Virus record (IMG/VR): IMGVR_UViG_3300031963_000016
Span: 97,712-161,711 of that record
From: a virus
Reading direction: 5' to 3' (one strand)
DNA length: 64,000 nt
Shown: positions 1 to 64,000 of the stretch, in pieces
How the letters are laid out: each line of letters begins with the position of its first letter
Position numbering within the stretch: position 1 is the stretch's first letter
Translations under genes and position numbers: made by a program
The notes under the pieces: model-generated
The model's input: the letters and a program-made list of their open reading frames with translations, nothing else
Database searches by the model: none
Told to the model about the DNA's origin: nothing

Positions 1-1
1 T

Positions 2-217
2 ACAACAACTTCTGGTGGTGGCGGTGGTTCTGGAGGTACTGCAGGTTCTCCAGGAATTTTTGCTGCTGGTGCTGGTGGTGCAGGTGGTGTATATGGTGGC
101 GGTGGTGGTGGGGCTGGCGATACTGGCGGTGCAAGTGGAGTTGGTGGAAAAGGTGGAGTACGTATTATTTGGGGTACTAATAGAGCATTCCCATCAACAA
201 ACACTGGCAATGTATAA
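2..217 (+). CDS. 3' end of a glycine-rich protein (tail fibre/adhesin-like), truncated by the window edge
   Basis: Frame 2 reads TTTSGGGGGSGGTAGSPG...GGKGGVRIIWGTNRAFPSTNTGNV*, stop at 215-217; the listed ORF 15..224 is its off-frame shadow. Confidence 0.7.
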   Translation, partial: TTTSGGGGGSGGTAGSPGIFAAGAGGAGGVYGGGGGGAGDTGGASGVGGKGGVRIIWGTNRAFPSTNTGNV

Positions 218-223
218 TAAATA
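217..223 (+). promoter_or_regulatory. T4-type late promoter (ATAAATA)
   Basis: Resembles T4 TATAAATA; immediately upstream of gp13. Confidence 0.55.
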
Positions 224-244
224 ATAAAATAAAAGGATTTTTAA

Positions 245-1204
245 ATGGCTGTTGCAACTAGAGAACAATTAAAACAATATTGCCTACGTGCTTTAGGTGC
301 ACCTGTAGTTGAAATTAACGTAGATGATGATCAGCTAGAAGATCGTATCGATGAAGCATTAGAACATTGGAGAAAATACCATTACGATGGTATCGAGCAG
401 ATTTATATGAAAGCAGCAATTCGTGCTTCAGAAATCGTTCTAACAACTTCAGTTGCAGCTAATTATCAACTTTCTGAAACTATTACTGGTGCAACATCTG
501 GCGCAAAAGCAACAGTAGTACGAGAAACTAATCGTTCTTCTGCTGGAACTTTATTGCTCGTAAAAAATATTGTAGGAACATTTACAGTTGGTGAAGTGGT
601 TACTGGTTCTATTTCTGGACAAGTCGCTACAACATCATCTATTACTAAAAGAGAATATGACAACAAATATATTGAAGTTAGTGATTTAGTTTATGGTGTT
701 ACAAAAGTACTAAGTATTGGACAAGCATCTTCTTCAAAAAATATTTTTGATCTTCAATATCAATTACGTCTAAACGACTTATATGATCTAACATCTACAT
801 CATTAATTTACTACAAAACAGTAATGAGTCATTTAGCTCTGTTAGATCTAGAGTTAAATGGACACACATCTTTCCGTTTTAATCGTAGAACAAATCGTGT
901 TTATCTAGATATTAACTGGGAAACAGATATTCCTCTTGGAGATTATGTTATCGTTCAAGGATATCGTGCTCTTGATCCAAACGAATTTACAAAAGTCTGG
1001 AATGAAGCATGGTTAAAACATTACGTTACTGCATTGTTTAAAAAACAATGGGCTACAAATATTAAAAAGTTTTCTGGTATCCAACTTCCAGGTGGCGTTA
1101 CTCTTGATGGAGATAAACTATATGATGAAGCAACTACTGAACTTAAAGAGTTAGAAGATTCTCTTCAAAATAAATCTGCTCCATTAGATTTTTTTATAGG
1201 TTAA
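245..1204 (+). CDS. gp13: Neck protein gp13
   Basis: REQLKQYCLRALGAPVVEINVDDDQLEDRIDEAL; C-terminal QLPGGVTLDG...PLDFFIG; synteny with gp14/gp15. Confidence 0.92.
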   Translation: MAVATREQLKQYCLRALGAPVVEINVDDDQLEDRIDEALEHWRKYHYDGIEQIYMKAAIRASEIVLTTSVAANYQLSETITGATSGAKATVVRETNRSSAGTLLLVKNIVGTFTVGEVVTGSISGQVATTSSITKREYDNKYIEVSDLVYGVTKVLSIGQASSSKNIFDLQYQLRLNDLYDLTSTSLIYYKTVMSHLALLDLELNGHTSFRFNRRTNRVYLDINWETDIPLGDYVIVQGYRALDPNEFTKVWNEAWLKHYVTALFKKQWATNIKKFSGIQLPGGVTLDGDKLYDEATTELKELEDSLQNKSAPLDFFIG

Positions 1205-1205
1205 T

Positions 1206-2120
1206 ATGCCAACTAATGTTTATTTTTCACATGGTACTAGAAATGAACAGTACCTTGTCGAAGACCTAATCATAGAATCTCTTAAGATCTATGGTCAGGA
1301 ATTTTTCTACATTCCAAGAACATTAGTTTCTAAAGATAATATTCTGGGTGAAGATCGTTTATCAGAGTTTAAGTCCTCATTTCCAATCGAAATGTATTTT
1401 GAAAATGTAGATTCATTTGCAGGACAAGGTGCGTTTATTCAAAAGTTTGGTTTAATGGTGGAACAATCTGCAACTTTAGTTGTTGCAAGACGTAGATGGG
1501 AACAGTTAGTCGGTAGATATGGACAAACAACAATTCCTACACGTCCAAATGAAGGCGATTTGATTTATTTTCCATTGTCTAAAGGATTGTTTGAAATTAA
1601 ATTTGTAACACATCAAGATCCATTTTATCAACTTGGTAAATTGTATGTTTATAAACTTCAAGTTGAACTATTCCAGTATGCTTCTGAGAGAATTGATACA
1701 GGAATTAAAGAAGTTGATGCGTTTGAATCTCTTAAAACATTTAGTACTAACTCAACAAGAAATCCAACATCACGTGTTTTAAAGGTTACAGTTACAAATC
1801 AGGGATCAGGTTATACTTCACCACCATCTGTAACATTTGTAAGTTCTACAGGATTTGGTGCTGCTGCAACAGCAGTTCTTGGTACTGGAATTAGTGCAGG
1901 GAAGGTTGTTGCTATCAATGTAACTGAAGATGGACAACAATATCAAGCACCTCCTGTAGTGCAATTTAATGGTGGAGGTGGAAATGGGGCTACAGCTGTA
2001 GCTACATTAGAAATCGATATAGATAAAGTTGATTCATACGGAGATAATAATTCTTTTAAATCTGAAGCTACTGATATTCTTTTTAGTGAAAGTAATCCGT
2101 TTGGAGAGGTTGGTGAATAA
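1206..2120 (+). CDS. gp14: Neck protein gp14 with C-terminal GSGY beta-repeats
   Basis: EQYLVEDLIIESLKIYGQEFFYIPR, PNEGDLIYFP, FYQLGKLYVYKL. Confidence 0.92.
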   Translation: MPTNVYFSHGTRNEQYLVEDLIIESLKIYGQEFFYIPRTLVSKDNILGEDRLSEFKSSFPIEMYFENVDSFAGQGAFIQKFGLMVEQSATLVVARRRWEQLVGRYGQTTIPTRPNEGDLIYFPLSKGLFEIKFVTHQDPFYQLGKLYVYKLQVELFQYASERIDTGIKEVDAFESLKTFSTNSTRNPTSRVLKVTVTNQGSGYTSPPSVTFVSSTGFGAAATAVLGTGISAGKVVAINVTEDGQQYQAPPVVQFNGGGGNGATAVATLEIDIDKVDSYGDNNSFKSEATDILFSESNPFGEVGE

Positions 2121-2866
2121 TGCTTAATAATAATATTTTTTATCACGGCATTATTCGTAAAAGTATTGTTGCTTTTGGAAGATTATTCAGTGATATCTAT
2201 ATTGATCGTAAACAGGGTGATTCTGTAACAGGCACAACTGTACAAAGATTACAAATACCATTGGCTTATGCACCAAAAGAAAAATGGTTAGTTCGAATTG
2301 AACAAGATCCAGATTTAGCAAACAATACCTATGTTTCTTTACCAAGAATGTCGTTTGAGATTGTTGGATATAATTATGATTCCTCACGCAAACTAAATCG
2401 TATGCAACAAATTAAATGTGGTGAGGGTGAAAATACAATGGGGACAATGTATACTCCAGTTCCATATAATATCGACATAGCATTATATGTTTTAACCAAA
2501 ACACAAGAAGATGCATTACAAATAATTGAACAAATACTACCAACATTTACTCCAGATTATACTTTAACTATTAATGCAATACCAGATATGAATGTTAAAT
2601 TAGATGTTCCTATCATATTAAATAGTGTTGCTGCTTCTGATGAATATGATGGAGATTTTCAAACTCGTAGATTTGTAACACATACATTAAATTTTACAAT
2701 GAAAACAAATCTATTTGGTGCTATATCTAATAAGAAAGTTATTCAAGAAGTTTATGCTAATGTTGGACAAAATGAAGATTTTACTAATCCAAACAGAATT
2801 TATACTGCTGAGGGAGATTTAACTACTTCTACAGTTAGTTCTGAAAGTTGGGAAGACAATTTTTAA
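2120..2866 (+). CDS. gp15: Tail sheath stabiliser/terminator gp15
   Basis: FYHGIIRKSIVAFGRLF, IPLAYAPKEK, LPRMSFEI, PVPYNI, EQILPTFTP. Confidence 0.92.
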   Translation: MLNNNIFYHGIIRKSIVAFGRLFSDIYIDRKQGDSVTGTTVQRLQIPLAYAPKEKWLVRIEQDPDLANNTYVSLPRMSFEIVGYNYDSSRKLNRMQQIKCGEGENTMGTMYTPVPYNIDIALYVLTKTQEDALQIIEQILPTFTPDYTLTINAIPDMNVKLDVPIILNSVAASDEYDGDFQTRRFVTHTLNFTMKTNLFGAISNKKVIQEVYANVGQNEDFTNPNRIYTAEGDLTTSTVSSESWEDNF

Positions 2867-2868
2867 AT

Positions 2869-4446
2869 ATGGCAGAAATTTATAATGCTAATGCGAATTT
2901 AAAAGCAGCTGGCGTCACAGTAGAGTTTACTCCTGATAACATCCAGGAATATATTAAATGCTCGCAAGATCCAATTTATTTCATTGAAAACTATTGCCAT
3001 ATTGTAACTCTAGACAATGGTTTACAGTTGTTTAAATTGTATGATTGTCAAAAGAAAAAGATTGATGTGATCCATAGTAATCGTCGTGTGATTCTTATGG
3101 AAGGTCGTCAGCAAGGTAAGACTACTACATCTGCTGCATATATTCTTTGGTATACTTTATTTCAGCCAAATAAAACTGTAGCGATTTTAGCTAATAAAGC
3201 AACTTCTGCTCGTGAGGTTCTAGATCGTTTACAAACAATGTATGAGTTATTGCCTAAATGGATGCAACAAGGTGTTATAGGTTGGAATAAGGGTGACATC
3301 GAACTAGAAAATGGTTCAAAAGTATTTACTGCAGCAACAGGAAAATCTGGTATTCGTGGACGATCTGTAAACTTATTATATGTTGATGAGGCAGCAATTA
3401 TTCCAAATAATATTGCTGAAGAGTTTTTTACTTCTGTCTATCCAACTATTTCTGCTGGTCAAACAACTAAGATTCTACTTTCATCTACACCATTAGGTTA
3501 TAATCATTTCTGGAAGTTTTGGAATGATGCTGAAAATGGTCGTAATGGATTTGTTCCGTTATTCATACCGTACTGGGAAATTCCTGGTCGTGATGAAGCA
3601 TGGGCACTTGAACAAAAGGCTATGCTCGGTGAGTTAAAATATAATCAAGAGGTTCTTTGTAACTTCTTAGGTTCTAGTTTAACTCTAATTAACTCTGATG
3701 TGATAGCAAAAATGTCTGTTGCAAATAGAGTTTTCACAAAAGATGGTCTAGACGTTTATGTTGAACCACAAGTGGGTCATACATATTGTTTAGTAGCCGA
3801 TGTAGCAAAAGGAGTTGGTGGAGATTACTCCGCATTCCAAGTAATTGATATCACAGAAACTCCTTACAAACTTGTAGCAAAATATAGAAATAATGAGATC
3901 AGTCCCCTATTATATCCAAATATTATTTACAAAGTAGGTAAAGACTATAATAATGCTTGGGTTTTATTAGAAATTAACATTTCTGAACAAGTAGCCCATA
4001 TCCTTTATTCGGAAATGGAATATGAAAATATACTATTTGTAACTCGTCATACACTAGGGCAGACTGTTTCGGGTGGTTTTGGAGGTGGTAAAACTCAACT
4101 TGGAGTCAATACCGATAAAAAAATTAAACGAATAGGATGTCATAATTTTAAAGCACTCGTTGAAGAAAATAAACTTCTTATAAACGATGCGGATACAATT
4201 TCTGAGATCTCTACTTTTATTGAAAAGAAGGGGTCTTATGAAGCAGACGAAGGCTATCACGACGACTTAGTCATGCCTTTGGTTTTGTTCGGTTGGCTAA
4301 CTACCAACTCTTATTTTAAAGACCTAAATAATGTAAATCTAAGAGAAGTTATGTATAAAAAACAAATGCAGGCGATTGAGGAAGAATTAACTCCGTTTGG
4401 TTTTTATGACGATGGTGGTCCAGAAAAACCTCCGCTAAACTTCTAG
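2869..4446 (+). CDS. gp17: Terminase large subunit
   Basis: Walker A-like GRQQGKTT, Walker B LLYVDEAA, nuclease motifs ADVAKGVGGDYS and HDDLVM; start placed at ATG 2869 just after the gp15 stop. Confidence 0.96.
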   Translation: MAEIYNANANLKAAGVTVEFTPDNIQEYIKCSQDPIYFIENYCHIVTLDNGLQLFKLYDCQKKKIDVIHSNRRVILMEGRQQGKTTTSAAYILWYTLFQPNKTVAILANKATSAREVLDRLQTMYELLPKWMQQGVIGWNKGDIELENGSKVFTAATGKSGIRGRSVNLLYVDEAAIIPNNIAEEFFTSVYPTISAGQTTKILLSSTPLGYNHFWKFWNDAENGRNGFVPLFIPYWEIPGRDEAWALEQKAMLGELKYNQEVLCNFLGSSLTLINSDVIAKMSVANRVFTKDGLDVYVEPQVGHTYCLVADVAKGVGGDYSAFQVIDITETPYKLVAKYRNNEISPLLYPNIIYKVGKDYNNAWVLLEINISEQVAHILYSEMEYENILFVTRHTLGQTVSGGFGGGKTQLGVNTDKKIKRIGCHNFKALVEENKLLINDADTISEISTFIEKKGSYEADEGYHDDLVMPLVLFGWLTTNSYFKDLNNVNLREVMYKKQMQAIEEELTPFGFYDDGGPEKPPLNF

Positions 4447-4460
4447 AAATCGTGCAAAAA

Positions 4461-4467
4461 CTAAATA
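4461..4467 (+). promoter_or_regulatory. Late promoter (CTAAATA)
   Basis: Intergenic, upstream of gp18 with SD AGGAG. Confidence 0.6.
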
Positions 4468-4520
4468 AAATGTAGACATAAAGTTGTCTAAAGGTAAACT
4501 TATTAACAAGGAGAATTACA

Positions 4521-6737
4521 ATGCCGTTTCAATTATCTCCAGGCGTTGCAGTCGTAGAAAAAGATTTCACTTCTATCGTTCCAGCAGTTTCTAGCTCTAT
4601 TGGTGCTTTTGCTGGTGCGTTTGCATGGGGTCCAGTTATGGAACCTGTCACAGTTACCTCAGAAAACGAGTTAGTTCGTCGTTTTGGTAAACCTAATGAT
4701 AGTAATGCAAATTCTTTCTTCACAGCAGCTAACTTTTTATCATACACTAACAATTTATTATTAAATCGTGCAGATGCAGGACACTTAAATGCTGTTGCTA
4801 TTTTAACAGGTAGTTTAACTGGTATTGCAGTAAACAGTGCTGGAAGCGGCTATGTTTCTACTGCTTCTCCTCCAACTGTAACTATTGGTGCCCCAGATGC
4901 TGTCGGTGGTACTCAAGCTACTGCTACTGCTACTCTTTCTGGTGGTGGTGTTTCTGCAATTACTGTTAGTGGTGAGGGTAACACTGGTTACACAACTGCT
5001 ACTGTTACTATTACTCCTGCTACGGGTGATACTGGAACAGGTGCTACTGCCACTGCCAATATCTCAGGTGGTGTTATCACTAGTATTACTATTACAAATC
5101 CAGGCGAAGGCTACAAACTGTTGCCAGTAGTTAATGTTACTGGAGATGGTGGTGGTGTAACAACAACTGTAACACTTTCTACTTCTTCAATAACAGGAAT
5201 TACAATTACGAATGCTGGTTCTGGATATGACAATCCTCCTTCAGTAACTATCGGTGCACCACCAACTGGTACAGTTGCAACAGCTACTGCTACTATTAGT
5301 CAAAACTTAGGTGTAAAGATTATGAATGGAGAGCATTATCTTCAGTCATATTCTACTGGTGCTGCTATTGTTGGTGAATTTGCTGCAAAATATCCAGGTA
5401 CATTAGGTAACTCTCTTCATGTAACAATGGCTGATGCAAATACATACTCTGGTTGGACTACTGTATTAAATGGTGTAACTATTAACTGCGCTGCAGAATT
5501 TGAAGGTGCACCAGGAACATCTGACTATGCCGCATCAGTTAATGGAACTAATGATGAGCTACATATTTTAGTATTTGATGAAGATGGTTTAATTACTGGA
5601 ACAAAAGGAACTGTTTTAGAAAAATTTGCTTTCGTTTCAAAAGCCTCTGATGCTAAAAAATCAGATGGTACTAATAATTATTATAAAGATGTATTAAATT
5701 CTCGTTCAGAATACGTTTGGTGGATGGATCCACCAGCTGCAATCACTGGATTAGGAACTAACTGGGGTCAACCAGCACAAGGTGCATCATTTAAAAACTT
5801 ATCAGCTGCTGTTAAGCGTTCTCTTTCTGGTGGCACTGATGATTATGCATTAACAGATGGCGAACAACAATCTGCATATACTTTATTTGCTAATGCAGAA
5901 GTATATGATATTAGTTTAGTTCTTCTTGGCAAAGCAAAAGCATCTGTCGCACAATCTGTTATTAACAATGTCTGTGAAACAAGACTAGACTGCGTAGCAT
6001 TTATCTCTCCACAAAATGTATCAACACATGATATTATTATTGGATCTACTGATAATGAAGTTACGCAGATTAATGCATATAGAAATGCATTGTCAAGCAC
6101 ATCATACGCTGTTCTTGATTCTGGCTACAAATATCAGTATGATCGTTACAATGATAAGTATCGTTATATTCCATTAAATGGTGATGTAGCTGGTCTTTGC
6201 GCACGCACTGACTATACAAACGATCCATGGTTCTCTCCAGGTGGTCTAAATCGTGGACAGATCAAAAATGTTGTACGTCTTGCTGTACAACCTAATAAAA
6301 CAATGCGTGATAATCTTTACAAAAATGGTGTTAACCCTGTGGTTACATTCCCAGGTGAAGGTACTGTTCTGTTTGGAGATAAAACTCTACTTGCAAAACC
6401 AAGTGCATTCGATCGTATTAACGTGCGTCGTCTGTTTATCGTTCTTGAAAAAGCAATTGCAACTGCTGCTAAATTCCAGTTGTTTGAATTTAATGATAGT
6501 TTCACACGTGCTCAGTTTAAGAATCTAGTAGAGCCATTCCTCCGTGATGTTCAGGGTCGTCGTGGTATTACAGATTTCGTAGTTAAGTGCGATGAATCTA
6601 ACAATACTGGTGAAGTTATCGATCGTAACGAATTCGTTGCTGATATCTTTATTAAGCCAAATCGTTCAATCAACTTTATTACTCTGACATTTGTTGCTGC
6701 TCGTTCTGCGATTAACTTCTCAGAAATTGGTGCTTAA
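4521..6737 (+). CDS. gp18: Tail sheath protein with inserted Thr/Gly-rich repeats
   Basis: QLSPGVAVVEKD, WFSPGGLNRG, FGDKT, FDRINVRRLF. Confidence 0.96.
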   Translation: MPFQLSPGVAVVEKDFTSIVPAVSSSIGAFAGAFAWGPVMEPVTVTSENELVRRFGKPNDSNANSFFTAANFLSYTNNLLLNRADAGHLNAVAILTGSLTGIAVNSAGSGYVSTASPPTVTIGAPDAVGGTQATATATLSGGGVSAITVSGEGNTGYTTATVTITPATGDTGTGATATANISGGVITSITITNPGEGYKLLPVVNVTGDGGGVTTTVTLSTSSITGITITNAGSGYDNPPSVTIGAPPTGTVATATATISQNLGVKIMNGEHYLQSYSTGAAIVGEFAAKYPGTLGNSLHVTMADANTYSGWTTVLNGVTINCAAEFEGAPGTSDYAASVNGTNDELHILVFDEDGLITGTKGTVLEKFAFVSKASDAKKSDGTNNYYKDVLNSRSEYVWWMDPPAAITGLGTNWGQPAQGASFKNLSAAVKRSLSGGTDDYALTDGEQQSAYTLFANAEVYDISLVLLGKAKASVAQSVINNVCETRLDCVAFISPQNVSTHDIIIGSTDNEVTQINAYRNALSSTSYAVLDSGYKYQYDRYNDKYRYIPLNGDVAGLCARTDYTNDPWFSPGGLNRGQIKNVVRLAVQPNKTMRDNLYKNGVNPVVTFPGEGTVLFGDKTLLAKPSAFDRINVRRLFIVLEKAIATAAKFQLFEFNDSFTRAQFKNLVEPFLRDVQGRRGITDFVVKCDESNNTGEVIDRNEFVADIFIKPNRSINFITLTFVAARSAINFSEIGA

Positions 6738-6743
6738 TCAGGG

Positions 6744-6750
6744 ATAAATA
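6744..6750 (+). promoter_or_regulatory. Late promoter (ATAAATA)
   Basis: Between gp18 and gp19. Confidence 0.55.
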
Positions 6751-6773
6751 AGAAAGAACAAAAGGAGATTTAA

Positions 6774-7361
6774 ATGGCAAATATTGCTGATTTTAAAGCA
6801 CAAATGATTGGTGGCGGTGCTCGCCCTAATCAGTTTCGTGTCGAGTTAACATTCCCGTCTTATGTAACATTGGGTGTGGTAGCAGGACAGCGTGCTCAAT
6901 TCTTATGTAAAGCAGCACAACTACCTGCTTCTACTATTGAGACAATTCCTGTTTTATATCGTGGGCGTCCTGTGCAGTTTGCAGGAGAAAGAACTTTTGC
7001 TCCATGGACTGTTACGATTTACAATGATACAACATTTGGTATTCGTAATGCTTTAGAGCAGTGGCAATCTGGTATTCAAAACTATAACACAACTCTTGGA
7101 AGAACTAATCCTACTGATTATCAAGTTGACATGAGTGTTCATCAATTAGATCGTAATGGTGCAATTATTAAAAGTTACAAGTTTGTTGATGCTTTCCCAA
7201 CTAATGTTTCTGCTGTAGGACTAGATTACGAACAACAAAATGCTATTGAACAATTTGATGTAGAGTTTACATATAACTTCTTCACATCAAATACTGGGGC
7301 TGCTGCTGGATTTGGTGTCAATGTTTCTATTGATACACCAGTTGGTTCGTTCCCTCTATAA
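6774..7361 (+). CDS. gp19: Tail tube protein
   Basis: GGGARPNQFRV, AGERTFAPWTVTIYND, DAFPTNVS; follows the sheath gene. Confidence 0.93.
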   Translation: MANIADFKAQMIGGGARPNQFRVELTFPSYVTLGVVAGQRAQFLCKAAQLPASTIETIPVLYRGRPVQFAGERTFAPWTVTIYNDTTFGIRNALEQWQSGIQNYNTTLGRTNPTDYQVDMSVHQLDRNGAIIKSYKFVDAFPTNVSAVGLDYEQQNAIEQFDVEFTYNFFTSNTGAAAGFGVNVSIDTPVGSFPL

Positions 7362-7384
7362 TATAACTAAAGGATTTTTACATT

Positions 7385-9034
7385 ATGCAAATTTTTGGCT
7401 TTGAGATAAAGCGTAAAAAAGAACAGGAGTTGCAATCTGTTGTAACTCCTAGTGCAGTTGATACAGGCGCAACCGTAATAAACACTGGTGTTAATGCTGG
7501 TGGTTATTACGGTATGGTCATGGATTTAGAAGGTGTTGTTAAAAATGAAAACGACCTTCTACGTAGATATCGTGAGGTTTCTCAATATTCAGATTGTGAT
7601 AATGCGATTGAAGATATTATAAATGAAGCAATTATCGCTGATGAACAAAAGAGACCAGTTGAATTAAACTTAGATGAGTTAAAACTATCTTCTTCTATTA
7701 AAACAAAAATAAAAGAAGAATTTGATAATGTACAAAGACTCTTAAAATTTGATGAAAGAGCACATGAAATCTTCCGCACTTGGTATATTGATGGAAGATT
7801 ATATTATCAAATTCTTATAGATGAAGAACGAATTAAAGAAGGTATTGTAGAACTTCGTTATATTGATCCTCGTAAAATTCGTCGCATTAAAAATATTAAA
7901 AAAGAAAGAACACCACAAGGTGTTGATGTAGTAAAACAAATTGAAGAATATTATCTTTATAACGATAAAGGTATTACAGAGCAGACTACACAAGGTGTTA
8001 AATTAGCAATAGATTCTGTTGTGTATTGTCCATCAGGATATGTAGACCAAAACACTGGGATGGCATTATCTTATTTACATAAAGCCATTAAGCCAGTTAA
8101 TCAATTAAAGATGATTGAAGATTCTTTGGTCATCTATCGTATTAGTCGAGCACCTGAGCGCAGAATATTTTACATTGATGTTGGTAATTTACCAAAGTTA
8201 AAAGCAGAGCAATATGTCTCTGACATTATGAACAAGTTTAGAAACAAAATTGTTTATGATGCAACTACTGGTGAAACTCGTGACGATCGTCGCCACTTGT
8301 CAATGATGGAAGATTTCTGGATGCCTCGTCGTGAAGGTGGTAAGGGAACTGAGATTACTACGCTTCCAGGTGGTCAAAACCTTGGCGAGATTCAAGATAT
8401 CGAGTATTTCCAGAACAAACTTTATCATGCATTGAATGTTCCAATCTCTCGTTTACAACCACAACAGGGATTTAGCATTGGACGTTCACAAGAAATTTCT
8501 CGTGACGAAGTTAAGTTTAATAAATTTATTGTTAGACTTCGTAAAAAGTTTTCAGTGTTGTTCTCTGAGGCACTTAGAGTTCAACTAATTGCAAAAGGTA
8601 TTATTCGTGCTGATGAGTGGGAAGATATTCGTCCATTCTTCAAATACGATTACATTGAAGACAATCACTTCTCTGAGTTAAAAGATGCAGAAATATTGAC
8701 TCAGAGATTACAAGCCTTGCAAACTATTGATCCATATGTTGGTAAATATTATAGCCAAACATGGGTCAAGAAAAACATTCTTCGACTTGATGAAGATCAA
8801 GTCGAACAGATTGAAAAAGAAATCGAGCAAGAAGCAGAATTGCAAATGGCTCAGGCTGAAAAAGAAGGAATGTTAACAGGTGTACAGAATACTGCTATGA
8901 ATAATTACGTTGCACAAAATTCTATGCAACAAGAACAACCAGCAGAAGATCAATCAGAAGTAAATGCTGAACAGACAAATGAAGAACAGCCAGCAAAAGT
9001 TACCAAACTAAAAACTGGTACTTGGCCAAATTAA
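7385..9034 (+). CDS. gp20: Portal vertex protein
   Basis: WYIDGR, LRYIDPRKI, YRISRAPERRIFYIDVGNLPK, EDFWMPRREGGKGTEITTLPGG. Confidence 0.97.
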   Translation: MQIFGFEIKRKKEQELQSVVTPSAVDTGATVINTGVNAGGYYGMVMDLEGVVKNENDLLRRYREVSQYSDCDNAIEDIINEAIIADEQKRPVELNLDELKLSSSIKTKIKEEFDNVQRLLKFDERAHEIFRTWYIDGRLYYQILIDEERIKEGIVELRYIDPRKIRRIKNIKKERTPQGVDVVKQIEEYYLYNDKGITEQTTQGVKLAIDSVVYCPSGYVDQNTGMALSYLHKAIKPVNQLKMIEDSLVIYRISRAPERRIFYIDVGNLPKLKAEQYVSDIMNKFRNKIVYDATTGETRDDRRHLSMMEDFWMPRREGGKGTEITTLPGGQNLGEIQDIEYFQNKLYHALNVPISRLQPQQGFSIGRSQEISRDEVKFNKFIVRLRKKFSVLFSEALRVQLIAKGIIRADEWEDIRPFFKYDYIEDNHFSELKDAEILTQRLQALQTIDPYVGKYYSQTWVKKNILRLDEDQVEQIEKEIEQEAELQMAQAEKEGMLTGVQNTAMNNYVAQNSMQQEQPAEDQSEVNAEQTNEEQPAKVTKLKTGTWPN

Positions 9035-9046
9035 TAGGAGACACAC

Positions 9047-9277
9047 ATGAAAGAATCAGTAGAAAATTTAATCCAAGCAATCGTTCAAGGTAATGCATTA
9101 GAAACAGAAAAAGCATTTGCAACTGCAATGGCAGAAAAACTAGCACCAATGTTAGATACACGTCGTCAAGAAGTTGCACAAAGTATGTTTGCTGTTCAAC
9201 AAGAAGAAGAAACTGTTTCTGCAGAAACAACTACTGACATTTCTAACAATGAAAGTTCAACTGAAACTGTTGAATAA
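9047..9277 (+). CDS. gp67: Prohead core protein (gp67-like)
   Basis: Small acidic ORF directly after the portal, in the gp67 position. Confidence 0.55.
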   Translation: MKESVENLIQAIVQGNALETEKAFATAMAEKLAPMLDTRRQEVAQSMFAVQQEEETVSAETTTDISNNESSTETVE

Positions 9278-9822
9278 TGTATTATTCTAGTTTTATTAAA
9301 TCTTTTAAAAGACCTAATGTAGTAGAAAGCATTAGATCTTATACTCATTTAATTGAAAAAACAGAAAATAATAAAATTTTAATAAATGGTATTGAAACAG
9401 AACATACAAGTATTGAGGAAGCGAGACAATACGTCAAACAAGAATATATTGCTAAAAAATTAGAAGAACAAATTTCTACTGAATTATACGAAGATATTTC
9501 TGAGAATAAAGTGGCTAGTATTATTAAAGAACATCACGATGTTAAAGTTACAGATACTCTTATAGAAAATTATATACAGCTCGCTTCCTCTCGTATTTTT
9601 AGTGTTGATCCAGTTGTACAAGAAATTCGTAAATTAAATAAGCTGGATAATATCGTAGAAGGTAAAATACATTATGTTCTTGAAGATGAATCAATTGTAG
9701 CAATTGATGAAGAGACTCAAGAGCAACTAAATAATTTGTTACAGAATCAATCAGATATTATTAAATACATGCGTGAAAATAAAGATCAGTTTATGTATGT
9801 AGTAGAAAAATTAGAGGAATAA
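9277..9822 (+). CDS. Hypothetical head-morphogenesis protein (gp68 position)
   Basis: Translationally coupled (TAATG); lies between the gp67-like gene and gp21. Confidence 0.55.
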   Translation: MYYSSFIKSFKRPNVVESIRSYTHLIEKTENNKILINGIETEHTSIEEARQYVKQEYIAKKLEEQISTELYEDISENKVASIIKEHHDVKVTDTLIENYIQLASSRIFSVDPVVQEIRKLNKLDNIVEGKIHYVLEDESIVAIDEETQEQLNNLLQNQSDIIKYMRENKDQFMYVVEKLEE

Positions 9823-9823
9823 A

Positions 9824-10285
9824 ATGCCAGTCACTAAGACTATTCTTAAGAATACAAATAACGAAACAATCGTTAAGATTGCTGGTACTGCAGCATCTTC
9901 AACTATTGATCTACAGACTGACTGTTTAGCATCTACTCAAGCATTAGATGGTGCAACACAAACAGTTAATATCGTAGGTTTTCAATTTACAGGTATGCCA
10001 TCTTCAACTATTACTATTGCAAGAAACTCTGTTAACATTACTACAGTTTCATCTGAAGGACATGATGATGTTGAGTTTGCTGCAGGTATGGGATTTTCTG
10101 ATACAATTGAAAACACGAGTGACATCGTTGTTACTATTGCTGGCGCAGAAGCACAATTATATCTAACATTACGCAAAATTGGTGGTTATGCTACTAAAGT
10201 TGAAGAAGCTGTATATGGCGCATATGACGATCGTACTCGTGTTGGTGCTTCTACAACACTAAGTGGTTCACCAGATAAGGTATAA
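9824..10285 (+). CDS. Hypothetical, probably structural; paralog of 56943..57419
   Basis: Shares LRK-G--KVE-AV(Y/F)G-YD C-terminal motif with 56943..57419. Confidence 0.7.
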   Translation: MPVTKTILKNTNNETIVKIAGTAASSTIDLQTDCLASTQALDGATQTVNIVGFQFTGMPSSTITIARNSVNITTVSSEGHDDVEFAAGMGFSDTIENTSDIVVTIAGAEAQLYLTLRKIGGYATKVEEAVYGAYDDRTRVGASTTLSGSPDKV

Positions 10286-10287
10286 AA

Positions 10288-10941
10288 ATGAAACTTATTA
10301 AAGAAGTCACAGAGTCAGTCAAGTTAGTAACAGAATCTAAACTTGGCAAAGGTAAAGAATATTTCATTGAAGGAATCTTTCTTCAATCTGCTATTCAAAA
10401 TCGTAACAAGCGTATGTATCCAGAAGAAGTTATGGATAAAGAGGTTGCTCGTTACATGAAAGAACAGGTTGAAAATAATCGTGCATATGGTGAATTGGGT
10501 CATCCAGATAATCCACAGATTAATCTTGATCGTGTATCACACCTTATCGTCTCTCTACGTAAAGAGGGAACTAATTATATTGGTAAAGCAAAAATTTTAG
10601 AAACACCAATGGGACAAATTGCAAAAGGTCTTTTAGACGGAGGTGCAAATCTCGGAGTTTCTAGTAGAGCACTTGGTTCACTCGTTACAAATAACGAAGG
10701 TGTATCGATTGTTCAAGACGATTTTATGCTGTCTACAGCAGCAGACATCGTTGCTGACCCATCTGCTCCAGACGCTTATGTGCGTGGTATTATGGAGAAT
10801 AAAGAGTGGGTTTTTGTTGATGGAAAGTTTGTGGAAAAACATATCGAGGAAGTCAAACACACAATTCGTAAAACTTCCTCACGAAATCTAGGGGAAGCAC
10901 AGATTCGCGCTTTCCAAGATTTTCTGAGTAAAATCAGATAA
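10288..10941 (+). CDS. gp21: Prohead core protease
   Basis: IEGIFLQ, NRNKRMYP, GELGHP, LGVSSRALGS, ADIVADPSAPDA. Confidence 0.96.
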   Translation: MKLIKEVTESVKLVTESKLGKGKEYFIEGIFLQSAIQNRNKRMYPEEVMDKEVARYMKEQVENNRAYGELGHPDNPQINLDRVSHLIVSLRKEGTNYIGKAKILETPMGQIAKGLLDGGANLGVSSRALGSLVTNNEGVSIVQDDFMLSTAADIVADPSAPDAYVRGIMENKEWVFVDGKFVEKHIEEVKHTIRKTSSRNLGEAQIRAFQDFLSKIR

Positions 10942-10951
10942 ATAATAAATA
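10938..10951 (+). promoter_or_regulatory. Tandem late promoter motifs (ATAAATA x2)
   Basis: Upstream of gp22. Confidence 0.55.
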
Positions 10952-10985
10952 ATTTAATAGAACTATCCAGTTACAGGAGAAAACG

Positions 10986-11969
10986 ATGTCAATCGAACAA
11001 AAAATCGCTGAAATCTTAGCAGAATCTAAAGCAGCTAAACTTGAAGATCAGGTTGCTGATACTGCTGAAGAGATCAAAGAAGAACAAGTTGAAGAGGAAG
11101 CTGTTAAACCTGCTGCTGAAACTCCAAATCCAGACAATGCTAAAAACAATGTTCAGGATGAAAAAGAAGCAGAAGGTGGCACTTCTAAGAAAGAAAACGC
11201 AGCTACTAAAGGTGCAGTTGCAGCAGAACCAAGTCATCTAAAAGGTGTCAAGGAAGATGTTGATGCACTTCTAAATGGCGAAGATCTTTCAGAAGAATTT
11301 AAACAAAAGGCAACTACTATTTTTGAAGCAGCTGTTATGACTCGTGTCAAAGCTGAAGTTGCTCGTTTGGAAGAAGAATTCGAAAGCAAACTTGCTGAGC
11401 AAGTTGCAAAGAATATAGAGGGACTTGTTGAGCAGGTTGATGGATACCTCGGCTACGTAGCCGAGCAGTGGATGACACAGAATGAAATTGCCCTTGAGCG
11501 TGGTATGAAGTCTGAAATTCTTGAGAGTTTCGTAGCTGGTATGAAAGATCTATTTGAAGAGCATTATATTGACGTTCCAGAAGAGCGTTATGATGTGCTT
11601 GGAGAAATGGAATCTAAAATCGAAGAATTAGAAGCAAAACTCAATGAGCAAGTTGCTAATAATATCGAGATGTCTAAAACAATCGCTGAGCAAAAGCGTT
11701 CAGAAATTGTTAAAACAGTTAGCGAAGGTTTGACTGATACAGAAACTGAAAAGTTTAATGCATTAGTTGAAGAGTTAACATACGAAGACGCAGAATCTTT
11801 TGAGACTAAAGTGAAGACTATCCGTGAAAATTATTTCACAAATAAATCAACCGCAGAAGTTAAATCTGTTGTTACTGACACTCCAGTTGAGCAATTAACT
11901 GAAGAGAAGAAAGAGCAAATCGATCCTCAGATGTCAGCATATTTAACAGCACTTAACAAACTTAAATAA
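10986..11969 (+). CDS. gp22: Prohead scaffolding protein
   Basis: Acidic coiled coil, LSEEFKQKATTIFEAAV, VDGYLGYVAEQWM; precedes gp23. Confidence 0.93.
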   Translation: MSIEQKIAEILAESKAAKLEDQVADTAEEIKEEQVEEEAVKPAAETPNPDNAKNNVQDEKEAEGGTSKKENAATKGAVAAEPSHLKGVKEDVDALLNGEDLSEEFKQKATTIFEAAVMTRVKAEVARLEEEFESKLAEQVAKNIEGLVEQVDGYLGYVAEQWMTQNEIALERGMKSEILESFVAGMKDLFEEHYIDVPEERYDVLGEMESKIEELEAKLNEQVANNIEMSKTIAEQKRSEIVKTVSEGLTDTETEKFNALVEELTYEDAESFETKVKTIRENYFTNKSTAEVKSVVTDTPVEQLTEEKKEQIDPQMSAYLTALNKLK

Positions 11970-11982
11970 AAGGAAAAAGAAA

Positions 11983-13281
11983 ATGACAACTCGTCAAGAT
12001 CTAGTTAAAAAATGGGCACCAATCCTCGAGCATGAGGGTGCTGCTCCAATCAAGGACACTTATCGTAAAGAAGTGACTGCAGTTCTCTTGGAAAACCAAG
12101 AGCGTGAAATGCAAAAACAGCGTGAAGCACTTTTCGAAGCTGCTCCAGCAAACGCTGTTGGTTCTTATGCTGACACTGGTGGTTTCGCTAAGTTCGATCC
12201 AGTTCTTATCAGCTTAGTCCGTCGTGCAATGCCACAACTCATTGCTTATGATGTTGCTGGTGTTCAGCCAATGACACAGCCAACTGGTTTAATCTTCGCA
12301 ATGAAGTCTCGTTACACTTCACAAGGTGGTACTGAGGCTCTCTTTAACGAAGCTGATACTGACTTCTCTGGTACTGGCACTCACAGTGGCGTTTATGACT
12401 TCGGTGGTTCTGAGACTACTGGTGCTGGTCTAGCAACTTCCGCAGCTGAGCGTCTTGGTCAAGGTGGTTCTGGTGATGGTTCTTTCAATCAGATGGCATT
12501 TAGCATCGAAAAGACTTCCGTTACTGCTAAGACTCGTGCTCTAAAAGCTGAGTACTCAATCGAATTAGCACAAGATATGAAATCTGTTCATGGTCTTGAT
12601 GCTGAAGGCGAACTAAGCAATATTCTCTCAACTGAGATTCTTGCTGAGATCAATCGTGAAGTTATCCGCACAATCTACAAGACTGCTAAGCCAGGTGCTG
12701 CAGTTGGTACTACTGCTGCTGGTACTTTCGACTTAGATACTGATTCTAATGGTCGTTGGTCTGTTGAGAAGTTTAAGGGTCTAATGTTCCAAATCGAGCG
12801 TGAAGCAAATGCGATTGGTCAGCAGACTCGTCGTGGTCGTGGTAACTTCATCATCACTTCTGCAGACGTTGCTTCTGCATTAGCGATGGCTGGCGTTCTT
12901 GACTACACTCCTGCTCTCCAGGGTAACAGCAGCTTGAACATTGATGACACAAGCACTACTTTTGCTGGTGTTCTAAATGGCAAGTACAAAGTTTATGTTG
13001 ATCCATATACTGCAAACGTATCTGCAACACAATTCTTCGTAGTTGGTTACAAAGGTAGTTCTGCATTTGATGCTGGCTTGTTCTACTGCCCATACGTTCC
13101 TCTACAAATGGTTCGTGCAGTTGATCCAAACAGCTTCCAGCCAAAGATTGGCTTCAAGACTCGTTACGGTCTAGTTGCTAACCCATTCGTCAATCTTGAC
13201 GATGGCACAGCTGGTCAGGACAACCTAACTGCTGATGTAAACTACTACTATCGTCGTGTTAAAGTTACTAACCTAATGTAA
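11983..13281 (+). CDS. gp23: Major capsid protein
   Basis: KWAPILEH, LVRRAMPQLIAYDVAGVQPM, KTRALKAEYSIELAQD, FQPKIGFKTRYG. Confidence 0.98.
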   Translation: MTTRQDLVKKWAPILEHEGAAPIKDTYRKEVTAVLLENQEREMQKQREALFEAAPANAVGSYADTGGFAKFDPVLISLVRRAMPQLIAYDVAGVQPMTQPTGLIFAMKSRYTSQGGTEALFNEADTDFSGTGTHSGVYDFGGSETTGAGLATSAAERLGQGGSGDGSFNQMAFSIEKTSVTAKTRALKAEYSIELAQDMKSVHGLDAEGELSNILSTEILAEINREVIRTIYKTAKPGAAVGTTAAGTFDLDTDSNGRWSVEKFKGLMFQIEREANAIGQQTRRGRGNFIITSADVASALAMAGVLDYTPALQGNSSLNIDDTSTTFAGVLNGKYKVYVDPYTANVSATQFFVVGYKGSSAFDAGLFYCPYVPLQMVRAVDPNSFQPKIGFKTRYGLVANPFVNLDDGTAGQDNLTADVNYYYRRVKVTNLM

Positions 13282-13329
13282 TTATTAGGTTGGTTTCAAT
13301 AAGAAACTGACGATAAGAAGCAGTGTTTT

Positions 13330-13360
13330 GGGGGAGATGAAAATCTCCCCCATTTTATTT
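13330..13360 (+). terminator. Intrinsic terminator after gp23
   Basis: GGGGGAGAT-GAAA-ATCTCCCCC followed by ATTTTATTT. Confidence 0.85.
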
Positions 13361-13363
13361 TGA

Positions 13364-13370
13364 ATAAATA
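13364..13370 (+). promoter_or_regulatory. Late promoter (ATAAATA)
   Basis: Between the terminator and gp3. Confidence 0.55.
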
Positions 13371-13375
13371 ATCTT

Positions 13376-13906
13376 ATGGCTAATATACTTTCATGTCCCA
13401 TTCCATCTAACATTAATCCATTATCACCTAATGGATTCCTGTTTAACATTTTAAAATTACCTAATCTGTCATTCTTTTGTCAGAGCGTTAATCTTCCAGG
13501 TATTACACTTGGTGCACCAGAGTTTGGTAATCCATTTAATGTTGCTCCAATTCCAGGTGAGACATTAACATATGATCAACTATCTGTTCAATTTTTAGTT
13601 GATGAACAAATGGCTAATTATCAATCCATATATAACTGGATCGTTGCTCTTGGTTTTCCAGAATCATATCAACAGTATGTAACATTTGTATCAAACGATA
13701 CAAATAATTATAGTGAACTAGCAAAAAATTATTCTGATGGAACATTACAAATACTAGGTGCTGATAATCTAACAGTTAAAATTGTGCAATTTTATGATAT
13801 GTTTCCTGTGTCTTTAGATTCATTACAATTCGCAGGAACTAATAATGATGTTCAATATCTAATTGGAAACGCAACTTTTCGTTACGGTTACTACAAGTTC
13901 TTGTAA
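13376..13906 (+). CDS. gp3: Tail completion/tube terminator protein
   Basis: NPLSPNGF, FFCQSVNLPGI, PGETLTYDQLSVQFLVDE, NYQSIYNWI. Confidence 0.88.
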   Translation: MANILSCPIPSNINPLSPNGFLFNILKLPNLSFFCQSVNLPGITLGAPEFGNPFNVAPIPGETLTYDQLSVQFLVDEQMANYQSIYNWIVALGFPESYQQYVTFVSNDTNNYSELAKNYSDGTLQILGADNLTVKIVQFYDMFPVSLDSLQFAGTNNDVQYLIGNATFRYGYYKFL

Positions 13907-13913
13907 GACAAAT

Positions 13914-13950
13914 TTGATTTTTTGTAATAGATGGGGTATACTTACCCCAT
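13914..13950 (+). promoter_or_regulatory. Sigma70-like promoter whose -10 lies in an inverted repeat
   Basis: TTGATT(13914)-17 nt-TATACT(13937); ATGGGGTA-TACT-TACCCCAT at 13931-13950. Confidence 0.7.
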
Positions 13951-13968
13951 AACATTTTTGAGGTTATT

Positions 13969-14406
13969 ATGAATATAGAACAATTGCAAGAAATGTGGGA
14001 CAAAGACTGTGAAATTGATGATAATTATCTCGGTGAAAATTCCACAACAACACCTAAGCTACATGCCAAGTATGTAAAAATACTTGTTCAAATTAAACTC
14101 AAGCATACAAAACTCCAATCTGATTATTTGCTTCTTCGTAAAAATAAATTTCGTTTATATCGTGGTGAACTATCTCGTGATGAATTAAAAGATCTTGGAT
14201 GGGAACAGTGGCAAGGAATTAAACCACTGAAAAATGAAATGGACGAATTTTTAAGTGGTGATATAGATTTAGTGAATATTAAAATGAAGATTGATTATCT
14301 TGAAACAATGATTTATTTTCTTGAATCAGTTCTGCAACAGATTAAAGCAAGAGACTGGCAAATTAAAACCGCAGTTGAATGGAAGAAATTTTTAGCAGGA
14401 ATGTAA
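13969..14406 (+). CDS. uvsY: Recombination mediator UvsY
   Basis: WDKDCEID, PKLHAKY, IKARDWQIKTAVEWKKFLAG. Confidence 0.9.
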   Translation: MNIEQLQEMWDKDCEIDDNYLGENSTTTPKLHAKYVKILVQIKLKHTKLQSDYLLLRKNKFRLYRGELSRDELKDLGWEQWQGIKPLKNEMDEFLSGDIDLVNIKMKIDYLETMIYFLESVLQQIKARDWQIKTAVEWKKFLAGM

Positions 14407-15878
14407 TGGTTACAATTGAAAAGTTAGATGATGTTTATATTCGTATCTTTAGTGATCCTAGCATTGAGCAAGAGCTAGCTGATTTTTTTACATATGAATA
14501 TCCAGGAGCAAGATTTACACCACAATATCGTGCAAGATTGTGGGATGGTAAAGTTCGTTTATATGATCAAGTAAGAAAAACATTATACATTGGTCTAATT
14601 CAATATGTTGAACAATTCTGTGAACGTAATGATTACTTACTTACATGGAAAACGGATTTTCAACCAAACAATAATATCACACACGAACAAATTGAAAAAT
14701 ATGTTCTTGATCTAGATCTTCCAAGTAAAATCGAAACTCGTGATTATCAGATTGATGCTATACAAAAAGCAATTAATGACGAACGAACATTACTACTTTC
14801 TCCAACTGGTTCTGGTAAATCTTTTATTATTTACTCTGTAATGCGTTGGCATGTACAACAGGGTCGGAAATGTGTTCTTATCGTACCAACAACTTCTCTA
14901 GTTGAGCAGATGTATTCTGATTTTGAAGATTATTCTTCTGTTAATACTTGGTCGGTTAAAAATCACTGTCAAAAATTATATGCTGGATTCCCAAAAGAAT
15001 TCACTAAAGATGTTTTAATTACTACATGGCAATCTATCTACTTACAACCACGTGCTTGGTTTAAACAGTTTCAAGTTATTTTTGGAGATGAAGCACATCA
15101 GTTTAAGGCTAAATCTTTAACTACTGTTATGGAAAAGATGGATAGCATTCGTTATCGAATTGGAACTACAGGCACACTTGATAATAAAAAAGTACATCGT
15201 TTAGTTTTAGAGGGTATTTTTGGTCCAGTGCACAAAGTGACAACAACGAAAACCCTGATGGACTCTGGAAGATTGTCTAACCTAAATATAATGTGTATCA
15301 TTCTCAAGTACACGGAAGAGATACGCAAGGAACGTAAGAACAATACATATCAAGAGGAAATCGACTGGATCGTTAGTTGCGAAAAACGTAATAAATTTAT
15401 CCGCAACCTTGCAGTCAAATCATCAGGCAATACACTTGTTCTGTTCCAGTTTGTAGAGAAACACGGTAAAATTCTCTACGATATGATTAAAGAAAAGGCA
15501 CATGATACCAGAAAAATTTTCTTTGTGTACGGAGGAACAGAAACTTCTGATCGTGAGTCAATTAGACATATCACAGAGGGAGAAGAAGATGCTATCATCA
15601 TTGCTTCTTTCGGGACATTCTCAACGGGTATCAATATACCTTCGATACAGAATGTTATTTTCGCAAGCCCTTCAAAAAGTAAAATCCGTAATTTACAAAG
15701 TATTGGGCGTGGATTAAGATTAAAAGATGGCAAAACACATTGCAATCTTTTTGATATTGCCGATGATTTACATTGGAAATCTTGGAAAAATCATACATTA
15801 AATCATGCTGCCGAGCGTTACAAAATTTATGCAGAAGAAGAATTTAAAACAAAAATCGTAGAGGTGGATTTATGTTAG
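14406..15878 (+). CDS. uvsW: UvsW RNA-DNA/DNA-DNA helicase
   Basis: WDGKVRL, SPTGSGKS, GDEAH, QSIGRGLR; start at ATG 14406 coupled to the uvsY stop. Confidence 0.95.
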   Translation: MVTIEKLDDVYIRIFSDPSIEQELADFFTYEYPGARFTPQYRARLWDGKVRLYDQVRKTLYIGLIQYVEQFCERNDYLLTWKTDFQPNNNITHEQIEKYVLDLDLPSKIETRDYQIDAIQKAINDERTLLLSPTGSGKSFIIYSVMRWHVQQGRKCVLIVPTTSLVEQMYSDFEDYSSVNTWSVKNHCQKLYAGFPKEFTKDVLITTWQSIYLQPRAWFKQFQVIFGDEAHQFKAKSLTTVMEKMDSIRYRIGTTGTLDNKKVHRLVLEGIFGPVHKVTTTKTLMDSGRLSNLNIMCIILKYTEEIRKERKNNTYQEEIDWIVSCEKRNKFIRNLAVKSSGNTLVLFQFVEKHGKILYDMIKEKAHDTRKIFFVYGGTETSDRESIRHITEGEEDAIIIASFGTFSTGINIPSIQNVIFASPSKSKIRNLQSIGRGLRLKDGKTHCNLFDIADDLHWKSWKNHTLNHAAERYKIYAEEEFKTKIVEVDLC

Positions 15879-16345
15879 ATGGCTCAGAATTTTTTGTAGT
15901 ACTAAAACTCTGTTCAGGTGAACAACTAATGGCTGTCTTAAGACAAGAAGATGAAGATAGGATCTTGTTAGAAACACCTATGGTTATGCGAACAATACCA
16001 GTGTTACATACTGGTAAGGAGCATATTACTGCACATCCATTCTGTCAATTTTCTGATGATAAGATGTTTGTTATTCTTAAAAAAGATGTCATGTTTTGTA
16101 AAAAATTGCATCATCTTTTTATTCCCCATTATATGAGAATTGTAAAAGAACATGAGGAACAGACATCATTTTCTCCAAAACAAAATACAGAAGAACTTCT
16201 TTGGGACGATGAAGAAAACATTACACCAGAAGAAGCAAAAAAGAGAATAGAAATGCTTGCCTCTCTCGTTAACAGCGATGCAGAAGATGAGAAAAAAGAA
16301 GAGAGAAGACAAAACCTTGTGAAAGGTAATGACACAGTACATTAA
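15872..16345 (+). CDS. Conserved T4-like hypothetical (Sm-like fold candidate)
   Basis: LKLCSGEQL motif, also seen in 32358..32651 (FKLISGEEL); usual position between uvsW and gp55. Confidence 0.6.
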   Translation: MLDGSEFFVVLKLCSGEQLMAVLRQEDEDRILLETPMVMRTIPVLHTGKEHITAHPFCQFSDDKMFVILKKDVMFCKKLHHLFIPHYMRIVKEHEEQTSFSPKQNTEELLWDDEENITPEEAKKRIEMLASLVNSDAEDEKKEERRQNLVKGNDTVH

Positions 16346-16369
16346 TCTCTTCAAACCCCAACACCCTGG

Positions 16370-16398
16370 ATTATGCCCCAAGACAAATAAAAAGACAA
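16370..16398 (-). promoter_or_regulatory. Putative antisense (divergent) sigma70-like promoter
   Basis: Minus strand: TTGTCT(16398-16393)-17 nt-CATAAT(16375-16370). Confidence 0.45.
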
Positions 16399-16422
16399 AT
16401 GTATTTTGTAATAAATTAATAT

Positions 16423-16451
16423 TTGTCTTTTTTATTATAATGATGTAGAAT
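16423..16451 (+). promoter_or_regulatory. Sigma70-like promoter for gp55
   Basis: TTGTCT-17 nt-TAGAAT. Confidence 0.7.
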
Positions 16452-16486
16452 TATAACATGTTCAATTGTATGAGGAATTTTTATGT

Positions 16487-17035
16487 ATGGCTCATTATGT
16501 TAATAACGCTGACTTTCTGCAGGCACTAATAGAATATAGAAAAAAGTGTAAAGATGCAGAATCAGAAGGTAATTCAAAACCCATTGTCAGCAACTATATC
16601 GGTGAATGTATTCTTAAGATTGCAACTCATCTTTCTTACAAACCAAATTTTATAAACTATTCTTATCGAGATGATATGATTCTCGATGGAGTGGAAAATT
16701 GCATTCAATACATAGATAATTTCGATCCAAGTAAGTCTAATAATCCTTTTTCTTATTTCACACAGATTATCTACTATGCATTCTTAAGAAGAATTGCTAA
16801 AGAAAAGAAACAATCTTATATCAAAGGCAAGTTAATACAAGATATGCCATTTGATTCTTTTGAATTACAAGATAGCGATGACGACAATGAGTTTCGTAAC
16901 GCATACTTAGATTTTATGCAACAGAATCATACATTTGATGATACATTTATGGAACGTAAAAAAGCCAAACGTAAAAAGAAACAAGTTGATTTAGATGATT
17001 TTTTAGGTGATAATAATGGCGAACTCGATAACTGA
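16487..17035 (+). CDS. gp55: Late-transcription sigma factor
   Basis: HYVNNADFL, YIGECILKIA, NYSYRDDMILDGVENC, NPFSYFTQI. Confidence 0.96.
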   Translation: MAHYVNNADFLQALIEYRKKCKDAESEGNSKPIVSNYIGECILKIATHLSYKPNFINYSYRDDMILDGVENCIQYIDNFDPSKSNNPFSYFTQIIYYAFLRRIAKEKKQSYIKGKLIQDMPFDSFELQDSDDDNEFRNAYLDFMQQNHTFDDTFMERKKAKRKKKQVDLDDFLGDNNGELDN

Positions 17036-18206
17036 TCTTATTAATAGATTGGGCATTTCTGAAGATGATGTTTCATATAAAAAAGCAAGACGCAAAGCAA
17101 GAGCATTAAGGATAAGAAGAGATAAAAGATTTATTAAACGCTGGACTTGGCAAATTGAAGATGGATTTCCAGCAGAACAATTGTTAAAAGGTAATGAGAT
17201 GAGTGATAAGATATTTCTTGGTGTGAGTGATTTTGATGATTTAATTTCATCAGAGGTGCTTCGCCGTAGAACTGAAAATGGATTGACAACTGTACAACGT
17301 GAGACTACTGTTCTTTGTAATCGTGAGACATGGAAGCACTGGGCTGAAGATTATTTCCAGGATTACCTTTACACACAAACATCTTCTTCTGCTGGATTCG
17401 TTATCCAAGAAGAATCTATGCAACTAATTAAATTTGATGTTAATAGCAACTCAACAACTGTTCGTTGTTTTGGTGATGTTGAATGGGCTGAATCTGTTAT
17501 TGATTCTATTGAAAGTAAATTTTCAGTGGTGACATCTTATATCGAATGGATTTATGGTGGTGATGGTAATTCCGTCAATGTTCCATTAAATCGTGATCGT
17601 CTTCCTGTTGAAGAAATGTATCCATTCCTTAAAGGCGAATCTCTTAACGATTATTACGATCGTTACATGGAATCTTCTGCCAACATTCTCCTTCTAATTG
17701 GACCTCCAGGAACTGGTAAGACTACATTTATTCGTGGTTTGTTGGCACATCGTTCATGTTCTGCAATCGTAACATACGATGCAGGTATTCTTGAGAAAGA
17801 TGGTTTCTTCGCTCGCTTTATTGAAGACGATGCAGAAGTTATGGTACTTGAAGATAGCGATGCATTTTTGAAATCTCGTACTGATGGCAATACAATGATG
17901 CATCGTTTCCTTAATGTGGGTGATGGTCTTGTGACAACTAAAGGTAAGAAGATGATTTTCTCTACTAATCTTCCAAGTATTCGTGACATTGACTCTGCTC
18001 TTATTCGTCCAGGAAGATGCTTTGATATTGTTGAATTTAAACCATTGTCTATTAACGACGCTAATAAATTAGCAAACAAACTTAACACTACTATTCCTGA
18101 GAAGAAGGCAGGTGAGGTTGTTGAATATTCTATTGCTGAGATCTTCAATCAGCAAAGTGAACACGCACATACTGCCAAAACAAATAGAAAGGTAGGATTT
18201 ATTTGA
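17016..18206 (+). CDS. AAA+ ATPase (alternative internal start at 17199)
   Basis: Walker A GPPGTGKT, Walker B VMVLEDSD, SRH TNLPSIRDIDSALIRPGR. Confidence 0.85.
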   Translation: MANSITDLINRLGISEDDVSYKKARRKARALRIRRDKRFIKRWTWQIEDGFPAEQLLKGNEMSDKIFLGVSDFDDLISSEVLRRRTENGLTTVQRETTVLCNRETWKHWAEDYFQDYLYTQTSSSAGFVIQEESMQLIKFDVNSNSTTVRCFGDVEWAESVIDSIESKFSVVTSYIEWIYGGDGNSVNVPLNRDRLPVEEMYPFLKGESLNDYYDRYMESSANILLLIGPPGTGKTTFIRGLLAHRSCSAIVTYDAGILEKDGFFARFIEDDAEVMVLEDSDAFLKSRTDGNTMMHRFLNVGDGLVTTKGKKMIFSTNLPSIRDIDSALIRPGRCFDIVEFKPLSINDANKLANKLNTTIPEKKAGEVVEYSIAEIFNQQSEHAHTAKTNRKVGFI

Positions 18207-19258
18207 AAATAGCAATCATAACTGATCAACACTTTGGTGCACGAAATGATAGTATTGCATTTCTAGATTTCTTTCAAAAATTCTATGATAATACTTTCTT
18301 TCCTACACTTGATCATCACAGTATTGACACTGTTCTTATTCTTGGCGATACTTTTGATCGTAGGAAATATGTTAATTTCTATGCGCTCCAACGATCAAAA
18401 GAAATGTTCTTCAACAAACTTTCTGATCGAGGCATTTCTGTTTATATGCTTGCTGGTAATCATGACACTTACTATAAGAATACTAATGATGTAAATTCAC
18501 CAGACCTTCTGTTAAGAGAATATAAAAACATTAAGGTTATAGACAAACCCACAACCATTGATGTTGGTGGGTTTAACATTTGTATGATGCCTTGGATCTG
18601 TCCAGAAAATTATCAAGCATCATTGGATGAATTAGAAACTACAACTGCCGAAATTTGCATGGGACATTTCGAGATCGCAGGATTTGCCATGTATAGAGGA
18701 ATGCAATCTAATGAAGGACTTTCTAAAGAAATATTTGATAAGTTTGATTTGGTTTTTTCTGGTCATTATCATCATAAGTCAGACGATAGTCATATTTACT
18801 ATCTCGGCAATCCCTATGAACTTACTTGGCAAGATTACAAAGACCCTCGAGGATTCCACTTGTTTGATCTCAACAGTCGAGAACTCGGATTCATTAGAAA
18901 TCCGTATACTATGTTTGAAAGAGTCGAATACAACGACAAAGAGCAAGAACCCATCGACCTCGACACAATCGATTTAAATCAAAAATTTGTAAAACTTGTA
19001 GTCGTCAATAAAACTGATTTTTATAAGTTTGATAAATTTATACAAAAGTTGTATAATAAAGGCTCATATGAAATCAAAATTATTGAAGATCTATCAGAGT
19101 TTGAAGATGGTGAGGTCGGTGAAGAGATTAACCTTGAAGATACGTTATCTGTGCTTGCTCATTACATTGACTCGATTGAAACGGATATTGATAAAGAACA
19201 AGTTAAAACATTCATGCGAACACTCTACACAGAAGCAGTAAATGTTGAGGTTGTTTAA
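18203..19258 (+). CDS. gp47: Recombination endonuclease subunit (Mre11/SbcD-like)
   Basis: TDQHFG, LGDTFDRR, GNHD, GHFE, SGHYHH; TTG start. Confidence 0.95.
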   Translation: MKIAIITDQHFGARNDSIAFLDFFQKFYDNTFFPTLDHHSIDTVLILGDTFDRRKYVNFYALQRSKEMFFNKLSDRGISVYMLAGNHDTYYKNTNDVNSPDLLLREYKNIKVIDKPTTIDVGGFNICMMPWICPENYQASLDELETTTAEICMGHFEIAGFAMYRGMQSNEGLSKEIFDKFDLVFSGHYHHKSDDSHIYYLGNPYELTWQDYKDPRGFHLFDLNSRELGFIRNPYTMFERVEYNDKEQEPIDLDTIDLNQKFVKLVVVNKTDFYKFDKFIQKLYNKGSYEIKIIEDLSEFEDGEVGEEINLEDTLSVLAHYIDSIETDIDKEQVKTFMRTLYTEAVNVEVV

Positions 19259-19872
19259 TGATAGATCAAACTACATACACTGTTTACGAAAGTGCAGTTA
19301 GAGATTATATTGATAAACATTGTATAGTTAGAAAAAATATGCCAGGAAAATATCCTGGACAAAAATACACTTGGATGTTTTATCTAAGAAATGGATTGTT
19401 TAATCCAGTGTTTCTACATTATGTTAGTGAAATGATGTTATATAAATTGCATCAAGAATTAAAAACTTTCCACTTTCAGATTTGTGGAGCTGAGACAGCA
19501 GGAACACCACTTGCTGCCTCAATACCTTTAATAGCATATTCTCATAAAATAGAAATGTCTGGATTTGTTGTCAGAAAAGATCAGAAAACTTATGGTCTAA
19601 AAAATTGGCATGAAGGTATGGCATTTAAAGATGTTCCGTATGTATTAGTAGATGATCTCTGTAATTCTTCAAAATCTTTAAAACATTCTGATACTGTTTG
19701 CAAAGCACTTGGTTTGACACCAACAAACATTGCTATTGTTGTAGTTAATAAAGTAAATAAAAATGTTCATGAAGAAAAACGTGCTAAAACAGATATGTAT
19801 CTACCAAAGGAATATAAGGTTATTTCTTTATTCGACTTAGATTCTTTTAATCTATCTAACCCATCGCATTAA
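19258..19872 (+). CDS. Type I phosphoribosyltransferase (orotate-PRT-like)
   Basis: GAETAGTPLA, VVRKDQKTYG, PRPP loop VLVDDLCNSSKS. Confidence 0.7.
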   Translation: MIDQTTYTVYESAVRDYIDKHCIVRKNMPGKYPGQKYTWMFYLRNGLFNPVFLHYVSEMMLYKLHQELKTFHFQICGAETAGTPLAASIPLIAYSHKIEMSGFVVRKDQKTYGLKNWHEGMAFKDVPYVLVDDLCNSSKSLKHSDTVCKALGLTPTNIAIVVVNKVNKNVHEEKRAKTDMYLPKEYKVISLFDLDSFNLSNPSH

Positions 19873-19890
19873 TGTGAAATGGAAGGCTAA

Positions 19891-20403
19891 ATGAATAATT
19901 ATGAAAAACACGCTCGTGAAGAATTCCGAGCAGCAGGTTGGGTAAACGAAAACGGAGAATTCACTGATGAGATGCAGGGGATGATTTGTGAACATGTTCT
20001 GAAATTGTTGGAAGTTTTTGAAGGTGAGGGGCACTCTGGCTCTTCTGCACCATATGCTATTAATCTATTCTCAAGACTAGCGAAGTTTGAACCGATCGCT
20101 CCATTAACTGGTGAAGACTGGGAGTGGAGCGATACTGGGCATGATGTTTATCAGAACAAGCGAGCATCCCATGTATTCAAGGATAAAGCCACTGGTGAAT
20201 GCTACGACATCGATGGTAAAGTGTTTTGGGAGTGGGCTAAGTCCTATGATACAGGTGAACCATTCAAGTCATACTATACCTGTAGAGAATCACGAGTACC
20301 AGTGACTTTCCCATACACTGTACCGAAAGAACCAGAGTATGTATATCGCTACTCTGATGCCGAGCCACCAGCACCTCCACAAACTGAAGCTGGGTTTATT
20401 TAA
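19891..20403 (+). CDS. Hypothetical protein
   Basis: 170-aa ORF with SD; EGHSGSSA motif. Confidence 0.75.
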   Translation: MNNYEKHAREEFRAAGWVNENGEFTDEMQGMICEHVLKLLEVFEGEGHSGSSAPYAINLFSRLAKFEPIAPLTGEDWEWSDTGHDVYQNKRASHVFKDKATGECYDIDGKVFWEWAKSYDTGEPFKSYYTCRESRVPVTFPYTVPKEPEYVYRYSDAEPPAPPQTEAGFI

Positions 20404-20440
20404 TGATTGTATTTAATAACCCACAATAGAAAAATGAAAA

Positions 20441-20460
20441 CTCCTAAATAAAATTAGGAG
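20441..20460 (+). promoter_or_regulatory. Late promoter inside an RBS-sequestering hairpin
   Basis: CTCCTAA-ATAAAA-TTAGGAG; CTAAATA at 20444-20450. Confidence 0.75.
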
Positions 20461-20465
20461 GATTT

Positions 20466-21050
20466 ATGAAATTCCATAAACTAACAGAAGAACAACTTTT
20501 GATTTTAACTAATCCATCTAAGACTTTAGTAGAAATATCTAAAGTTCTTGGTATAGGAACTGCTACTGCCCAACGATGGAGATCCAAACTTGGGGTCACT
20601 GTTCCAAAAGGCAGCAAGAAAGGGAAAGAAAGACCATGGCAGGTTAAACAAGAAGAACGAAGTTGCTTGTATTGTGGAGCATCTTTTATGGTCACTCCAT
20701 CTGACACTAAAAGATATTGTTCTCAGAGTTGCGGTAGTAAGAACATTGATAAATCTTATATGCAAACTGAAGAATATAGAAATACCTTGAAAAAGGAAAG
20801 CACTCCAGAATATCGTAGATACTCAAATAGAGTGCATGTTTTAACTAGAAAAATATACGAAGAGCATCACACAGAGATTAACCCAAACAATTATCCAAGA
20901 GGGTTAGCTGGTCAAGCTGGAATCTACCACTTAGATCATATTGTCTCTATTCGATATGGATTTGATAATAACATTCCACCAGAAGAAATTGCTGTTAAAG
21001 AAAATCTTCAGATGTTACCGTGGAAAGAAAACATTAGTAAAGGTAAGTGA
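20466..21050 (+). mobile_element. Free-standing HNH homing endonuclease
   Basis: N-terminal HTH-like segment, CxxC...YCSQSC zinc motif, LDHIVS...NLQMLPWKENISK HNH motif; directly upstream of gp46. Confidence 0.8.
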
Positions 21051-22769
21051 ATGATAACCTTCCGCTCAATCGCTTGGCAGAATTTCCTATCAACTGGCAA
21101 CTCACCGAATAAAGTTCTATTAAACAAATCACCCACAACTCTTATTATTGGTAAGAATGGTGAAGGTAAAAGCACAATTTTAGATGCATTGTGCTTCTCA
21201 TTGTTTGGAAAACCATTTCGTAACATTAATAAAAATCAGCTGATTAATAGTATCAATGGTAAGAAATGTATTGTTGAGATTGAATTTTCTATTGGTGCAA
21301 AAGATTATAAAATTGTTCGTGGCATCAAACCAAATATCTTTGAGATTTGGCAAAATGGCGAACTATTAAATCAAGATGCAGCATCAAGAGATTATCAAAA
21401 GATTTTAGAACAGCAGATCCTTAAACTTAACTATAAGACATTCACACAGGTAGTAATTCTTGGTAGTGCATCGTTTGTTCCATTTATGCAATTACCTCCA
21501 AGCCAACGCAGAGAAGTGATCGAAGATATTCTTGATATTCGCATATTTTCTACAATGAACCAGTTATTAAAGGAAAAGGCACAAGAAACTAAGGATGAAA
21601 TTATTAGAGTTGAGTCTGACATCAAAAGTGCAAAGGATAAAGTCGAAGCGCAACAAGTTCTCATTAAAACTCTCTCCAATGCAAAGGATGAGAGCATTAA
21701 AGCAGTCCAAGCGAAGATTGATGCTAACAATGCTCAAATTTCTACTACGGAGAGCGAGATCATCACCATCGTGGAAGAGATCAATACTCTTAAAGCAAGC
21801 ATCACAGGTAAGGAAAGATTATCTGAAGATATTGAGAAAGCCAAACAGTTAAAAACCAAACTCAATGAAAAGGTAGAAACCTGTGAACATGATGCAGAGT
21901 TTTTCAACGAACACGATGTATGCCCATCATGTGCACAAGACATTCCTGAAGATCATAAGCAAAAGATTATTCATGACTTGCATAATAAGATGCAAGAGAA
22001 TAATAAAAAGATCACTGATTTGGAAGATGCCCTTACTAATCTGACAAACAAATTAACAGACATCAATAAGATCATTGATGAGATTACTACAAAGAATATC
22101 GAACTCTCTACAAAGAACTCAACTATCACTTTATTAAATAAACAAATTAAAGAGTTTGAAACTGAGATTGAAACAAATAAAGCAGACACTACGAATCTTG
22201 ATGAAGAAAAGGCAAAGTTAAAACAACTAGCCAAGGATGCTCTCGACAAGATTACTCTGAAGAATTCTCTACAAGAAACTCGAAATCTTGAAGAGGTTGC
22301 ATCCATTCTTCTGAAAGATACTGGTATTAAAACTGCGATCATTCGTGAGTATCTACCTGTGATGAACAAACTTATCAATAAGTATCTAAATGCGATGGAT
22401 GCTTATATCCATTTTGAACTTGATGAAGCATTCAATGAAATTGTAAAATCTCGTCATCGTGATGATTTTACATACGCCAGTTTCTCTGAAGGCGAGAAGA
22501 TGCGTATTGACCTTGCAATCCTTTTCACTTGGAGACAGATTGCAAAGATGAAGAACTCAGTCAATACAAACCTACTCATTCTTGACGAGATCTTTGATTC
22601 TTCTCTGGATACTGCAGGAACAGATTACTTCCTCACATTGATGAACTCATTCGGTGAAAACTCCAACATCTTCGTTATTTCTCACAAAGGTGACCAGCTA
22701 TTCGATAAGTTTAGGTCAGTGATTAAATTTGAAAAACGCAACGATTTTAGTGTAATTGTAAAAACGTAA
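21051..22769 (+). CDS. gp46: Recombination endonuclease subunit (Rad50/SbcC-like)
   Basis: GKNGEGKST, zinc hook CPSC, FSEGEKMRIDLA, LILDEIFDSSLD, ISHK. Confidence 0.96.
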   Translation: MITFRSIAWQNFLSTGNSPNKVLLNKSPTTLIIGKNGEGKSTILDALCFSLFGKPFRNINKNQLINSINGKKCIVEIEFSIGAKDYKIVRGIKPNIFEIWQNGELLNQDAASRDYQKILEQQILKLNYKTFTQVVILGSASFVPFMQLPPSQRREVIEDILDIRIFSTMNQLLKEKAQETKDEIIRVESDIKSAKDKVEAQQVLIKTLSNAKDESIKAVQAKIDANNAQISTTESEIITIVEEINTLKASITGKERLSEDIEKAKQLKTKLNEKVETCEHDAEFFNEHDVCPSCAQDIPEDHKQKIIHDLHNKMQENNKKITDLEDALTNLTNKLTDINKIIDEITTKNIELSTKNSTITLLNKQIKEFETEIETNKADTTNLDEEKAKLKQLAKDALDKITLKNSLQETRNLEEVASILLKDTGIKTAIIREYLPVMNKLINKYLNAMDAYIHFELDEAFNEIVKSRHRDDFTYASFSEGEKMRIDLAILFTWRQIAKMKNSVNTNLLILDEIFDSSLDTAGTDYFLTLMNSFGENSNIFVISHKGDQLFDKFRSVIKFEKRNDFSVIVKT

Positions 22770-22856
22770 GTATCTACTTACCTGCAAACCCTTATCTACA
22801 CAGGGTTTTAGTCCTCCAAAAAAGTGCTTGTCTTTTATTCATTTTTAGGGAATAAT
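22766..22856 (+). promoter_or_regulatory. Composite early promoter: 16-bp palindrome + CCC-N11-GGG box + TTGTCT/AATAAT
   Basis: GTAAGTA-TC-TACTTAC 22766-22781; AAACCC-N11-GGGTTT 22786-22808; -35 at 22828, -10 at 22851. Confidence 0.7.
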
Positions 22857-22882
22857 TACGGTATAACTCATGGAGAAATGTG

Positions 22883-23047
22883 ATGGAAAGTATGTGGTCT
22901 GATTTTAGTGATTACTCCCTTGTGATGCTTGCACTAAGATATGGCATTGCAGATGAACTTGAATTTGATGGTCTTGGACTATTGAATCGTGAACACGTTG
23001 AGCGTGTTCTTACTGATGTTGAGCATGATATGGCATTTGGAGAATAA
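22883..23047 (+). CDS. Small hypothetical protein (54 aa), not in ORF track
   Basis: SD GGAGA; MESMWSDFSDYSLVMLALRYG...MAFGE*. Confidence 0.6.
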   Translation: MESMWSDFSDYSLVMLALRYGIADELEFDGLGLLNREHVERVLTDVEHDMAFGE

Positions 23048-23050
23048 ATA

Positions 23051-25255
23051 ATGGAAATGAAATCGACTGATCTCTCCGCACGACTTCTTGCAACTGAAAA
23101 CCTATCGGTGATTCGTGCACGCACTCGTACTGCATCTTTTGACATTAAGTCACGTGTGTTGACTCTTCCGATGTGGAAAGACATGACTCCTGAAATTGAA
23201 GATATGCTTATCGGACACGAAGTCGGTCATGCTTTGTATACTGGCGAACCATATATGGAACCCATCAAGGAAAATCCTAAGATGATGGGCTATCTGAACA
23301 TTATCGAAGATGTTCGAATCGAAAAACTTATCAAACGCAAGTATCCTGGTCTGCGCAAACGCATGAACGAAGGATACAAGCAACTCAACGATCGTGACTT
23401 TTTTGGCATCAAGCAAGTGCCGAGTCTCGACAATCTTCTTCTTATCGACAAAATCAATTTGTATTTCAAAGCTGGATTCCAATGCGGTGTCAAGTTTGAT
23501 GCAGACGAAAAAGAATTTGTCAATCGTGCTGAACGTACCGAAACTATCGAAGATGTGATTGCTCTTGCAAAAGACATTTATGCTTTTTCAAAACAGAAAG
23601 CAGAAGAACGCAAGGAGCGTATGAAACAAGAGAATCCTCTAGACCTAGAAGACGATGAGGAAGATGATCCAGTCTATGGAGACTTTGATGTTGATATGGA
23701 TGGTGACTGGAGTGAAGAAGACGATGAAGATTCTGATCTTGACCCACTTGGTAACACACCTAAACATCAGAACGATGAGCGTGCAGAAAAAGAAGAGGAT
23801 CTAGAGTCTCAAACTGAACGCATTTTTCGCAACAAACTTGAAGATCTGGCTGACGAAAATACAGAGTACAAGTATTGGAAATTTGATACCGAGTATGAAT
23901 ATGATCCGATCATTCCGTACAAAAGAATTCTAAACGAAACTAAAAGTCCAGAACAGTGGACTATGGAACAGAACGAACAGTATGACTGGACTCTGCGTCA
24001 CATGAGTGATGAGCAAAAGGCTAAATTTTATGAAAGTCTTGGGAAAGATTTCTTGCAGTTTAAGAATGAGTCTAGTCGTACGGTAAACTATCTTGTAAAA
24101 GAATTCGAGATGAGGAAGTCCGCTACACTTTACAAACGTGCATCTGTTTCTAAGATTGGCTCTCTTGATATGCGTAAAATTTATGCATACAAGTTGAAGG
24201 ACGATCTTTTCAAGCGTGTGACTACTTTTCCTAATGGTAAGAATCACGGCATGATTATGCTTGTGGATTGGTCTGGTTCGATGAATGATGTGATTCGTGA
24301 TACGTTGAAACAGGTTATCAATCTTGCCATGTTCTGTAATAGAATTCAAGTACCGTATCGTGTTCTTGCTTTTACATCTGCATATGAGGAAACTAGTAGG
24401 CAAGAGCGTAATTCTAATATGACTCCAGAAGAATATAGAAAGTATGTAGATATTCAACGTGAAAAACATAGGATCAAATCAGAACAAAATGAACTGATAA
24501 ATTGCGTTGATGGTTTTCATCTAATGGAGTTGTTCAGCAACAAGATGACTACTAGCGAATTTAATATTATGGCTAAACGTGTGCTAGATCATCGTTTCTT
24601 TTGGAACAAAGGGTATGCCACTGGTGGCACTCCCCTTAATGAAGGACTGGTATGGATGTATCATAAACTCGGAGAATACATTAAGAACAATTCCATCGAG
24701 AAAATGACATTCATCACTCTAACTGATGGTGAAGGTGGTTCTTTGACAACTTATAATCGTAGTATTGAAGACTCACGTACTGAGATTAATGGTCATGAAT
24801 ATAAACGCATCAAAATTAAAAATCTAATTCGTGATGAGATCACACAAAAAACTTATGAGATTGATCGTTACTCTAACAGTCAAACAAACACCATTTTGCG
24901 TATGATTAAGGATCGTTACAATGTCTCACTTGTTGGATTTCATATCTGTGAGAATCGTAAAGGTGATCTTAGAAACTTCTTGCAAGCGTCGTTGCCGAGT
25001 TTCCGTGGCGATTTTCACTCAGTGATTGAAGACTGGCGTAAAGATTTTCGCACTAAGGGATTTGCTTCTATTGCAAATAGTGGTCGTGATGAACTGTTTT
25101 TGATCCCCCAATCATCAACTGTGATTCAAGAGGGTGAGTTGGATGTCAATGCAGATGCTAATGCTAAATCGATTGCAAAGAACTTCGGTAAATTCCTCAA
25201 TGTGAAAAAGACTAGTCGAATCTTATTGAATCGCTTCGTAACCCTTGTAGCATAA
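23051..25255 (+). CDS. vWA-domain protein with N-terminal HExxH metallopeptidase-like domain (CobT-like partner)
   Basis: GHEVGH, NIIEDVRIE, MIDAS DWSGSM, GGTPLNE, TLTDGEG. Confidence 0.85.
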   Translation: MEMKSTDLSARLLATENLSVIRARTRTASFDIKSRVLTLPMWKDMTPEIEDMLIGHEVGHALYTGEPYMEPIKENPKMMGYLNIIEDVRIEKLIKRKYPGLRKRMNEGYKQLNDRDFFGIKQVPSLDNLLLIDKINLYFKAGFQCGVKFDADEKEFVNRAERTETIEDVIALAKDIYAFSKQKAEERKERMKQENPLDLEDDEEDDPVYGDFDVDMDGDWSEEDDEDSDLDPLGNTPKHQNDERAEKEEDLESQTERIFRNKLEDLADENTEYKYWKFDTEYEYDPIIPYKRILNETKSPEQWTMEQNEQYDWTLRHMSDEQKAKFYESLGKDFLQFKNESSRTVNYLVKEFEMRKSATLYKRASVSKIGSLDMRKIYAYKLKDDLFKRVTTFPNGKNHGMIMLVDWSGSMNDVIRDTLKQVINLAMFCNRIQVPYRVLAFTSAYEETSRQERNSNMTPEEYRKYVDIQREKHRIKSEQNELINCVDGFHLMELFSNKMTTSEFNIMAKRVLDHRFFWNKGYATGGTPLNEGLVWMYHKLGEYIKNNSIEKMTFITLTDGEGGSLTTYNRSIEDSRTEINGHEYKRIKIKNLIRDEITQKTYEIDRYSNSQTNTILRMIKDRYNVSLVGFHICENRKGDLRNFLQASLPSFRGDFHSVIEDWRKDFRTKGFASIANSGRDELFLIPQSSTVIQEGELDVNADANAKSIAKNFGKFLNVKKTSRILLNRFVTLVA

Positions 25256-25265
25256 GGGGTTGCAA

Positions 25266-25330
25266 TAACCCCACTAAGTGTAGGGTTATTGTAGAAAAGA
25301 CTTGTCTTTTATTAGATTTTGAGTAATAAT
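25266..25330 (+). promoter_or_regulatory. Early promoter with CCC-N11-GGG box
   Basis: TAACCC-N11-GGGTTA 25266-25288; TTGTCT 25302; -10 at about 25325. Confidence 0.7.
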
Positions 25331-25358
25331 TATACCTGTAACTTTATTATGGAGATTT

Positions 25359-26531
25359 GTGATGGCAAAAGTTGATGAAATTTTTAGGCGTGAGTTTGAG
25401 ATTAAACTCTTTGAGATGTATCCTGATGTGCAATCTAAGGGAACAGTGAGTCGTCCCCAGTTGCTTGATGTTATGTCTAAACTCAAGACTGAGAAATATC
25501 CCCTGTGGCTTATGAAAGATAAAGTTGGTCGTGGTTTGTATGCCATTAATGGTGGTACCAATCGTGCTGCTGTTGTTGGTAATACTGCTTTGAAAGATAA
25601 TCCTGTGAAACAAGAATCCTTTGTTGTCGACTATACCAACACTTCAGCATTGATTCCCCGAAAAGATCCTAATTTTGTGCCATTTGGCAACTATGGTGAT
25701 TTGGAAAACATCATTAAGTCTGGAATCTTTTATCCTGCATATATCAGTGGACCAACTGGTAATGGTAAGTCCACGATGGTTGAGCAGATTTGCGCTAAAC
25801 ACAAGAAACCTCTCATTCGTGTTAACCTCAACATGATGACTGATGAGGAACAACTCATCGGATCGAAGACTCTCGAGGATGGTAACGTGCAAATTGTAGA
25901 AGGTCCAGTGCTTATTGCAATGCGCAATGGTACAACTCTGCTTCTTGACGAGATCGATGCTGGATCTGCAAATACTCTGTTGTGTTTGCAACCGATTCTT
26001 GAGGGTAAACCTTATTACTTTAAACTCAAGAATGAGATGATTGTTCCAGCTGCTGGATTCAATGTCATTGCGACTGCGAATACTAAGGGTAAGGGTTCAG
26101 ACGATGGTCGTTACATCGGTACGAATATTTTGAACGAAGCATTCTTGGAGCGATTTGCCGTAACATTCGAGCAGGATTATCCCAATGCAAAAGTAGAAGT
26201 TAAGATTGTAAAGAATCTCATGGAAACTTATTCATGTGTCGATGAAGAGTTTGCAGAGACACTCGTAAAGTGGGCTGATGCAATTCGCCGAACTTTCGAG
26301 GATGGTGGTGTGGATGAAACGATTACAACTCGTCGTATGATTCACATTGTTCGTGCCTTTGCGATTTTTAAAGATCGTGCTAAGGCAGTGCAACTCTGTT
26401 GCAATCGTTTTGACTCTGCAACAAAGACTGCATTTATCGATTTGTTCGATAAAGTTGCAAATCCACAGCCTGAACCTGAAGTAGTTGCAGAGGAACCCAA
26501 GAAACCTGAGTCAGATGAAATCCCCTTCTGA
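25359..26531 (+). CDS. MoxR/CobS-like AAA+ ATPase
   Basis: GPTGNGKS, RVNL, LLLDEID, ATANTKG, NEAFLERF. Confidence 0.9.
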   Translation: MMAKVDEIFRREFEIKLFEMYPDVQSKGTVSRPQLLDVMSKLKTEKYPLWLMKDKVGRGLYAINGGTNRAAVVGNTALKDNPVKQESFVVDYTNTSALIPRKDPNFVPFGNYGDLENIIKSGIFYPAYISGPTGNGKSTMVEQICAKHKKPLIRVNLNMMTDEEQLIGSKTLEDGNVQIVEGPVLIAMRNGTTLLLDEIDAGSANTLLCLQPILEGKPYYFKLKNEMIVPAAGFNVIATANTKGKGSDDGRYIGTNILNEAFLERFAVTFEQDYPNAKVEVKIVKNLMETYSCVDEEFAETLVKWADAIRRTFEDGGVDETITTRRMIHIVRAFAIFKDRAKAVQLCCNRFDSATKTAFIDLFDKVANPQPEPEVVAEEPKKPESDEIPF

Positions 26532-26584
26532 TAGTAGGGTTATTACAAAAAGAACTTGTCTTTTAATTGCACTTGTAGTATAAT
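26522..26584 (+). promoter_or_regulatory. Early promoter with CCC-N11-GGG box
   Basis: CCCC-N11-GGGTT 26522-26541; TTGTCT(26556)-17-TATAAT(26579). Confidence 0.78.
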
Positions 26585-26615
26585 TATTTCTCAAAACTTG
26601 AAAAGGAACTTTATT

Positions 26616-27101
26616 ATGTTGAAATTTGCAAACCTGTCACTTTCCCAAAAGCGTTTTGTTGTTGCTGTTCTTGAGCAGAACAAGCAATACAAAAAGGATG
26701 GTCGCATTACTCTGAAAGAGTGTGCTGCAATCTATTATTCATTGCGTGACCAACGCACTGGTGCTAAGGGTGAGAAGATCGGTTATCCTAACTGGTTGTT
26801 CAATAAGAACAAGATCGAGCGTGGTGTGTATCAGCTACCACTACCCACTGATGCAGAAATGACTGCATATCAGAAAGAACTTGCTGAAAAGCAGACTCCC
26901 AAAGTCGCTAAGGCTAAGGCTAAAGTTGCGAAACTTCAGAAAGCCAAGACTGTTAAAGTCAAGAAGCAAGATGTAGTTGCAGAAAAGAAAGAAGCGATTG
27001 AGACTTCTCGTCTGCAGAAAATTATTGATGATTCTGTTGAAGTCGATCAAGATGTAGAAGACTTCAATCAGATTCTGAAAGAAAATGGTATCGAAGTCTA
27101 A
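26616..27101 (+). CDS. Hypothetical basic early protein
   Basis: SD AAGGA, ATG 26616; Lys-rich. Confidence 0.75.
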   Translation: MLKFANLSLSQKRFVVAVLEQNKQYKKDGRITLKECAAIYYSLRDQRTGAKGEKIGYPNWLFNKNKIERGVYQLPLPTDAEMTAYQKELAEKQTPKVAKAKAKVAKLQKAKTVKVKKQDVVAEKKEAIETSRLQKIIDDSVEVDQDVEDFNQILKENGIEV

Positions 27102-27118
27102 TACTTAGACTTTACTTG

Positions 27119-27157
27119 TCGCAGGGAGATACGCCATCGTCTCCCTGCGATTCTTTT
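27119..27157 (+). terminator. Intrinsic terminator
   Basis: TCGCAGGGAGA / TCTCCCTGCGA 11-bp stem followed by TTCTTTT. Confidence 0.75.
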
Positions 27158-27185
27158 CGTTTGATGGTTATATAATGGAGATAAT

Positions 27186-27440
27186 ATGTCTAAACAAGAT
27201 CTACTTTTGAAACACTTGAGGAATGGTAAGGTATTTACTGCCAAACAGATTTCTGCTTCTTTTGGTATCGCTCATCCTGCCAGCACTATCCGTAATCTTC
27301 GTGAGCAAGGTTATTGCGTTTATGCAAACGACGCAGTTGTGAACGGAACTAAGGTTGTTAAGTATCGTCTTGGCCAACCTACTCGTTCTATGGTTGCAAT
27401 TGCCAATCGTGTTGCAGGTGCTTCTGTGTTTACTCGTTAA
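27186..27440 (+). CDS. Small winged-HTH DNA-binding protein
   Basis: LLKHLRNGKVFTAKQISASFGIAHPASTIRNLREQGY pattern. Confidence 0.7.
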   Translation: MSKQDLLLKHLRNGKVFTAKQISASFGIAHPASTIRNLREQGYCVYANDAVVNGTKVVKYRLGQPTRSMVAIANRVAGASVFTR

Positions 27441-27452
27441 ACAGTGAACTGC

Positions 27453-27480
27453 ATATGGACACTTGAAAGAGTGTCCATAT
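27453..27480 (+). terminator. Strong hairpin, probable terminator
   Basis: ATATGGACACT-T-GAAA-G-AGTGTCCATAT. Confidence 0.6.
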
Positions 27481-27501
27481 TTGGTTTCATTGGAGATGAA
27501 T

Positions 27502-27843
27502 ATGGCAAGCAAAGAAGAAGTTAAAAAATCTCAAAACGCAACGACAGGTGGTCGTAAATTTGATGGCGGTAAACTGCAATACGGTTTACTGCCACCACTT
27601 GCATTAAAAGCAACTGTAGAAATTCTAACATTTGGTGCAGAGAAATACGAACCAGATAATTGGAAACATGTTCCAGATTCTAAGCGCAGATACTTTGATG
27701 CAATGCAACGACATCTATGGGCATGGAAAGAGGGAGAGCAAAACGATCCTGAGTCTGGTAAGAATCACTTGGCGCATGCAATGTGTTGCTTGATGTTTCT
27801 TTATGAGCATGATGTGAAATACTCTAAAGATTCCACAAAGTGA
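27502..27843 (+). CDS. dATP/dGTP diphosphohydrolase N-terminal domain (DUF5664-like)
   Basis: GRKFDGGK, LLPPLAL, FGAEKYEPDNW, AMQRHL, DPESGKNHLAHAMCCLMFL. Confidence 0.8.
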   Translation: MASKEEVKKSQNATTGGRKFDGGKLQYGLLPPLALKATVEILTFGAEKYEPDNWKHVPDSKRRYFDAMQRHLWAWKEGEQNDPESGKNHLAHAMCCLMFLYEHDVKYSKDSTK

Positions 27844-27858
27844 AAACGGCAAATATAT

Positions 27859-27888
27859 TTGTCGGATTATCGGTTTTTGAGGTATAAT
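27859..27888 (+). promoter_or_regulatory. Sigma70-like promoter for gp45
   Basis: TTGTCG-18 nt-TATAAT. Confidence 0.55.
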
Positions 27889-27929
27889 GTTTATACATAG
27901 TAATGTAGTTTTATTTGACAGGAGAAAGT

Positions 27930-28589
27930 ATGAAACTTAGTAAAGAAACAGTTGCTCTTTTTAAGAACTTTGCGGGAATTAACAGCAATCTTCTTTTAAA
28001 GAATGGCAACAAACTCGCAACAATCTCTGGTCAGAAGAATGTGATGGCAGATGCAACTGTAACAGAAACATTCCCTGACTTTGGAATTTATGATCTAAAC
28101 GAATTCCTAGGTGCGATGTCTTTGTTCGATGACCCCGAACTCACCTTCCAAGACAAGTATGTATCAATCAGTCAAGGCAACATGAAGATTAAATTCTTCG
28201 CTGCAGAACCATCTGTTTTGACTGCACCTCAGAAAGCAATCACATTCCCTGAAGCAGAAATTTCTTTTAATATGTCAGCATCGATGCTGAACATGATCCA
28301 TAAGACTGCCTCTGTTCTTCGTGCAGCAGATGTGTCAATTGTTGGTGATGGAACTACTATTACTGCAGTTGTTGGAGACAAAAAGAATGCTACTGGGAAC
28401 TCTTTCAGTGAAGCAATTGGTACCACTGATAAAGCATTCAAAGTTAATCTGAAGGTAGAAAATCTAAAGATGCTTCCAGGTGATTATGAAGTATCTATTT
28501 CCAGCAAGAAAATTTCTCGTTTTAAATCTCCAAGCAGCGATTTGGTTTATTATGTTGCTGTGGAAGCTGATTCCACTTTTGATTTCTAA
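27930..28589 (+). CDS. gp45: Sliding clamp
   Basis: MKLSKETVALFKNFAGINSNL, FGIYDLNEFL, YYVAVE. Confidence 0.95.
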   Translation: MKLSKETVALFKNFAGINSNLLLKNGNKLATISGQKNVMADATVTETFPDFGIYDLNEFLGAMSLFDDPELTFQDKYVSISQGNMKIKFFAAEPSVLTAPQKAITFPEAEISFNMSASMLNMIHKTASVLRAADVSIVGDGTTITAVVGDKKNATGNSFSEAIGTTDKAFKVNLKVENLKMLPGDYEVSISSKKISRFKSPSSDLVYYVAVEADSTFDF

Positions 28590-28614
28590 ATGACGAGAGG
28601 GTATAATCCCTCTC
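28579..28614 (+). promoter_or_regulatory. Sigma70-like promoter with -10 as hairpin loop
   Basis: TTGATT(28579)-17-TATAAT(28602); GAGAGGG-TATAAT-CCCTCTC. Confidence 0.75.
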
Positions 28615-28639
28615 TATTCTTTGTTATGTGGAGATTTAT

Positions 28640-29593
28640 ATGATTGAAAGTCGTGATGAACAGTTTTTGTGGGTTGAGAAATATCGTCCACAAAAGATTG
28701 ATGATTGTATTCTTCCTGAGTCTTTAAAAAAGACATTCAAGGATTATGTCGCACAAGGTGAGTTGCCTCACTTTTTATTGTGTGGCACTGCAGGTGTAGG
28801 TAAAACTACCATTGCCAAAGCACTGTGTAATGAAATTGGTGCAGAGTATGTAATTCTTAATGGTTCAGATACTGGTGGTCATATCGACACACTCCGTACT
28901 ACCATTAAGGGTTTTGCTACATCTGTATCATTGACTGATGCTAAGAAAGTTATTATCTTAGACGAAGCAGATTATCTACAGGCAAACTCCACTCAACCAG
29001 CACTCCGTAATTACATGGAAGAATTCTCTGCTAATTGCAGATTTATCTTCACTGCTAACTACAAGAATCGCATCATTGAACCGATTCATTCTCGCTGTGC
29101 TGTCATTGAATTCAAGATCGACTCAAAAGAAAAACAAGAAATCGCTGCTGCGTTTTTCAAAAGAGCCATTACGATTCTTAAACAAGAGGGTGTGGAATTC
29201 GATCCTAAAGTTGTAGCTGAACTTGTAACAAAACACTTTCCTGACTATCGTCGTATCCTAAACGAACTTCAGCGTTATTCCGTATCTGGTAAGATTGATT
29301 CTGGTATTCTTCTAAACATGTCAGAAGAATCTTTCAAGAGTCTTATCAAATTGATGAAGGAAAAAGACTTCACTGAAGTGCGTAAGTGGGTTGCTAAAAA
29401 CTCTGATGCTGATACAACTTCTTTGTTTAGAGAATTGTATGATACTGCTTCTCAAAATTTAGAACCAAATAGTGTTCCTCAACTTGTATTAGTGTTGGCT
29501 GACTATCAATATAAAGCAGCATTTGTAGCTGATCATGAACTAAATATAATGGCGGCACTGACTGAGATTATGGCTCAGTGCAAATTTAAATGA
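28640..29593 (+). CDS. gp44: Clamp loader large subunit
   Basis: LWVEKYRP, GTAGVGKTT, IILDEAD, IHSRC. Confidence 0.96.
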   Translation: MIESRDEQFLWVEKYRPQKIDDCILPESLKKTFKDYVAQGELPHFLLCGTAGVGKTTIAKALCNEIGAEYVILNGSDTGGHIDTLRTTIKGFATSVSLTDAKKVIILDEADYLQANSTQPALRNYMEEFSANCRFIFTANYKNRIIEPIHSRCAVIEFKIDSKEKQEIAAAFFKRAITILKQEGVEFDPKVVAELVTKHFPDYRRILNELQRYSVSGKIDSGILLNMSEESFKSLIKLMKEKDFTEVRKWVAKNSDADTTSLFRELYDTASQNLEPNSVPQLVLVLADYQYKAAFVADHELNIMAALTEIMAQCKFK

Positions 29594-29600
29594 GGAACTT

Positions 29601-29921
29601 ATGGAATTTCTTATTCTAATTTTTGTTGCAATTATTTCTTTTTGCTGGGGTTGGAACCTTAGAGAAAGAGTTGTGATCAAACAAACTAATAAAATGTTTG
29701 AGAGTCTTGCTAAAGAGTTGCAAGATGAAGAACGTAATCTTATTAAAATAAAAATAGAAAAGCACAATGATATGCTTTTAGCGTATCATTATGAAGATTC
29801 GTTATTTATTGCTCAGGCTAATAATAGAAAAGAATTAGAAGACAGATTGAGCGAAAAATATCCTGGTAAAAGATTTGGTTGTACAGAGGATAACCTAAAA
29901 GAAATAGGATTTAGAACATGA
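29601..29921 (+). CDS. Hypothetical, N-terminal transmembrane helix
   Basis: MEFLILIFVAIISFCWGW; SD GAGG. Confidence 0.7.
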   Translation: MEFLILIFVAIISFCWGWNLRERVVIKQTNKMFESLAKELQDEERNLIKIKIEKHNDMLLAYHYEDSLFIAQANNRKELEDRLSEKYPGKRFGCTEDNLKEIGFRT

Positions 29922-30106
29922 GTTTGCTACCGATTATTAGTAATCACCAATATGGAAGTAGGAATGCAAAGGTTTACAAAGACTCACTGGGAAATTTTGG
30001 TGTTTTAGTATACGATTCTGTTGATGATTATAATGGATATGAGTCTTTTGCAGAATTGGAAAGTGCCAAGACATTTGCTGAGGATTGGATTTTGAGGGTA
30101 ACATGA
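29918..30106 (+). CDS. Small hypothetical protein
   Basis: Coupled to both neighbours by ATGA overlaps. Confidence 0.6.
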   Translation: MSLLPIISNHQYGSRNAKVYKDSLGNFGVLVYDSVDDYNGYESFAELESAKTFAEDWILRVT

Positions 30107-30480
30107 CACCTTTTGACTTTATTAATGCAATAAATTTCACTAAACAAAATCTATTCGAAGATCCTCTTGCCCCTAAAGATTATGTTCCCTTTATTGTTAA
30201 TAGAGGGTTGTCATATTTTCCAGATACTGTTCTCTATGCGAATGAGATGAATCGTATTTCTGGGACTCCACCAGAATGGCAGTTTTCCTTTTTCCTAAAT
30301 ACTATTACAAAGAAAAAAAGATTCAGTAAATGGGCTAAGAAAGAAGCCGAAACTGAGTCTTTATTGTTTGTGAAAGAGTATTTTGGGTATTCCTCTGAGA
30401 AGGCTAAGGAAGCACTAAATATCCTTAGCGAGGAACAATTGGCCATTATAAAAGAAAAATTATATAAAGGTGGAAAATGA
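30103..30480 (+). CDS. gp62: Clamp loader small subunit
   Basis: YVPFIVNRGLSYFPDT, KKKRFSKW, EYFGYSSEKA. Confidence 0.92.
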   Translation: MTPFDFINAINFTKQNLFEDPLAPKDYVPFIVNRGLSYFPDTVLYANEMNRISGTPPEWQFSFFLNTITKKKRFSKWAKKEAETESLLFVKEYFGYSSEKAKEALNILSEEQLAIIKEKLYKGGK

Positions 30481-30902
30481 CTGTTGAGATGATTTATTAT
30501 GACTGGACGCCTGAGTCAATGCTTGAAGTGAGTCTGCCCGAGCCAGATAACTTCCTAAAAGTTAGAGAAACACTAACACGCATCGGCATCGCCTCCAGAA
30601 AAGAAAACAAATTATATCAATCCTGTCACATTTTACATAAACAGGGTAGATACTTTATTGTCCATTTTAAAGAACTCTTTGCTCTAGATGGGAAAGAGTC
30701 TAATATTACAAATGGAGATATCGAGAGAAGAAACGCTATTGCTGGATTGCTACAAGACTGGGAATTGTTAAAAATCCTTAGTCCATCCCAAGCAGAACAG
30801 AAAGCGTCTTTGTCTCAGATTAAGGTGGTCTCATATAAAGAAAAAGACCAGTGGGAATTAGTTCCAAAATATAATATAGGAAAAAAGGTGAAAAATGATT
30901 AA
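30477..30902 (+). CDS. regA: Translational repressor RegA
   Basis: DNFLKVRETLTRIGIAS, LYQSCHILHKQGRYFIVHFKELF. Confidence 0.96.
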   Translation: MTVEMIYYDWTPESMLEVSLPEPDNFLKVRETLTRIGIASRKENKLYQSCHILHKQGRYFIVHFKELFALDGKESNITNGDIERRNAIAGLLQDWELLKILSPSQAEQKASLSQIKVVSYKEKDQWELVPKYNIGKKVKND

Positions 30903-31074
30903 ACTTGAATTGTCTGTTGAAGAGATTAATATGATTCTTCGTACACTTGGTAAACACCCATTTGAAGAAGTTGTACTGCTTATTAATAAAATTAAGCAGC
31001 AAGGCGAACCACAAGTTGCGGAAATGGTAAAGCAACAGCAAAGCCAAGAAGCAGAGAAGACCCCTGCAGCATAA
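30895..31074 (+). CDS. Small hypothetical protein (59 aa), not in ORF track
   Basis: SD AAGGTG; MIKLELSVEEINMILRTLGKHPFEEV...TPAA*. Confidence 0.65.
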   Translation: MIKLELSVEEINMILRTLGKHPFEEVVLLINKIKQQGEPQVAEMVKQQQSQEAEKTPAA

Positions 31075-31210
31075 ATAGATTAGTCCCATTCGGGATGGGA
31101 AATGGCTCGGTGGAGCCAAACCGAGTATTCTGGTAAATCCACCAACTAACCCTCTATCGCCATCTGGGATAGAGAATTACAATTATCTCGCTTAATAGGA
31201 GAACTATATG
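31071..31210 (+). promoter_or_regulatory. Late promoter plus structured 5' UTR resembling a ROSE RNA thermometer
   Basis: ATAAATA 31071; hairpins 31084-31100, 31103-31118, 31152-31174; SD hairpin TCTC-G-CT-TAAT-AG-GAGA 31186-31202 containing UCGCU with bulged G. Confidence 0.6.
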
Positions 31211-31432
31211 TTACAAGCAATCAACACAACTATTGACACCATTCAAGGTGCAAAATCTTCTTTCGTCAAGACATTCGTTCAAGACAAAGATATCGCTAAA
31301 TCTCTTCAAGACTTCGTTGACGCACAAACTACATTCGCAAAGACTGTAGCAAAAAGTACTTTCGATATCGGAACTAAAGTTGCTGAAGAAGCAGTTAAGT
31401 TCGATGTAAAGAAAGTATTCGCAACCAAGTAA
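31208..31432 (+). CDS. Small amphipathic helical protein (phasin-like?)
   Basis: 74 aa, Thr/Ala/Lys-rich predicted amphipathic helices; strong SD. Confidence 0.55.
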   Translation: MLQAINTTIDTIQGAKSSFVKTFVQDKDIAKSLQDFVDAQTTFAKTVAKSTFDIGTKVAEEAVKFDVKKVFATK

Positions 31433-31442
31433 GGAGATAGCC

Positions 31443-31964
31443 ATGACTTTAATTCCAACAGTCTTCAAAGACTTCGACAAACTATTTGTTGGTTTCGATG
31501 ATCAGTGGAATCGCATGGCAAAACTCCATGACGAGATCACAAAAAATATTCCAAACTATCCACCATACAATATCTACAAGTCTGACGAAAACAAGTATGT
31601 CATTGAATTGGCAGTCGCTGGTTTCGGTAAACAAGATGTAGAGATTACACTTGATGGCGACAAACTAATTGTCAAAGGTGAAACGAAAGATGACACCCAA
31701 GCATTTCTATACAAAGGAATTGCAACTCGTGCATTTACTCGTAGTTTCGTAGTTGATGATCAAGTAGTTGTTAATGGTGCTCAGATGATTAATGGTATGC
31801 TTAAAATCTTTTTGGAGCGTTTAGTTCCAACGCATAAGCAGCCGAAGAAAATCGACATCTCTGATGAAGGTATTTCTGTCTCTGAATTTGCAGCTAATAA
31901 TCTTACGCCAGTTGAACCAGAATTGTTATTGGAAAAGAAAGCAGCAAAGAAGAAATCATCATGA
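31443..31964 (+). CDS. hsp20: Small heat-shock protein (IbpA/Hsp20)
   Basis: NYPPYNI, IELAVAGF, YKGIATRAFTRSF, NGMLKIFL. Confidence 0.95.
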   Translation: MTLIPTVFKDFDKLFVGFDDQWNRMAKLHDEITKNIPNYPPYNIYKSDENKYVIELAVAGFGKQDVEITLDGDKLIVKGETKDDTQAFLYKGIATRAFTRSFVVDDQVVVNGAQMINGMLKIFLERLVPTHKQPKKIDISDEGISVSEFAANNLTPVEPELLLEKKAAKKKSS

Positions 31965-32095
31965 AGAAAATTTTAAGAGGAGTCTATATTTTCTTCAAAG
32001 GTATTGGTTACGCTAGAGCAGCATCTGTTCAAGCAAGAATGGGAAACCATAAGAAGGCAGTAGAACTTATGGAAGAATTTTCTAAGTGTAAGTAA
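31961..32095 (+). CDS. Small hypothetical protein (44 aa)
   Basis: ATGA overlap with hsp20; MKKILRGVYIFFKGIGYARAAS...KCK*. Confidence 0.5.
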   Translation: MKKILRGVYIFFKGIGYARAASVQARMGNHKKAVELMEEFSKCK

Positions 32096-32114
32096 CCTTA
32101 CTACGTCGTAATAG

Positions 32115-32143
32115 TTAGGGAGAGTTTCGGCTCTCCCTAAATA
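32115..32143 (+). terminator. UUCG hairpin overlapping a late promoter
   Basis: TTAGGGAGAG-T-TTCG-G-CTCTCCCTAA; CTAAATA at 32137; no clear U-tract. Confidence 0.55.
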
Positions 32144-32148
32144 CTATT

Positions 32149-32355
32149 ATGATGAAAGCAAAGATATCTCCAAACCTTATCTCATTCGTCACTGTTCGTC
32201 GTGGTGAGTGGATATTAAAAGTTTCTGTCTTTAAAGCCAGAACTATCATGGTTGTTGCACATCATTGTTATGATCTAGAAACTTTAATGATTCGTTATTT
32301 CACTGATCAACATGAAGCAGCAGATTTTATTGAAAATTTAGTCACTCAGGAATAA
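32149..32355 (+). CDS. Hypothetical protein
   Basis: 68-aa ORF after the late promoter. Confidence 0.6.
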   Translation: MMKAKISPNLISFVTVRRGEWILKVSVFKARTIMVVAHHCYDLETLMIRYFTDQHEAADFIENLVTQE

Positions 32356-32357
32356 TT

Positions 32358-32651
32358 ATGGCAAACATTCGTGTATTTAAATTGATTAGTGGTGAAGAAC
32401 TTATTGGAGAAATTTTTAACTCATACGAAACATCTTTAGAGTTAAAAGCACCAGCAACAATTATGATGCAGCAAACTCAAACTGGAGTCGGGCTGGCTCT
32501 TATTCCTTACATGCCATATTCGGTCGGCAATATCACTTTATCTCGATCTGCAATTGCAGCTGAAGCAAAGGCTGACATTAAAATGGTGAATGAGTACAAT
32601 CGTATTTTTGGGTCGGGAATCGAAATCGTCCCTGCATCTGCTCTTAAGTAA
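32358..32651 (+). CDS. Conserved T4-like hypothetical (Sm-like fold candidate)
   Basis: FKLISGEELIG, EYNRIFGSGI. Confidence 0.7.
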   Translation: MANIRVFKLISGEELIGEIFNSYETSLELKAPATIMMQQTQTGVGLALIPYMPYSVGNITLSRSAIAAEAKADIKMVNEYNRIFGSGIEIVPASALK

Positions 32652-32777
32652 GTAAGTACTAACTTACTTACGAGAATCCTCCCTCCAAACCCTCTAGACT
32701 AGCCGCAATAATAACCCTACCATCGGTAGGGTTTTTTGCATTTAGTTGTTGTCTTTAATTGCAATTTAAGGAATAAT
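32648..32777 (+). promoter_or_regulatory. Composite early promoter: GTAAGT palindrome + CCC-N11-GGG box + TTGTCT/AATAAT
   Basis: GTAAGTAAGT-ACTA-ACTTACTTAC 32648-32671; AACCC-N11-GGGTT 32713-32733; -35 at 32749, -10 at 32772. Confidence 0.75.
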
Positions 32778-32808
32778 AGACTCTATTATGATGAAGAAAG
32801 GAAATGAA

Positions 32809-33129
32809 ATGAGCAAGATGTCTACTTACCTAGTTTATCAACTCCCCTTTGAAAATGAAAACAGTCGTGATCTGTATTTCATGAACGAAATTCAGATCGA
32901 AGAAATTTCTGATCAATTCGAATTGGTGGCTCGTGTTGATGCTCGATCGATGGATGAAGTTTTCCGAATCGCTAACTTTGTTTGCGAAGAAGATGCAAGT
33001 CTGATCGAAGTTGTTGGTAAGATGCATAGTCTTAGTGTTGGTGACATTGTCTGTAATCTAGACACTGATGAGTCTTTTGTTTGTGCCAGCTTTGGTTGGA
33101 AGAAAATTAACATGAAGGAGTCTGTATAA
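32809..33129 (+). CDS. YodL-like protein
   Basis: MDEVFRIAN...MHSLSVGDIV...FVCASFGW resembles the YodL HSLSVSD...SFGF signature; start uncertain (32788-32818). Confidence 0.55.
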   Translation: MSKMSTYLVYQLPFENENSRDLYFMNEIQIEEISDQFELVARVDARSMDEVFRIANFVCEEDASLIEVVGKMHSLSVGDIVCNLDTDESFVCASFGWKKINMKESV

Positions 33130-33377
33130 TGAAACTGAGTCAAAAGAAACAGGTGAAAGTTGCGACTATTTACAATCGTTCTGTGCAAACTAAGGCAGAG
33201 ATCCGTGAAGAATCTGAGAAGGCATTGAAGGCATTCTTGAAGAAGGGTGGAGTTATCGAAACTGGTAAACCTGCTCGTGTTCGCAAGTCTAAGATGGCTG
33301 CAAAGTCTTCTCGTGGATTTGTTTCTGGCACAAATGGGTTTGCAACTGGATATCCACGTCGTACGATAGGTGCATAA
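33129..33377 (+). CDS. Basic hypothetical protein
   Basis: Coupled ORF, Lys/Arg-rich. Confidence 0.65.
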   Translation: MKLSQKKQVKVATIYNRSVQTKAEIREESEKALKAFLKKGGVIETGKPARVRKSKMAAKSSRGFVSGTNGFATGYPRRTIGA

Positions 33378-33382
33378 AAGAC

Positions 33383-33411
33383 TTGTCTTTAATTGCAACT
33401 TAGTGTATAAT
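33383..33411 (+). promoter_or_regulatory. Early promoter
   Basis: TTGTCT-TTAATTGCAACTTAGTG-TATAAT. Confidence 0.8.
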
Positions 33412-33435
33412 AATCTTATTATGATGGAGAATGTG

Positions 33436-33801
33436 ATGAAAACTTGGGAAGAATTGAGTCGTAAAGAACAGTTGGCTGCAACTCACTATGACTTCTACAA
33501 AGATGTTCATGGTGTTCGTCCTCGCTGGATGAATTACGAATCAATGACTGAGCAAGAACTCGAGCAAGAGTTGGATGCACTCAGCAAGCAAGCTGAGATC
33601 GTCTTCGCTGAAGAGAAGAAGATGCAGGAAGAATCCATCGCCAAATTCGAACAGCATGTCACCAATACCATCTGCATGGGGGCGAAAGATCGTGCCACTG
33701 CACTTCGCTGGATCATGGATGCCAGTCAAGCTGATGGCGACTGGGAATACTTCTGTTTTCTCAATGGTCTGCCCTATGGTTACTTTAAGGACGCAGCATG
33801 A
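33436..33801 (+). CDS. Hypothetical early protein
   Basis: SD GGAGA; YDFYKDVHGVRPRW motif. Confidence 0.75.
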   Translation: MKTWEELSRKEQLAATHYDFYKDVHGVRPRWMNYESMTEQELEQELDALSKQAEIVFAEEKKMQEESIAKFEQHVTNTICMGAKDRATALRWIMDASQADGDWEYFCFLNGLPYGYFKDAA

Positions 33802-34145
33802 TCCTCGCTAAAGAGATCACTGTATGGCAGGTTGATTATCGTCAACCGAATCATACATACCTCATGAATGATTCAATGGATAAAATCATTGGATACTTTA
33901 AGTGGAACAATCCACAAGACTTCATGAAGTTTAAGAAACCACTTATGTTTGATACACGCTATCGTAAATTCAAAATTCTTCAGCGTTATGAAGACAAATC
34001 AAATACTAAACGATGGAAGATTAATGGAAGTAAAGACCACGTGTATTATGTCGAAGAAACAGATAATGGTATGACATGCACATGTATCGGTTTTAAATAT
34101 CATGGCAAATGTAAACACATTGAACAGGTAAACAATGAACATTAA
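33798..34145 (+). CDS. SWIM zinc-finger protein
   Basis: CTCIGFKYHGKCKHI. Confidence 0.8.
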   Translation: MILAKEITVWQVDYRQPNHTYLMNDSMDKIIGYFKWNNPQDFMKFKKPLMFDTRYRKFKILQRYEDKSNTKRWKINGSKDHVYYVEETDNGMTCTCIGFKYHGKCKHIEQVNNEH

Positions 34146-35439
34146 TTCTTTTCTCGATAGCCTAGCAAGCAACAATTCCCGCAACTTCAAGATCGAGCAA
34201 CTAAACGCACACAGCGATAACGAAGTGCTACGAGATGTTGTTCGCTTGGCTCTCGATCCCTTTACGCAATTCTATCAGCGTAAGATCCCGCAGTATGTTA
34301 CTGACAAACAACAAACTTCTTTGGAGAATGCACTTGGAGCACTTTATGATCTATCTTCTCGCACTGTTACAGGTAATGCAGCAATCGAATATCTACGCAT
34401 GTTGCTCTCATCTCTATCACCAGATGATGCTAAAGTTATCGAACGAATCATTCAGAAAGATCTGAAGTGTGGTGTTGATGTATCCACTGCCAATAAAGTT
34501 TGGAGTGGATTGATTGCTGAGTACCCATGCATGTTGTGTAGCCCATTTGAACAGAAGCTGGTTGATAAGATTAAATTCCCAGCCTATGCTCAAATGAAGA
34601 TGGATGGTATGCGATTCAATGCTATCGTCAGAGATGGTAAAGTAGAATTCCGTAGCCGAAATGGTAAACAGATTCATCTACTGGGTAATCTGGAGAAAGA
34701 GTTTGCTGCATTGGCAGGTAGTATCGATTGTGTATTTGATGGTGAGTTATTGGTTATGTTTGATGGTGACCATCAGTTTGCAGATCGTCAGACTGGCAAT
34801 GGCATTCTCAATAAAGCAAACAAAGGAACAATCTCTGCCAAAGAAGCATCATTGGTTCATGCATCTGTTTGGGATCTAATTCCCTATGTTATGTTTGAAA
34901 CAGGACATTGTTCAACTCCATACTCAAAAAGATTTTCTACTTTGGAACAAATTGTAAACAAGCAGAAGTCTGGGGGTAAAAAGATTTGGACTGTGTCATC
35001 TACAATTGTAGAAACACTAGATCAAGCACAGGAGATCTTTCAAGAATATCTGTCTCTTGGTTATGAGGGCATCATTCTTAAAGATGGTAGTGGTGTTTGG
35101 GAAGATAAACGAAGCAAGACTCAGATCAAATTTAAAGGTGAATTGGAATGTGACTTGAAAATTGTTGCAGTTGAAGAGGGTAAAGGTAAAGCTGCAGGAA
35201 TGCTTGGTGCAATTATCTGCGAGTCAGCAGATGGAATTGTAAAAGTAAATGTTGGATCTGGATTTACAGATTCTCACAGAAAGCAATATTGGAAAGAAGA
35301 TTTAATTGACAAAATTGTCGCAGTGAAGTATAATAGTAGAATCAAAAACAAAAATGGAGAAGAGTCTTTGTTTCTTCCTGTGTTCATCGAACTGCGAGAT
35401 GACAAGGATGTTGCAGATAACTCTAAGGTGATCAAATGA
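34135..35439 (+). CDS. gp30: ATP-dependent DNA ligase
   Basis: QMKMDGMR, VFDGEL, YEGIILK, NVGSGF, FLPVF. Confidence 0.96.
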   Translation: MNINSFLDSLASNNSRNFKIEQLNAHSDNEVLRDVVRLALDPFTQFYQRKIPQYVTDKQQTSLENALGALYDLSSRTVTGNAAIEYLRMLLSSLSPDDAKVIERIIQKDLKCGVDVSTANKVWSGLIAEYPCMLCSPFEQKLVDKIKFPAYAQMKMDGMRFNAIVRDGKVEFRSRNGKQIHLLGNLEKEFAALAGSIDCVFDGELLVMFDGDHQFADRQTGNGILNKANKGTISAKEASLVHASVWDLIPYVMFETGHCSTPYSKRFSTLEQIVNKQKSGGKKIWTVSSTIVETLDQAQEIFQEYLSLGYEGIILKDGSGVWEDKRSKTQIKFKGELECDLKIVAVEEGKGKAAGMLGAIICESADGIVKVNVGSGFTDSHRKQYWKEDLIDKIVAVKYNSRIKNKNGEESLFLPVFIELRDDKDVADNSKVIK

Positions 35440-35663
35440 TTCTTGAAAGTAGATTAAGTCAGAAAAGATTTTTCAATCCGAAATCTAAAGAAGATATGAA
35501 ACTTGTAAAGTATTTCTTTAAGAACCACTCTTGGGGAAAACAAGCATGTCCTTTTTTCTTGGAATTTCCATATAGTAGTATTCCTGATATGTTAAAGGAT
35601 AAGATTATTCACGAAACATTTGGGATTAGTTTTGATAGATTCCACCACGTTTGGGGAGATTGA
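35436..35663 (+). CDS. Hypothetical protein
   Basis: Coupled ORF. Confidence 0.6.
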   Translation: MILESRLSQKRFFNPKSKEDMKLVKYFFKNHSWGKQACPFFLEFPYSSIPDMLKDKIIHETFGISFDRFHHVWGD

Positions 35664-35664
35664 A

Positions 35665-36015
35665 ATGAAAGTTGTTATTAATCGTTGTTATGGTGGTTTC
35701 GGTCTTTCGCACGAAGGTGTTCTGCGATATGCTGAACTTAAAGGTATGAATCTTGTTGTTGAAGAGAAAGAATCTTCATTTAACAGATACGACTATTATG
35801 TCGATGAAGTTAAGAAAGAAAACTTCTGGTATGATAGCATGATCGAAGATCGTTCTGACTCTGCTCTTGTTCAAGTTGTTGAAGAACTTGGAGAGAAAGC
35901 AAATGGCTGGGCTGCAGAATTGGCAGTGGTAGATATTCCTGATGATGTAGAATGGTATGTTGAGGAATATGATGGTATTGAATGGGTGGCAGAAGTACAT
36001 CGTACTTGGAGGTAG
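35665..36015 (+). CDS. Conserved phage hypothetical protein
   Basis: MKVVINRCYGGFGLS...LVQVVEELG...IEEYDGxE-like motif. Confidence 0.75.
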   Translation: MKVVINRCYGGFGLSHEGVLRYAELKGMNLVVEEKESSFNRYDYYVDEVKKENFWYDSMIEDRSDSALVQVVEELGEKANGWAAELAVVDIPDDVEWYVEEYDGIEWVAEVHRTWR

Positions 36016-36017
36016 TT

Positions 36018-36545
36018 GTGCGTAAAGAACTTGATGAAGCACTCTGTGCAAAGTATCCACTGATCTTTTCAGATCGAAACAAACCTATGACTGAAACAGC
36101 CATGTGCTGGGGTTTCAGTTGTGGGGATGGTTGGTATAATATCATTGACACTCTTTGTGCTCTTTTGACTAGCGATTATCGTCAAGCACAAGATCGTTAT
36201 GAATCTATTAAAGATAAAGTTGGACAACCACAGTGGCAAGGTAGTACGAAAATCATCACTCAAGAAATGATTGATGTAGCCAAAACTAAACTCGATGAAG
36301 AAACCAAGAAAGTGCCTGTCGCTGTCCAAGTTAAAGAGAAGTTTGGTGGTCTACGATTTTATGTGCATGCTGCTACAGATAAACACTACAACTACATTAA
36401 CTTTGCAGAGAGTATGAGTTATCGTACATGCGAGGAATGTGGTGCTCCAGGAAAACGATACACTGATGGTTGGCATCGTGTCCTGTGTGATGTGCATGCA
36501 GACATGGAAGGACGCAGTGATCAAATTGAAGAGGATGACGAATAA
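36018..36545 (+). CDS. Conserved phage hypothetical protein
   Basis: GTG start after GGAGG; CGDGWYNII, QVKEKFGGLRFY, CEECG. Confidence 0.75.
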   Translation: MRKELDEALCAKYPLIFSDRNKPMTETAMCWGFSCGDGWYNIIDTLCALLTSDYRQAQDRYESIKDKVGQPQWQGSTKIITQEMIDVAKTKLDEETKKVPVAVQVKEKFGGLRFYVHAATDKHYNYINFAESMSYRTCEECGAPGKRYTDGWHRVLCDVHADMEGRSDQIEEDDE

Positions 36546-36904
36546 TGTTTTACGGCAGAGAATCAATTAGCGATCGTGTTGAATATATCCGTGGACTGAT
36601 GACTGGTGTAGTAACTATTCCTGCTCCAAACTATATTCATGGTCGAAACTGGACTGATGAGTTGCGTGTTAAAAATGGATACACGAAACTCGAAGATGAT
36701 TCTTGGGCGACTGTGATTGACTGTCAGGAATATCTTAACAAGATGGAAAAAGATATGCTTGAAGTCTATGACAACTACCAAGATTCTTTGAGTAAGAATT
36801 CACTACTCGTACAAAAGAATCGTGAAATGGAATATGGTCTGCGTGTCGCAGGAAAAGCGTTAGAGAAGTCACTTGCTATTACTAAGGAGATGATCGATGA
36901 GTAA
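36545..36904 (+). CDS. Hypothetical protein
   Basis: Coupled ORF. Confidence 0.65.
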   Translation: MFYGRESISDRVEYIRGLMTGVVTIPAPNYIHGRNWTDELRVKNGYTKLEDDSWATVIDCQEYLNKMEKDMLEVYDNYQDSLSKNSLLVQKNREMEYGLRVAGKALEKSLAITKEMIDE

Positions 36905-37220
36905 GTTTGTTTTGGTTGAAACTATCTCTCAATATCGCATGCGTTATGTTATTGAAGTACCTGATGATCATAATGATCGTGAGGTTCCATGCACTGCTAT
37001 TCAGTGGGCAGAAGACACTGTTACAATGGAAGAGATGAAAGAGTTTTCTCAGAAGTGGCTTGGTGAAGTTATCGCAACTTCTCGTGAAGTTGATCGTGAT
37101 GAGATTCTTCGAATGGTGAACGAAGACAATGATTACTGTAATGGTAAGTATGGAACACCATGGTCAGATGAACAAAAGATAGAAACTTTCGTTACACCAA
37201 TCGGATATAAAGGTGATTGA
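36897..37220 (+). CDS. Hypothetical protein
   Basis: Coupled ORF with SD. Confidence 0.65.
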   Translation: MSKFVLVETISQYRMRYVIEVPDDHNDREVPCTAIQWAEDTVTMEEMKEFSQKWLGEVIATSREVDRDEILRMVNEDNDYCNGKYGTPWSDEQKIETFVTPIGYKGD

Positions 37221-37789
37221 TGTTTATTTTTGATGTAGAAACTCTTGGTGTAGAATCTAATGCTGTCGTTCTATCGGCAGCATTGATTCATTTTGACCCA
37301 GAGAAACGACCAACATATCAAGACTTGCTTGATGACGCATGCTTTGTTAAGTTCAATGTACAACATCAAGTTGATGCTGGAAGAACTATGAGTAAATCTA
37401 CTCTTGACTGGTGGAAGGAACAGCATCGTTATGTTAAAGAAGTTAGTCTGCATCCTTCCAGAGATGATGTGAGTATGAAAACTGGAATTAAAATATTGCA
37501 TGAATATATGGCAAAGTTTCCAAATGCAGAAAAGCAAACTATGTGGGCGAGGGGTTCATTGGATCAATTAGCAATAGACTCACTAGCAGTGCAAGTTGGC
37601 ATGCAAGAAATTACAGGGTATAATATGTGGCGTGATGTTCGAACTGCAGTCGATATTCTCTACGGTACTACTAATGGCTATGTAGATATAGACCATCCTC
37701 TCTTCAAACGACATGAAGTTATCAAGCACCATCCTGTTCACGACTGCGCACTGGACGCAATGCAACTAATGTATGGAAAAGCAACTTAA
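37217..37789 (+). CDS. dexA: DEDD 3'-5' exonuclease (DexA-like)
   Basis: IFDVETLG, WARGSLD, RDVRT, HHPVHDCALD. Confidence 0.8.
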   Translation: MMFIFDVETLGVESNAVVLSAALIHFDPEKRPTYQDLLDDACFVKFNVQHQVDAGRTMSKSTLDWWKEQHRYVKEVSLHPSRDDVSMKTGIKILHEYMAKFPNAEKQTMWARGSLDQLAIDSLAVQVGMQEITGYNMWRDVRTAVDILYGTTNGYVDIDHPLFKRHEVIKHHPVHDCALDAMQLMYGKAT

Positions 37790-40278
37790 TGGAATTTTAT
37801 ACTAATGTAGCACCATATGGCGACAAGATGTTCGTCATTGGTTATGATAAAGGAAGACGATATATGCGTAAGATAGATTTCTATCCTACGCTTTTTGTCA
37901 CTTCTAAGTCCAAGTCTAAGTGGCAGACTTTGGAAGGAACATATGTCGATGAAATGAAACCTGGAAGTATTAAAGAAACTCGTGACTTCGTTAAGAAGTA
38001 TGAGGATGTTTCTGGTTTCGCAATCTATGGTAACACTAACTACGCATATCAATACATTAGCGATACATATGACAGTGATGTCAATTGGGACATGGAACAG
38101 ATTCGTGTGTTCTCTCTTGACATTGAAACTGCGACTGAGTCTGGGTTTCCAGACATTCGTAGTGCTAATGAAGAAATTCTTCTTATCACTATTAAAGATA
38201 TTCATTCCAAAAAGATTGTCACATGGGGTGTGAATCCATACGAAACCAAACGAGAAGATGTCACATACTATCGCTGCATAGACGAACATCAATTACTAAA
38301 AGAGTTTATCATCTGGTGGCAACAAAACTATCCAGATGTTATCACTGGCTGGAACACCGACTTCTTCGATGTACCATATCTTATTAAACGAATCTCTAGA
38401 GAACTCGGTGAGACATTCGCAAAGAAGTTAAGTCCATGGGGTCTTATTAATGAGAGAAATACATATATCAAAGGCAATGAAGAACTTCATTATGATATTT
38501 CTGGCATTAGTCAGCTTGACTATCTTGAGTTGTACAAAAAGTATACATACACCAAACAAGAATCCTATCGACTTGACTATATTGCACAAGAGGAACTAGG
38601 TGAACGAAAGAAAGAGAATCCTGGAACTGACTTCCGAGATTTCTATACTAATCACTGGGATAAGTTTGTTGAATATAACATTCACGATGTGGAACTTGTA
38701 GAAAAACTCGAAGACAAGATGCGTCTAATCGAACTACATATCACCATGGCATACAATGCTAAGATTAACTTCGAAGATGTCTACTCACAGGTTCGTATGT
38801 GGGATACAATTATCTACAATCACCTGCGTAAGAAAGGTATTGTCATTCCCATGAAAGTATCCAATGGTGGTAAAGATGCTCAATTTGAGGGTGCATATGT
38901 AAAAGACCCACTCATTGGTCAGCATAAATGGATGGCATCATTTGACTTGAACAGTTTGTATCCTCATCTGATTATGCAATACAATATCAGCCCAGAAACT
39001 CTTACGCATGAGAAACTATCTGTGACAGTTGATAAACTTCTCAACAAAGAGGTTGACACTGACTATTGTAAGCGTAGAGATCTAGCATTGACTGCGAATG
39101 GTTGGTGTTATCGTAAAGATATTAAAGGTTTCATGCCTGAACTGATGGAACAGATGTATGTCAATCGCTCCAAATTTAAGAAACAGATGTTGAAGATTCA
39201 ACAAGAGTATGAAAAAGATAAGTCACAGAAACATCTGTTGAAAGATATTTCTCGTCTTAACAATCTGCAGATGGCAATGAAGATTGCTCTCAACTCTGCT
39301 TATGGTGCGATGGGTAATCAGTACTTCCGTTACTTTGATATTCGTATGGCTGAAGGTATTACCACAAGTGGTCAGTTGTCGATTCGTTGGATGGCAAATG
39401 AGTTTAATCGCTATATGAATCGTTTGATGAAAACTACAGATGAAGACTATGTTATTGCCATTGACACAGACTCAATCTATCTAACGATGGAAAACCTTGT
39501 AGAGAAAGTTGCTGCTGATAAAGATACCGTAGGAAAGATTAAATATATGGACAAAGTCTGTGAAGAAATCTTTCAACCATTTATTGATCAAACATATCAG
39601 AAATTAGCAGATTACATGAACGCATATGCGCAGAAGATGCAGATGAAGCGAGAAGTTCTTGCTGACAAAGCAATCTGGACTGCCAAGAAACGATACGTAA
39701 TCAATGTACACAACTCTGAGGGTGTACAATATGCCAAACCTAAAATTAAAGTCATGGGTTTGGAAATGGTCAAATCATCTACTCCTGCTGTCATTCGTGA
39801 TAAACTAAAAGATTCTTTAGATGTAATTCTAAAAGGTAATGAATCTGATTTGCATACATATGTGAGAGAATTTAAAAAAGAGTTTGATAAGATGGCTGTT
39901 GAAGATATTGCTTTCCCTCGTTCTTGTAATGGTGTTAAACAGTATGCAGGATCGCCGATCTACATTAAGGGAACACCAATTCAAGTTCGTGGTGCATTGC
40001 TTTACAATCATCATCTGAGAAGACTTGGATTAGATAAAAAGTATCAGGCTATTCGAGATGGAGACAAAATCAAGTTTGTTTATCTACGAACTCCAAATCC
40101 GATTCAGGAAGATGTGATTGCTTTTAGCCAACATCTACCAAAAGAACTAAAATTGGAAACATACATAGATTATGACAAACAATTTGAAAAAGTTTTTCTT
40201 GATGCCTTACAAATTGTAATCGAACCTTTGAAATGGAAAACACAGGAGGAATCTTCATTGGAAGACTTCTTTGGATAA
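37789..40278 (+). CDS. gp43: Family B DNA polymerase
   Basis: DIET exonuclease motif, SFDLNSLYP, KIALNSAYG, DTDS; C-terminal SLEDFFG. Confidence 0.98.
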   Translation: MEFYTNVAPYGDKMFVIGYDKGRRYMRKIDFYPTLFVTSKSKSKWQTLEGTYVDEMKPGSIKETRDFVKKYEDVSGFAIYGNTNYAYQYISDTYDSDVNWDMEQIRVFSLDIETATESGFPDIRSANEEILLITIKDIHSKKIVTWGVNPYETKREDVTYYRCIDEHQLLKEFIIWWQQNYPDVITGWNTDFFDVPYLIKRISRELGETFAKKLSPWGLINERNTYIKGNEELHYDISGISQLDYLELYKKYTYTKQESYRLDYIAQEELGERKKENPGTDFRDFYTNHWDKFVEYNIHDVELVEKLEDKMRLIELHITMAYNAKINFEDVYSQVRMWDTIIYNHLRKKGIVIPMKVSNGGKDAQFEGAYVKDPLIGQHKWMASFDLNSLYPHLIMQYNISPETLTHEKLSVTVDKLLNKEVDTDYCKRRDLALTANGWCYRKDIKGFMPELMEQMYVNRSKFKKQMLKIQQEYEKDKSQKHLLKDISRLNNLQMAMKIALNSAYGAMGNQYFRYFDIRMAEGITTSGQLSIRWMANEFNRYMNRLMKTTDEDYVIAIDTDSIYLTMENLVEKVAADKDTVGKIKYMDKVCEEIFQPFIDQTYQKLADYMNAYAQKMQMKREVLADKAIWTAKKRYVINVHNSEGVQYAKPKIKVMGLEMVKSSTPAVIRDKLKDSLDVILKGNESDLHTYVREFKKEFDKMAVEDIAFPRSCNGVKQYAGSPIYIKGTPIQVRGALLYNHHLRRLGLDKKYQAIRDGDKIKFVYLRTPNPIQEDVIAFSQHLPKELKLETYIDYDKQFEKVFLDALQIVIEPLKWKTQEESSLEDFFG

Positions 40279-40280
40279 AT

Positions 40281-40309
40281 TTGTCTTACAAATAAAGATA
40301 TTGTATAAT
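40281..40309 (+). promoter_or_regulatory. Sigma70-like promoter
   Basis: TTGTCT-17-TATAAT upstream of thioredoxin/uvsX. Confidence 0.7.
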
Positions 40310-40320
40310 AGGAGATATAA

Positions 40321-40572
40321 ATGAAAGCATTAAAATTTTATGCTGATTGGTGTGGACCATGCAAGGGGTTGAGTCAAGTCATTAAAAATGCTGGTGATAA
40401 AGTCACCATGGAAATTGAAAGTGTTAACATTGACGAAAACATTTTCATTGCACAAGATTACAAAGTTCGTTCTGTTCCAACTATGGTCATAGTAGATGAT
40501 AGTGGAAGTGAGATTCGTAGAAAAGTTGGAAGCATGAATGAAGAACAGTTACTAGAATTTCTGAAAGGTTAA
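40321..40572 (+). CDS. Thioredoxin
   Basis: FYADWCGPCK, VRSVPT. Confidence 0.93.
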   Translation: MKALKFYADWCGPCKGLSQVIKNAGDKVTMEIESVNIDENIFIAQDYKVRSVPTMVIVDDSGSEIRRKVGSMNEEQLLEFLKG

Positions 40573-40574
40573 TT

Positions 40575-41627
40575 ATGAGCATCTTAGATAAAATTAAAAA
40601 GAATAGCACCATTAAAGAATCTGCGATTCTTTCTGAATCTAAATTCTTCACTAAGAAGGATATGATTCCAACTAGCATTCCAGTTATTAACGTAGCACTT
40701 TCTGGTCGTCTTGATGGCGGTCTTACTCCAGGATTGACTATGTGGGCTGGTCCATCAAAACATTTTAAGACTGCTTTCAGCTTATTGATGGCAAAATCTT
40801 ATTTGGACAAATACGAAGATGCAGCACTTCTTTTTTATGATTCTGAGTTTGGTACTCCGCAGTCTTATTTCGATTCCTTTGGTATTGATACTGATAGGGT
40901 TGTTCATACTCCAATTACTGATATCGAGCAATTAAAGTTTGATATTATGCAACAATTACAAAATGTTGATCGTGGTGATAAACTTATGATCGTTATTGAT
41001 TCGATCGGCAATCTTGCATCTAAGAAAGAAGTTGAGGATGCATTGGAACAAAAGGCAGTTGCTGATATGAGTCGAGCAAAACAACTCAAGTCTTTATTCC
41101 GTATGGTAACGCCACATTTGACGATGAAGGATGTTCCTATGGTTGTAGTAAATCATACATATAAAGAGATCGGTATGTTCCCCAAAGATATTGTTGGTGG
41201 TGGAACTGGATCTTATTATTCAGCTGATAACATCTTTATCTTGGGTCGCCAGCAAGAGAAAGATGGAACCGAAGTTACTGGTTATAACTTTATCATTAAC
41301 GTAGAGAAATCAAGATATGTCAAAGAAAAATCTAAGATACCTGTTAGCGTATCTTTCGATGGTGGTATTAGCAAGTGGTCTGGCTTACTCGATCTCGCTC
41401 TTGAGTCTGGGCATGTAATCAAACCAAAGAATGGGTGGTATTGTAAGGCAGGTGAAGAAAAGAATTACAGAGAAAAGGATACAGAAACCAAAGATTTTTG
41501 GATGCCTATTCTTATGGACAAATCCTTTTATGATTTTGTAAAAAACAAATACTCAATCGGGGTTGGTGATATGGTAAAGGCAGATGACTTGGATAAAGTT
41601 CTTGAAGAATTAGAATTTGATGAGTAA
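40575..41627 (+). CDS. uvsX: RecA-like recombinase
   Basis: AGPSKHFKT, FYDSEFG, DSIGNLAS, GGTGSYYSAD. Confidence 0.96.
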   Translation: MSILDKIKKNSTIKESAILSESKFFTKKDMIPTSIPVINVALSGRLDGGLTPGLTMWAGPSKHFKTAFSLLMAKSYLDKYEDAALLFYDSEFGTPQSYFDSFGIDTDRVVHTPITDIEQLKFDIMQQLQNVDRGDKLMIVIDSIGNLASKKEVEDALEQKAVADMSRAKQLKSLFRMVTPHLTMKDVPMVVVNHTYKEIGMFPKDIVGGGTGSYYSADNIFILGRQQEKDGTEVTGYNFIINVEKSRYVKEKSKIPVSVSFDGGISKWSGLLDLALESGHVIKPKNGWYCKAGEEKNYREKDTETKDFWMPILMDKSFYDFVKNKYSIGVGDMVKADDLDKVLEELEFDE

Positions 41628-41952
41628 ATATTCAGACTTGCCCATACTTGTAAAAGAGAATAATGGGTTACAAGAAGTAGAATTGACAGAAGGAGAATTC
41701 TCAGGTATAATCTATACCTATGGGAAAGTAGAGTTCGTTGAAGACAATTCAAATGAACACGTGAAACTTTCCTTTGAGTATGACATTGTAAATCTTAATA
41801 ACAAAGTTATTAAAGACACCAAACAATTTGAAACATACATAGGTAAAATACTTGAGAATTTAATTCAAATCGGTATTGAAAATAATAGCATTACATATAC
41901 AGGCGGAGTTGATGAGAATAGAGCAAAAGATTCTGGCAAGTCTGATTTATGA
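41620..41952 (+). CDS. gp40-like protein
   Basis: Between uvsX and gp41 as in T4; YTYGKVEF...LSFEYDI. Confidence 0.5.
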   Translation: MSKYSDLPILVKENNGLQEVELTEGEFSGIIYTYGKVEFVEDNSNEHVKLSFEYDIVNLNNKVIKDTKQFETYIGKILENLIQIGIENNSITYTGGVDENRAKDSGKSDL

Positions 41953-43300
41953 TGAGCAATATTGTCGCAAAGTAATTCCATTTATTAAAAGAGAGTATTT
42001 CGCAGATCGCAAAGAATCAATCTTAGCATATGAAATTGTTGAATTCTTTAATAAGTACAACAAACCTGCAAGTAAAGAAGTTCTCTCAATCGAAGTTTCG
42101 AATAGAAAAGATCTAAACGACAAAGAGTTAGCTGAACTAACTGATTACATTGGTAAGTTACAGCATGAGTCATCTAATGAAGATTGGGTATTAGAAAATA
42201 CAGAAAAGTTTTGTAAAGATAGAGCAGTTTATAATGCGATTCTTGCTTCAATCAAAATCATTGAGGGGAATGACAAGGTACATACGAAAGATGCTATTCC
42301 TAGTATTCTTTCTGATGCTCTTGCCGTTTCATTTGATAATCACATTGGTCATGATTACTTGGATGATCATGATGCGAGGTTTGATTTTTATCACAGGGTT
42401 GAAGAGAAGATTCCTTTCGACTTGGAGATGTTCAACAAAATCACCAAAGGTGGATTGAGTAAGAAAACTCTAAACATTGCACTGGCTGGTACTGGTGTTG
42501 GTAAGTCGCTGTTTATGTGTCACGTTGCTGGTTCTTGTTTGAATCAGGGCAAAAATGTTTTATACATAACAATGGAAATGGCAGAAGAAAGAATCGCTGA
42601 ACGTATTGATGCGAATCTTTTAAATCTGACAATGGATGAACTCAAAGTTATTGACAGAGATATTTTTGATAATCGTATTGATAAAATCTCTAAAAAGACT
42701 CAGGGTAAGTTAATTATCAAAGAGTATCCTACTGCTGGTGCACATGCTGGTCATTTCCGAGCATTATTGGAAGAACTTAAACTTAAAAGAGAGTTTAAGC
42801 CAGATATTATCTTTATTGATTATCTAAACATTTGCGCAAGTCAAAGACTGAAGCAGGGATCAAATATCAATTCTTATACATATGTAAAGGCAATCGCAGA
42901 AGAGTTGAGAGGGTTGGCAGTAGAGTATAATGTTCCAATTGTATCAGCTACACAAACTACTCGATCTGGTTTCACAAACAGTGATCCAGGACTAGAAGAT
43001 ACTTCTGAATCTTTTGGACTACCTGCAACTGCTGACTTTATGTTTGCTCTGGTGAGTAATGAAGAATTAGAGGCGTTGAATCAGATTATTGTGAAACAGC
43101 TGAAGAATCGTTACAATGATCCTAGTTTTTATAAACGATTTGTGATTGGTATTGATAGAGCAAAGATGAAACTATATGACACTGAGGCATCTGCCCAAGA
43201 AGGGTTGTCTGATGCTGGCCAGGATGATGAACCAGTGTTTGATAAATCATCGTTTGGTAAACGACAAAGAGCAGAATCGTTCGATGGATTTAAGTTTTAG
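41912..43300 (+). CDS. gp41: Replicative DNA helicase
   Basis: AGTGVGKS, ITMEMAEE, IFIDYLNI, SATQTTRSG, SESFGLPATAD. Confidence 0.96.
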   Translation: MRIEQKILASLIYDEQYCRKVIPFIKREYFADRKESILAYEIVEFFNKYNKPASKEVLSIEVSNRKDLNDKELAELTDYIGKLQHESSNEDWVLENTEKFCKDRAVYNAILASIKIIEGNDKVHTKDAIPSILSDALAVSFDNHIGHDYLDDHDARFDFYHRVEEKIPFDLEMFNKITKGGLSKKTLNIALAGTGVGKSLFMCHVAGSCLNQGKNVLYITMEMAEERIAERIDANLLNLTMDELKVIDRDIFDNRIDKISKKTQGKLIIKEYPTAGAHAGHFRALLEELKLKREFKPDIIFIDYLNICASQRLKQGSNINSYTYVKAIAEELRGLAVEYNVPIVSATQTTRSGFTNSDPGLEDTSESFGLPATADFMFALVSNEELEALNQIIVKQLKNRYNDPSFYKRFVIGIDRAKMKLYDTEASAQEGLSDAGQDDEPVFDKSSFGKRQRAESFDGFKF

Positions 43301-43310
43301 GAGAAAAGAT

Positions 43311-44636
43311 ATGGCAGTAAAAGTTATTATCGCTGACAGAAAATATGATTGTTCTCACCTTCAGGGACAGTTTGTAGATGAACAACATTATGATATATTG
43401 GTTGAAGAAGATTGCGATGTTTATGCTCCAGCTGGAAGTTTTGGAGATGAAACTAATGATGAACAGAGAATTATCTTTAAGTTTCGCAAAAATTATTTTA
43501 CTGAAGAAGAACAACGACAGGCATATCTTGGTCTAAGAGAAGCAGCAACTGAGACACAGAATCGTGGAATGGCTGCTGGTCCGAGAGAAGGTAAACTAGG
43601 TAATCGTGAATGGGTTACAGACTATGAGTTTGATGTCATTGACTATTTCAGCAATCCGAAATCTAATCTATTTGGTAGTGATCCTATTGAAGAAATCAAA
43701 GCACAGCACGCAAACAAACCACCACAACCATCTAATAAAAATAATGTATGGTCAATTCTGGCAGTCAAGCAAGACGAATTTGACTTTGAACGCTGGGTAG
43801 AAAAAACTAAGTTGTTGACACCAGATCAGCAACGAGATGAAACTCGTCGTATGGTTCAGAAATATATTTGTCAAACTACCTATGCCAATGGAGTGATGTC
43901 TGGTATCGCTGGGTGGTTTGATCGTTATCCTCGCATTCCTTATGGTCGTGCAACATCTTATACTGCTAATAATCTAGAAAAATTTAAGATGTCATATCCT
44001 TTTTTACAGCATCTGGCAAAAGGATTTAAAGATTTACTCCCATGGCGTTATTCTAATCAGATGAAAGCAGCAAATAAATTGGATCCAGAATTTCTAGTTC
44101 CTGGAACACCATTTACTACAATTACTGTTAATAAAACCTTTCGCACTGCTGCACATTACGATGCAGGTGATTTAAATGAGGGACTGTCAAATCTTCTAGT
44201 TCTTTCTAATGATGGTAGATTTACTGGGGGATATTTAATTGCACCAGAATATCGTGTTGCAGTTAATGTTCGTCCAGGAGATTTGTTACTCATTAACAAT
44301 CATGAAGTTATGCATGGCAATACTCCTATCGTTTGCGAAGAGGGTTCAGAGCGTGTTAGTTTGGTAGTATATTTCCGTGAGAAAATGCTAGAGTTGGGTA
44401 GTAAAGCATACGAAGATTGTCGTAGAGAATATGTAGAATCACGCAGACTTAATAAAAATCATCCTGGACACAAACATGATGATGGAACAGATCGTCATCT
44501 TTGGAATGGTGTCAGCCCTGGAATGTGGGAAGAGCAAGAATGGTATGACTATTGTGAATCAAAAGTTGGTCGTGAAGAACTAATTAAGATGCATCCACAA
44601 GCAGCAAATACTTCACTAGAGGAATTCTTCGGATAA
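43311..44636 (+). CDS. TET/JBP-family 2OG-Fe(II) dioxygenase
   Basis: FTTITVNKTFRTAAHYDAGD (HxD), GDLLLINNHEVMHGNT (distal His), RVSLVVYFRE (2OG-binding Arg). Confidence 0.82.
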   Translation: MAVKVIIADRKYDCSHLQGQFVDEQHYDILVEEDCDVYAPAGSFGDETNDEQRIIFKFRKNYFTEEEQRQAYLGLREAATETQNRGMAAGPREGKLGNREWVTDYEFDVIDYFSNPKSNLFGSDPIEEIKAQHANKPPQPSNKNNVWSILAVKQDEFDFERWVEKTKLLTPDQQRDETRRMVQKYICQTTYANGVMSGIAGWFDRYPRIPYGRATSYTANNLEKFKMSYPFLQHLAKGFKDLLPWRYSNQMKAANKLDPEFLVPGTPFTTITVNKTFRTAAHYDAGDLNEGLSNLLVLSNDGRFTGGYLIAPEYRVAVNVRPGDLLLINNHEVMHGNTPIVCEEGSERVSLVVYFREKMLELGSKAYEDCRREYVESRRLNKNHPGHKHDDGTDRHLWNGVSPGMWEEQEWYDYCESKVGREELIKMHPQAANTSLEEFFG

Positions 44637-45343
44637 TGTGCGCAGTTATTGGTACTATCCTGCAGCAACCAACAAAGCAGGACTTCTCTATGATTCGTCG
44701 TGTATTCCAGGAATCTAAAATTCGTGGAATGCACGCTACTGGTATTTCGTTCTTACCAAAGTGGAGCGACAAAATTGAGACAATTCAAGAGCCAATCCCA
44801 GCAGACAAATTTGTAGAGAAGTATTTACATAATGATAATTTATCAGATATGATTGCTGACGATGGCAATCTTTATATGATTGGTCATTGCCGTTATTCAA
44901 CCAGTGATTTGGAATTTAACCAGCCATTGTATTACAACGAAAAGTCTATTGTACACAATGGTGTCATTACGCAAGAACTACCAGAAAACTGGAAAGAACT
45001 TTATGGGTATGATTGCATTACAAAGAATGATAGTGAGTTAATATTACATTCAAGAGATCCTTTAAGAGAGTTTTCTCACATGTCTATGGGTGCAGTGGAA
45101 CTATATGTATACAAAAAGATGCGATTCTATCGCAATGGTAAGCGACCATTATATTTGTCTTGTATCTCAAACGGATGTATAGTTACATCTACAGCTAACA
45201 TTGCACTTCGTGCAGAAGTTCCTGGAAGACCAGTTGAGTCATTAATGAATCATTATATTACATTTGACGATCAACTTGCAATGATGATTGAGAAAGTTGA
45301 TGTTATGAACTCGGTAGATTTACAACATTATGAATTTCGTTAA
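44636..45343 (+). CDS. Stand-alone class II (Ntn) glutamine amidotransferase/amidohydrolase
   Basis: Cys2 nucleophile, RGMHATG, GHCRYST, NQP, HNG, NDSE. Confidence 0.85.
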   Translation: MCAVIGTILQQPTKQDFSMIRRVFQESKIRGMHATGISFLPKWSDKIETIQEPIPADKFVEKYLHNDNLSDMIADDGNLYMIGHCRYSTSDLEFNQPLYYNEKSIVHNGVITQELPENWKELYGYDCITKNDSELILHSRDPLREFSHMSMGAVELYVYKKMRFYRNGKRPLYLSCISNGCIVTSTANIALRAEVPGRPVESLMNHYITFDDQLAMMIEKVDVMNSVDLQHYEFR

Positions 45344-45971
45344 TTCTACAAAAGTAGAAGAGTTAATTAAAAATAGTCCAGCTGGTAAGAATACTAAGTT
45401 CTTATCTGCTGCACACTCATTATGGTATCGTTTTCATAATTATGATAAAGCACCGCCAATGGCATTAGAAGATAATGGTGAAGTTGTTTCATTAATCTTC
45501 GCAACGCATAACAGAGATGGATATGCTAATCTATATGAGATAGTAACACTTGAGGGAAAAGAAGGAAATGGATACGCATCAAAATGTTGGGAAGAGTGGA
45601 TCCGTTACGCTACCGAAGATCGTGGTTCTAAAAGACTTAAAATATCTTGTACCCCATCTTCAGTCACTTGGCATTACCGAAATGGTCTCATCTTCTGGGC
45701 AGTTGACCCCACAGGCTCGCTCCGCTCTGATCAACCTCTTTTTGCCACTCGTGCTGAACAACTCGCATTTAGATCTTCTGCTATTATCAGTCCAACATCG
45801 GCTCTACCGCCATATAAAGCAAGAGAGCAATTCCGAGCAGAAGGATTAGAAACCTATAAATGGGGTGATAAGAAGAAAGCAAAAACACAAGCTGCAATTG
45901 ATGCAGTTGGATCTGCTTGGTTAAGAGAAGCATTAATGGAACAGCCATCTTTAGAAGAATTTTTAGTATAA
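45330..45971 (+). CDS. GNAT-family acyltransferase
   Basis: LYEIVTLEGKEGNGYASKCW (motif A-like), SSVTWHYRNG (motif B-like). Confidence 0.65.
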   Translation: MNFVNSTKVEELIKNSPAGKNTKFLSAAHSLWYRFHNYDKAPPMALEDNGEVVSLIFATHNRDGYANLYEIVTLEGKEGNGYASKCWEEWIRYATEDRGSKRLKISCTPSSVTWHYRNGLIFWAVDPTGSLRSDQPLFATRAEQLAFRSSAIISPTSALPPYKAREQFRAEGLETYKWGDKKKAKTQAAIDAVGSAWLREALMEQPSLEEFLV

Positions 45972-46990
45972 TGGATTATCGTTTAACAGAAAATCGTAGA
46001 GAAGCATTTATTCGCTGGTGGGTTTGGTCATTAAAATATGATGACTGTGATCCAGCAGTATGGTGCACCAATTATCTACATAAAAGATACGAACATAATG
46101 ACGAACAACGTCTTTGGTTAGCGTGGCTGTATGGTAATACTTACTATCTACCAACTGCATGGATTCTTATGAATGAGTTTCCTGATTTTGAATTAGCCAC
46201 AGTAGATCGTATGGAACAATGGAACACTGCGAACTATAAACGTCTACGTTATCAAACTGACACAAAATGGAATAAAGGACATCTTCCTTCCATGTTTGCG
46301 TCATATCAAAAGTTTATTGGAGATAGAACACAACGAGAGGCATTGGAGAATTATTATGGAAATACTGAAGAAGAGAACTTTGATTCTCTGTGGAAAGTCA
46401 TTAAGTCTGGGTTGTATAAGTTTGGTCGCTATTCCACTTGGTTTTATCTTCAGCATCTTAAGCATACTGCTGATATCCGTATTTCTCCTACTAGTCTCAT
46501 GCTGGATGATTTTGATGGCTCTCGCTCTCATCGTAATGGACTTCTTCTTTCCATTGGCAGAGATAACGATTATGATAGAAAACTCACTGCAGGAGACTAT
46601 GCGAATCTTGAGTCACAAGCGAAAGAGATACTTTGTGAGACCCAAGCAAGATATCCAGAACTTGCATCGCAGATAGATTATTTTACGATGGAAACTTGTT
46701 TGTGTTCATTTAAGAAAATCTTTCGTGAGAATCATGGTCGCTATCTTGGATATTATCTTGATCGACAGGCAGAAGAAATTATGCAATGTGAAAAAGATGG
46801 ATGGTATGGAATTGACTGGGATGTTCTCTGGCAGTCAAGAGAAGAAACGATTGATTTAAGATTAGACCATAAACGTGGTATTGATAAAGAAAGATATAGT
46901 TCATTTTTAAGAACTGGCAAAATTGAAAATTTAGAATGGATGTTTGATGATGAAGAACCTATACTTAGTGGATTGGAGGCATTTGTATGA
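45971..46990 (+). CDS. Amino acid:DNA transferase / aGPT-pyrophosphorylase family
   Basis: DDCDPAVW, QRLWLAWLYGNTY, FGRYSTWFY (HhH-like), METCLCSFKK, GRYLGYYLD; clade not resolved. Confidence 0.72.
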   Translation: MDYRLTENRREAFIRWWVWSLKYDDCDPAVWCTNYLHKRYEHNDEQRLWLAWLYGNTYYLPTAWILMNEFPDFELATVDRMEQWNTANYKRLRYQTDTKWNKGHLPSMFASYQKFIGDRTQREALENYYGNTEEENFDSLWKVIKSGLYKFGRYSTWFYLQHLKHTADIRISPTSLMLDDFDGSRSHRNGLLLSIGRDNDYDRKLTAGDYANLESQAKEILCETQARYPELASQIDYFTMETCLCSFKKIFRENHGRYLGYYLDRQAEEIMQCEKDGWYGIDWDVLWQSREETIDLRLDHKRGIDKERYSSFLRTGKIENLEWMFDDEEPILSGLEAFV

Positions 46991-47406
46991 GTACCGATAG
47001 TGATAATATGAATAATATTATAGATGTATCTTCTGGTATAACTTCTACCATGTCAATGGGACATAGTGATACTATTACAATTACATCAGGGCTACCTTCT
47101 AATTACGGAACTATTGCAATTGGAATTGTTACAGAAGATATTTTAGATCGTTATTCATTTAATCGTTTCACTGTCGATCATAAAGTACAGGAACATGAGT
47201 TGATGAAACTCAAGGAGACTGTTCCAACGTATGCCGATGAAATCAAAGAAAATTTGGCTAAGAATATGGCTCGAGATATAATGAAGAAAATGACATTTAC
47301 CAAAAGGAAAGATTTAGATGCTGATGTGCATCATTTCTTGGGAAGAGTCTGGGTATTTACAGAGGATGAATTGAAAAAACTTATTGAGGAAGTGAAAAAT
47401 GCTTAA
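46987..47406 (+). CDS. Hypothetical protein within the modification cluster
   Basis: Coupled to both neighbours. Confidence 0.65.
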   Translation: MSTDSDNMNNIIDVSSGITSTMSMGHSDTITITSGLPSNYGTIAIGIVTEDILDRYSFNRFTVDHKVQEHELMKLKETVPTYADEIKENLAKNMARDIMKKMTFTKRKDLDADVHHFLGRVWVFTEDELKKLIEEVKNA

Positions 47407-48007
47407 TGAACGTGTTGGTGTGATGGATAGTATTTCGATCCAAGTCACTCGTGCAGAACCAAAGAAACGAAAATTGATAGCTGTTGGTGGTTCTCCAGGA
47501 ACAGGTAAGACTACTCTTTTCCGTAAGTTTATGGAAGGTAAGACTTGGGAATCAGTCGAACCAAAGAAAATGCTCCCTGCAATGTATTGTAAAGAACTAG
47601 ATTTGTACGTTCTAGGTAAATACGAGGAAGGTGAGACTTTCGCTGGAACAGATCGTCTTTCTATGGCTGTCCAGCCTATCGCTCAGTGTTTCGTCACCGA
47701 ATGTACCTCAAATATTCTCTTCGAGGGAGACAGAATCTTTAATCAGTCTTTCTTAGAGTTCGCTATGGGGCTACCTAATACAGACCTCCAGGTGGTCTTC
47801 CTAAAAGTCCCTAAAACAGTCCTCGAATCCCGATACAAGGATAGAGGATCCGACCAGTCCGAGCAATTCCTAAAAGGTCGGGAAACTAAATATAGTAATC
47901 TATTGTCAAATTTTGAACTGATGCCCTATATTACTGAGTTTAATAACACCAACTTAGAGGAGCAGGGGAAGGTTCTTGCATTCCTGGAGAAGCAGTTAGT
48001 CCAGTGA
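47399..48007 (+). CDS. P-loop kinase, 5-hmU DNA kinase-like
   Basis: GGSPGTGKT, VLGKYE...FAGTDRL, ILFEGDR. Confidence 0.75.
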   Translation: MLNERVGVMDSISIQVTRAEPKKRKLIAVGGSPGTGKTTLFRKFMEGKTWESVEPKKMLPAMYCKELDLYVLGKYEEGETFAGTDRLSMAVQPIAQCFVTECTSNILFEGDRIFNQSFLEFAMGLPNTDLQVVFLKVPKTVLESRYKDRGSDQSEQFLKGRETKYSNLLSNFELMPYITEFNNTNLEEQGKVLAFLEKQLVQ

Positions 48008-48031
48008 TGCGAGGATTTTCTGGGATGTAAA

Positions 48032-48748
48032 ATGTCTTTCCTAGAAAATACTAACTTCGACTGGATGGAAATGCTTAACTTTTATGAGCGTCCATTTAGA
48101 GCTACATTTGTACCTTCAAAAGTTTGGCTAGACCTAGACAAATATGTAAATGACGAAGAAGGTCTTGCAAACTATTTTAAGAAATGGCGCACCAAGATTA
48201 AATGGGTAAAAGAAAAGTCTAAAGCCATAAAATATAATCGATACATAGCAATCGGTGGAGAGTATGACGCTGAGACAAGACAATGTATCATTATAATCTA
48301 TACAGATAAGTTTAGAACATATAAGTTCGACAAAGAAAACTGGGATCGTTTTAAGTTTAAACTAATTCAAGTTGAGATGCATGAATTAATACACTTCATG
48401 CAGTATGATAGAAGAGGAGACGAATCTTCCAGATATGTTCTCCCATATAAAAAAGTTAAACATACTAAGAAAGATGCTGAGCGTAGATATCTTTCTGAGT
48501 TTGACGAGATCCAAGCATATGCACACTGTGTTCTTTTAGATTTTAAAGATAAAAGACCAACTATTCCAACACAATCTCTTATCTCTCGTGCAAGAACATA
48601 TAGAGATTCAAAAACCCTCCACTATATCCTTCGAACCTTTAATTACGACTTTCGAAATAATCATGCAATTCCTAAGTTAATGCAGCAGATTATGAAGTGG
48701 GATCGTAAGTATCAAAGGTTTATCCGAGCATCCAGAAGACCTAAATAA
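48032..48748 (+). CDS. Zincin-like HExxH protein
   Basis: HELIH followed by EIQAY. Confidence 0.55.
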   Translation: MSFLENTNFDWMEMLNFYERPFRATFVPSKVWLDLDKYVNDEEGLANYFKKWRTKIKWVKEKSKAIKYNRYIAIGGEYDAETRQCIIIIYTDKFRTYKFDKENWDRFKFKLIQVEMHELIHFMQYDRRGDESSRYVLPYKKVKHTKKDAERRYLSEFDEIQAYAHCVLLDFKDKRPTIPTQSLISRARTYRDSKTLHYILRTFNYDFRNNHAIPKLMQQIMKWDRKYQRFIRASRRPK

Positions 48749-48767
48749 TCCTTATTAGGATTTAGGT
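48739..48767 (+). promoter_or_regulatory. Late promoter inside an RBS-sequestering hairpin
   Basis: ACCTAAA(48739) pairs with TTTAGGT(48761), inner TCCT-TATT-AGGA; CTAAATA at 48741. Confidence 0.65.
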
Positions 48768-48773
48768 GCATCT

Positions 48774-49685
48774 GTGACTGCAAATACCGTATTATCTGAC
48801 ATTAATGAAATCTATACTGGATTTGTCTTAGCTGGAGACAAATGGTTTGACCCATCTGCTAAGTTTCAGTATGAGCAGCGTGTTAAACAAGCCAAACCAG
48901 AAGAGGTCGCTGATGCTGAAGGTAAAGCAAGAGCAATGGCTACTGAGTTTATTAAGTGGGCAAAAGAAAATGGATATAAAGGATTTGTAAACAAAGTTTG
49001 GTGGACTGCTCGACCAAATTCTATGACCTCTGCAGTTGGAGAATTTGTTGATCAAAAGAAAAATCCTACTGATATATTGGTAAAATTTAATGATGGACCA
49101 GCAAGAGGATTTTTAGGATTATCTGCGAAAGCAACACAAGGTAAAGGTGACATTGGTTTTAAAAATCCAGGTATCGGAACTGTCGATAATTCTCTTGGAT
49201 TAACATTTGCGAATCAGTATAAATTATTACTTGAAGATACAATTGAGAAGTATAAACTGCCAAATTCAGCAGGTGAACGAAAGATCTTTATCAGAACAAA
49301 TCCTGATACAAAAAAAGAAACTGAAGAGATCGGTGTGAATATGATGGCAGATATGAGAGATAAATTATTACAAAGATTACTACAATTTAATCAACAAGAA
49401 TTATTTAAGTATCTTTTAAAAGATTGGATGGATGCAGAAGTTTTGTTTCCACCATATATTAAAGTAACAGGGCAAGGTAAAAAACCACCCTATGCGGCAA
49501 CAGTGATGGATCCAGTGAAGAACGACAAATTAGATGCGTTATCAAAATATCCAATCACTCTAGAAAAAATAGGCAACGAATCGATTGGCGTGAAAGCAGG
49601 AGAAAAAAAGATTATGAAGATTCGTTTTAAGTTTGAGTCAGAAAAGATGGCATCATCTTTAAAACTCTCTGGGGATCCATGGTAA
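48774..49685 (+). CDS. PD-(D/E)xK restriction-endonuclease-like protein
   Basis: VWWT...NPTDILVKF...GLSAK...FKNPG; GTG start. Confidence 0.62.
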   Translation: MTANTVLSDINEIYTGFVLAGDKWFDPSAKFQYEQRVKQAKPEEVADAEGKARAMATEFIKWAKENGYKGFVNKVWWTARPNSMTSAVGEFVDQKKNPTDILVKFNDGPARGFLGLSAKATQGKGDIGFKNPGIGTVDNSLGLTFANQYKLLLEDTIEKYKLPNSAGERKIFIRTNPDTKKETEEIGVNMMADMRDKLLQRLLQFNQQELFKYLLKDWMDAEVLFPPYIKVTGQGKKPPYAATVMDPVKNDKLDALSKYPITLEKIGNESIGVKAGEKKIMKIRFKFESEKMASSLKLSGDPW

Positions 49686-49686
49686 A

Positions 49687-50904
49687 ATGTTAAAATTTAA
49701 ATCTTTTCTAATAGAAACTTTGCTTGTAGAAAAAGCATTAAGTAGTTCTGTATCTTCTGATGACAAAGGTAAACTACATGAGTTGCTTTTGTCAAAACAT
49801 CTTCATCCAAATAATACTTTACCTGAACATCATCGTTCAGAATCTGAAAACGAAGACCATGCTGGTACTCCCCAACAGGTTCACGATCGTCTAAAGAAAA
49901 AGATTGGAGATGCAGCATACAACGAGATTGATTCACATTCTAAATCTACTGCTGACGCATTAAAGAAACATTTAGTAGATTCAGGACATCTGAAACCTGG
50001 ACATACAATTGGTAATGTTCATTGGACTTCCAATGCTGATAAAGAAAACAAAGCAGGTGATCATGAGAAGACAACTGGCATTAAAGACGTCAACTCTAAT
50101 GCAGACTTGATTATAACTATGCACGATAAGGATGGTAAAGTTGTTGGGCATCATGGAGTTTCAGCTAAGTATGGTACAAACAAAGAGCCAAACTATCGCA
50201 ATCCAGGATTAGATTCTCTAGAGAAAACTGCAAATCTTCCATCTGGTTCTCTTAACGCTCATATGAAAACACATCATGCAGGTATGGAGAAACTAGGATA
50301 TAATGGATCTGCAGAAGACCGCCACGCACAATACAAAGCAGACTCTGCAGATATTGAAGATGTAAGAAAGGAGCATGGTCGTCTTTCTGGGATTCTTTCT
50401 GCAGGTAAAAAATTATCTGCCAAAGAGAAAACTACTCACAAACATTTTGAGATGTTTTTAAATGCGCATGATAAACATAAAAACCCAGATCAATTTTTAC
50501 AAGCAGCAAAATCAAGAGCAGCTGCTGCAGAAGAATCTGCACGTATCGGTAAACAAGCACTTGCTAAAAAATTTGCTGAAGGGTTATCAAAATATGATGA
50601 TGCTAAACTACGTAATGTAGTTAGAGATCATGTATCTGCTCCAACAAAAATTCCTCATACTGTCGCACACTCTCATGTACAAGATGATGGATCTTCTAAA
50701 CCAATTATTAAACCAGCAAGCGAAATTGCTGATAAACATTTAGAAGATTACGAGAATCTTCATGTTGTTCATAGTGGCGGTATTGCTGTTTATATTAAAG
50801 GTACACATAAGAAGACAGGTAAGGTTATGAATGTGGGTACAATGACTATGAAGGGTTCTTCTGGTCCACACAAGGGTGTTGTAGGTGCATTCAGCCTTAA
50901 ATAA
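49687..50904 (+). CDS. Second restriction-endonuclease-like protein with capsid-targeting-like leader
   Basis: VHWT...SNADLII...GVSAK...YRNPG; N-terminus MLKFKSFLIE. Confidence 0.58.
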   Translation: MLKFKSFLIETLLVEKALSSSVSSDDKGKLHELLLSKHLHPNNTLPEHHRSESENEDHAGTPQQVHDRLKKKIGDAAYNEIDSHSKSTADALKKHLVDSGHLKPGHTIGNVHWTSNADKENKAGDHEKTTGIKDVNSNADLIITMHDKDGKVVGHHGVSAKYGTNKEPNYRNPGLDSLEKTANLPSGSLNAHMKTHHAGMEKLGYNGSAEDRHAQYKADSADIEDVRKEHGRLSGILSAGKKLSAKEKTTHKHFEMFLNAHDKHKNPDQFLQAAKSRAAAAEESARIGKQALAKKFAEGLSKYDDAKLRNVVRDHVSAPTKIPHTVAHSHVQDDGSSKPIIKPASEIADKHLEDYENLHVVHSGGIAVYIKGTHKKTGKVMNVGTMTMKGSSGPHKGVVGAFSLK

Positions 50905-50905
50905 T

Positions 50906-50968
50906 CCCCTCAACTCTGTAGGGTTATTATAGAGAGGTGTTGTCTTTAATTGCAACTTGCGGTATAAT
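50906..50968 (+). promoter_or_regulatory. Early promoter with CCC-N11-GGG box
   Basis: CCCC-N11-GGGTT 50906-50925; TTGTCT(50940)-17-TATAAT(50963). Confidence 0.78.
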
Positions 50969-50974
50969 AGAGGT

Positions 50975-51595
50975 ATGAAAAGGTTTAGAGAATACATAGA
51001 AGAAGCGGTGGTAGAGCCGACTGGAAGTTTAACGATATTTGATATCGATGACACTCTATTCCATACCACTGCTCAAATCGCAGTTGTGAAAGATGGTAAG
51101 ACTATCGCCAAACTTACCAATCAAGAATTCAACAACTACAAATTAGGTGATGGGGAGTCGTTTGACTTCTCTGAGTTTAGAGATGCGCATAAGTTCTATC
51201 ACGAAAGTAAACCTATTGGTAGAATGCTAGCAAAAGCCAAAGCAATCTTGGCTAACTCTGTTAAGAATCCGTTAAGTAAAGTTATCATTATTACTGCTCG
51301 TGCAAACTTTGATGATAGAGATAAATTCCTATCAACATTTCGTAAGTATGGTTTCGACATTGACAAGGTTCGTGTTGAAAGAGCAGGTGAGTTAGTTGGT
51401 AATGAGATTCCAGCTATTAAGAAAGTAGTCATCGTTAGAAAATATCTACAAAGCAATCAATATGCTAAAGTAAGATTGTTTGATGACTCAATGAGCAATT
51501 TACGAGAGTTCTTAAAGTTAAGAACAGAGTTTAAGAATATTAAGTTCGAAGCATTCTTCGCAAATCCAGATGGTTCAGTAAAGGTTATTAAGTGA
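50975..51595 (+). CDS. HAD-superfamily phosphatase (PNKP 3'-phosphatase-like)
   Basis: IFDIDDTLF, ITAR, LFDDSMSNL. Confidence 0.8.
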   Translation: MKRFREYIEEAVVEPTGSLTIFDIDDTLFHTTAQIAVVKDGKTIAKLTNQEFNNYKLGDGESFDFSEFRDAHKFYHESKPIGRMLAKAKAILANSVKNPLSKVIIITARANFDDRDKFLSTFRKYGFDIDKVRVERAGELVGNEIPAIKKVVIVRKYLQSNQYAKVRLFDDSMSNLREFLKLRTEFKNIKFEAFFANPDGSVKVIK

Positions 51596-52821
51596 AAACA
51601 TTAAAGAATTACATCGTTGAACAAAAGAACACTCACATGACTCATGTGGAAGATCTGGTATTTGATGGCGGTGTAGATGGAACCCGACAAGCGATTAAAT
51701 TTCTACAAGATCTTCGTGATATGCTCGCTGGTCACACTAAAAATAAAGTAACAGCTACTGTTAAATGGGATGGCGCACCAGCAGTATTTGCTGGTATTGA
51801 TCCACGTGACAAAAAATTCTTTGTTGCTAAAAAAGGAGTATTTAACAAAGATCCAAAAGTCTACAAGACAAATGCTGACATTGATGCAGACACGCAAGGT
51901 GATCTGGCTGCTAAATTGAAAGTTGCTTTAGCAGAGTTTAAGAAACTAGGAATCAAGTCAGGTGTTTATCAGGGTGATCTTATGTTCACTGACGATAAAC
52001 AGATCGTTACAATCGAAGGAAAGAAGTATATTACTTTTCACCCAAACACGATCGTGTATGCTGTTCCTGTTGGTACAGAGTTAGCCAATAAAATTATGAA
52101 AGCCAAGATTGGTGTTGTCTGGCATACAACTTATACAGGTTCATCATTTGAGTCAATGACAGCATCTTTTGGTAAATCAATCGTATCAAAAATGTCCTCT
52201 GTATCTTCTGTATGGATGGATGACGCAAACTATAAAGATTACTCTGGAATCGCAACATTTACTCAGGCAGAAACCGCAGAATTAACTGCGATCCTTTCTC
52301 AAGCAGGCAAAGTATTCAATGAGATTCCTGCACAAACTCTTAATGCTATTAGAGATAATGAAGATCTAAACATGGCTGTTAATACTTACAATAATTCAAA
52401 AGTTCGTGCTGGAGAACAAATAACTGATACTCATGCGCATGTGGTTGGATTGTTCAATTATATTCATGATAAGTATCAAAAAGAAATTGATACAAAGAAA
52501 ACTGAAAAGGGTAAACAAGCACAAGAAACAAAACGTAGTGCTGTTCTGTCTTTCTTTGCGAATCACGACAAAGCAGACATTGTTAAGATATTTGACTTAG
52601 TTAATTTACTTGCAAAAGCCAAATTAATGATTGTTAATAAGATGAATGAAGCAGGACATATTAATACATTTCTTAAAACTGCAAACGGATATAAAGTCAC
52701 TGGGGTGGAAGGTTTCGTTGCTATTGATCATTTAACTGGTGGTGCTGTTAAAATTGTAGATCGTTTAGAGTTTAGTAAATCAAATTTTTCACCAGATATT
52801 ATCAAAGGATGGCAACGATGA
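51592..52821 (+). CDS. Conserved T4-like protein with RNA-ligase-like nucleotidyltransferase motifs
   Basis: VKWDG, YQGDL, EGFV, VKIV in ligase-motif order; GTG start. Confidence 0.55.
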   Translation: MKTLKNYIVEQKNTHMTHVEDLVFDGGVDGTRQAIKFLQDLRDMLAGHTKNKVTATVKWDGAPAVFAGIDPRDKKFFVAKKGVFNKDPKVYKTNADIDADTQGDLAAKLKVALAEFKKLGIKSGVYQGDLMFTDDKQIVTIEGKKYITFHPNTIVYAVPVGTELANKIMKAKIGVVWHTTYTGSSFESMTASFGKSIVSKMSSVSSVWMDDANYKDYSGIATFTQAETAELTAILSQAGKVFNEIPAQTLNAIRDNEDLNMAVNTYNNSKVRAGEQITDTHAHVVGLFNYIHDKYQKEIDTKKTEKGKQAQETKRSAVLSFFANHDKADIVKIFDLVNLLAKAKLMIVNKMNEAGHINTFLKTANGYKVTGVEGFVAIDHLTGGAVKIVDRLEFSKSNFSPDIIKGWQR

Positions 52822-53186
52822 AAAGATTACTATTACTATCACCAGTATTTCTTTTAACTGGATGTACTTTACTATTATTGGCTGGATGTTCTTTTGTTTT
52901 ACCAAGACCTCATGATTCAGCGATGTTTAATAATCTTGTTGAGGTTAAAATAGCAGTAGATAAATTAGATTGTAAAAATAAAGAGTGGAGTGACACTTTT
53001 ATTAAAATTGAAAGATTAAAGGTTTACACTTCCTTAAGAAAGGATCCTCAGGCAAAGGCTGTAGAAGATCTAGAATCTGCTCTTAAGAAAGCACACTTAT
53101 CAAATAATGAGAAATTCTGTGAGTCAGTAGTTAAGATTAACAAGGCTAGAGTAGATGTTATAACAGACGCATGGAGAGGAAGATGA
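52818..53186 (+). CDS. Putative lipoprotein
   Basis: Signal peptide with lipoboxes LLTGC and LLAGC. Confidence 0.65.
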   Translation: MKRLLLLSPVFLLTGCTLLLLAGCSFVLPRPHDSAMFNNLVEVKIAVDKLDCKNKEWSDTFIKIERLKVYTSLRKDPQAKAVEDLESALKKAHLSNNEKFCESVVKINKARVDVITDAWRGR

Positions 53187-53419
53187 GTTTATTCAACGAA
53201 CTAAGACAGCAAGCAGACATGGGTGGTCCAGCAGGAGCACTTGCACGAGAACTAATTAATATTCATGATGAGTATTCTAGCGGTCATTTAAGTCGAGAAG
53301 AATATGATTTTCTTTTGTCAGAAATTGCAACAGTTAGAGCACAACAGGAACTCGCATCTGATGAGATCGCCTGTCGTTGGATTTGTGCTGCTGCTGAGGC
53401 TATGTTGAGTTTAGCATAA
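53183..53419 (+). CDS. Hypothetical protein
   Basis: SD GGAG; coupled ORF. Confidence 0.65.
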   Translation: MSLFNELRQQADMGGPAGALARELINIHDEYSSGHLSREEYDFLLSEIATVRAQQELASDEIACRWICAAAEAMLSLA

Positions 53420-53421
53420 GA

Positions 53422-53428
53422 CTAAATA
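53422..53428 (+). promoter_or_regulatory. Late promoter (CTAAATA)
   Basis: Intergenic, upstream of 53460. Confidence 0.55.
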
Positions 53429-53459
53429 ATAACAGTAACATATTTTATAGATGGATTAA

Positions 53460-56400
53460 ATGAAAGATTACCGACAACTAATCAAAGAACTGCCGTCTAA
53501 AACGGTAGTTATGGCTTTTGGGCGATTCAACCCTCCGACTATCGGACATGAATTGCTTGTAAAAGCAGTCAAGAAACTGGCTCAGCAAAAGAAGGCTGAC
53601 CACGTAATCTATGCATCTCGTTCTCAAGATGCAAAAAAGAATCCACTATCCGTCGATAAAAAAGTTAAATACTTGAACCTTATGTTCAAGAATACTCATT
53701 TCGTTGGTGCCAGCGATACTGTCCGCACCTTTATTGAGGCAGCGAAAGAGCTGAACAAAAGATATAAAAATCTAGTTATGGTCGCTGGTAGCGATCGTGT
53801 TCCAGAGTTTAATAGATTGTTAAATACATATAATGGTAAAGAGTTTAAATTTGACACAATTGAAGTTATTTCGGCAGGTGAACGTGATCCAGACGCTGAT
53901 GATGCTACAGGGATGTCTGCTTCTAAAATGAGAGCGATTGCTGTAAAAGGTAATTATGCAGAATTTAAAAGAGGATTACCATCTTCTGTTCGTGAAATAG
54001 ATGGTCGTCGTTTAATGAATGATATTCGTGATGGTATGGGACTCGATGCTGTTAAAGAACAGATTATCCTCGTTAAAGATGAATTACGTGAGAAATATTT
54101 TCGTGGAGAGATTTTTAACGAAGGTGATATTGTAGAATGTGGTGATGAAAAATATACAATAGTAAAACGTGGTTCAAATCATCTATTATTAAGAGAGGGA
54201 AGTGGTGCATTAGTTTCCAAATGGATTCATGATGTTCAACCGACGGAAGAGAAAGATATGAATGAATCTTTAACAGATAAAACTTTACGACCAACTGATA
54301 AAATTAAAGTTGCTCGCATTATTGCAACTATGTTGGGTGTAGAAAATGCAGAAACATCTTCAAACCCAGAAAACCTTATTAATCAGGCATTACGTAGAGT
54401 TAGAACAAAAGCACTTAATCCAGAGGCACTTAACATATTAGATAAAATGTTAAATCTTGCAACTGAGCAAGGCATTCAATATGATGCTACATTAAAACCA
54501 ACAAAGTTAAAAGAAGATAAAGTTAATAGAAATAGTAATTACAACATAGCAAAAGATGTTCTTCGCTTTAGTGACTTTAAAAGACTAAAGAAAATTCAAG
54601 AACATGAAGAATCAGATAATGACGATAAAAAAGATAATGAGTCTGACCACGATCATGAACATAATGATAATGAAATAGATCATTCAGAGGTTGGACATAC
54701 TTTAGTTGGTCCAGGTAAACAAGATAATCTACGTCGTCGTAAAATAGCATATCATCTGGGTGAACAACATAAGATTCCTCATATCGATATGTCTGCATAT
54801 GAAGATGAAGCAGGGCACGAGAATACTGCTCAACATATTATTACTAGTCCAGAACATACTGCTAAACAAAAGAAACTTGCTAAATCATTTATTGACAAAA
54901 TGAGTGGTTCTGTTGCAGAAGCAGTTTCTGCTCGTTTAAAACTTGCTGATGCATTGCGTCGTGAAGGAGAAAAACGTAAAGCATCTGAAGAACGTGCTAA
55001 ACTGATGATGCAACAAAGCAAAGAAAAACAAGCACTTGCTGACCAACATAAAAAAGAAAAAGAAAATTTAACTAAGGAAGAGACTGAAATTGAAGAGTCA
55101 ACTCCATATTACAACAAACCATCTTTCTTAAAGAGAATGTCACATGTTGCTAAACAAGAACGTCAAGCACGTGAGAAAAAAGAACAAGAACAAAAGAAAC
55201 AAGTTAAAGAAGAAATAATTGAAGAAGGATCTACTTCTGTTTATGATACTCATGTGAGAGGTAGTTCAGATTATCATGCAATAGTTAAAAAGCATGGTAC
55301 AGAAAAAACAAAAGAACTTATTCGTCATTTAAAAACGGAAAGAGATAGTCTTAGAAAGCACAGTTCAGATTGGGCTGGTCCAGCACACTTAAAGAAACAT
55401 GATTTTGCTATTAAAGGATTGACACGTGCTCTTGGAGAAGATTTAGTAAGAGAAGAAGAAGTAGAAATATGCGAAACAGCAGACGCTGGTCTTGCTGCAA
55501 AAGCAGCTAAGTCTGGTATTTCTATCGGAACATTACGCAAAGTTTATCGTCGTGGTGTAGCAGCATGGAACTCTGGACATCGTCCTGGAACAACACCACA
55601 ACAGTGGGGTATGGCTCGTGTAAATTCTTATATCACAAAAGGTAAAGGCACATATCATGGTGCTGACAAAGATCTTCGTGAGCAAGAAGAATTAGAAGAG
55701 AACAATTTACCAGAAGTGCCAAAGGATAAAGAGTCTGGTCTTCCAAAGAAATATGTGGCAGGTTTGTCTGCGTCTACTGCAAAGGCAAGAGCAGCACACT
55801 GGGACAGGATGGATAAAAAGAGCGACAGTGATCCATCTGCATATGCACCAGCACCTGGAGATGCAACTGCCGAAACTAAACCAAGCAAGCATACATTAAA
55901 GTATCGTGCAATGTTCGGTGAAGATATGGACGAAGAGTTATACGAGGCATGCTGGGATACTCACAAACAAGTTGGTATGAAAAAGAAAGGTGACCGCATG
56001 GTTCCTGACTGTGTGCCAAAGAATGAAGAGATTGAATTCAAAGACGATGTTTGCGATGTTTGTGGTAAGTCTCCATGTGAATGTGAAAATGAGGGACAAG
56101 ATCAAACACAAATGAAACCTAACTTCGATCCTTTCTTTAAAGAAGACGAAGATGAGATTGATTTTGCAGAACCATCTGATGATGAAATCGAAAAGATGGC
56201 AGACGAGTTAACAGACGATGATTATCTTGATGCATACGATGAAGATGAGTTGGGTGTTATTGATGATGAAACTGGTGAGGAATTAGAAGCAGATGAAGAA
56301 GAAGAAAAGAAACTTAAAGAGTCTGCTTTAATGGAAGTTCTTTCTCGTATAGAAAGAATGAAAGCAGTCGCAAGAATTCGTCGCACAAAGGCAAAACGTG

Positions 56401-56684
56401 AACGTGCAACTAAAATTGCATTAAAGCGTTATTCAAATACCGCTACAATTAACAAACGTGCACGTAGATTAGCAATTAAGTTAATGAAGAAGCGTCTAAC
56501 TCGTGGTCGTGATCCAAGCAAACTTTCTGTCGGAGAGAAAGAACGCATTGAACGTATCATTGAAAGAAGAAAAGCAGTGATTGGTCGTATCGCTATGCGT
56601 TTAGCACCACGTGTTCGTAAAGTAGAAAAAGCAAGACTATCACATTCTAAATACACTCAGGGATCTCCAAATGTTACATTTTAA
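53460..56684 (+). CDS. HIGH-family (cytidylyltransferase-like) nucleotidyltransferase fused to a long multi-module tail
   Basis: FGRFNPPTIGH, VAGSDR, GMSASKMR; C-terminal about 850 aa of short modules. Confidence 0.8.
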   Translation: MKDYRQLIKELPSKTVVMAFGRFNPPTIGHELLVKAVKKLAQQKKADHVIYASRSQDAKKNPLSVDKKVKYLNLMFKNTHFVGASDTVRTFIEAAKELNKRYKNLVMVAGSDRVPEFNRLLNTYNGKEFKFDTIEVISAGERDPDADDATGMSASKMRAIAVKGNYAEFKRGLPSSVREIDGRRLMNDIRDGMGLDAVKEQIILVKDELREKYFRGEIFNEGDIVECGDEKYTIVKRGSNHLLLREGSGALVSKWIHDVQPTEEKDMNESLTDKTLRPTDKIKVARIIATMLGVENAETSSNPENLINQALRRVRTKALNPEALNILDKMLNLATEQGIQYDATLKPTKLKEDKVNRNSNYNIAKDVLRFSDFKRLKKIQEHEESDNDDKKDNESDHDHEHNDNEIDHSEVGHTLVGPGKQDNLRRRKIAYHLGEQHKIPHIDMSAYEDEAGHENTAQHIITSPEHTAKQKKLAKSFIDKMSGSVAEAVSARLKLADALRREGEKRKASEERAKLMMQQSKEKQALADQHKKEKENLTKEETEIEESTPYYNKPSFLKRMSHVAKQERQAREKKEQEQKKQVKEEIIEEGSTSVYDTHVRGSSDYHAIVKKHGTEKTKELIRHLKTERDSLRKHSSDWAGPAHLKKHDFAIKGLTRALGEDLVREEEVEICETADAGLAAKAAKSGISIGTLRKVYRRGVAAWNSGHRPGTTPQQWGMARVNSYITKGKGTYHGADKDLREQEELEENNLPEVPKDKESGLPKKYVAGLSASTAKARAAHWDRMDKKSDSDPSAYAPAPGDATAETKPSKHTLKYRAMFGEDMDEELYEACWDTHKQVGMKKKGDRMVPDCVPKNEEIEFKDDVCDVCGKSPCECENEGQDQTQMKPNFDPFFKEDEDEIDFAEPSDDEIEKMADELTDDDYLDAYDEDELGVIDDETGEELEADEEEEKKLKESALMEVLSRIERMKAVARIRRTKAKRERATKIALKRYSNTATINKRARRLAIKLMKKRLTRGRDPSKLSVGEKERIERIIERRKAVIGRIAMRLAPRVRKVEKARLSHSKYTQGSPNVTF

Positions 56685-56937
56685 AGAGTGGCTCACTGAA
56701 GCAGAATATCAGGGAAGAGATGTTCCTCTTAACAAACCTATGGCTGGTGATGTGAAAAAGTCTAAAGTCTTTGTTAAGAATGAAAAAGGTAATGTTGTCA
56801 AAGTAAACTTTGGTGACAAAAATATGACCATTAAGAAACATATTCCTGGTCGTCGTAAGTCATTCCGTGCTCGTCATAATTGCGATAATCCTGGTCCAAA
56901 AACAAAAGCAAGATATTGGTCTTGCAAGGCATGGTGA
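56671..56937 (+). CDS. Small basic conserved viral protein
   Basis: RKSFRARHNCD...KARYWSC; leader MLHFKEWLTE. Confidence 0.75.
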   Translation: MLHFKEWLTEAEYQGRDVPLNKPMAGDVKKSKVFVKNEKGNVVKVNFGDKNMTIKKHIPGRRKSFRARHNCDNPGPKTKARYWSCKAW

Positions 56938-56942
56938 TATAA

Positions 56943-57419
56943 ATGGCTGGCAAACACATTATCTCTCATACAGAAACTGAAATAGTTTTTAAGTGTTATA
57001 TCACTGATTCAAATGGTGGAACGATTGATCTAAGTTTACAGAATGATATGACAAAATCTACTCAGGTATATGTCACACCAACATCTATTCCAGATGAGAC
57101 GAGTGGTGCTTTCGTTCAATACACTGGTTCAAGAGTTTATATCACTGAACTTTGGTGGGGATGCAAACACAATAAACATTGGGATGTTGCTAGATTACTA
57201 GATGCTACTCCTACTCTACACAATCATTACTATTTGGTTAATGCTGGCTATTATGATTACACTGGATTTGCTGATAGAATTTACGCTAATAAAGATCTTA
57301 GATTAACATCAGATGGTCCAGCACATTTAATTATTAAATTAAGAAAAGAAGGCTGGAATCCAAAAGTTGAGACCGCAGTATTTGGTCCATACGATAATGA
57401 ATCAGTTGTTGGAAGTTAA
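56943..57419 (+). CDS. Hypothetical; paralog of 9824..10285
   Basis: LRKEGWNPKVETAVFGPYD. Confidence 0.7.
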   Translation: MAGKHIISHTETEIVFKCYITDSNGGTIDLSLQNDMTKSTQVYVTPTSIPDETSGAFVQYTGSRVYITELWWGCKHNKHWDVARLLDATPTLHNHYYLVNAGYYDYTGFADRIYANKDLRLTSDGPAHLIIKLRKEGWNPKVETAVFGPYDNESVVGS

Positions 57420-57428
57420 GGATAAACT

Positions 57429-57869
57429 ATGGAACATGTTGCTGCTTTACAAGTGAGTCTAGGAAATACTTTTGTTATGTATTTCAAAGCACACTCATAT
57501 CATTGGAATGTCGAGGGTTCTGACTTTGCTCAGTATCACGACTTCTTAGGTAAACTATATGAAGAATTGTATGGTGCAGTAGATCCTATGGCAGAAGAAC
57601 TTCGTGCTTTAGATGTATATGCACCACAAAGTTTAGACGCTATGGTTAGACTTTCTACAATTGAAGAGGATTCTGAAAGACCAACTAAACCAGCAGAAAT
57701 GTTTGGTAAGTTATTGGCTGCAAATAACGAGGTCATTGAATCCCTAAATAAATTATTCAAGGCAGCTGATGCTGCAAACGAACAGGGGCTAGCAGATTTT
57801 GCTGCTGGAAGAATAGATATTCACAAGAAACACGGATGGATGTTAAGATCCTTCATGAGAGGCGAATAA
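57429..57869 (+). CDS. dps: Dps (ferritin-like, DNA protection)
   Basis: KAHSYHWNVEG, HDFLGKLYEE, DPMAEELRAL, HGWMLRS. Confidence 0.92.
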   Translation: MEHVAALQVSLGNTFVMYFKAHSYHWNVEGSDFAQYHDFLGKLYEELYGAVDPMAEELRALDVYAPQSLDAMVRLSTIEEDSERPTKPAEMFGKLLAANNEVIESLNKLFKAADAANEQGLADFAAGRIDIHKKHGWMLRSFMRGE

Positions 57870-59230
57870 TGAAATCTTATAAAGAAATCGCAGAAGCATT
57901 AAAAGGTAAACAACACAAGATCGATAAGAACAAAAATGGTCAGATCGATGCTCACGACTTCAAACTTCTTCGTAAAGAAGAATCAGAACAAGTTGAACTA
58001 GATGAAATCTCTTCTCAGCTAGCTGGTCGTTACTACCAGAAAGCAGCACAAGACCAAATCAATAAGAAAGGTCTTAAGGGTGCTCTAAAAGATACAAAGA
58101 GTAAAAGAGCCGAAGGTATGAATCGTGCATTAGATCGTGTGCTTAAGAAAGAAGAAGTAAAAGAATCAGAAGAGCGTATGGCTCGTTCAGATTATAAAGT
58201 TTCTCCATCTGGTCGTAAATCTCATAAAGAAATCGTTTTTAGCACTGGTACTGAAAAGGAAGACGATGAAAAGGAAGGAATGAAAGAAGCAGCACCGCCA
58301 GGATTTGAAGGTACTGTTAAAGCAATGAAGAAGAAAAAAGAGATCGACAATCCTTACGCATTGGCATGGTCAATGTACAAGAAAGGATACAAAAGTCATA
58401 AGAATGCAGACGGCACAATGAAAGAAGAAGAAAAGAAACAAACTCCTCCACCATTTGATGGTCCATACAAAAAAGTTTCTGGAACAGTTACTGATAAATC
58501 TGGTGCAAAACATACACCAATGTCAAATGTTCGTCATCTTGCTCGCATGGCAATGAAGAAACAGATGAAGGAAGAAGCAGAACAGATTGATGAGACAATT
58601 AAAACTACTCATGAAGATCCTTTAGTTACAGTTCATGATAAAGATGGTCTTCATACTCATGCAAATCTATCAGTAGCTAATAACATCTTTGGAACCAAAG
58701 TGAAACATACTGAAGTGCATGCTGGCGCAGTTAATACAAAAAATCGTGAAGGTAAACCTCTGAAGTTTGCTATCTCTAAGCATCACGCACAAGCAGTGAA
58801 AGACGAAGAAAAATTTAAAAAACAATTTGGTGAACAGGCACCAGTTGCTCCAGTTCCAGGAGACAAATGGAAGTCTCATGCAGTTATGGTTAATGGCAAA
58901 CAGCGTGTTGTTGTTGATCGCAAAAACGTAAAAAATTATCCAGAACATGAAGGATGGAAAGAAGTCTCTCCAGGTATGAAATTAAAAGAGGATGAAGATG
59001 TTAAATTTTCATACGCAGAAATAATGCTGATGCTCGAAGTAGAATTTGATAAGAGTGGTCGTTATGTTCACAGGGGAACATATGGTTCTGAATTTGCAAA
59101 AAGAGAACGTGAAAAAGATGAAAAGGGTTTTGACGCAGATGATAAACCTTTAACAGTTTCAACACAAAAACGAGGTCGTGGTAGACCAGCAGGATCTAAG
59201 TCTGGTGCTCGTGGACCTAGAATCAAGTAA
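57869..59230 (+). CDS. Multi-module Lys/Glu-rich protein with capsid-targeting-like leader
   Basis: MKSYKEIAE; EF-hand-like IDKNKNGQIDAHDF; repeated xKEE/xxEA junctions. Confidence 0.7.
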   Translation: MKSYKEIAEALKGKQHKIDKNKNGQIDAHDFKLLRKEESEQVELDEISSQLAGRYYQKAAQDQINKKGLKGALKDTKSKRAEGMNRALDRVLKKEEVKESEERMARSDYKVSPSGRKSHKEIVFSTGTEKEDDEKEGMKEAAPPGFEGTVKAMKKKKEIDNPYALAWSMYKKGYKSHKNADGTMKEEEKKQTPPPFDGPYKKVSGTVTDKSGAKHTPMSNVRHLARMAMKKQMKEEAEQIDETIKTTHEDPLVTVHDKDGLHTHANLSVANNIFGTKVKHTEVHAGAVNTKNREGKPLKFAISKHHAQAVKDEEKFKKQFGEQAPVAPVPGDKWKSHAVMVNGKQRVVVDRKNVKNYPEHEGWKEVSPGMKLKEDEDVKFSYAEIMLMLEVEFDKSGRYVHRGTYGSEFAKREREKDEKGFDADDKPLTVSTQKRGRGRPAGSKSGARGPRIK

Positions 59231-59247
59231 TTTAAAGGAGAAAACAA

Positions 59248-59775
59248 ATGGCACTATGGACAAATGTTGATGAAGAAGCAGGTAAACCAAAATACCTATC
59301 TTCAGGTGATCTAGCAAACACAGTTGGTATTAATGCTGAAGAAGCGACTGCTAACGGACTTACTGCTGGTTGGAATTTAAAATCAACTGGCTCTGGTGGT
59401 CGCAGCGGTCGTGTATTCCACGAAGTATTAGTTGCGATGGGTTCAATGACTGGTGACAATGATACTATTGCACCAGAAATCACTATCACTGTACAACCAG
59501 CTAATCAATCTGTTACTGCACCAGCAACTGCTACATTTAGCGTAACTGCTACTCGTACTGGTACTGGTTCATTAACTTATCAGTGGCAGATTCAGCAAGA
59601 AGGTGCTGGTGCATGGGTTGACATCTCTGGCGCAACTTCTGCATCATACACTACTGGCGCAACAGCGACTGGTGATGGCGCAGGTGCAACAGATGGTGAC
59701 AAGTATCGTGTTCTAGTATCTCTAGCTGGCGCTGACACTAAGACTTCTAACGCAGCAACTCTAACAGTAGCGTAA
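59248..59775 (+). CDS. Ig-domain virion protein (Hoc-like decoration?)
   Basis: ITVQPANQSV...ATFSVTA...LTYQWQ...YRVLVS. Confidence 0.7.
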   Translation: MALWTNVDEEAGKPKYLSSGDLANTVGINAEEATANGLTAGWNLKSTGSGGRSGRVFHEVLVAMGSMTGDNDTIAPEITITVQPANQSVTAPATATFSVTATRTGTGSLTYQWQIQQEGAGAWVDISGATSASYTTGATATGDGAGATDGDKYRVLVSLAGADTKTSNAATLTVA

Positions 59776-59812
59776 TAAATACATTATGAGAGGGGATGGA
59801 TGGCATCCCCTC
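59775..59812 (+). promoter_or_regulatory. Late promoter followed by a hairpin
   Basis: ATAAATA 59775; GAGGGGATG-GATGG-CATCCCCTC 59790-59812. Confidence 0.5.
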
Positions 59813-59828
59813 ATTTATGTGAGATGTT

Positions 59829-60209
59829 ATGGTTAGTGAAAAACTGAACGAAGGTAATTTTCTTGTCTATGCAATGCATCACTATGATAACCCACAGTGT
59901 CATAGTCTTGCAGAATTTGAAGAAGATATAAAAAGATTTTTGTATCTAAAGAAACTTTTATCTAGATACAAAAACAATGGTGAATTAAGGGAGCGTTTAA
60001 TCCTTAATCATATCATTGTTCTTTACAATATCTTTGGAGAAGCAGCGACAAAAATGTTATTTTATAAGATAGAAAAAGATTGTTGGAATATATTAGTAAC
60101 ATTCCTAGTCTATCTTAATAGAATGCCAGAAGTTGTTACAGAGTACGGAATCACATTATCAGATATTGTTCTTGACGAACATATTATATCGATACTAAGG
60201 AAGATATGA
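59829..60209 (+). CDS. Conserved T4-like hypothetical protein
   Basis: YAMHHYDNPQC, EFEEDI, ERLILNHIIVLYNIFG. Confidence 0.8.
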   Translation: MVSEKLNEGNFLVYAMHHYDNPQCHSLAEFEEDIKRFLYLKKLLSRYKNNGELRERLILNHIIVLYNIFGEAATKMLFYKIEKDCWNILVTFLVYLNRMPEVVTEYGITLSDIVLDEHIISILRKI

Positions 60210-60715
60210 GTCGCATTGTAGACAATCTATTAGCCTATAAAGTTCTCTCAATGTTAGTAACTAACTTTGAAGATACAAAGGCATTTAAATTAGGTATTAT
60301 CGACAAAAACGGTAAGAACCTAAAGAAAGTTAGCACTCTTAAAACTTCTGAAGAGAAAGATTCTTACACCTATTTGCATCGTCTTGTTTTTAATATGAAA
60401 AAAATTATTAATAAGATTGGTGGCGAAAATAAACTTAAATCTTTAGTTGCAGCACTGTGGTTGGTAAAAGAATATTATGAGTCTGGCAGTCGCTCAACAG
60501 CATTAATGGAAGAAAAATTTGACAAGGTTATGAAACTATTGGATAATAGAGTGTCCCTTGTTGAAGAAGAGATTATCGTTACAAAATTCCTTAAAGAAGA
60601 AGCACCAGTTAATTCTACTGCTGGTGTTAGTGTGAATGAACCTGTTATAAAGAAAAAAGAGATAAAGAAATATCAGGTTATGGCTAGGAGAAAACCTGTA
60701 AATGTTTCTGCTTAG
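60206..60715 (+). CDS. Conserved T4-like hypothetical protein
   Basis: AFKLGIIDKNGK, LHRLVFNMKK. Confidence 0.75.
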   Translation: MSRIVDNLLAYKVLSMLVTNFEDTKAFKLGIIDKNGKNLKKVSTLKTSEEKDSYTYLHRLVFNMKKIINKIGGENKLKSLVAALWLVKEYYESGSRSTALMEEKFDKVMKLLDNRVSLVEEEIIVTKFLKEEAPVNSTAGVSVNEPVIKKKEIKKYQVMARRKPVNVSA

Positions 60716-61163
60716 TTTTGTACCTGATGCATTAATACAATTAGTAGTTAATGGTGTCTTAATTGCAGGCATCATTGGTTGTGTTGTATCTTTCTTTTTT
60801 GGTTTCTTTGTGAGATGGATGCCATGGATTATTCCATACCGAATGCTTCTTCAAATTGTAGGTTTAGTCCTACTAATCGTTGGAGTTTATTTCAAAGGTG
60901 GTGTTGGTGTTGAACTAGAATGGCGTGAGCGAGTTCGTATTGCAGAAGAAAAAGTTAGAATAGCTGAAGAAAAATCTAAAGAAGTTAATACAGTTATACA
61001 AAAAGTATATGTAGATAAAATTAAAACTGTAAAAGATACACAAATTGTAGTACAAGAAAAAATTGTAGAAAAAGAAAAAATTATTGATGCTGAATGTAAA
61101 GTAACAAAGGATGTTATAGACATTCATAATCAAGCAGCAAAGAATCCTGGAGATAAAAAGTGA
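60702..61163 (+). CDS. Inner-membrane spanin (Rz-like)
   Basis: N-terminal TM segments then coiled coil; followed by a lipoprotein. Confidence 0.55.
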   Translation: MFLLSFVPDALIQLVVNGVLIAGIIGCVVSFFFGFFVRWMPWIIPYRMLLQIVGLVLLIVGVYFKGGVGVELEWRERVRIAEEKVRIAEEKSKEVNTVIQKVYVDKIKTVKDTQIVVQEKIVEKEKIIDAECKVTKDVIDIHNQAAKNPGDKK

Positions 61164-61426
61164 AAAAACTTCTTATCATTTTTCCAGCAATCTTATTAAG
61201 TGGATGTATAACATTTGGTTCTACACCTGTTCGTCAAAAATTTCCAGATGTTCCACCTGAATTATTAAAAAGTTGCCCAGATCTCCAAAATGTTGGAGAA
61301 ACAGATAAACTTTCTGAAGTTCTTAAAATTGTAAATGAAAACTATTCGAAATATCATGAGTGTCGTGTTGCTGTTGAGACATGGATTGAATGGTATAAAA
61401 CACAAAAACAACTTTTTAATAAGTAA
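61160..61426 (+). CDS. Outer-membrane spanin (Rz1-like lipoprotein)
   Basis: Lipobox LLSGC, Pro-rich FPDVPPELLKSCPDL. Confidence 0.62.
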   Translation: MKKLLIIFPAILLSGCITFGSTPVRQKFPDVPPELLKSCPDLQNVGETDKLSEVLKIVNENYSKYHECRVAVETWIEWYKTQKQLFNK

Positions 61427-61794
61427 TGGAATCGAATATGCTAGATGTAGAAAGAATTGTGCGAATGGAGACACAAGTAGAAACAATCAAAGAAGATTTA
61501 CACGAAGTTAAGAATGATATTAAAGAACTTCATTCTCGTATTACAACTGGCAATAGAGAGATTGTAGACAAAATGGATGATATGCAAACTAGACTAGAGC
61601 ATAAGATGAATGCTCAAGCAGAAGTTGCAAAACAACAACACGAATCAATTAGTGAAGAAATTAAAAAAGATCTTGAACAAATAGATGGGCGTGTATCATC
61701 ATTAGAGCAGTGGAAATGGTATGTAGTTGGTGGGGCTGTCGTTGTTGGGTTTCTTCTTGCAACTGTTGTAGATTTATCTAAGATACTAAATTAA
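61426..61794 (+). CDS. Coiled-coil protein with C-terminal TM helix (holin/XhlA-like candidate)
   Basis: Heptad-rich body then WKWYVVGGAVVVGFLL. Confidence 0.5.
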   Translation: MESNMLDVERIVRMETQVETIKEDLHEVKNDIKELHSRITTGNREIVDKMDDMQTRLEHKMNAQAEVAKQQHESISEEIKKDLEQIDGRVSSLEQWKWYVVGGAVVVGFLLATVVDLSKILN

Positions 61795-61797
61795 AAT

Positions 61798-61836
61798 TTG
61801 CTTTGTAATGTGTTATGAGGTAAACTTATTACCTCA
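61798..61836 (+). promoter_or_regulatory. Sigma70-like promoter with -10 in an inverted repeat
   Basis: TTGCTT(61798)-17-TAAACT(61821); TGAGGTAA-ACTTA-TTACCTCA. Confidence 0.65.
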
Positions 61837-61848
61837 GGTGGAGTTATT

Positions 61849-62877
61849 ATGCTATACATTGATGCAAAGTATGCCCAAATTCTGGGCAGTCGCTTGCGAA
61901 ATTTCAAACAAAAGAAAGATTATCTCTGGAACTATTCGTGTCCAGTGTGCGGTGACTCATCTAAAAATAAGTTAAAGGCACGAGGCTATATCTATCGTGC
62001 AAAAACTGATTTGTTTGTGAAATGCCACAATTGTAGTTACGGCACAAATCTTGGTAACCTTATTAAGTATGTTGATCCAATTCTTTACGATGAATATGTA
62101 TTAGAAAGATATAAAGCAGGTGCAACAAAATATAATGATCATAAAAATATAGAAGATACATCTGTTGTAATAGAACAAAAGCCTAATTTACTCACGGATT
62201 CTATTCTCGAATCATTAAAAGCATTAAATGAATTACCAGTATCTCATCCTGCTGTTCAGTATGTAATAAAAAGAAAGATTCCAAAAGACAAGTGGAATCT
62301 TTTGTATTTTGCACCGAAGTTTAAAGCATTCACCAATTCGGTGACACCTAAGTTTGTAGAGCCAATTGAAGGTGAACATCCACGGATGATAATTCCATTT
62401 TTTACTCCTGCTGGTAAATGTTTTGCGTTTCAAGCAAGAGCATATGGGGATGAAGAGCCTAAGTATTATACCATCAAGGTGGATGAGACTCAGGAAAAGA
62501 TTTATGGACTTGAAAGGATAGATTATGGCAAACGTATACTTGTGGTTGAAGGACCAATTGATTCGTTGTTTCTACCAAATGCAGTGGCTGTATCAGGAGC
62601 AAGTTTTGACACCCCTACTATTCGTAGCATTCTTACTAATGCTACGATTGTGATGGATAATGAGCCAAGAAATAAAGATATTGTTAAACAATTAGAGAAG
62701 TATATTGAGTTAGGTTATTCTGTTTGTATGTTTCCAGATTTTATTATGCAAAAAGATATCAATGAAATGATTTTACATGGTGGAATGACTGCTGATGAAA
62801 TCACGAATCTCATAAATACAAACACCTATACTGGTATGGAAGCGAAGTTAAAATTTAGTACATGGAGAAAAATGTGA
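61849..62877 (+). CDS. gp61: DNA primase
   Basis: CPVCGDS...CHNC zinc finger, TOPRIM VEGPIDSLF, MDNEPRN, KDINEM. Confidence 0.95.
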   Translation: MLYIDAKYAQILGSRLRNFKQKKDYLWNYSCPVCGDSSKNKLKARGYIYRAKTDLFVKCHNCSYGTNLGNLIKYVDPILYDEYVLERYKAGATKYNDHKNIEDTSVVIEQKPNLLTDSILESLKALNELPVSHPAVQYVIKRKIPKDKWNLLYFAPKFKAFTNSVTPKFVEPIEGEHPRMIIPFFTPAGKCFAFQARAYGDEEPKYYTIKVDETQEKIYGLERIDYGKRILVVEGPIDSLFLPNAVAVSGASFDTPTIRSILTNATIVMDNEPRNKDIVKQLEKYIELGYSVCMFPDFIMQKDINEMILHGGMTADEITNLINTNTYTGMEAKLKFSTWRKM

Positions 62878-63554
62878 AAGTACAATTGATTAGTTATTCA
62901 GAACCTGCTAGCACTATGCCAGCAGACATTGATAATGTGCAAGACCTAATTGCGTTTTGCGCCAGAGTCTCAAATCCTTCCAACCAAACAAACACAGAAA
63001 CATCAGAGAAGTTAATTCGTTATCTTATCAAACACAAACATTGGTCACCACTTGAAATGGTTAGTGTTTGTTTAGAAATTGAAACAACTCGTGATATTGC
63101 TCGCCAAATATTACGACATCGCTCTTTTTCGTTTCAAGAATTTTCCCAGCGTTATGCAGACCCAACTAAAGATTTAGATTTTGTCATTCGTGACGCACGA
63201 CTACAAGATACAAAAAACAGACAAAACTCTGTTGAGATGGATATACATAATGATGAACATCGACAAATTGCTTATCAGTGGGAAAATCTTCAACGTGATC
63301 TGATTCAAAGAACGAGAGATGTATATGCTTGGGCAATCACCAAAGGTATTGCTAAAGAACAAGCAAGAGCAGTTCTACCAGAAGGACTAACTGTTTCTCG
63401 TTTATACATGAATGGCACACTTAGAAGTTGGGTGCACTTTATTGAGTTGCGCAGTGGCAATGGTACACAGAAAGAACACATGTTGGTTGCACAAGAGTGC
63501 GCAAAGGTTATCGCCAAAGTATTTCCGATGGCGAATGAATTCGTAAATCAATAA
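62874..63554 (+). CDS. thyX: Flavin-dependent thymidylate synthase
   Basis: HWSPLE, RQILRHRSFSFQEFSQRY, ARAVLP; probable GTG start. Confidence 0.95.
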   Translation: MKVQLISYSEPASTMPADIDNVQDLIAFCARVSNPSNQTNTETSEKLIRYLIKHKHWSPLEMVSVCLEIETTRDIARQILRHRSFSFQEFSQRYADPTKDLDFVIRDARLQDTKNRQNSVEMDIHNDEHRQIAYQWENLQRDLIQRTRDVYAWAITKGIAKEQARAVLPEGLTVSRLYMNGTLRSWVHFIELRSGNGTQKEHMLVAQECAKVIAKVFPMANEFVNQ

Positions 63555-63575
63555 TAATAAAATTCGGAGTAGCAT

Positions 63576-64000
63576 ATGGAAAGTGTCGTGCATGGCATTA
63601 AGGTCGATTATTCTCGTGATGAGTTGTTCGATGAATTGGGTAAAACAAGATTAAAAGAAAGTTACATGAGAGAAGAGGAAACTTCTCCACAAGAAAGATT
63701 CGCATATGTTTCGTCTAAATTTGGTAGTAATGCTGCTCATGCTCAACGCTTGTACGACTATTCCTCCAAGCACTGGTTGTCGTATTCAACTCCAATCCTC
63801 TCGTTCGGTAGAAGCAAACGTGGATTGCCAATTAGTTGTTTTTTAAATTATATTGAAGATACTGCGGAGGGTTTAGTTGATAATCTTAGTGAAACTAATT
63901 GGCTTAGTATGCTTGGTGGCGGTGTTGGCATTGGTTTTGGTATTCGTTCGGCAGATGATAAATCAACTGGAGTTATGCCTCACCTCAAGATTTACGATGC
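63576..64000 (+). CDS. nrdA: Ribonucleotide reductase alpha subunit, 5' part (not in ORF track)
   Basis: MESVVHGIKVDYSRD...SYSTPIL...GLPISCFL...LSMLGGGVG; runs off the window. Confidence 0.9.
   Translation, partial: MESVVHGIKVDYSRDELFDELGKTRLKESYMREEETSPQERFAYVSSKFGSNAAHAQRLYDYSSKHWLSYSTPILSFGRSKRGLPISCFLNYIEDTAEGLVDNLSETNWLSMLGGGVGIGFGIRSADDKSTGVMPHLKIYD

What the first reader, a model, noticed from the sequence alone, without database searches (positions are those of the whole stretch)
43311..48007. Candidate new post-replicative DNA hypermodification pathway: TET/JBP + kinase + amino acid:DNA transferase + amidotransferase + GNAT
Seen: six translationally coupled genes immediately after the gp41 helicase, carrying TET/JBP (HxD...H...R), Ntn-amidotransferase (Cys2, GHxRYST, HNG, DSE), GNAT, aGPT-PPlase/AADT and P-loop kinase motifs. 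Known: in phages such as ViI, M6 and PaMx11, hmU in DNA is phosphorylated by a P-loop 5-hmU DNA kinase, the phosphate is displaced by an amino acid:DNA transferase, and the adduct can be tailored further, including by acetylation. Those phages make hmU at the nucleotide level with a dUMP hydroxymethylase. JBP enzymes oxidise T in DNA; characterised phage TETs oxidise 5mC. Inference: this phage makes ordinary dTMP (thyX present; no hydroxymethylase or C5-MTase in this window), oxidises T (or 5mC) on the DNA, phosphorylates it, aminates or aminoacylates it, and acylates it. That would be an entirely on-DNA route to an aminomethyl/acylaminomethyl-type pyrimidine. Similar neighbourhoods have been predicted computationally, but I know of no characterised product for this combination.
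Basis: partly seen in the sequence, partly recalled or inferred. Interest (0 to 1): 0.92.

Follow-up and report, generated by a model that had tools for sequence, protein, structure and literature searches.

The report
Glutamine-fed, clamp-tailed phage thymine hypermodification cassette
A complete T4-like environmental phage carries six tightly packed genes that most likely oxidise thymine in finished DNA and convert it to an aminomethyl, probably acetylated, base; the gene set is a published kind, but its product, its glutamine-driven nitrogen step and its polymerase-like tails are untested.

Summary
Window 43311-48007 has six overlapping + strand genes: TET/JBP dioxygenase, class II glutaminase (GATase), GNAT, amino acid:DNA transferase (AADT), a 139-aa unknown and a P-loop kinase, all with catalytic residues intact. 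The complete 161.7-kb genome has ThyX but no C5-methyltransferase, ThyA-type hydroxymethylase or ParB.

Most likely pathway: T to 5-hmdU to 5-phosphomethyl-dU to 5-aminomethyl-dU to 5-acetylaminomethyl-dU, all on the polymer.

The cluster type is already published (Lee 2021; O'Toole 2026), and this scan has noted it in at least 18 other genomes. No paper I found reports the product.

Two points go beyond the papers I read:
- **GATase and AADT look like one amidotransferase.** The predicted complex scores 0.88 against 0.31 for the best control, and the glutaminase active-site face forms the interface. Eight natural GATase-AADT fusions exist. The two genes co-occur in 37 of 37 bounded cassettes that carry either.
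- **TET, GNAT and AADT end in SLE(E/D)F(F/L)-type tails.** These match this phage's DNA polymerase and gp55, which are the clamp-binding partners in T4. Orthologues in a ParB-type phage lack the tails.

Nothing was tested chemically. Verdict: a new variant of a known kind, of moderate to high interest.

The parts
41683..41711 (+). Sigma-70-type promoter-like site (TTGACA-17-TATAAT, 12 of 12) ahead of the helicase and the cassette
   Evidence: This is a consensus match only. No terminator-like site of note separates the helicase from the cassette.
41876..43300 (+). gp41/DnaB-type replicative helicase, the conserved upstream flank of the cassette
   Evidence: Pfam DnaB_C 1.4e-20 and phrog_19 4.9e-128. 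It precedes the TET gene in every related locus where the upstream sequence is held.
43311..44636 (+). TET/JBP-family 5-methylpyrimidine dioxygenase (441 aa), predicted thymine dioxygenase
   Evidence: Tet_JBP 1.5e-24. H282-x-D284, H335 and R348 are invariant and align to hTET2. It is 44% identical to a 304-aa ParB-associated TET, from which it differs by an insert of about 90 aa (residues 95-185) and a C-terminal extension of about 75 aa.
44613..44633 (+). C-terminal tail SLEEFFG of the TET
   Evidence: It matches the polymerase tail SLEDFFG. L436, F439 and F440 are invariant in the family. The tail is absent from the ParB-type orthologue.
44636..45343 (+). Stand-alone class II (Ntn) glutamine amidotransferase domain (235 aa), predicted ammonia-donating subunit of the AADT
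   Evidence: GATase_6 4.1e-8. The catalytic and glutamine-binding residues are invariant and align to GlmS. Predicted complex with the AADT scores 0.88 against a best control of 0.31. Natural fusions exist.
45330..45971 (+). GNAT-fold N-acyltransferase (213 aa) with tail SLEEFLV (45948-45968)
   Evidence: Acetyltransf_1 8.6e-5. The AF2 model has pLDDT 86.6. All top PDB fold matches are GNAT amine N-acetyltransferases such as SpeG. It is 48% identical to the GNAT of the ParB-type cassette, which lacks the tail.
45971..46990 (+). Amino acid:DNA transferase family protein (339 aa) with tail GLEAFV (46970-46987), predicted acceptor subunit of a glutamine:5-phosphomethyl-dU amidotransferase
   Evidence: ADDT 1.5e-22. 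E241 and C245 are conserved with M6 gp51 and the ViI gp247 orthologue. Elsewhere the family is fused to the GATase, to the kinase or to a TET.
46987..47406 (+). 139-aa protein of unknown function; the Ser/Thr-rich N-terminus varies and the C-terminal ~85 aa are conserved; an optional member of the cassette
   Evidence: No Pfam, PHROG or ESM Atlas match. Alignment A7. Present in 25 of 43 bounded cassettes.
47399..48007 (+). P-loop kinase (202 aa), predicted 5-hmdU DNA kinase
   Evidence: Ploopntkinase3 4.3e-8 and phrog_800 2.8e-16. hhalign to the proven kinases gives 92% for M6 gp54 and 95% for PaMx11 gp49. Four natural AADT-kinase fusions carry this kinase type.
37789..40278 (+). gp43-type DNA polymerase ending in SLEDFFG (40255-40275), the reference for the tail motif
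   Evidence: DNA_pol_B. Tail. T4 gp43 ends in SLDFLFG.
27930..28589 (+). gp45-type sliding clamp, the proposed docking partner of the tails
   Evidence: 36% identity to T4 gp45 over its full length, E 4.3e-28.
16466..17035 (+). gp55-type late sigma factor carrying VDLDDFLG near its C-terminus
   Evidence: 38% identity to T4 gp55. Tail. T4 gp55 carries SLDFLYEAND.
62934..63527 (+). ThyX (flavin-dependent thymidylate synthase): the phage makes ordinary dTMP
   Evidence: Thy1 1.1e-45 at genome position 160645-161238.

Best explanation
This is a fully post-replicative thymidine hypermodification cassette. It is probably transcribed with the replicative helicase.

Proposed steps:
1. The TET/JBP enzyme hydroxylates thymine in phage DNA to 5-hmdU.
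2. The P-loop kinase phosphorylates it to 5-phosphomethyl-dU.
3. The AADT attacks C6 with Cys245 and expels phosphate. Instead of a free amino acid, it captures ammonia released from glutamine by the GATase docked on it. The product is 5-aminomethyl-dU.
4. The GNAT N-acylates that amine, probably with acetyl-CoA, to give 5-acetylaminomethyl-dU.

TET, GNAT and AADT carry the same C-terminal tail as the phage's DNA polymerase and gp55. They probably ride the gp45 sliding clamp and so act on freshly replicated phage DNA. The GATase would be carried along through the AADT.

Shown here: gene content, residue conservation, homologies, a predicted complex, natural fusions, co-occurrence and the tail motif. 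Inferred: every chemical step, the product and the clamp binding.
For: **Families and catalytic residues.**

**Thymine rather than 5mC.**
- The complete genome has no PF00145 or PF00303 gene and does have ThyX.
- The TET is 44% identical (hhalign E 1.4e-48) to a TET that sits beside a ParB_N gene. That neighbourhood type belongs to the ParB-dependent subclass; O'Toole 2026 showed T oxidation in vivo for its tested members and in vitro for 5mYOX176.
- A fused GATase-AADT also sits next to a PF18748 5-hmdU DNA kinase and a ThyA-like gene.

**Kinase.** hhalign gives 92% against M6 gp54 and 95% against PaMx11 gp49, including motifs beyond the P-loop. Four AADT-kinase fusions carry this kinase type.

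**GATase and AADT as one enzyme.**
- The predicted complex scores ipSAE 0.88, 0.88 and 0.87 against a best control of 0.31. That mark was reached by 58 of 80 solved complexes and 2 of 110 mismatched pairs. Contacts agree in at least 92% between runs, and partner pLDDT is at least 87.
- The GATase interface residues (1, 28-33, 87-89, 109-110 and others) surround the catalytic Cys and the glutamine pocket.
- No solved AADT homologue exists, so the score is not recalled from a known structure.
- Eight of 150 family representatives are N-GATase/C-AADT fusions. Six of them start with Met-Cys; P0156 appears N-terminally truncated and P0164 starts MGC.
- In 43 bounded cassettes, the GATase and the close AADT occur together in 37 and neither occurs alone.
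- The variable genes (GNAT, amidoligase, rSAM, phosphatase) change around this constant core.

**GNAT.** Fold search hits are amine N-acetyltransferases. PaMx11 gp48 is a precedent for acetylating 5-aminomethyl-dU.

**Tails.**
- The motif L[DE]xF[FLV] occurs 9 times in 51,505 residues, and 6 of those lie in C-terminal tails against about 0.7 expected. The six are polymerase, gp55, TET, GNAT, AADT and one baseplate protein.
- T4 gp43 and gp55 carry SLDFL(F/Y).
- The tails are conserved across the family.
- They co-vary with the polymerase tail in DLP6, C48C1 and Cr30.
- They are missing from orthologues in a ParB-type phage.
- T4 alpha-glucosyltransferase binding gp45 is a published precedent.
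Against: - No nucleoside chemistry, expression data or binding data exist for this phage.
- The kinase is not in the Pfam family of the proven 5-hmdU DNA kinases.
- The TET model was too poor to inspect (pLDDT 57).
- According to O'Toole 2026, ParB-less clade C1 enzymes showed no activity on T or 5mC in E. coli in earlier work.
- All characterised AADTs use amino acids or polyamines, not ammonia.
- The GATase's nearest relatives in cultured phages sit in amidoligase systems without an AADT. Some family variants also place an amidoligase next to the GATase, so the glutaminase could serve another enzyme.
- The GNAT shows no specific similarity to PaMx11 gp48, and its acyl donor is unknown.
- Acidic-hydrophobic C-termini are common, and one structural protein also carries the tail motif.
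- Complex prediction is a model's confidence, not a measurement.
Confidence: 0.68

Rival explanations
1. The chemistry starts the same way (T to 5-hmdU to 5-phosphomethyl-dU), but the AADT installs a free amino acid, as in M6, ViI and PaMx11. The GATase then amidates or trims that adduct, or feeds another enzyme, and the GNAT acetylates it. The product would be an acetylated aminoacyl or amino-acid-amide thymidine rather than acetylaminomethyl-dU.
For: - All characterised AADTs use glycine, serine or putrescine.
- GATase relatives in PaP3-like and Vibrio phages sit beside COOH-NH2 ligases.
- Family variants carry Amidoligase_2 directly after the GATase.
Against: - The window's cassette has no ATP-dependent ligase to activate a carboxylate.
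- The GATase keeps the residues that bind the alpha-amino and alpha-carboxylate groups of free glutamine.
- Its active-site face is the predicted interface with the AADT.
- Fusions join the GATase directly to the AADT, in the domain order typical of amidotransferases.
- The amidoligase is a variable extra, whereas GATase plus AADT is constant.
Confidence: 0.17
2. The cassette modifies cytosine. The TET oxidises 5mC laid down by a host methyltransferase, and the kinase, AADT, GATase and GNAT then decorate 5hmC.
For: - Characterised phage TETs of clades A and B act on 5mC, and Burke 2021 suggested kinases could act on 5hmC in some contigs.
- 5mYOX97 and 5mYOX176 oxidise both T and 5mC in vitro.
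Against: - The complete genome has no C5-methyltransferase.
- The AADT shares the residues proven in T pathways.
- The fused GATase-AADT sits next to a 5-hmdU DNA kinase and a ThyA-like gene.
- The TET's relatives are the ParB-associated T-dioxygenase type.
- Host methylation would cover only a few sites.
Confidence: 0.05
3. The tails are not clamp-binding motifs. They are a lineage-specific C-terminal signal of another kind (assembly into a replication or modification complex through another partner, or a degradation or solubility tag), or a chance resemblance.
For: - A baseplate hub protein also ends in LDSFF.
- The thioredoxin-like protein ends in LLEFLKG.
Against: - The two T4 proteins known to use this tail on gp45 (gp43 and gp55) carry the motif here.
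- The motif is enriched about eight-fold at C-termini.
- It tracks the polymerase tail across four divergent phages.
- It is absent from orthologues in a phage of another type.
Confidence: 0.3

Closest known systems
Pseudomonas phage PaMx11 pathway to 5-acetylaminomethyl-dU (gp49 kinase, gp46 glycine:DNA transferase, gp47 FAD lyase, gp48 acetyltransferase; Lee et al. 2021, PMC8989533)
   Same: Both use a kinase-activated 5-hmdU, an AADT with the same Glu/Cys catalytic pair, and a GNAT as the last step. The predicted end product is the same.
   Different: - PaMx11 makes 5-hmdU before replication, with a dUMP hydroxymethylase. Here a TET/JBP does it on the DNA.
- PaMx11 obtains the amine from glycine plus a flavin lyase. 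Here there is no flavin enzyme, and a glutaminase is predicted to supply ammonia directly.
- The GNATs are unrelated beyond the fold.
- The kinases belong to different Pfam families.
ParB-dependent clade C1 5mYOX (T-dioxygenase) clusters of metaviromes (O'Toole et al. 2026, PMC13229309)
   Same: The TET is 44% identical to a ParB-associated one. The downstream GATase-GNAT-AADT-kinase genes are orthologous (39-48% identity) and in the same order. The paper reports that linkage with GATases, kinases and AADTs.
   Different: - This genome has no ParB.
- The TET carries an insert of about 90 aa where the paper places its variable insertion domain, plus a C-terminal extension of about 75 aa.
- Three enzymes carry polymerase-like tails that the ParB-type orthologues lack.
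TET_JBP + 5-HMUDK + aGPT-Pplase2 metavirome contigs (Lee et al. 2021, Figure 2 sequences 22-25; predicted earlier by Iyer/Aravind 2013, which I could not read)
   Same: The idea is the same: on-DNA T oxidation replaces dUMP hydroxymethylase and feeds the kinase and AADT steps. Amidotransferase domains were noted there as unexplained companions.
   Different: No role was proposed for the glutaminase in the papers I read. Here it is tied to the AADT by a predicted complex, by fusions and by co-occurrence.
Class II (Ntn) amidotransferases GlmS, PurF and AsnB
   Same: They share the N-terminal Cys nucleophile, the Arg/Asn-Gly/Asp glutamine pocket, a glutaminase placed N-terminal to the acceptor domain in the fused forms, and an active-site face turned towards the acceptor.
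   Different: The acceptor domain is an AADT acting on a base in polymeric DNA. No such combination has been described in solved structures. In this phage the two halves are separate genes with the GNAT gene between them.
T4 gp43 and gp55 clamp-binding tails, and T4 alpha-glucosyltransferase binding to gp45 (Sommer 2004, cited and confirmed in PMC13216743)
   Same: The SL(D/E)xF(L/F)-type tail sits at or near the C-terminus. A DNA-modifying enzyme recruited by the sliding clamp has precedent in T4.
   Different: T4 alpha-GT and beta-GT lack this tail. Here three enzymes of one pathway carry it. Binding has not been tested.
Base J synthesis in kinetoplastids (JBP1/2 plus a glucosyltransferase)
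   Same: Both begin with post-replicative T hydroxylation by a TET/JBP enzyme, followed by decoration of 5-hmU.
   Different: Here decoration goes through phosphorylation and nitrogen transfer, not glucosylation. A related phage, C48C1, does carry a sugar-nucleotide gene after its TET.

Membership tests
TET/JBP 5-methylpyrimidine dioxygenases (PF12851) | Profile match above the curated cut-off | tested here: met
   86.5 bits against 34.9.
TET/JBP 5-methylpyrimidine dioxygenases (PF12851) | HxD...H iron triad and the 2-oxoglutarate-binding Arg | tested here: met
   H282, D284, H335 and R348 are invariant in 30 relatives and align to the HxD, the distal His and the RISLV Arg of human TET2.
TET/JBP 5-methylpyrimidine dioxygenases (PF12851) | Oxidation of T (rather than 5mC) in DNA | not testable with these tools
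   Indirect support only: no C5-methyltransferase in the genome and kinship with a ParB-associated TET.
ParB-dependent subclass of phage T-dioxygenases (O'Toole 2026) | A co-located ParB-like activator gene | tested here: not met
   No ParB_N match at E <= 1 anywhere in the complete genome. The closest ParB-type cassette, L161, does have one.
Class II (Ntn) glutamine amidotransferase domain | Cys directly after the initiator Met, plus the Arg, Asn-Gly and Asp of the glutamine site | tested here: met
   C2, R86, N108-G109 and D132 are invariant and align to C1, R73, N98-G99 and D123 of E. coli GlmS. GATase_6 scores 33.8 against 27.
Class II (Ntn) glutamine amidotransferase domain | A cognate acceptor (synthase) domain that receives the ammonia | tested here: inconclusive
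   A complex with the AADT is predicted (0.88 against 0.31) and eight natural fusions exist. There is no biochemical proof.
Amino acid:DNA transferase (PF18724, aGPT-Pplase clade 2) | Profile match, plus the catalytic Glu and Cys shown by mutagenesis in M6 gp51 and ViI gp247 | tested here: met
   80.9 bits against 26.2. E241 and C245 are invariant in an alignment with M6 gp51 and the Ag3 orthologue of ViI gp247. The mutagenesis is reported in PMC8989533.
Amino acid:DNA transferase (PF18724, aGPT-Pplase clade 2) | Use of a free amino acid as the nucleophile | not testable with these tools
   I propose ammonia instead. This would be a functional departure within the family.
5-hmdU DNA kinase (PF18748, HMUDK) | Profile match to the family of the proven kinases | tested here: not met
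   The window kinase matches PF18751, not PF18748. M6 gp54 matches PF18748. Remote homology is clear: hhalign gives 92% (E 7e-7) to M6 gp54 and 95% (E 1.9e-8) to PaMx11 gp49.
GNAT N-acyltransferases | GNAT fold with the acyl-CoA pyrophosphate-binding loop | tested here: met
   Pfam 23.2 against 20.7. G79-x-G81 is invariant. The model has pLDDT 86.6, and 117 PDB matches at E <= 0.001 are led by GNAT N-acetyltransferases.
T4-type sliding-clamp clients | C-terminal SL(D/E)xF(L/F)-type tail like those of gp43 and gp55 | tested here: met
   TET ends in SLEEFFG, GNAT in SLEEFLV, AADT in GLEAFV, the polymerase in SLEDFFG, and gp55 carries DLDDFLG. T4 gp43 ends in SLDFLFG and gp55 carries SLDFLY.
T4-type sliding-clamp clients | Physical binding to gp45 | not tested

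The most novel reading that the evidence does not exclude
In this large family of T4-like phages the whole pathway is coupled to the replisome. The gp45 sliding clamp recruits the thymine dioxygenase, the DNA transferase (with its docked glutaminase) and the acetyltransferase through polymerase-type tails. The clamp thereby takes over the activator role that a ParB-like protein plays for related dioxygenases. That would also explain why ParB-less clade C1 enzymes looked inactive in E. coli. The nitrogen would come from a previously undescribed kind of amidotransferase, a class II glutaminase paired with a DNA-base transferase.
Probability: 0.33. Interest if true: 0.82.

Novelty: new variant of a known kind. 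Interest (0 to 1): 0.62.

Why it matters
Phage DNA hypermodifications defeat restriction and CRISPR systems and are a source of enzymes for DNA labelling and epigenetic sequencing. This family is abundant in metagenomes. I found 358 TET relatives in IMG/VR and more than 1,500 AADT clusters in total.

If the model is right, four things follow:
- It names the product of a cluster type that two laboratories have catalogued but not solved.
- It gives the unexplained glutaminase a job, as the ammonia donor to a DNA-base transferase. This would be a new acceptor class for Ntn amidotransferases.
- It offers a shorter, entirely on-polymer enzymatic route from plain thymine to aminomethyl-dU, which is a useful chemical handle.
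- It suggests that hypermodification is targeted to newly replicated phage DNA by the sliding clamp, in parallel with the ParB activation reported in 2026.

Each of these points can be tested with ordinary expression, LC-MS and pull-down experiments.

Tried and rejected
- **TET structure.** The AlphaFold2 model from a 30-row alignment was too poor to use (pLDDT 57, pTM 0.40). I therefore did no fold search on it, and its N-terminal 215 residues stay unassigned. The ESM Atlas gave only weak Tet_JBP-like leads for them (0.83).
- **139-aa protein.** No Pfam, PHROG or Atlas match.
- **Single-sequence PDB searches.** The GATase and the AADT found nothing. The AADT profile also found nothing.
- **Close matches in cultured phages.** Megablast of the cluster against cultured phages found nothing.
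- **Longer AADT relatives.** The search for homologous proteins with 'longer' lengths found none, and 'near' listed only close family members. The fusions appeared only in the search of 50%-identity representatives.
- **GATase scan of viral contigs.** The 80 loci listed were all from the same family, so it did not test the GATase-AADT linkage outside that family.
- **Comparisons with PaMx11.** hhalign of the GNAT against PaMx11 gp48, and of the AADT profile against PaMx11 gp46, gave no match. M6 gp51, like the window protein, matches Pfam ADDT; PaMx11 gp46 was not scanned.
- I read the contexts of the fusion proteins from only two viral-contig loci instead.
- **Papers not available.** Iyer et al. 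2013 is not held, and no supplements of O'Toole 2026 are held. I could not check whether a member of this exact family was assayed.
- **Two extra tail hits.** I asked whether the two other proteins with a similar tail were clamp clients. They are a baseplate hub and a neck or adaptor protein, so I treat them as background.
- **Not attempted.** I made no sequencing-run or read-level search for expression.

Full report
**What is there**

The window is the last 64 kb of a complete 161,711-bp virus record with direct terminal repeats. It is a T4-like phage. Its B-family polymerase is about 54-55% identical to those of cyanomyoviruses. It encodes gp41, UvsX, gp45 and gp55 homologues.

Between the gp41 helicase (41876-43300) and a conserved 238-aa gene (48032-48748) lie six + strand genes whose ends overlap by 1-14 nt. 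A consensus sigma-70 promoter-like site lies at 41683-41711, ahead of the helicase. I saw no convincing terminator inside the cluster.

| Gene (window) | Size | Pfam match |
|---|---|---|
| 43311-44636 | 441 aa | Tet_JBP, 1.5e-24 |
| 44636-45343 | 235 aa | GATase_6, 4.1e-8 |
| 45330-45971 | 213 aa | GNAT, 8.6e-5 |
| 45971-46990 | 339 aa | ADDT, 1.5e-22 |
| 46987-47406 | 139 aa | none |
| 47399-48007 | 202 aa | Ploopntkinase3, 4.3e-8 |

**Are the enzymes intact?**

I aligned each protein with 13-29 relatives taken from related viral contigs.

- **TET.** H282-x-D284, H335 and R348 are invariant. They align to the HxD, the distal His and the RISLV Arg of human TET2.
- **GATase.** It starts Met-Cys. 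R30-G31, R86...T89, N108-G109 and D132 are invariant. They align to C1, R26, R73/T76, N98-G99 and D123 of the E. coli GlmS glutaminase domain. By established GlmS/PurF structural knowledge, that set binds the alpha-amino and alpha-carboxylate groups of free glutamine. This argues for a true glutaminase rather than a hydrolase acting on a DNA-linked residue.
- **AADT.** It shares E241 and C245 with M6 gp51 (glycine:DNA transferase) and with the Ag3 orthologue of ViI gp247 (serine:DNA transferase). Lee et al. 2021 showed by mutagenesis that a conserved Cys and a neighbouring Glu are essential in those enzymes.
- **GNAT.** This was the weakest Pfam call, so I modelled it (pLDDT 86.6). All leading PDB fold matches are GNAT amine N-acetyltransferases such as SpeG.
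- **Kinase.** It is not in the Pfam family of the proven 5-hmdU DNA kinases; M6 gp54 is PF18748. Profile comparison still gives 92% probability to M6 gp54 and 95% to PaMx11 gp49, over 123-140 columns that include motifs beyond the P-loop.

**Thymine or 5-methylcytosine?**

The complete genome has no C5 DNA methyltransferase and no ThyA-family enzyme, so it has no dUMP or dCMP hydroxymethylase. It does have ThyX. The phage therefore replicates with ordinary T and C, and the only 5-methylpyrimidine present in bulk is thymine.

The TET is 44% identical (hhalign E 1.4e-48) to a 304-aa TET in contig L161 that sits directly after a ParB_N gene. O'Toole et al. 2026 defined that ParB-associated type. 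They showed T oxidation in vivo for tested members of the subclass and in vitro for 5mYOX176.

A fused GATase-AADT in another contig (L160) is followed by a PF18748 5-hmdU DNA kinase and a ThyA-like gene. This ties the GATase-AADT unit to 5-hmdU chemistry.

**How common and how variable**

The TET has 358 relatives in IMG/VR. The AADT has more than 1,500 clusters at 90% identity.

Forty-three related loci are bounded on both sides, by the TET and by the 238-aa gene:

| Cassette content | Loci |
|---|---|
| GATase + close AADT + kinase | 37 |
| of these: with this GNAT and the 139-aa gene | 24 |
| of these: with this GNAT, without the 139-aa gene | 4 |
| of these: without this GNAT | 9 |
| Divergent AADT + kinase, no GATase | 2 |
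| None of these genes | 4 |

The GATase and the close AADT never occur apart. The variable positions hold:
- Amidoligase_2 plus a different GNAT;
- Amidoligase_2 plus a low-molecular-weight phosphatase;
- one or two B12-type radical SAM enzymes;
- an extra 2OG oxygenase;
- an inositol-1-phosphate-synthase-like gene, as in Caulobacter phage Cr30.

This reads as a constant core (TET, kinase, AADT, GATase) that makes a common intermediate, with exchangeable tailoring enzymes around it.

**The glutaminase belongs to the AADT**

Three independent lines agree.

1. *Predicted complex.* The score was 0.88, 0.88 and 0.87 in three runs, against a best control of 0.31. That mark was reached by 58 of 80 solved complexes and 2 of 110 mismatched pairs. 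Contacts agreed in at least 92% between runs, and partner pLDDT was at least 87. The tool notes that these counts hold only roughly with my own alignments. The GATase residues at the interface (1, 28-33, 87-89, 109-110, 112-115, 168-171, 185-188) surround the nucleophile and the glutamine pocket, which is the geometry of an ammonia-channelling amidotransferase. No solved relative of the AADT exists, so the score is unlikely to be recalled from a known complex.
2. *Natural fusions.* Among the 150 best representatives of the AADT family, eight are N-terminal GATase/C-terminal AADT fusions. Six of them start Met-Cys-Gly. Their glutaminase halves match my GATase profile at E 1e-19 to 1e-50. The same set holds four AADT-kinase fusions with this kinase type and two TET-AADT fusions. 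Fusions thus link all four core enzymes.
3. *Co-occurrence.* The perfect co-occurrence described above.

All characterised AADTs add an amine or hydroxyl nucleophile to the exocyclic methylene left when phosphate departs. Ammonia from a docked glutaminase is a chemically plain substitute, and it would give 5-aminomethyl-dU in one step. The GNAT would then give 5-acetylaminomethyl-dU. PaMx11 reaches that product in vitro by a longer route using glycine, a flavin lyase and an unrelated GNAT.

In the amidoligase variants, the same amine could be acylated with an amino acid instead.

**Polymerase-like tails**

- The polymerase ends in SLEDFFG, the TET in SLEEFFG, the GNAT in SLEEFLV and the AADT in GLEAFV. 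The gp55 homologue carries VDLDDFLG ten residues from its end.
- T4 gp43 ends in SLDFLFG and T4 gp55 carries SLDFLYEAND. From my own knowledge of the T4 literature, these are the tails that bind gp45.
- In this proteome the motif L[DE]xF[FLV] occurs nine times in 51,505 residues, and six of those lie within the last 22 residues, against about 0.7 expected. The six are polymerase, gp55, TET, GNAT, AADT and one baseplate hub.
- The tails are conserved throughout the family.
- They follow the polymerase tail in distant phages:

| Phage | Polymerase tail | Modification-gene tail |
|---|---|---|
| C48C1 | ATLEDFFG | TET: ISLEEFFV |
| DLP6 | ATLDSFFA | TET: ATLGDFFV |
| Cr30 | ADLSSLFD | gene after its AADT: SDLSKLF |

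- The orthologous TET, GNAT and AADT of the ParB-type contig L161 are 44-48% identical but stop short of the tail.
- The GATase, kinase, 139-aa protein, amidoligases and rSAM enzymes have no such tail.
- T4 alpha-glucosyltransferase is reported to bind gp45, so clamp recruitment of a modification enzyme has precedent, although T4's glucosyltransferases lack this tail.

I could not test binding.

**Relation to ParB**

The genome has no ParB_N gene. Compared with the ParB-associated orthologue, the TET has an insert of about 90 residues (about 95-185) and a C-terminal extension of about 75 residues that ends in the tail. O'Toole et al. locate their variable insertion domain in the corresponding region. 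They showed that swapping this domain can remove ParB dependence. They also state that some ParB-less clade C1 enzymes showed no activity in E. coli.

A clamp-dependent enzyme would behave that way. This is inference only.

**What is known already**

- Lee et al. 2021 described contigs in which TET_JBP replaces dUMP hydroxymethylase next to thymidine hypermodification genes. They listed amidoligase and glutamine amidotransferase domains as unexplained companions.
- Burke et al. 2021 noted kinase and aGPT-Pplase genes in TET contigs.
- O'Toole et al. 2026 proved phage T-dioxygenases and stated the linkage with GATases, kinases and AADTs.
- None of the papers I could search reports the product or a role for the glutaminase.
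- This scan has also noted the same cassette in at least 18 other genomes, and follow-ups there reached similar readings. Those are leads, not evidence.

**Verdict**

The cluster is a member of a published kind. Its new aspects are the predicted GATase-AADT amidotransferase, a fully on-DNA route to an (acetyl)aminomethyl-uracil, and the clamp-type tails. All chemistry remains inferred.

Noticed in passing
L048:9975-11385, L012:10046-11436, L023:11686-15170, L017:11725-13155, L016:9359-9955: The slot between GATase and kinase is a hot-spot of variation in related phages. It can hold Amidoligase_2 plus a second type of GNAT, Amidoligase_2 plus a low-molecular-weight phosphatase, one or two B12-binding radical SAM enzymes, or an extra 2OG-Fe(II) oxygenase. 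This suggests a series of different side chains built on one intermediate.
   Followed up: partly
L082:9347-12899 and L002 (Caulobacter phage Cr30) 10024-13471: A GATase-less variant pairs the TET with a divergent AADT (25-28% identity), an inositol-1-phosphate-synthase-like protein and the kinase. The cultured phage Cr30 has the same set, so its DNA could be analysed directly.
   Followed up: partly
L003 (phage C48C1) 8317-10349: Here the TET homologue is followed by an unknown 344-aa protein and a UDP-galactopyranose mutase. This hints at a sugar decoration of 5-hmU, in the manner of base J.
   Followed up: no
L160:2-4920 (IMGVR_UViG_3300002242_003156): A fused GATase-AADT sits with a PF18748 5-hmdU DNA kinase, a ThyA-like 369-aa protein and a 2OG oxygenase. 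The glutamine-fed step therefore also occurs in a pre-replicative hmU context.
   Followed up: partly
window 40321-40572: The 83-aa thioredoxin-like gene directly after the DNA polymerase ends in QLLEFLKG, which loosely resembles the tail motif.
   Followed up: no
window 41876-43300 and relatives: The gp41 helicase has its own conserved C-terminal tail, ESF(D/E)G(F/W)KF. It differs from the clamp-type motif and may be a docking peptide for another replisome partner.
   Followed up: no
window 48032-50904: The 238-aa gene after the kinase is conserved even in relatives that lack the cassette, so it marks the downstream boundary. The next two genes (303 and 405 aa) have no Pfam or PHROG match.
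   Followed up: no
L157 (Pseudomonas phage PaP3) 2436-8188 and L158 (Vibrio phage 1.262.O) 3692-7332: The nearest GATase relatives in cultured phages are N-terminal domains of about 500-aa proteins. They sit in clusters with COOH-NH2 ligases, an ATP-grasp-like gene and a gamma-glutamyl cyclotransferase, and no AADT is annotated in the 10-kb regions I read. The function of these clusters is unknown.
   Followed up: no
genome C1:57088-57816 (- strand; outside the window): A baseplate hub protein ends in LEGLDSFF. It is the only structural protein matching the tail motif, and this is probably chance.
   Followed up: partly

Follow-up and report, generated by a model that had tools for sequence, protein, structure and literature searches.

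The window is a stretch of 64,000 nucleotides of the IMG/VR virus record IMGVR_UViG_3300031963_000016 (positions 97,712 to 161,711 of that record). It contains an operon of candidate DNA modification genes, all on the + strand. The TET/JBP-type 5-methylpyrimidine dioxygenase (43311..44636, hereafter TET) matches the Pfam family PF12851 Tet_JBP with 86.2 bits, for a curated cut-off of 34.9; 43311 is likely its true start, because homologues align from this position. All 46 sequences compared share the iron-binding His-x-Asp...His residues (H282, D284 and H335). No C5-methyltransferase was found in the phage genome, and the enzyme is probably a thymine dioxygenase. It is followed by an Ntn-type glutamine amidotransferase (44636..45343, PF13522, 33.8 bits), by a GNAT-family acyltransferase (45330..45971), which passes PF00583 Acetyltransf_1 marginally (23.2 bits, cut-off 20.7) and has no tblastn homologue in the phage collection, and by an amino-acid:DNA transferase (AADT, formerly aGPT-Pplase, 45971..46990; PF18724 ADDT, 80.7 bits, curated cut-off 26.2). 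The likely true start of AADT is 45971, because the ATG found there overlaps the GNAT stop, and its homologues are present in 379 phage records, that of Salmonella phage ViI among them. Further downstream lie a 139-aa ORF with no assigned function (46987..47406; without a match in Pfam or PHROG at the thresholds applied) and a P-loop kinase (47399..48007; PF18751 Ploopntkinase3, 33.4 bits, cut-off 27), whose family differs from the HMUD2 and HMUDK_hel families of ViI-like phages. Judging from its family, this protein is probably the 5-hmdU DNA kinase of the pathway. The operon DNA gave no megablast match in the phage collection.

Three T4-type genes, likewise on the + strand, are relevant here. 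The family-B DNA polymerase gp43 (37789..40278) ends with SLEDFFG (40255-40275), which we used as the reference clamp-binding tail. Among solved structures, its best match is PDB 9e5y (898 aa), with an end-to-end alignment in which the last residues of 9e5y, identical to the T4 gp43 tail, face the tail of the window's gp43. The late sigma factor gp55 (16466..17035) carries DLDDFLG (16988-17008), with eight residues left before the C-terminus, the same layout as in T4 gp55, where the motif is followed by a few residues. The sliding clamp gp45 (27930..28589; phrog_223 processivity factor, E 1.2e-71) is the proposed docking platform; its homologues carry PF09116, and its start is likely at 27930, because the alignment with relatives begins at residue 6 of the longest ORF. 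The genome thus encodes a cognate gp45-type clamp, as expected of clamp clients. In T4 and RB69, each gp45 protomer has a hydrophobic patch, to which gp43, gp55 and gp33 bind through a short hydrophobic or aromatic peptide, located on a linker at or near the C-terminus (PMC7892883), and the window's gp43 and gp55 carry the motif in the T4 positions.

Three enzymes of the operon end in the same way. The TET tail, SLEEFFG (44613-44633), differs from the gp43 tail by a single conservative residue, and the GNAT tail is SLEEFLV (45948-45968). AADT has a weaker version, SGLEAFV (46967-46987), which lacks the second aromatic residue and reaches a score of just 17 against the tail of its own polymerase. 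The initial annotation had pointed out these ends, together with those of gp43 and the gp55 motif, and translation found each of them exactly in place. All three enzyme tails gave their top score against the window's own gp43 tail, although weakly in the case of AADT. The other operon members are tail-less. The amidotransferase has variable C-termini, with no tail pattern in any of 66 relatives, and the 139-aa ORF has none in 30 relatives; more generally, the two ORFs of unassigned function in the operon never had a tail among the 80 related contigs described below. The P-loop kinase shows no polymerase-type tail in 42 relatives. Its end is a conserved stretch, which we rejected as a tail since it looks helix-like and does not match the pattern. 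The phage's gp33 homologue lacks a tail as well, so some expected clamp clients do not show it. The helicase and UvsX of this phage each have a conserved C-terminal peptide of their own.

In the complete 161.7-kb genome, the strict end pattern was found in 3 of 237 ORFs, and the loose pattern in 4. Shuffling the last 40 residues of each protein leads to an expectation of 0.0 (strict) and 0.002 (loose) per genome. Codons differ between the tails of the different genes, therefore the tail is not a repeated DNA element. Three look-alikes were discarded as tail bearers: an ORF for a thioredoxin of 83 aa (40321-40572), which ends with the last helix of the fold, an ORF at positions 57088-57816 of the genome that is a structural protein of the baseplate hub, and an ORF at 245-1204 of the window that encodes a neck-like or structural protein.

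Conservation was followed in 80 related T4-like viral contigs or loci, at 66-83% protein identity. The tail was kept in all homologues: 39/39 for gp43, 80/80 loci for TET (and 119 of 120 database homologues), 47/47 for GNAT and 47/47 for AADT, which settles in the affirmative the question, raised at the outset, of whether tails are conserved among T4-like homologues. Conversely, 214 of the 5747 ORFs of these loci had the tail pattern, and 212 of them were gp43 (39), TET (79), GNAT (47) or AADT (47); one of the 2 others was a group-1 glycosyltransferase adjoining TET. The motif is conserved and the linker preceding it is variable, as in a short linear motif: in AADT, 33 sequences all have the G, L and F but differ in the five preceding residues, and in TET, S435, L436, E437, F439 and F440 are nearly invariant while residues 430-434 are not. 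We conclude that the tails are under selection at the protein level, and that they are restricted to the polymerase and to modification enzymes acting on DNA.

We also looked at six comparison phages encoding a clamp (C48C1, DLP6, Cr30, ViI, a Vibrio Ackermannvirus and Cygsa01). Their DNA kinases, AADTs, TETs and TET-associated glycosyltransferases carry the local variant of the polymerase tail. The variant of the phage's own polymerase is followed by the TETs of C48C1, DLP6 and Cr30, and by the TET-associated glycosyltransferases of DLP6 and Cr30; of the motif, the Cr30 TET retains no more than a short remnant at its end, and the Cr30 AADT has no tail. In ViI, a Leu/Met-rich tail, unrelated in sequence to that of the window, is common to the polymerase, the DNA kinase gp243 and the AADT gp247, and a looser version is found on the AADT gp160; a whole-genome census of ViI turned up no more than four ORFs with the strict form. 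A basic pair followed by LW is the common ending in Vibrio phage 1.244.A, where it is seen on the polymerase, on the AADT, on two DNA-kinase proteins and on one small protein. Cygsa01 has yet another variant. Overall, 11 of 17 enzyme tails were closest to the polymerase tail of their own phage, among seven polymerase tails, and only 2 of the 5040 permutations of the polymerase tails reached the observed fit. This means that the enzyme tails track the polymerase tail across lineages.

The presence of tails also goes along with that of a clamp. A gp45 profile matched 5/5 of the tail-positive comparison phages tested, and none of the three phages whose TET homologues are tail-less, so that the suggested comparison of phages with and without gp45 came out as the clamp idea predicts. 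One of the three gp45-negative phages pairs its TET with ParB. A subclass of phage thymine dioxygenases was reported to require ParB, a partner of the DNA-clamp type, for activity on double-stranded DNA, and some ParB-less dioxygenases of this clade were inactive in E. coli (PNAS 2026, PMC13229309). The ParB-dependent enzymes belong to the same family as the window's TET and have similar neighbours (amidotransferase, P-loop kinase, AADT). However, a search of the complete genome for ParB_N gave nothing at E <= 0.1, under conditions where controls matched; TET is therefore without a co-encoded ParB-like activator, and falls outside the ParB-dependent subclass. Its core is 48% identical to the TET that adjoins a ParB_N protein in pelagiphage HTVC112P, but unlike the latter it has an extra C-terminal extension of ~77 residues, ending in the gp45-type tail.

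Complex prediction was performed with the gp45 trimer and the last 40 residues of AADT. A score of 0.41 was obtained, compared to 0.00 for the best of 3 controls; the runs agreed in at least 78% of contacts, and the pLDDT of the partner was at least 42. Of 80 solved complexes, 58 reach the mark for a positive prediction, as do 2 of 110 mismatched pairs; the passing scores of 0.60 or under belong to only 7 of the 80 solved complexes and to both passing mismatches. A crystal structure of an RB69 clamp-peptide complex reportedly exists; a comparable complex being already solved, the pass of the gp45-AADT pair may reflect likeness. The modelling that the initial annotation had recommended thus placed the AADT tail on gp45, but supports the interaction weakly. 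The AlphaFold2 model of TET, built on a 46-row alignment, was too poor (mean pLDDT 55.5, pTM 0.44) to judge the exposure of its tail.

From these comparisons of sequences, we think it likely that the TET, GNAT and AADT tails are gp45-binding motifs of the polymerase-tail type, and hence that the three enzymes are clamp clients; DNA modification would then very probably be performed from the clamp, on newly copied DNA. Each tail, after its short variable linker, would insert into the hydrophobic pocket of a gp45 protomer. Clamps are loaded at primer ends and stay on the replicated phage DNA, and therefore post-replicative enzymes would be concentrated on new phage DNA, which they could scan in one dimension while held by the clamp. 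As deduced from the enzyme families, TET would convert thymine to 5-hydroxymethyluracil, the untailed P-loop kinase would phosphorylate it, AADT would swap the phosphate for an amino acid, and GNAT and the amidotransferase would complete the adduct. We infer that the enzymes physically bind gp45, as well as when they act with respect to the fork and what chemistry each of them performs. Modification was initially proposed to take place at or just behind the fork, which may be the case, but clamps remaining on replicated DNA would do equally well. The idea that the enzymes are recruited to gp45 by a polymerase-type tail has gained from the conservation of the tails, their co-variation and their absence without gp45, less so from the complex prediction. 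That of a clamp-tethered assembly line may hold for TET, GNAT and AADT, but the line is incomplete, because the kinase and the amidotransferase are without tails. As the kinase, which would act on DNA between TET and AADT, is untailed, tethering would not be obligatory for every step acting on DNA.

The tails might bind gp45 with a mainly regulatory role, in which competition for the pocket times replication, late transcription or packaging, or in which the clamp is an allosteric activator. gp45 is a hub common to the polymerase and late-transcription factors, and the window's gp55 bears the same motif; moreover, ParB, another DNA clamp, activates related thymine dioxygenases rather than simply tethering them (PMC13229309). 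However, the tail is present on several unrelated enzyme families whose sole common property is to act on DNA bases, therefore recruitment to the substrate fits better than regulation through the clamp, and we consider a mainly regulatory role unlikely.

A signal unrelated to gp45, such as docking elsewhere on the replisome, or a degradation or localisation tag that the polymerase would also carry, appears distinctly unlikely. The peptides ending helicase and UvsX do suggest that such docking peptides are common in this genome, but the polymerase tail aligns with the end of 9e5y, that is with the T4 gp43 tail, a known clamp client, gp55, has the same motif, TET homologues are tail-less in phages without a gp45 match, and the AADT tail was put on gp45 by the complex prediction, albeit weakly, with controls at zero. 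Finally, the resemblance might be functionless, due either to remnants of recombination involving the polymerase gene at its 3' end, or to a chance likeness of short hydrophobic ends. The motifs are indeed short, and loose patterns also match the thioredoxin, the baseplate hub and the neck-like protein. Against this, 3 to 4 tails are seen where about none is expected by chance, the tail persists in every homologue across the 80 loci, codons differ from tail to tail, and independent variants matching the local polymerase occur in four other lineages. This last reading is very unlikely, to the point of being nearly negligible.

A eukaryotic parallel is DNMT1, a DNA-modifying enzyme whose PIP-box, a short peptide, binds the clamp PCNA and so brings the enzyme to freshly replicated DNA. 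There, the clamp and the motif are different, the reaction is maintenance methylation and not hypermodification, and only one enzyme is concerned instead of several of one pathway. The T4 and RB69 clients are replication and transcription proteins, whereas the window's candidates are a dioxygenase, an acyltransferase and an amino-acid transferase, and those of other phages also include DNA kinases and glycosyltransferases. Clamp-recruited modification is not wholly new in phages: an interaction of the T4 alpha-glucosyltransferase with gp45, the same idea of a modifying enzyme riding the clamp during replication, was proposed earlier from in vitro work. It is disputed, since a 2025 study found no such interaction in vitro or in vivo, using C-terminally tagged enzymes (bioRxiv 10.64898/2025.12.06.692756). 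This enzyme has no polymerase-type tail and was rejected as a precedent for the tail; unlike it, the window's case is argued from a tail that is explicit, conserved and co-varying. In ViI and its relatives, thymidine hypermodification starts from 5-hmdU in DNA, followed by the DNA kinase and then AADT, and ViI gp243, a predicted nucleobase kinase, was one of those yielding the phosphorylated product in vitro (NAR 2021, PMC8989533). The chemistry proposed for the window is the same, but ViI makes 5-hmdU before replication, while the window's phage has a TET/JBP enzyme instead. Clamps or C-terminal tails are not mentioned in that study, and literature searches on clamps together with thymidine hypermodification, DNA kinases, glycosyltransferases or clamp-binding motifs gave only remarks on co-occurrence, with no description of tails on modification enzymes.

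Post-replicative hypermodification has to reach a large proportion of the thymines of a genome that is copied in minutes, while leaving host DNA untouched. Neither PMC13229309 nor PMC8989533 explains how new phage DNA is found by the enzymes; a clamp-docking tail would be a simple physical answer, testable in cultured phages such as ViI (gp243 and gp247), DLP6 and Cr30, keeping in mind that C-terminal tags may hide the interaction. It also suggests a reason why some phage thymine dioxygenases are inactive when expressed alone. More tentatively, and with rather less than even confidence, we propose that, in clamp-encoding phages, gp45 is the functional counterpart of ParB for thymine dioxygenases and also a general docking hub, with lineage-specific tails, for enzymes of post-replicative hypermodification. 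If so, the ParB-less dioxygenases inactive in E. coli may have missed only their clamp, the trimeric clamp may carry up to three different enzymes in the manner of a tool belt, and a tail matching the polymerase would predict unrecognised DNA-modifying enzymes from sequence only. Searching for ORF ends that match the local polymerase tail retrieved DNA kinases, glycosyltransferases and a small Cys-rich protein without assigned function.

The complete 161.7-kb T4-like genome from which the window comes has terminal repeats and a G+C content of 36%. Translation shows that its polymerase gp43 (37789-40278) ends with SLEDFFG, and peptides of the same type end three enzymes of the thymine-hypermodification operon, whose names are supported by Pfam: the TET/JBP-type dioxygenase (TET, 43311-44636; SLEEFFG), the GNAT (45330-45971; SLEEFLV) and the amino-acid:DNA transferase (AADT, 45971-46990; SGLEAFV). 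In the translated gp55 (16466-17035), DLDDFLG lies 8 residues short of the C-terminus, a layout shared with T4 gp55, where the same motif is followed by a few residues. All five motifs had been listed by the initial annotation, and all were found again at its coordinates. The operon also comprises an Ntn-type glutamine amidotransferase (44636-45343) and a P-loop kinase (47399-48007), both assigned by Pfam, and a 139-aa ORF without assigned function (46987-47406). The longest ORFs overstate TET, AADT and the clamp gene gp45 (27930-28589) by 43176-43310, 45917-45970 and 27915-27929, respectively; the true starts are likely 43311, 45971 (where an ATG overlaps the stop codon of the GNAT gene) and 27930.

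Clamp-binding tails are well known in gp43, gp55 and gp33. The best solved match of the window's gp43, PDB 9e5y (898 aa), aligns with it up to the final residue; it ends in the same residues as the T4 gp43 tail, and these are aligned with the tail of the window's polymerase. The clamp-binding motif of T4 gp55 and gp33 is received by a hydrophobic patch on each gp45 protomer (PMC7892883). In contrast to T4 gp33, the gp33 homologue of the window's phage, a late-transcription coactivator encoded outside the window (PF16805, 72.5 bits; G000:C1:53130-53345, locus L101), has no polymerase-type tail at its end. The motif is of a known kind, here on a new class of probable clients.

Could such a likeness arise by chance, or from a repeated DNA element? 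In the complete genome, the tail pattern was found at the end of 3 of 237 ORFs in its strict form and 4 of 237 in its loose form, compared to 0.0 and 0.002 expected when the last 40 residues of each protein are shuffled. The codons of the tails are unlike from gene to gene, which means that the likeness is kept at the protein level, and not by a repeated DNA element. Three further proteins matched looser patterns, and were set aside because the fold explains the end or the protein is structural: a thioredoxin, a baseplate hub and a neck/adaptor-like protein (245-1204). The P-L-D-F-F type end of the last, a structural protein, resembles the tail, and was taken as a coincidence.

Checking tail conservation among homologues had been proposed in the initial annotation. 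Among 80 contigs of related viruses (TET identity 66-83%), the tail was kept in every gp43 (39/39), TET (80/80), GNAT (47/47) and AADT (47/47), and was found in none of the amidotransferases (0/66), kinases (0/42), 139-aa ORFs (0/30) or next ORFs (0/38). More broadly, it ends 119 of the closest 120 among the 2592 database proteins of the TET family (E <= 1e-10). The key tail residues vary little or not at all, in contrast to those immediately upstream, which is the hallmark of a short linear motif borne on a linker. The tail pattern was matched by 214 of 5747 ORFs of the related loci, 212 of them gp43, TET, GNAT or AADT; the two others include a group-1 glycosyltransferase (449 aa) directly 3′ of TET in one relative (L052:2682-4031). 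In that locus, the tailed glycosyltransferase replaces the amidotransferase/GNAT/AADT set.

The strongest evidence is the co-variation of the tails with the polymerase across lineages. In the T4-like phages C48C1, DLP6 and Cr30, the end of each TET homologue follows the variant of its own polymerase, and in DLP6 and Cr30 the glycosyltransferases associated with TET have it as well; the Cr30 AADT has no tail. In Salmonella phage ViI, the polymerase ends with a Leu/Met-rich peptide unrelated to the window's tail, and shares it with the 5-hmdU DNA kinase gp243 and the AADT gp247; a second AADT, gp160, has a looser form, and the strict form ends only four ORFs in the whole genome. In Vibrio phage 1.244.A (Ackermannvirus), a basic pair followed by LW ends five proteins (polymerase, two DNA-kinase proteins, AADT and a small protein), and in Pseudomonas phage Cygsa01 another variant is common to the polymerase, two kinase proteins and the AADT. 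Orthologous enzymes thus carry tails that differ between phages, each matching the local polymerase. The own polymerase's tail was the most similar one for 11 of 17 enzyme tails from seven phages, and the observed total fit was reached by only 2 of 5040 permutations of the polymerase tails among phages. A small Cys-rich protein, phrog_4789 (70-88 aa), has the local polymerase-type tail in ViI (L091:30358-30567, minus strand) and 1.244.A (L094:11541-11804), and may be an unrecognised clamp client. The UDP-galactopyranose mutase of C48C1 (L003:11339-12349), two genes past TET, has no tail; none is expected, as it acts on a sugar nucleotide and not on DNA.

The initial annotation had also suggested comparing phages with and without gp45, and here the two features went together: a gp45 profile built from 114 sequences matched all 5 tail-positive comparison phages tested, and none of the 3 phages with tail-less TET homologues (HTVC112P, P12024L and S-CBWM1). 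The HTVC112P TET is 48% identical to the window's TET in its core, but ends about 77 residues earlier. Its gene adjoins that of a ParB_N protein, whereas neither ParB_N nor a C5-methyltransferase was found in the complete genome of the window's phage. One subclass of phage thymine dioxygenases requires a ParB-like partner, and some ParB-less ones are inactive in E. coli (PMC13229309, 2026).

Taken at its core, the proposal that the modifying enzymes are recruited to gp45 by polymerase-type tails is supported by these conserved and co-varying ends. The "assembly line" drawn from it is overstated, since the kinase and the amidotransferase have no tails in the window's lineage (kinases do in ViI-like phages), and so is modification at or just behind the fork; clamps that stay behind on the DNA may be where it happens instead. 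The enzymes would attach by their tails to gp45 clamps that are loaded on replicated phage DNA, which would concentrate them on the right substrate and permit scanning. Judging from the protein families and the ViI pathway, TET would convert thymine to 5-hmU, the kinase would then phosphorylate it, AADT would transfer an amino acid, and GNAT and the amidotransferase would finish the adduct. Complex prediction, another of the proposed checks, weakly favours docking. With a gp45 trimer and the last 40 residues of AADT, and alignments for both, a score of 0.41 was obtained against 0.00 for the best of 3 controls, with a contact agreement between runs of at least 78% and a partner pLDDT of at least 42. 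Of 80 solved complexes, 58 pass the mark, compared to 2 of 110 mismatched pairs; among these passes, a score of 0.60 or less was that of only 7 of the 80 and of both mismatches. A similar complex is already solved, so that likeness to it, and not binding, may account for the pass.

In the literature searched, no description of hypermodification enzymes with clamp-binding tails came to light, and the main thymidine-hypermodification paper mentions neither clamps nor tails (PMC8989533). An interaction of T4 alpha-glucosyltransferase with gp45, proposed from in vitro work, could not be reproduced with C-terminally tagged enzymes (2025 preprint, bioRxiv 10.64898/2025.12.06.692756); unlike TET, GNAT and AADT of the window, this enzyme has no polymerase-type tail. 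The clamp-tail idea is directly testable in cultured phages.

Other C-terminal peptides were observed in the window. The gp41 helicase (41876-43300) has an aromatic end of the F-x-G-F-K-F type, conserved in nearly all of 79 relatives, which probably docks to another partner in the replisome. In many relatives, UvsX (40575-41627) ends with a conserved acidic peptide containing one Phe, through which it may dock to a partner in recombination. Finally, a MoxR/CbbQ-type AAA+ ATPase (25359-26531; PF07728, phrog_249), encoded upstream of the clamp genes, has an acidic end with a terminal Pro-Phe.
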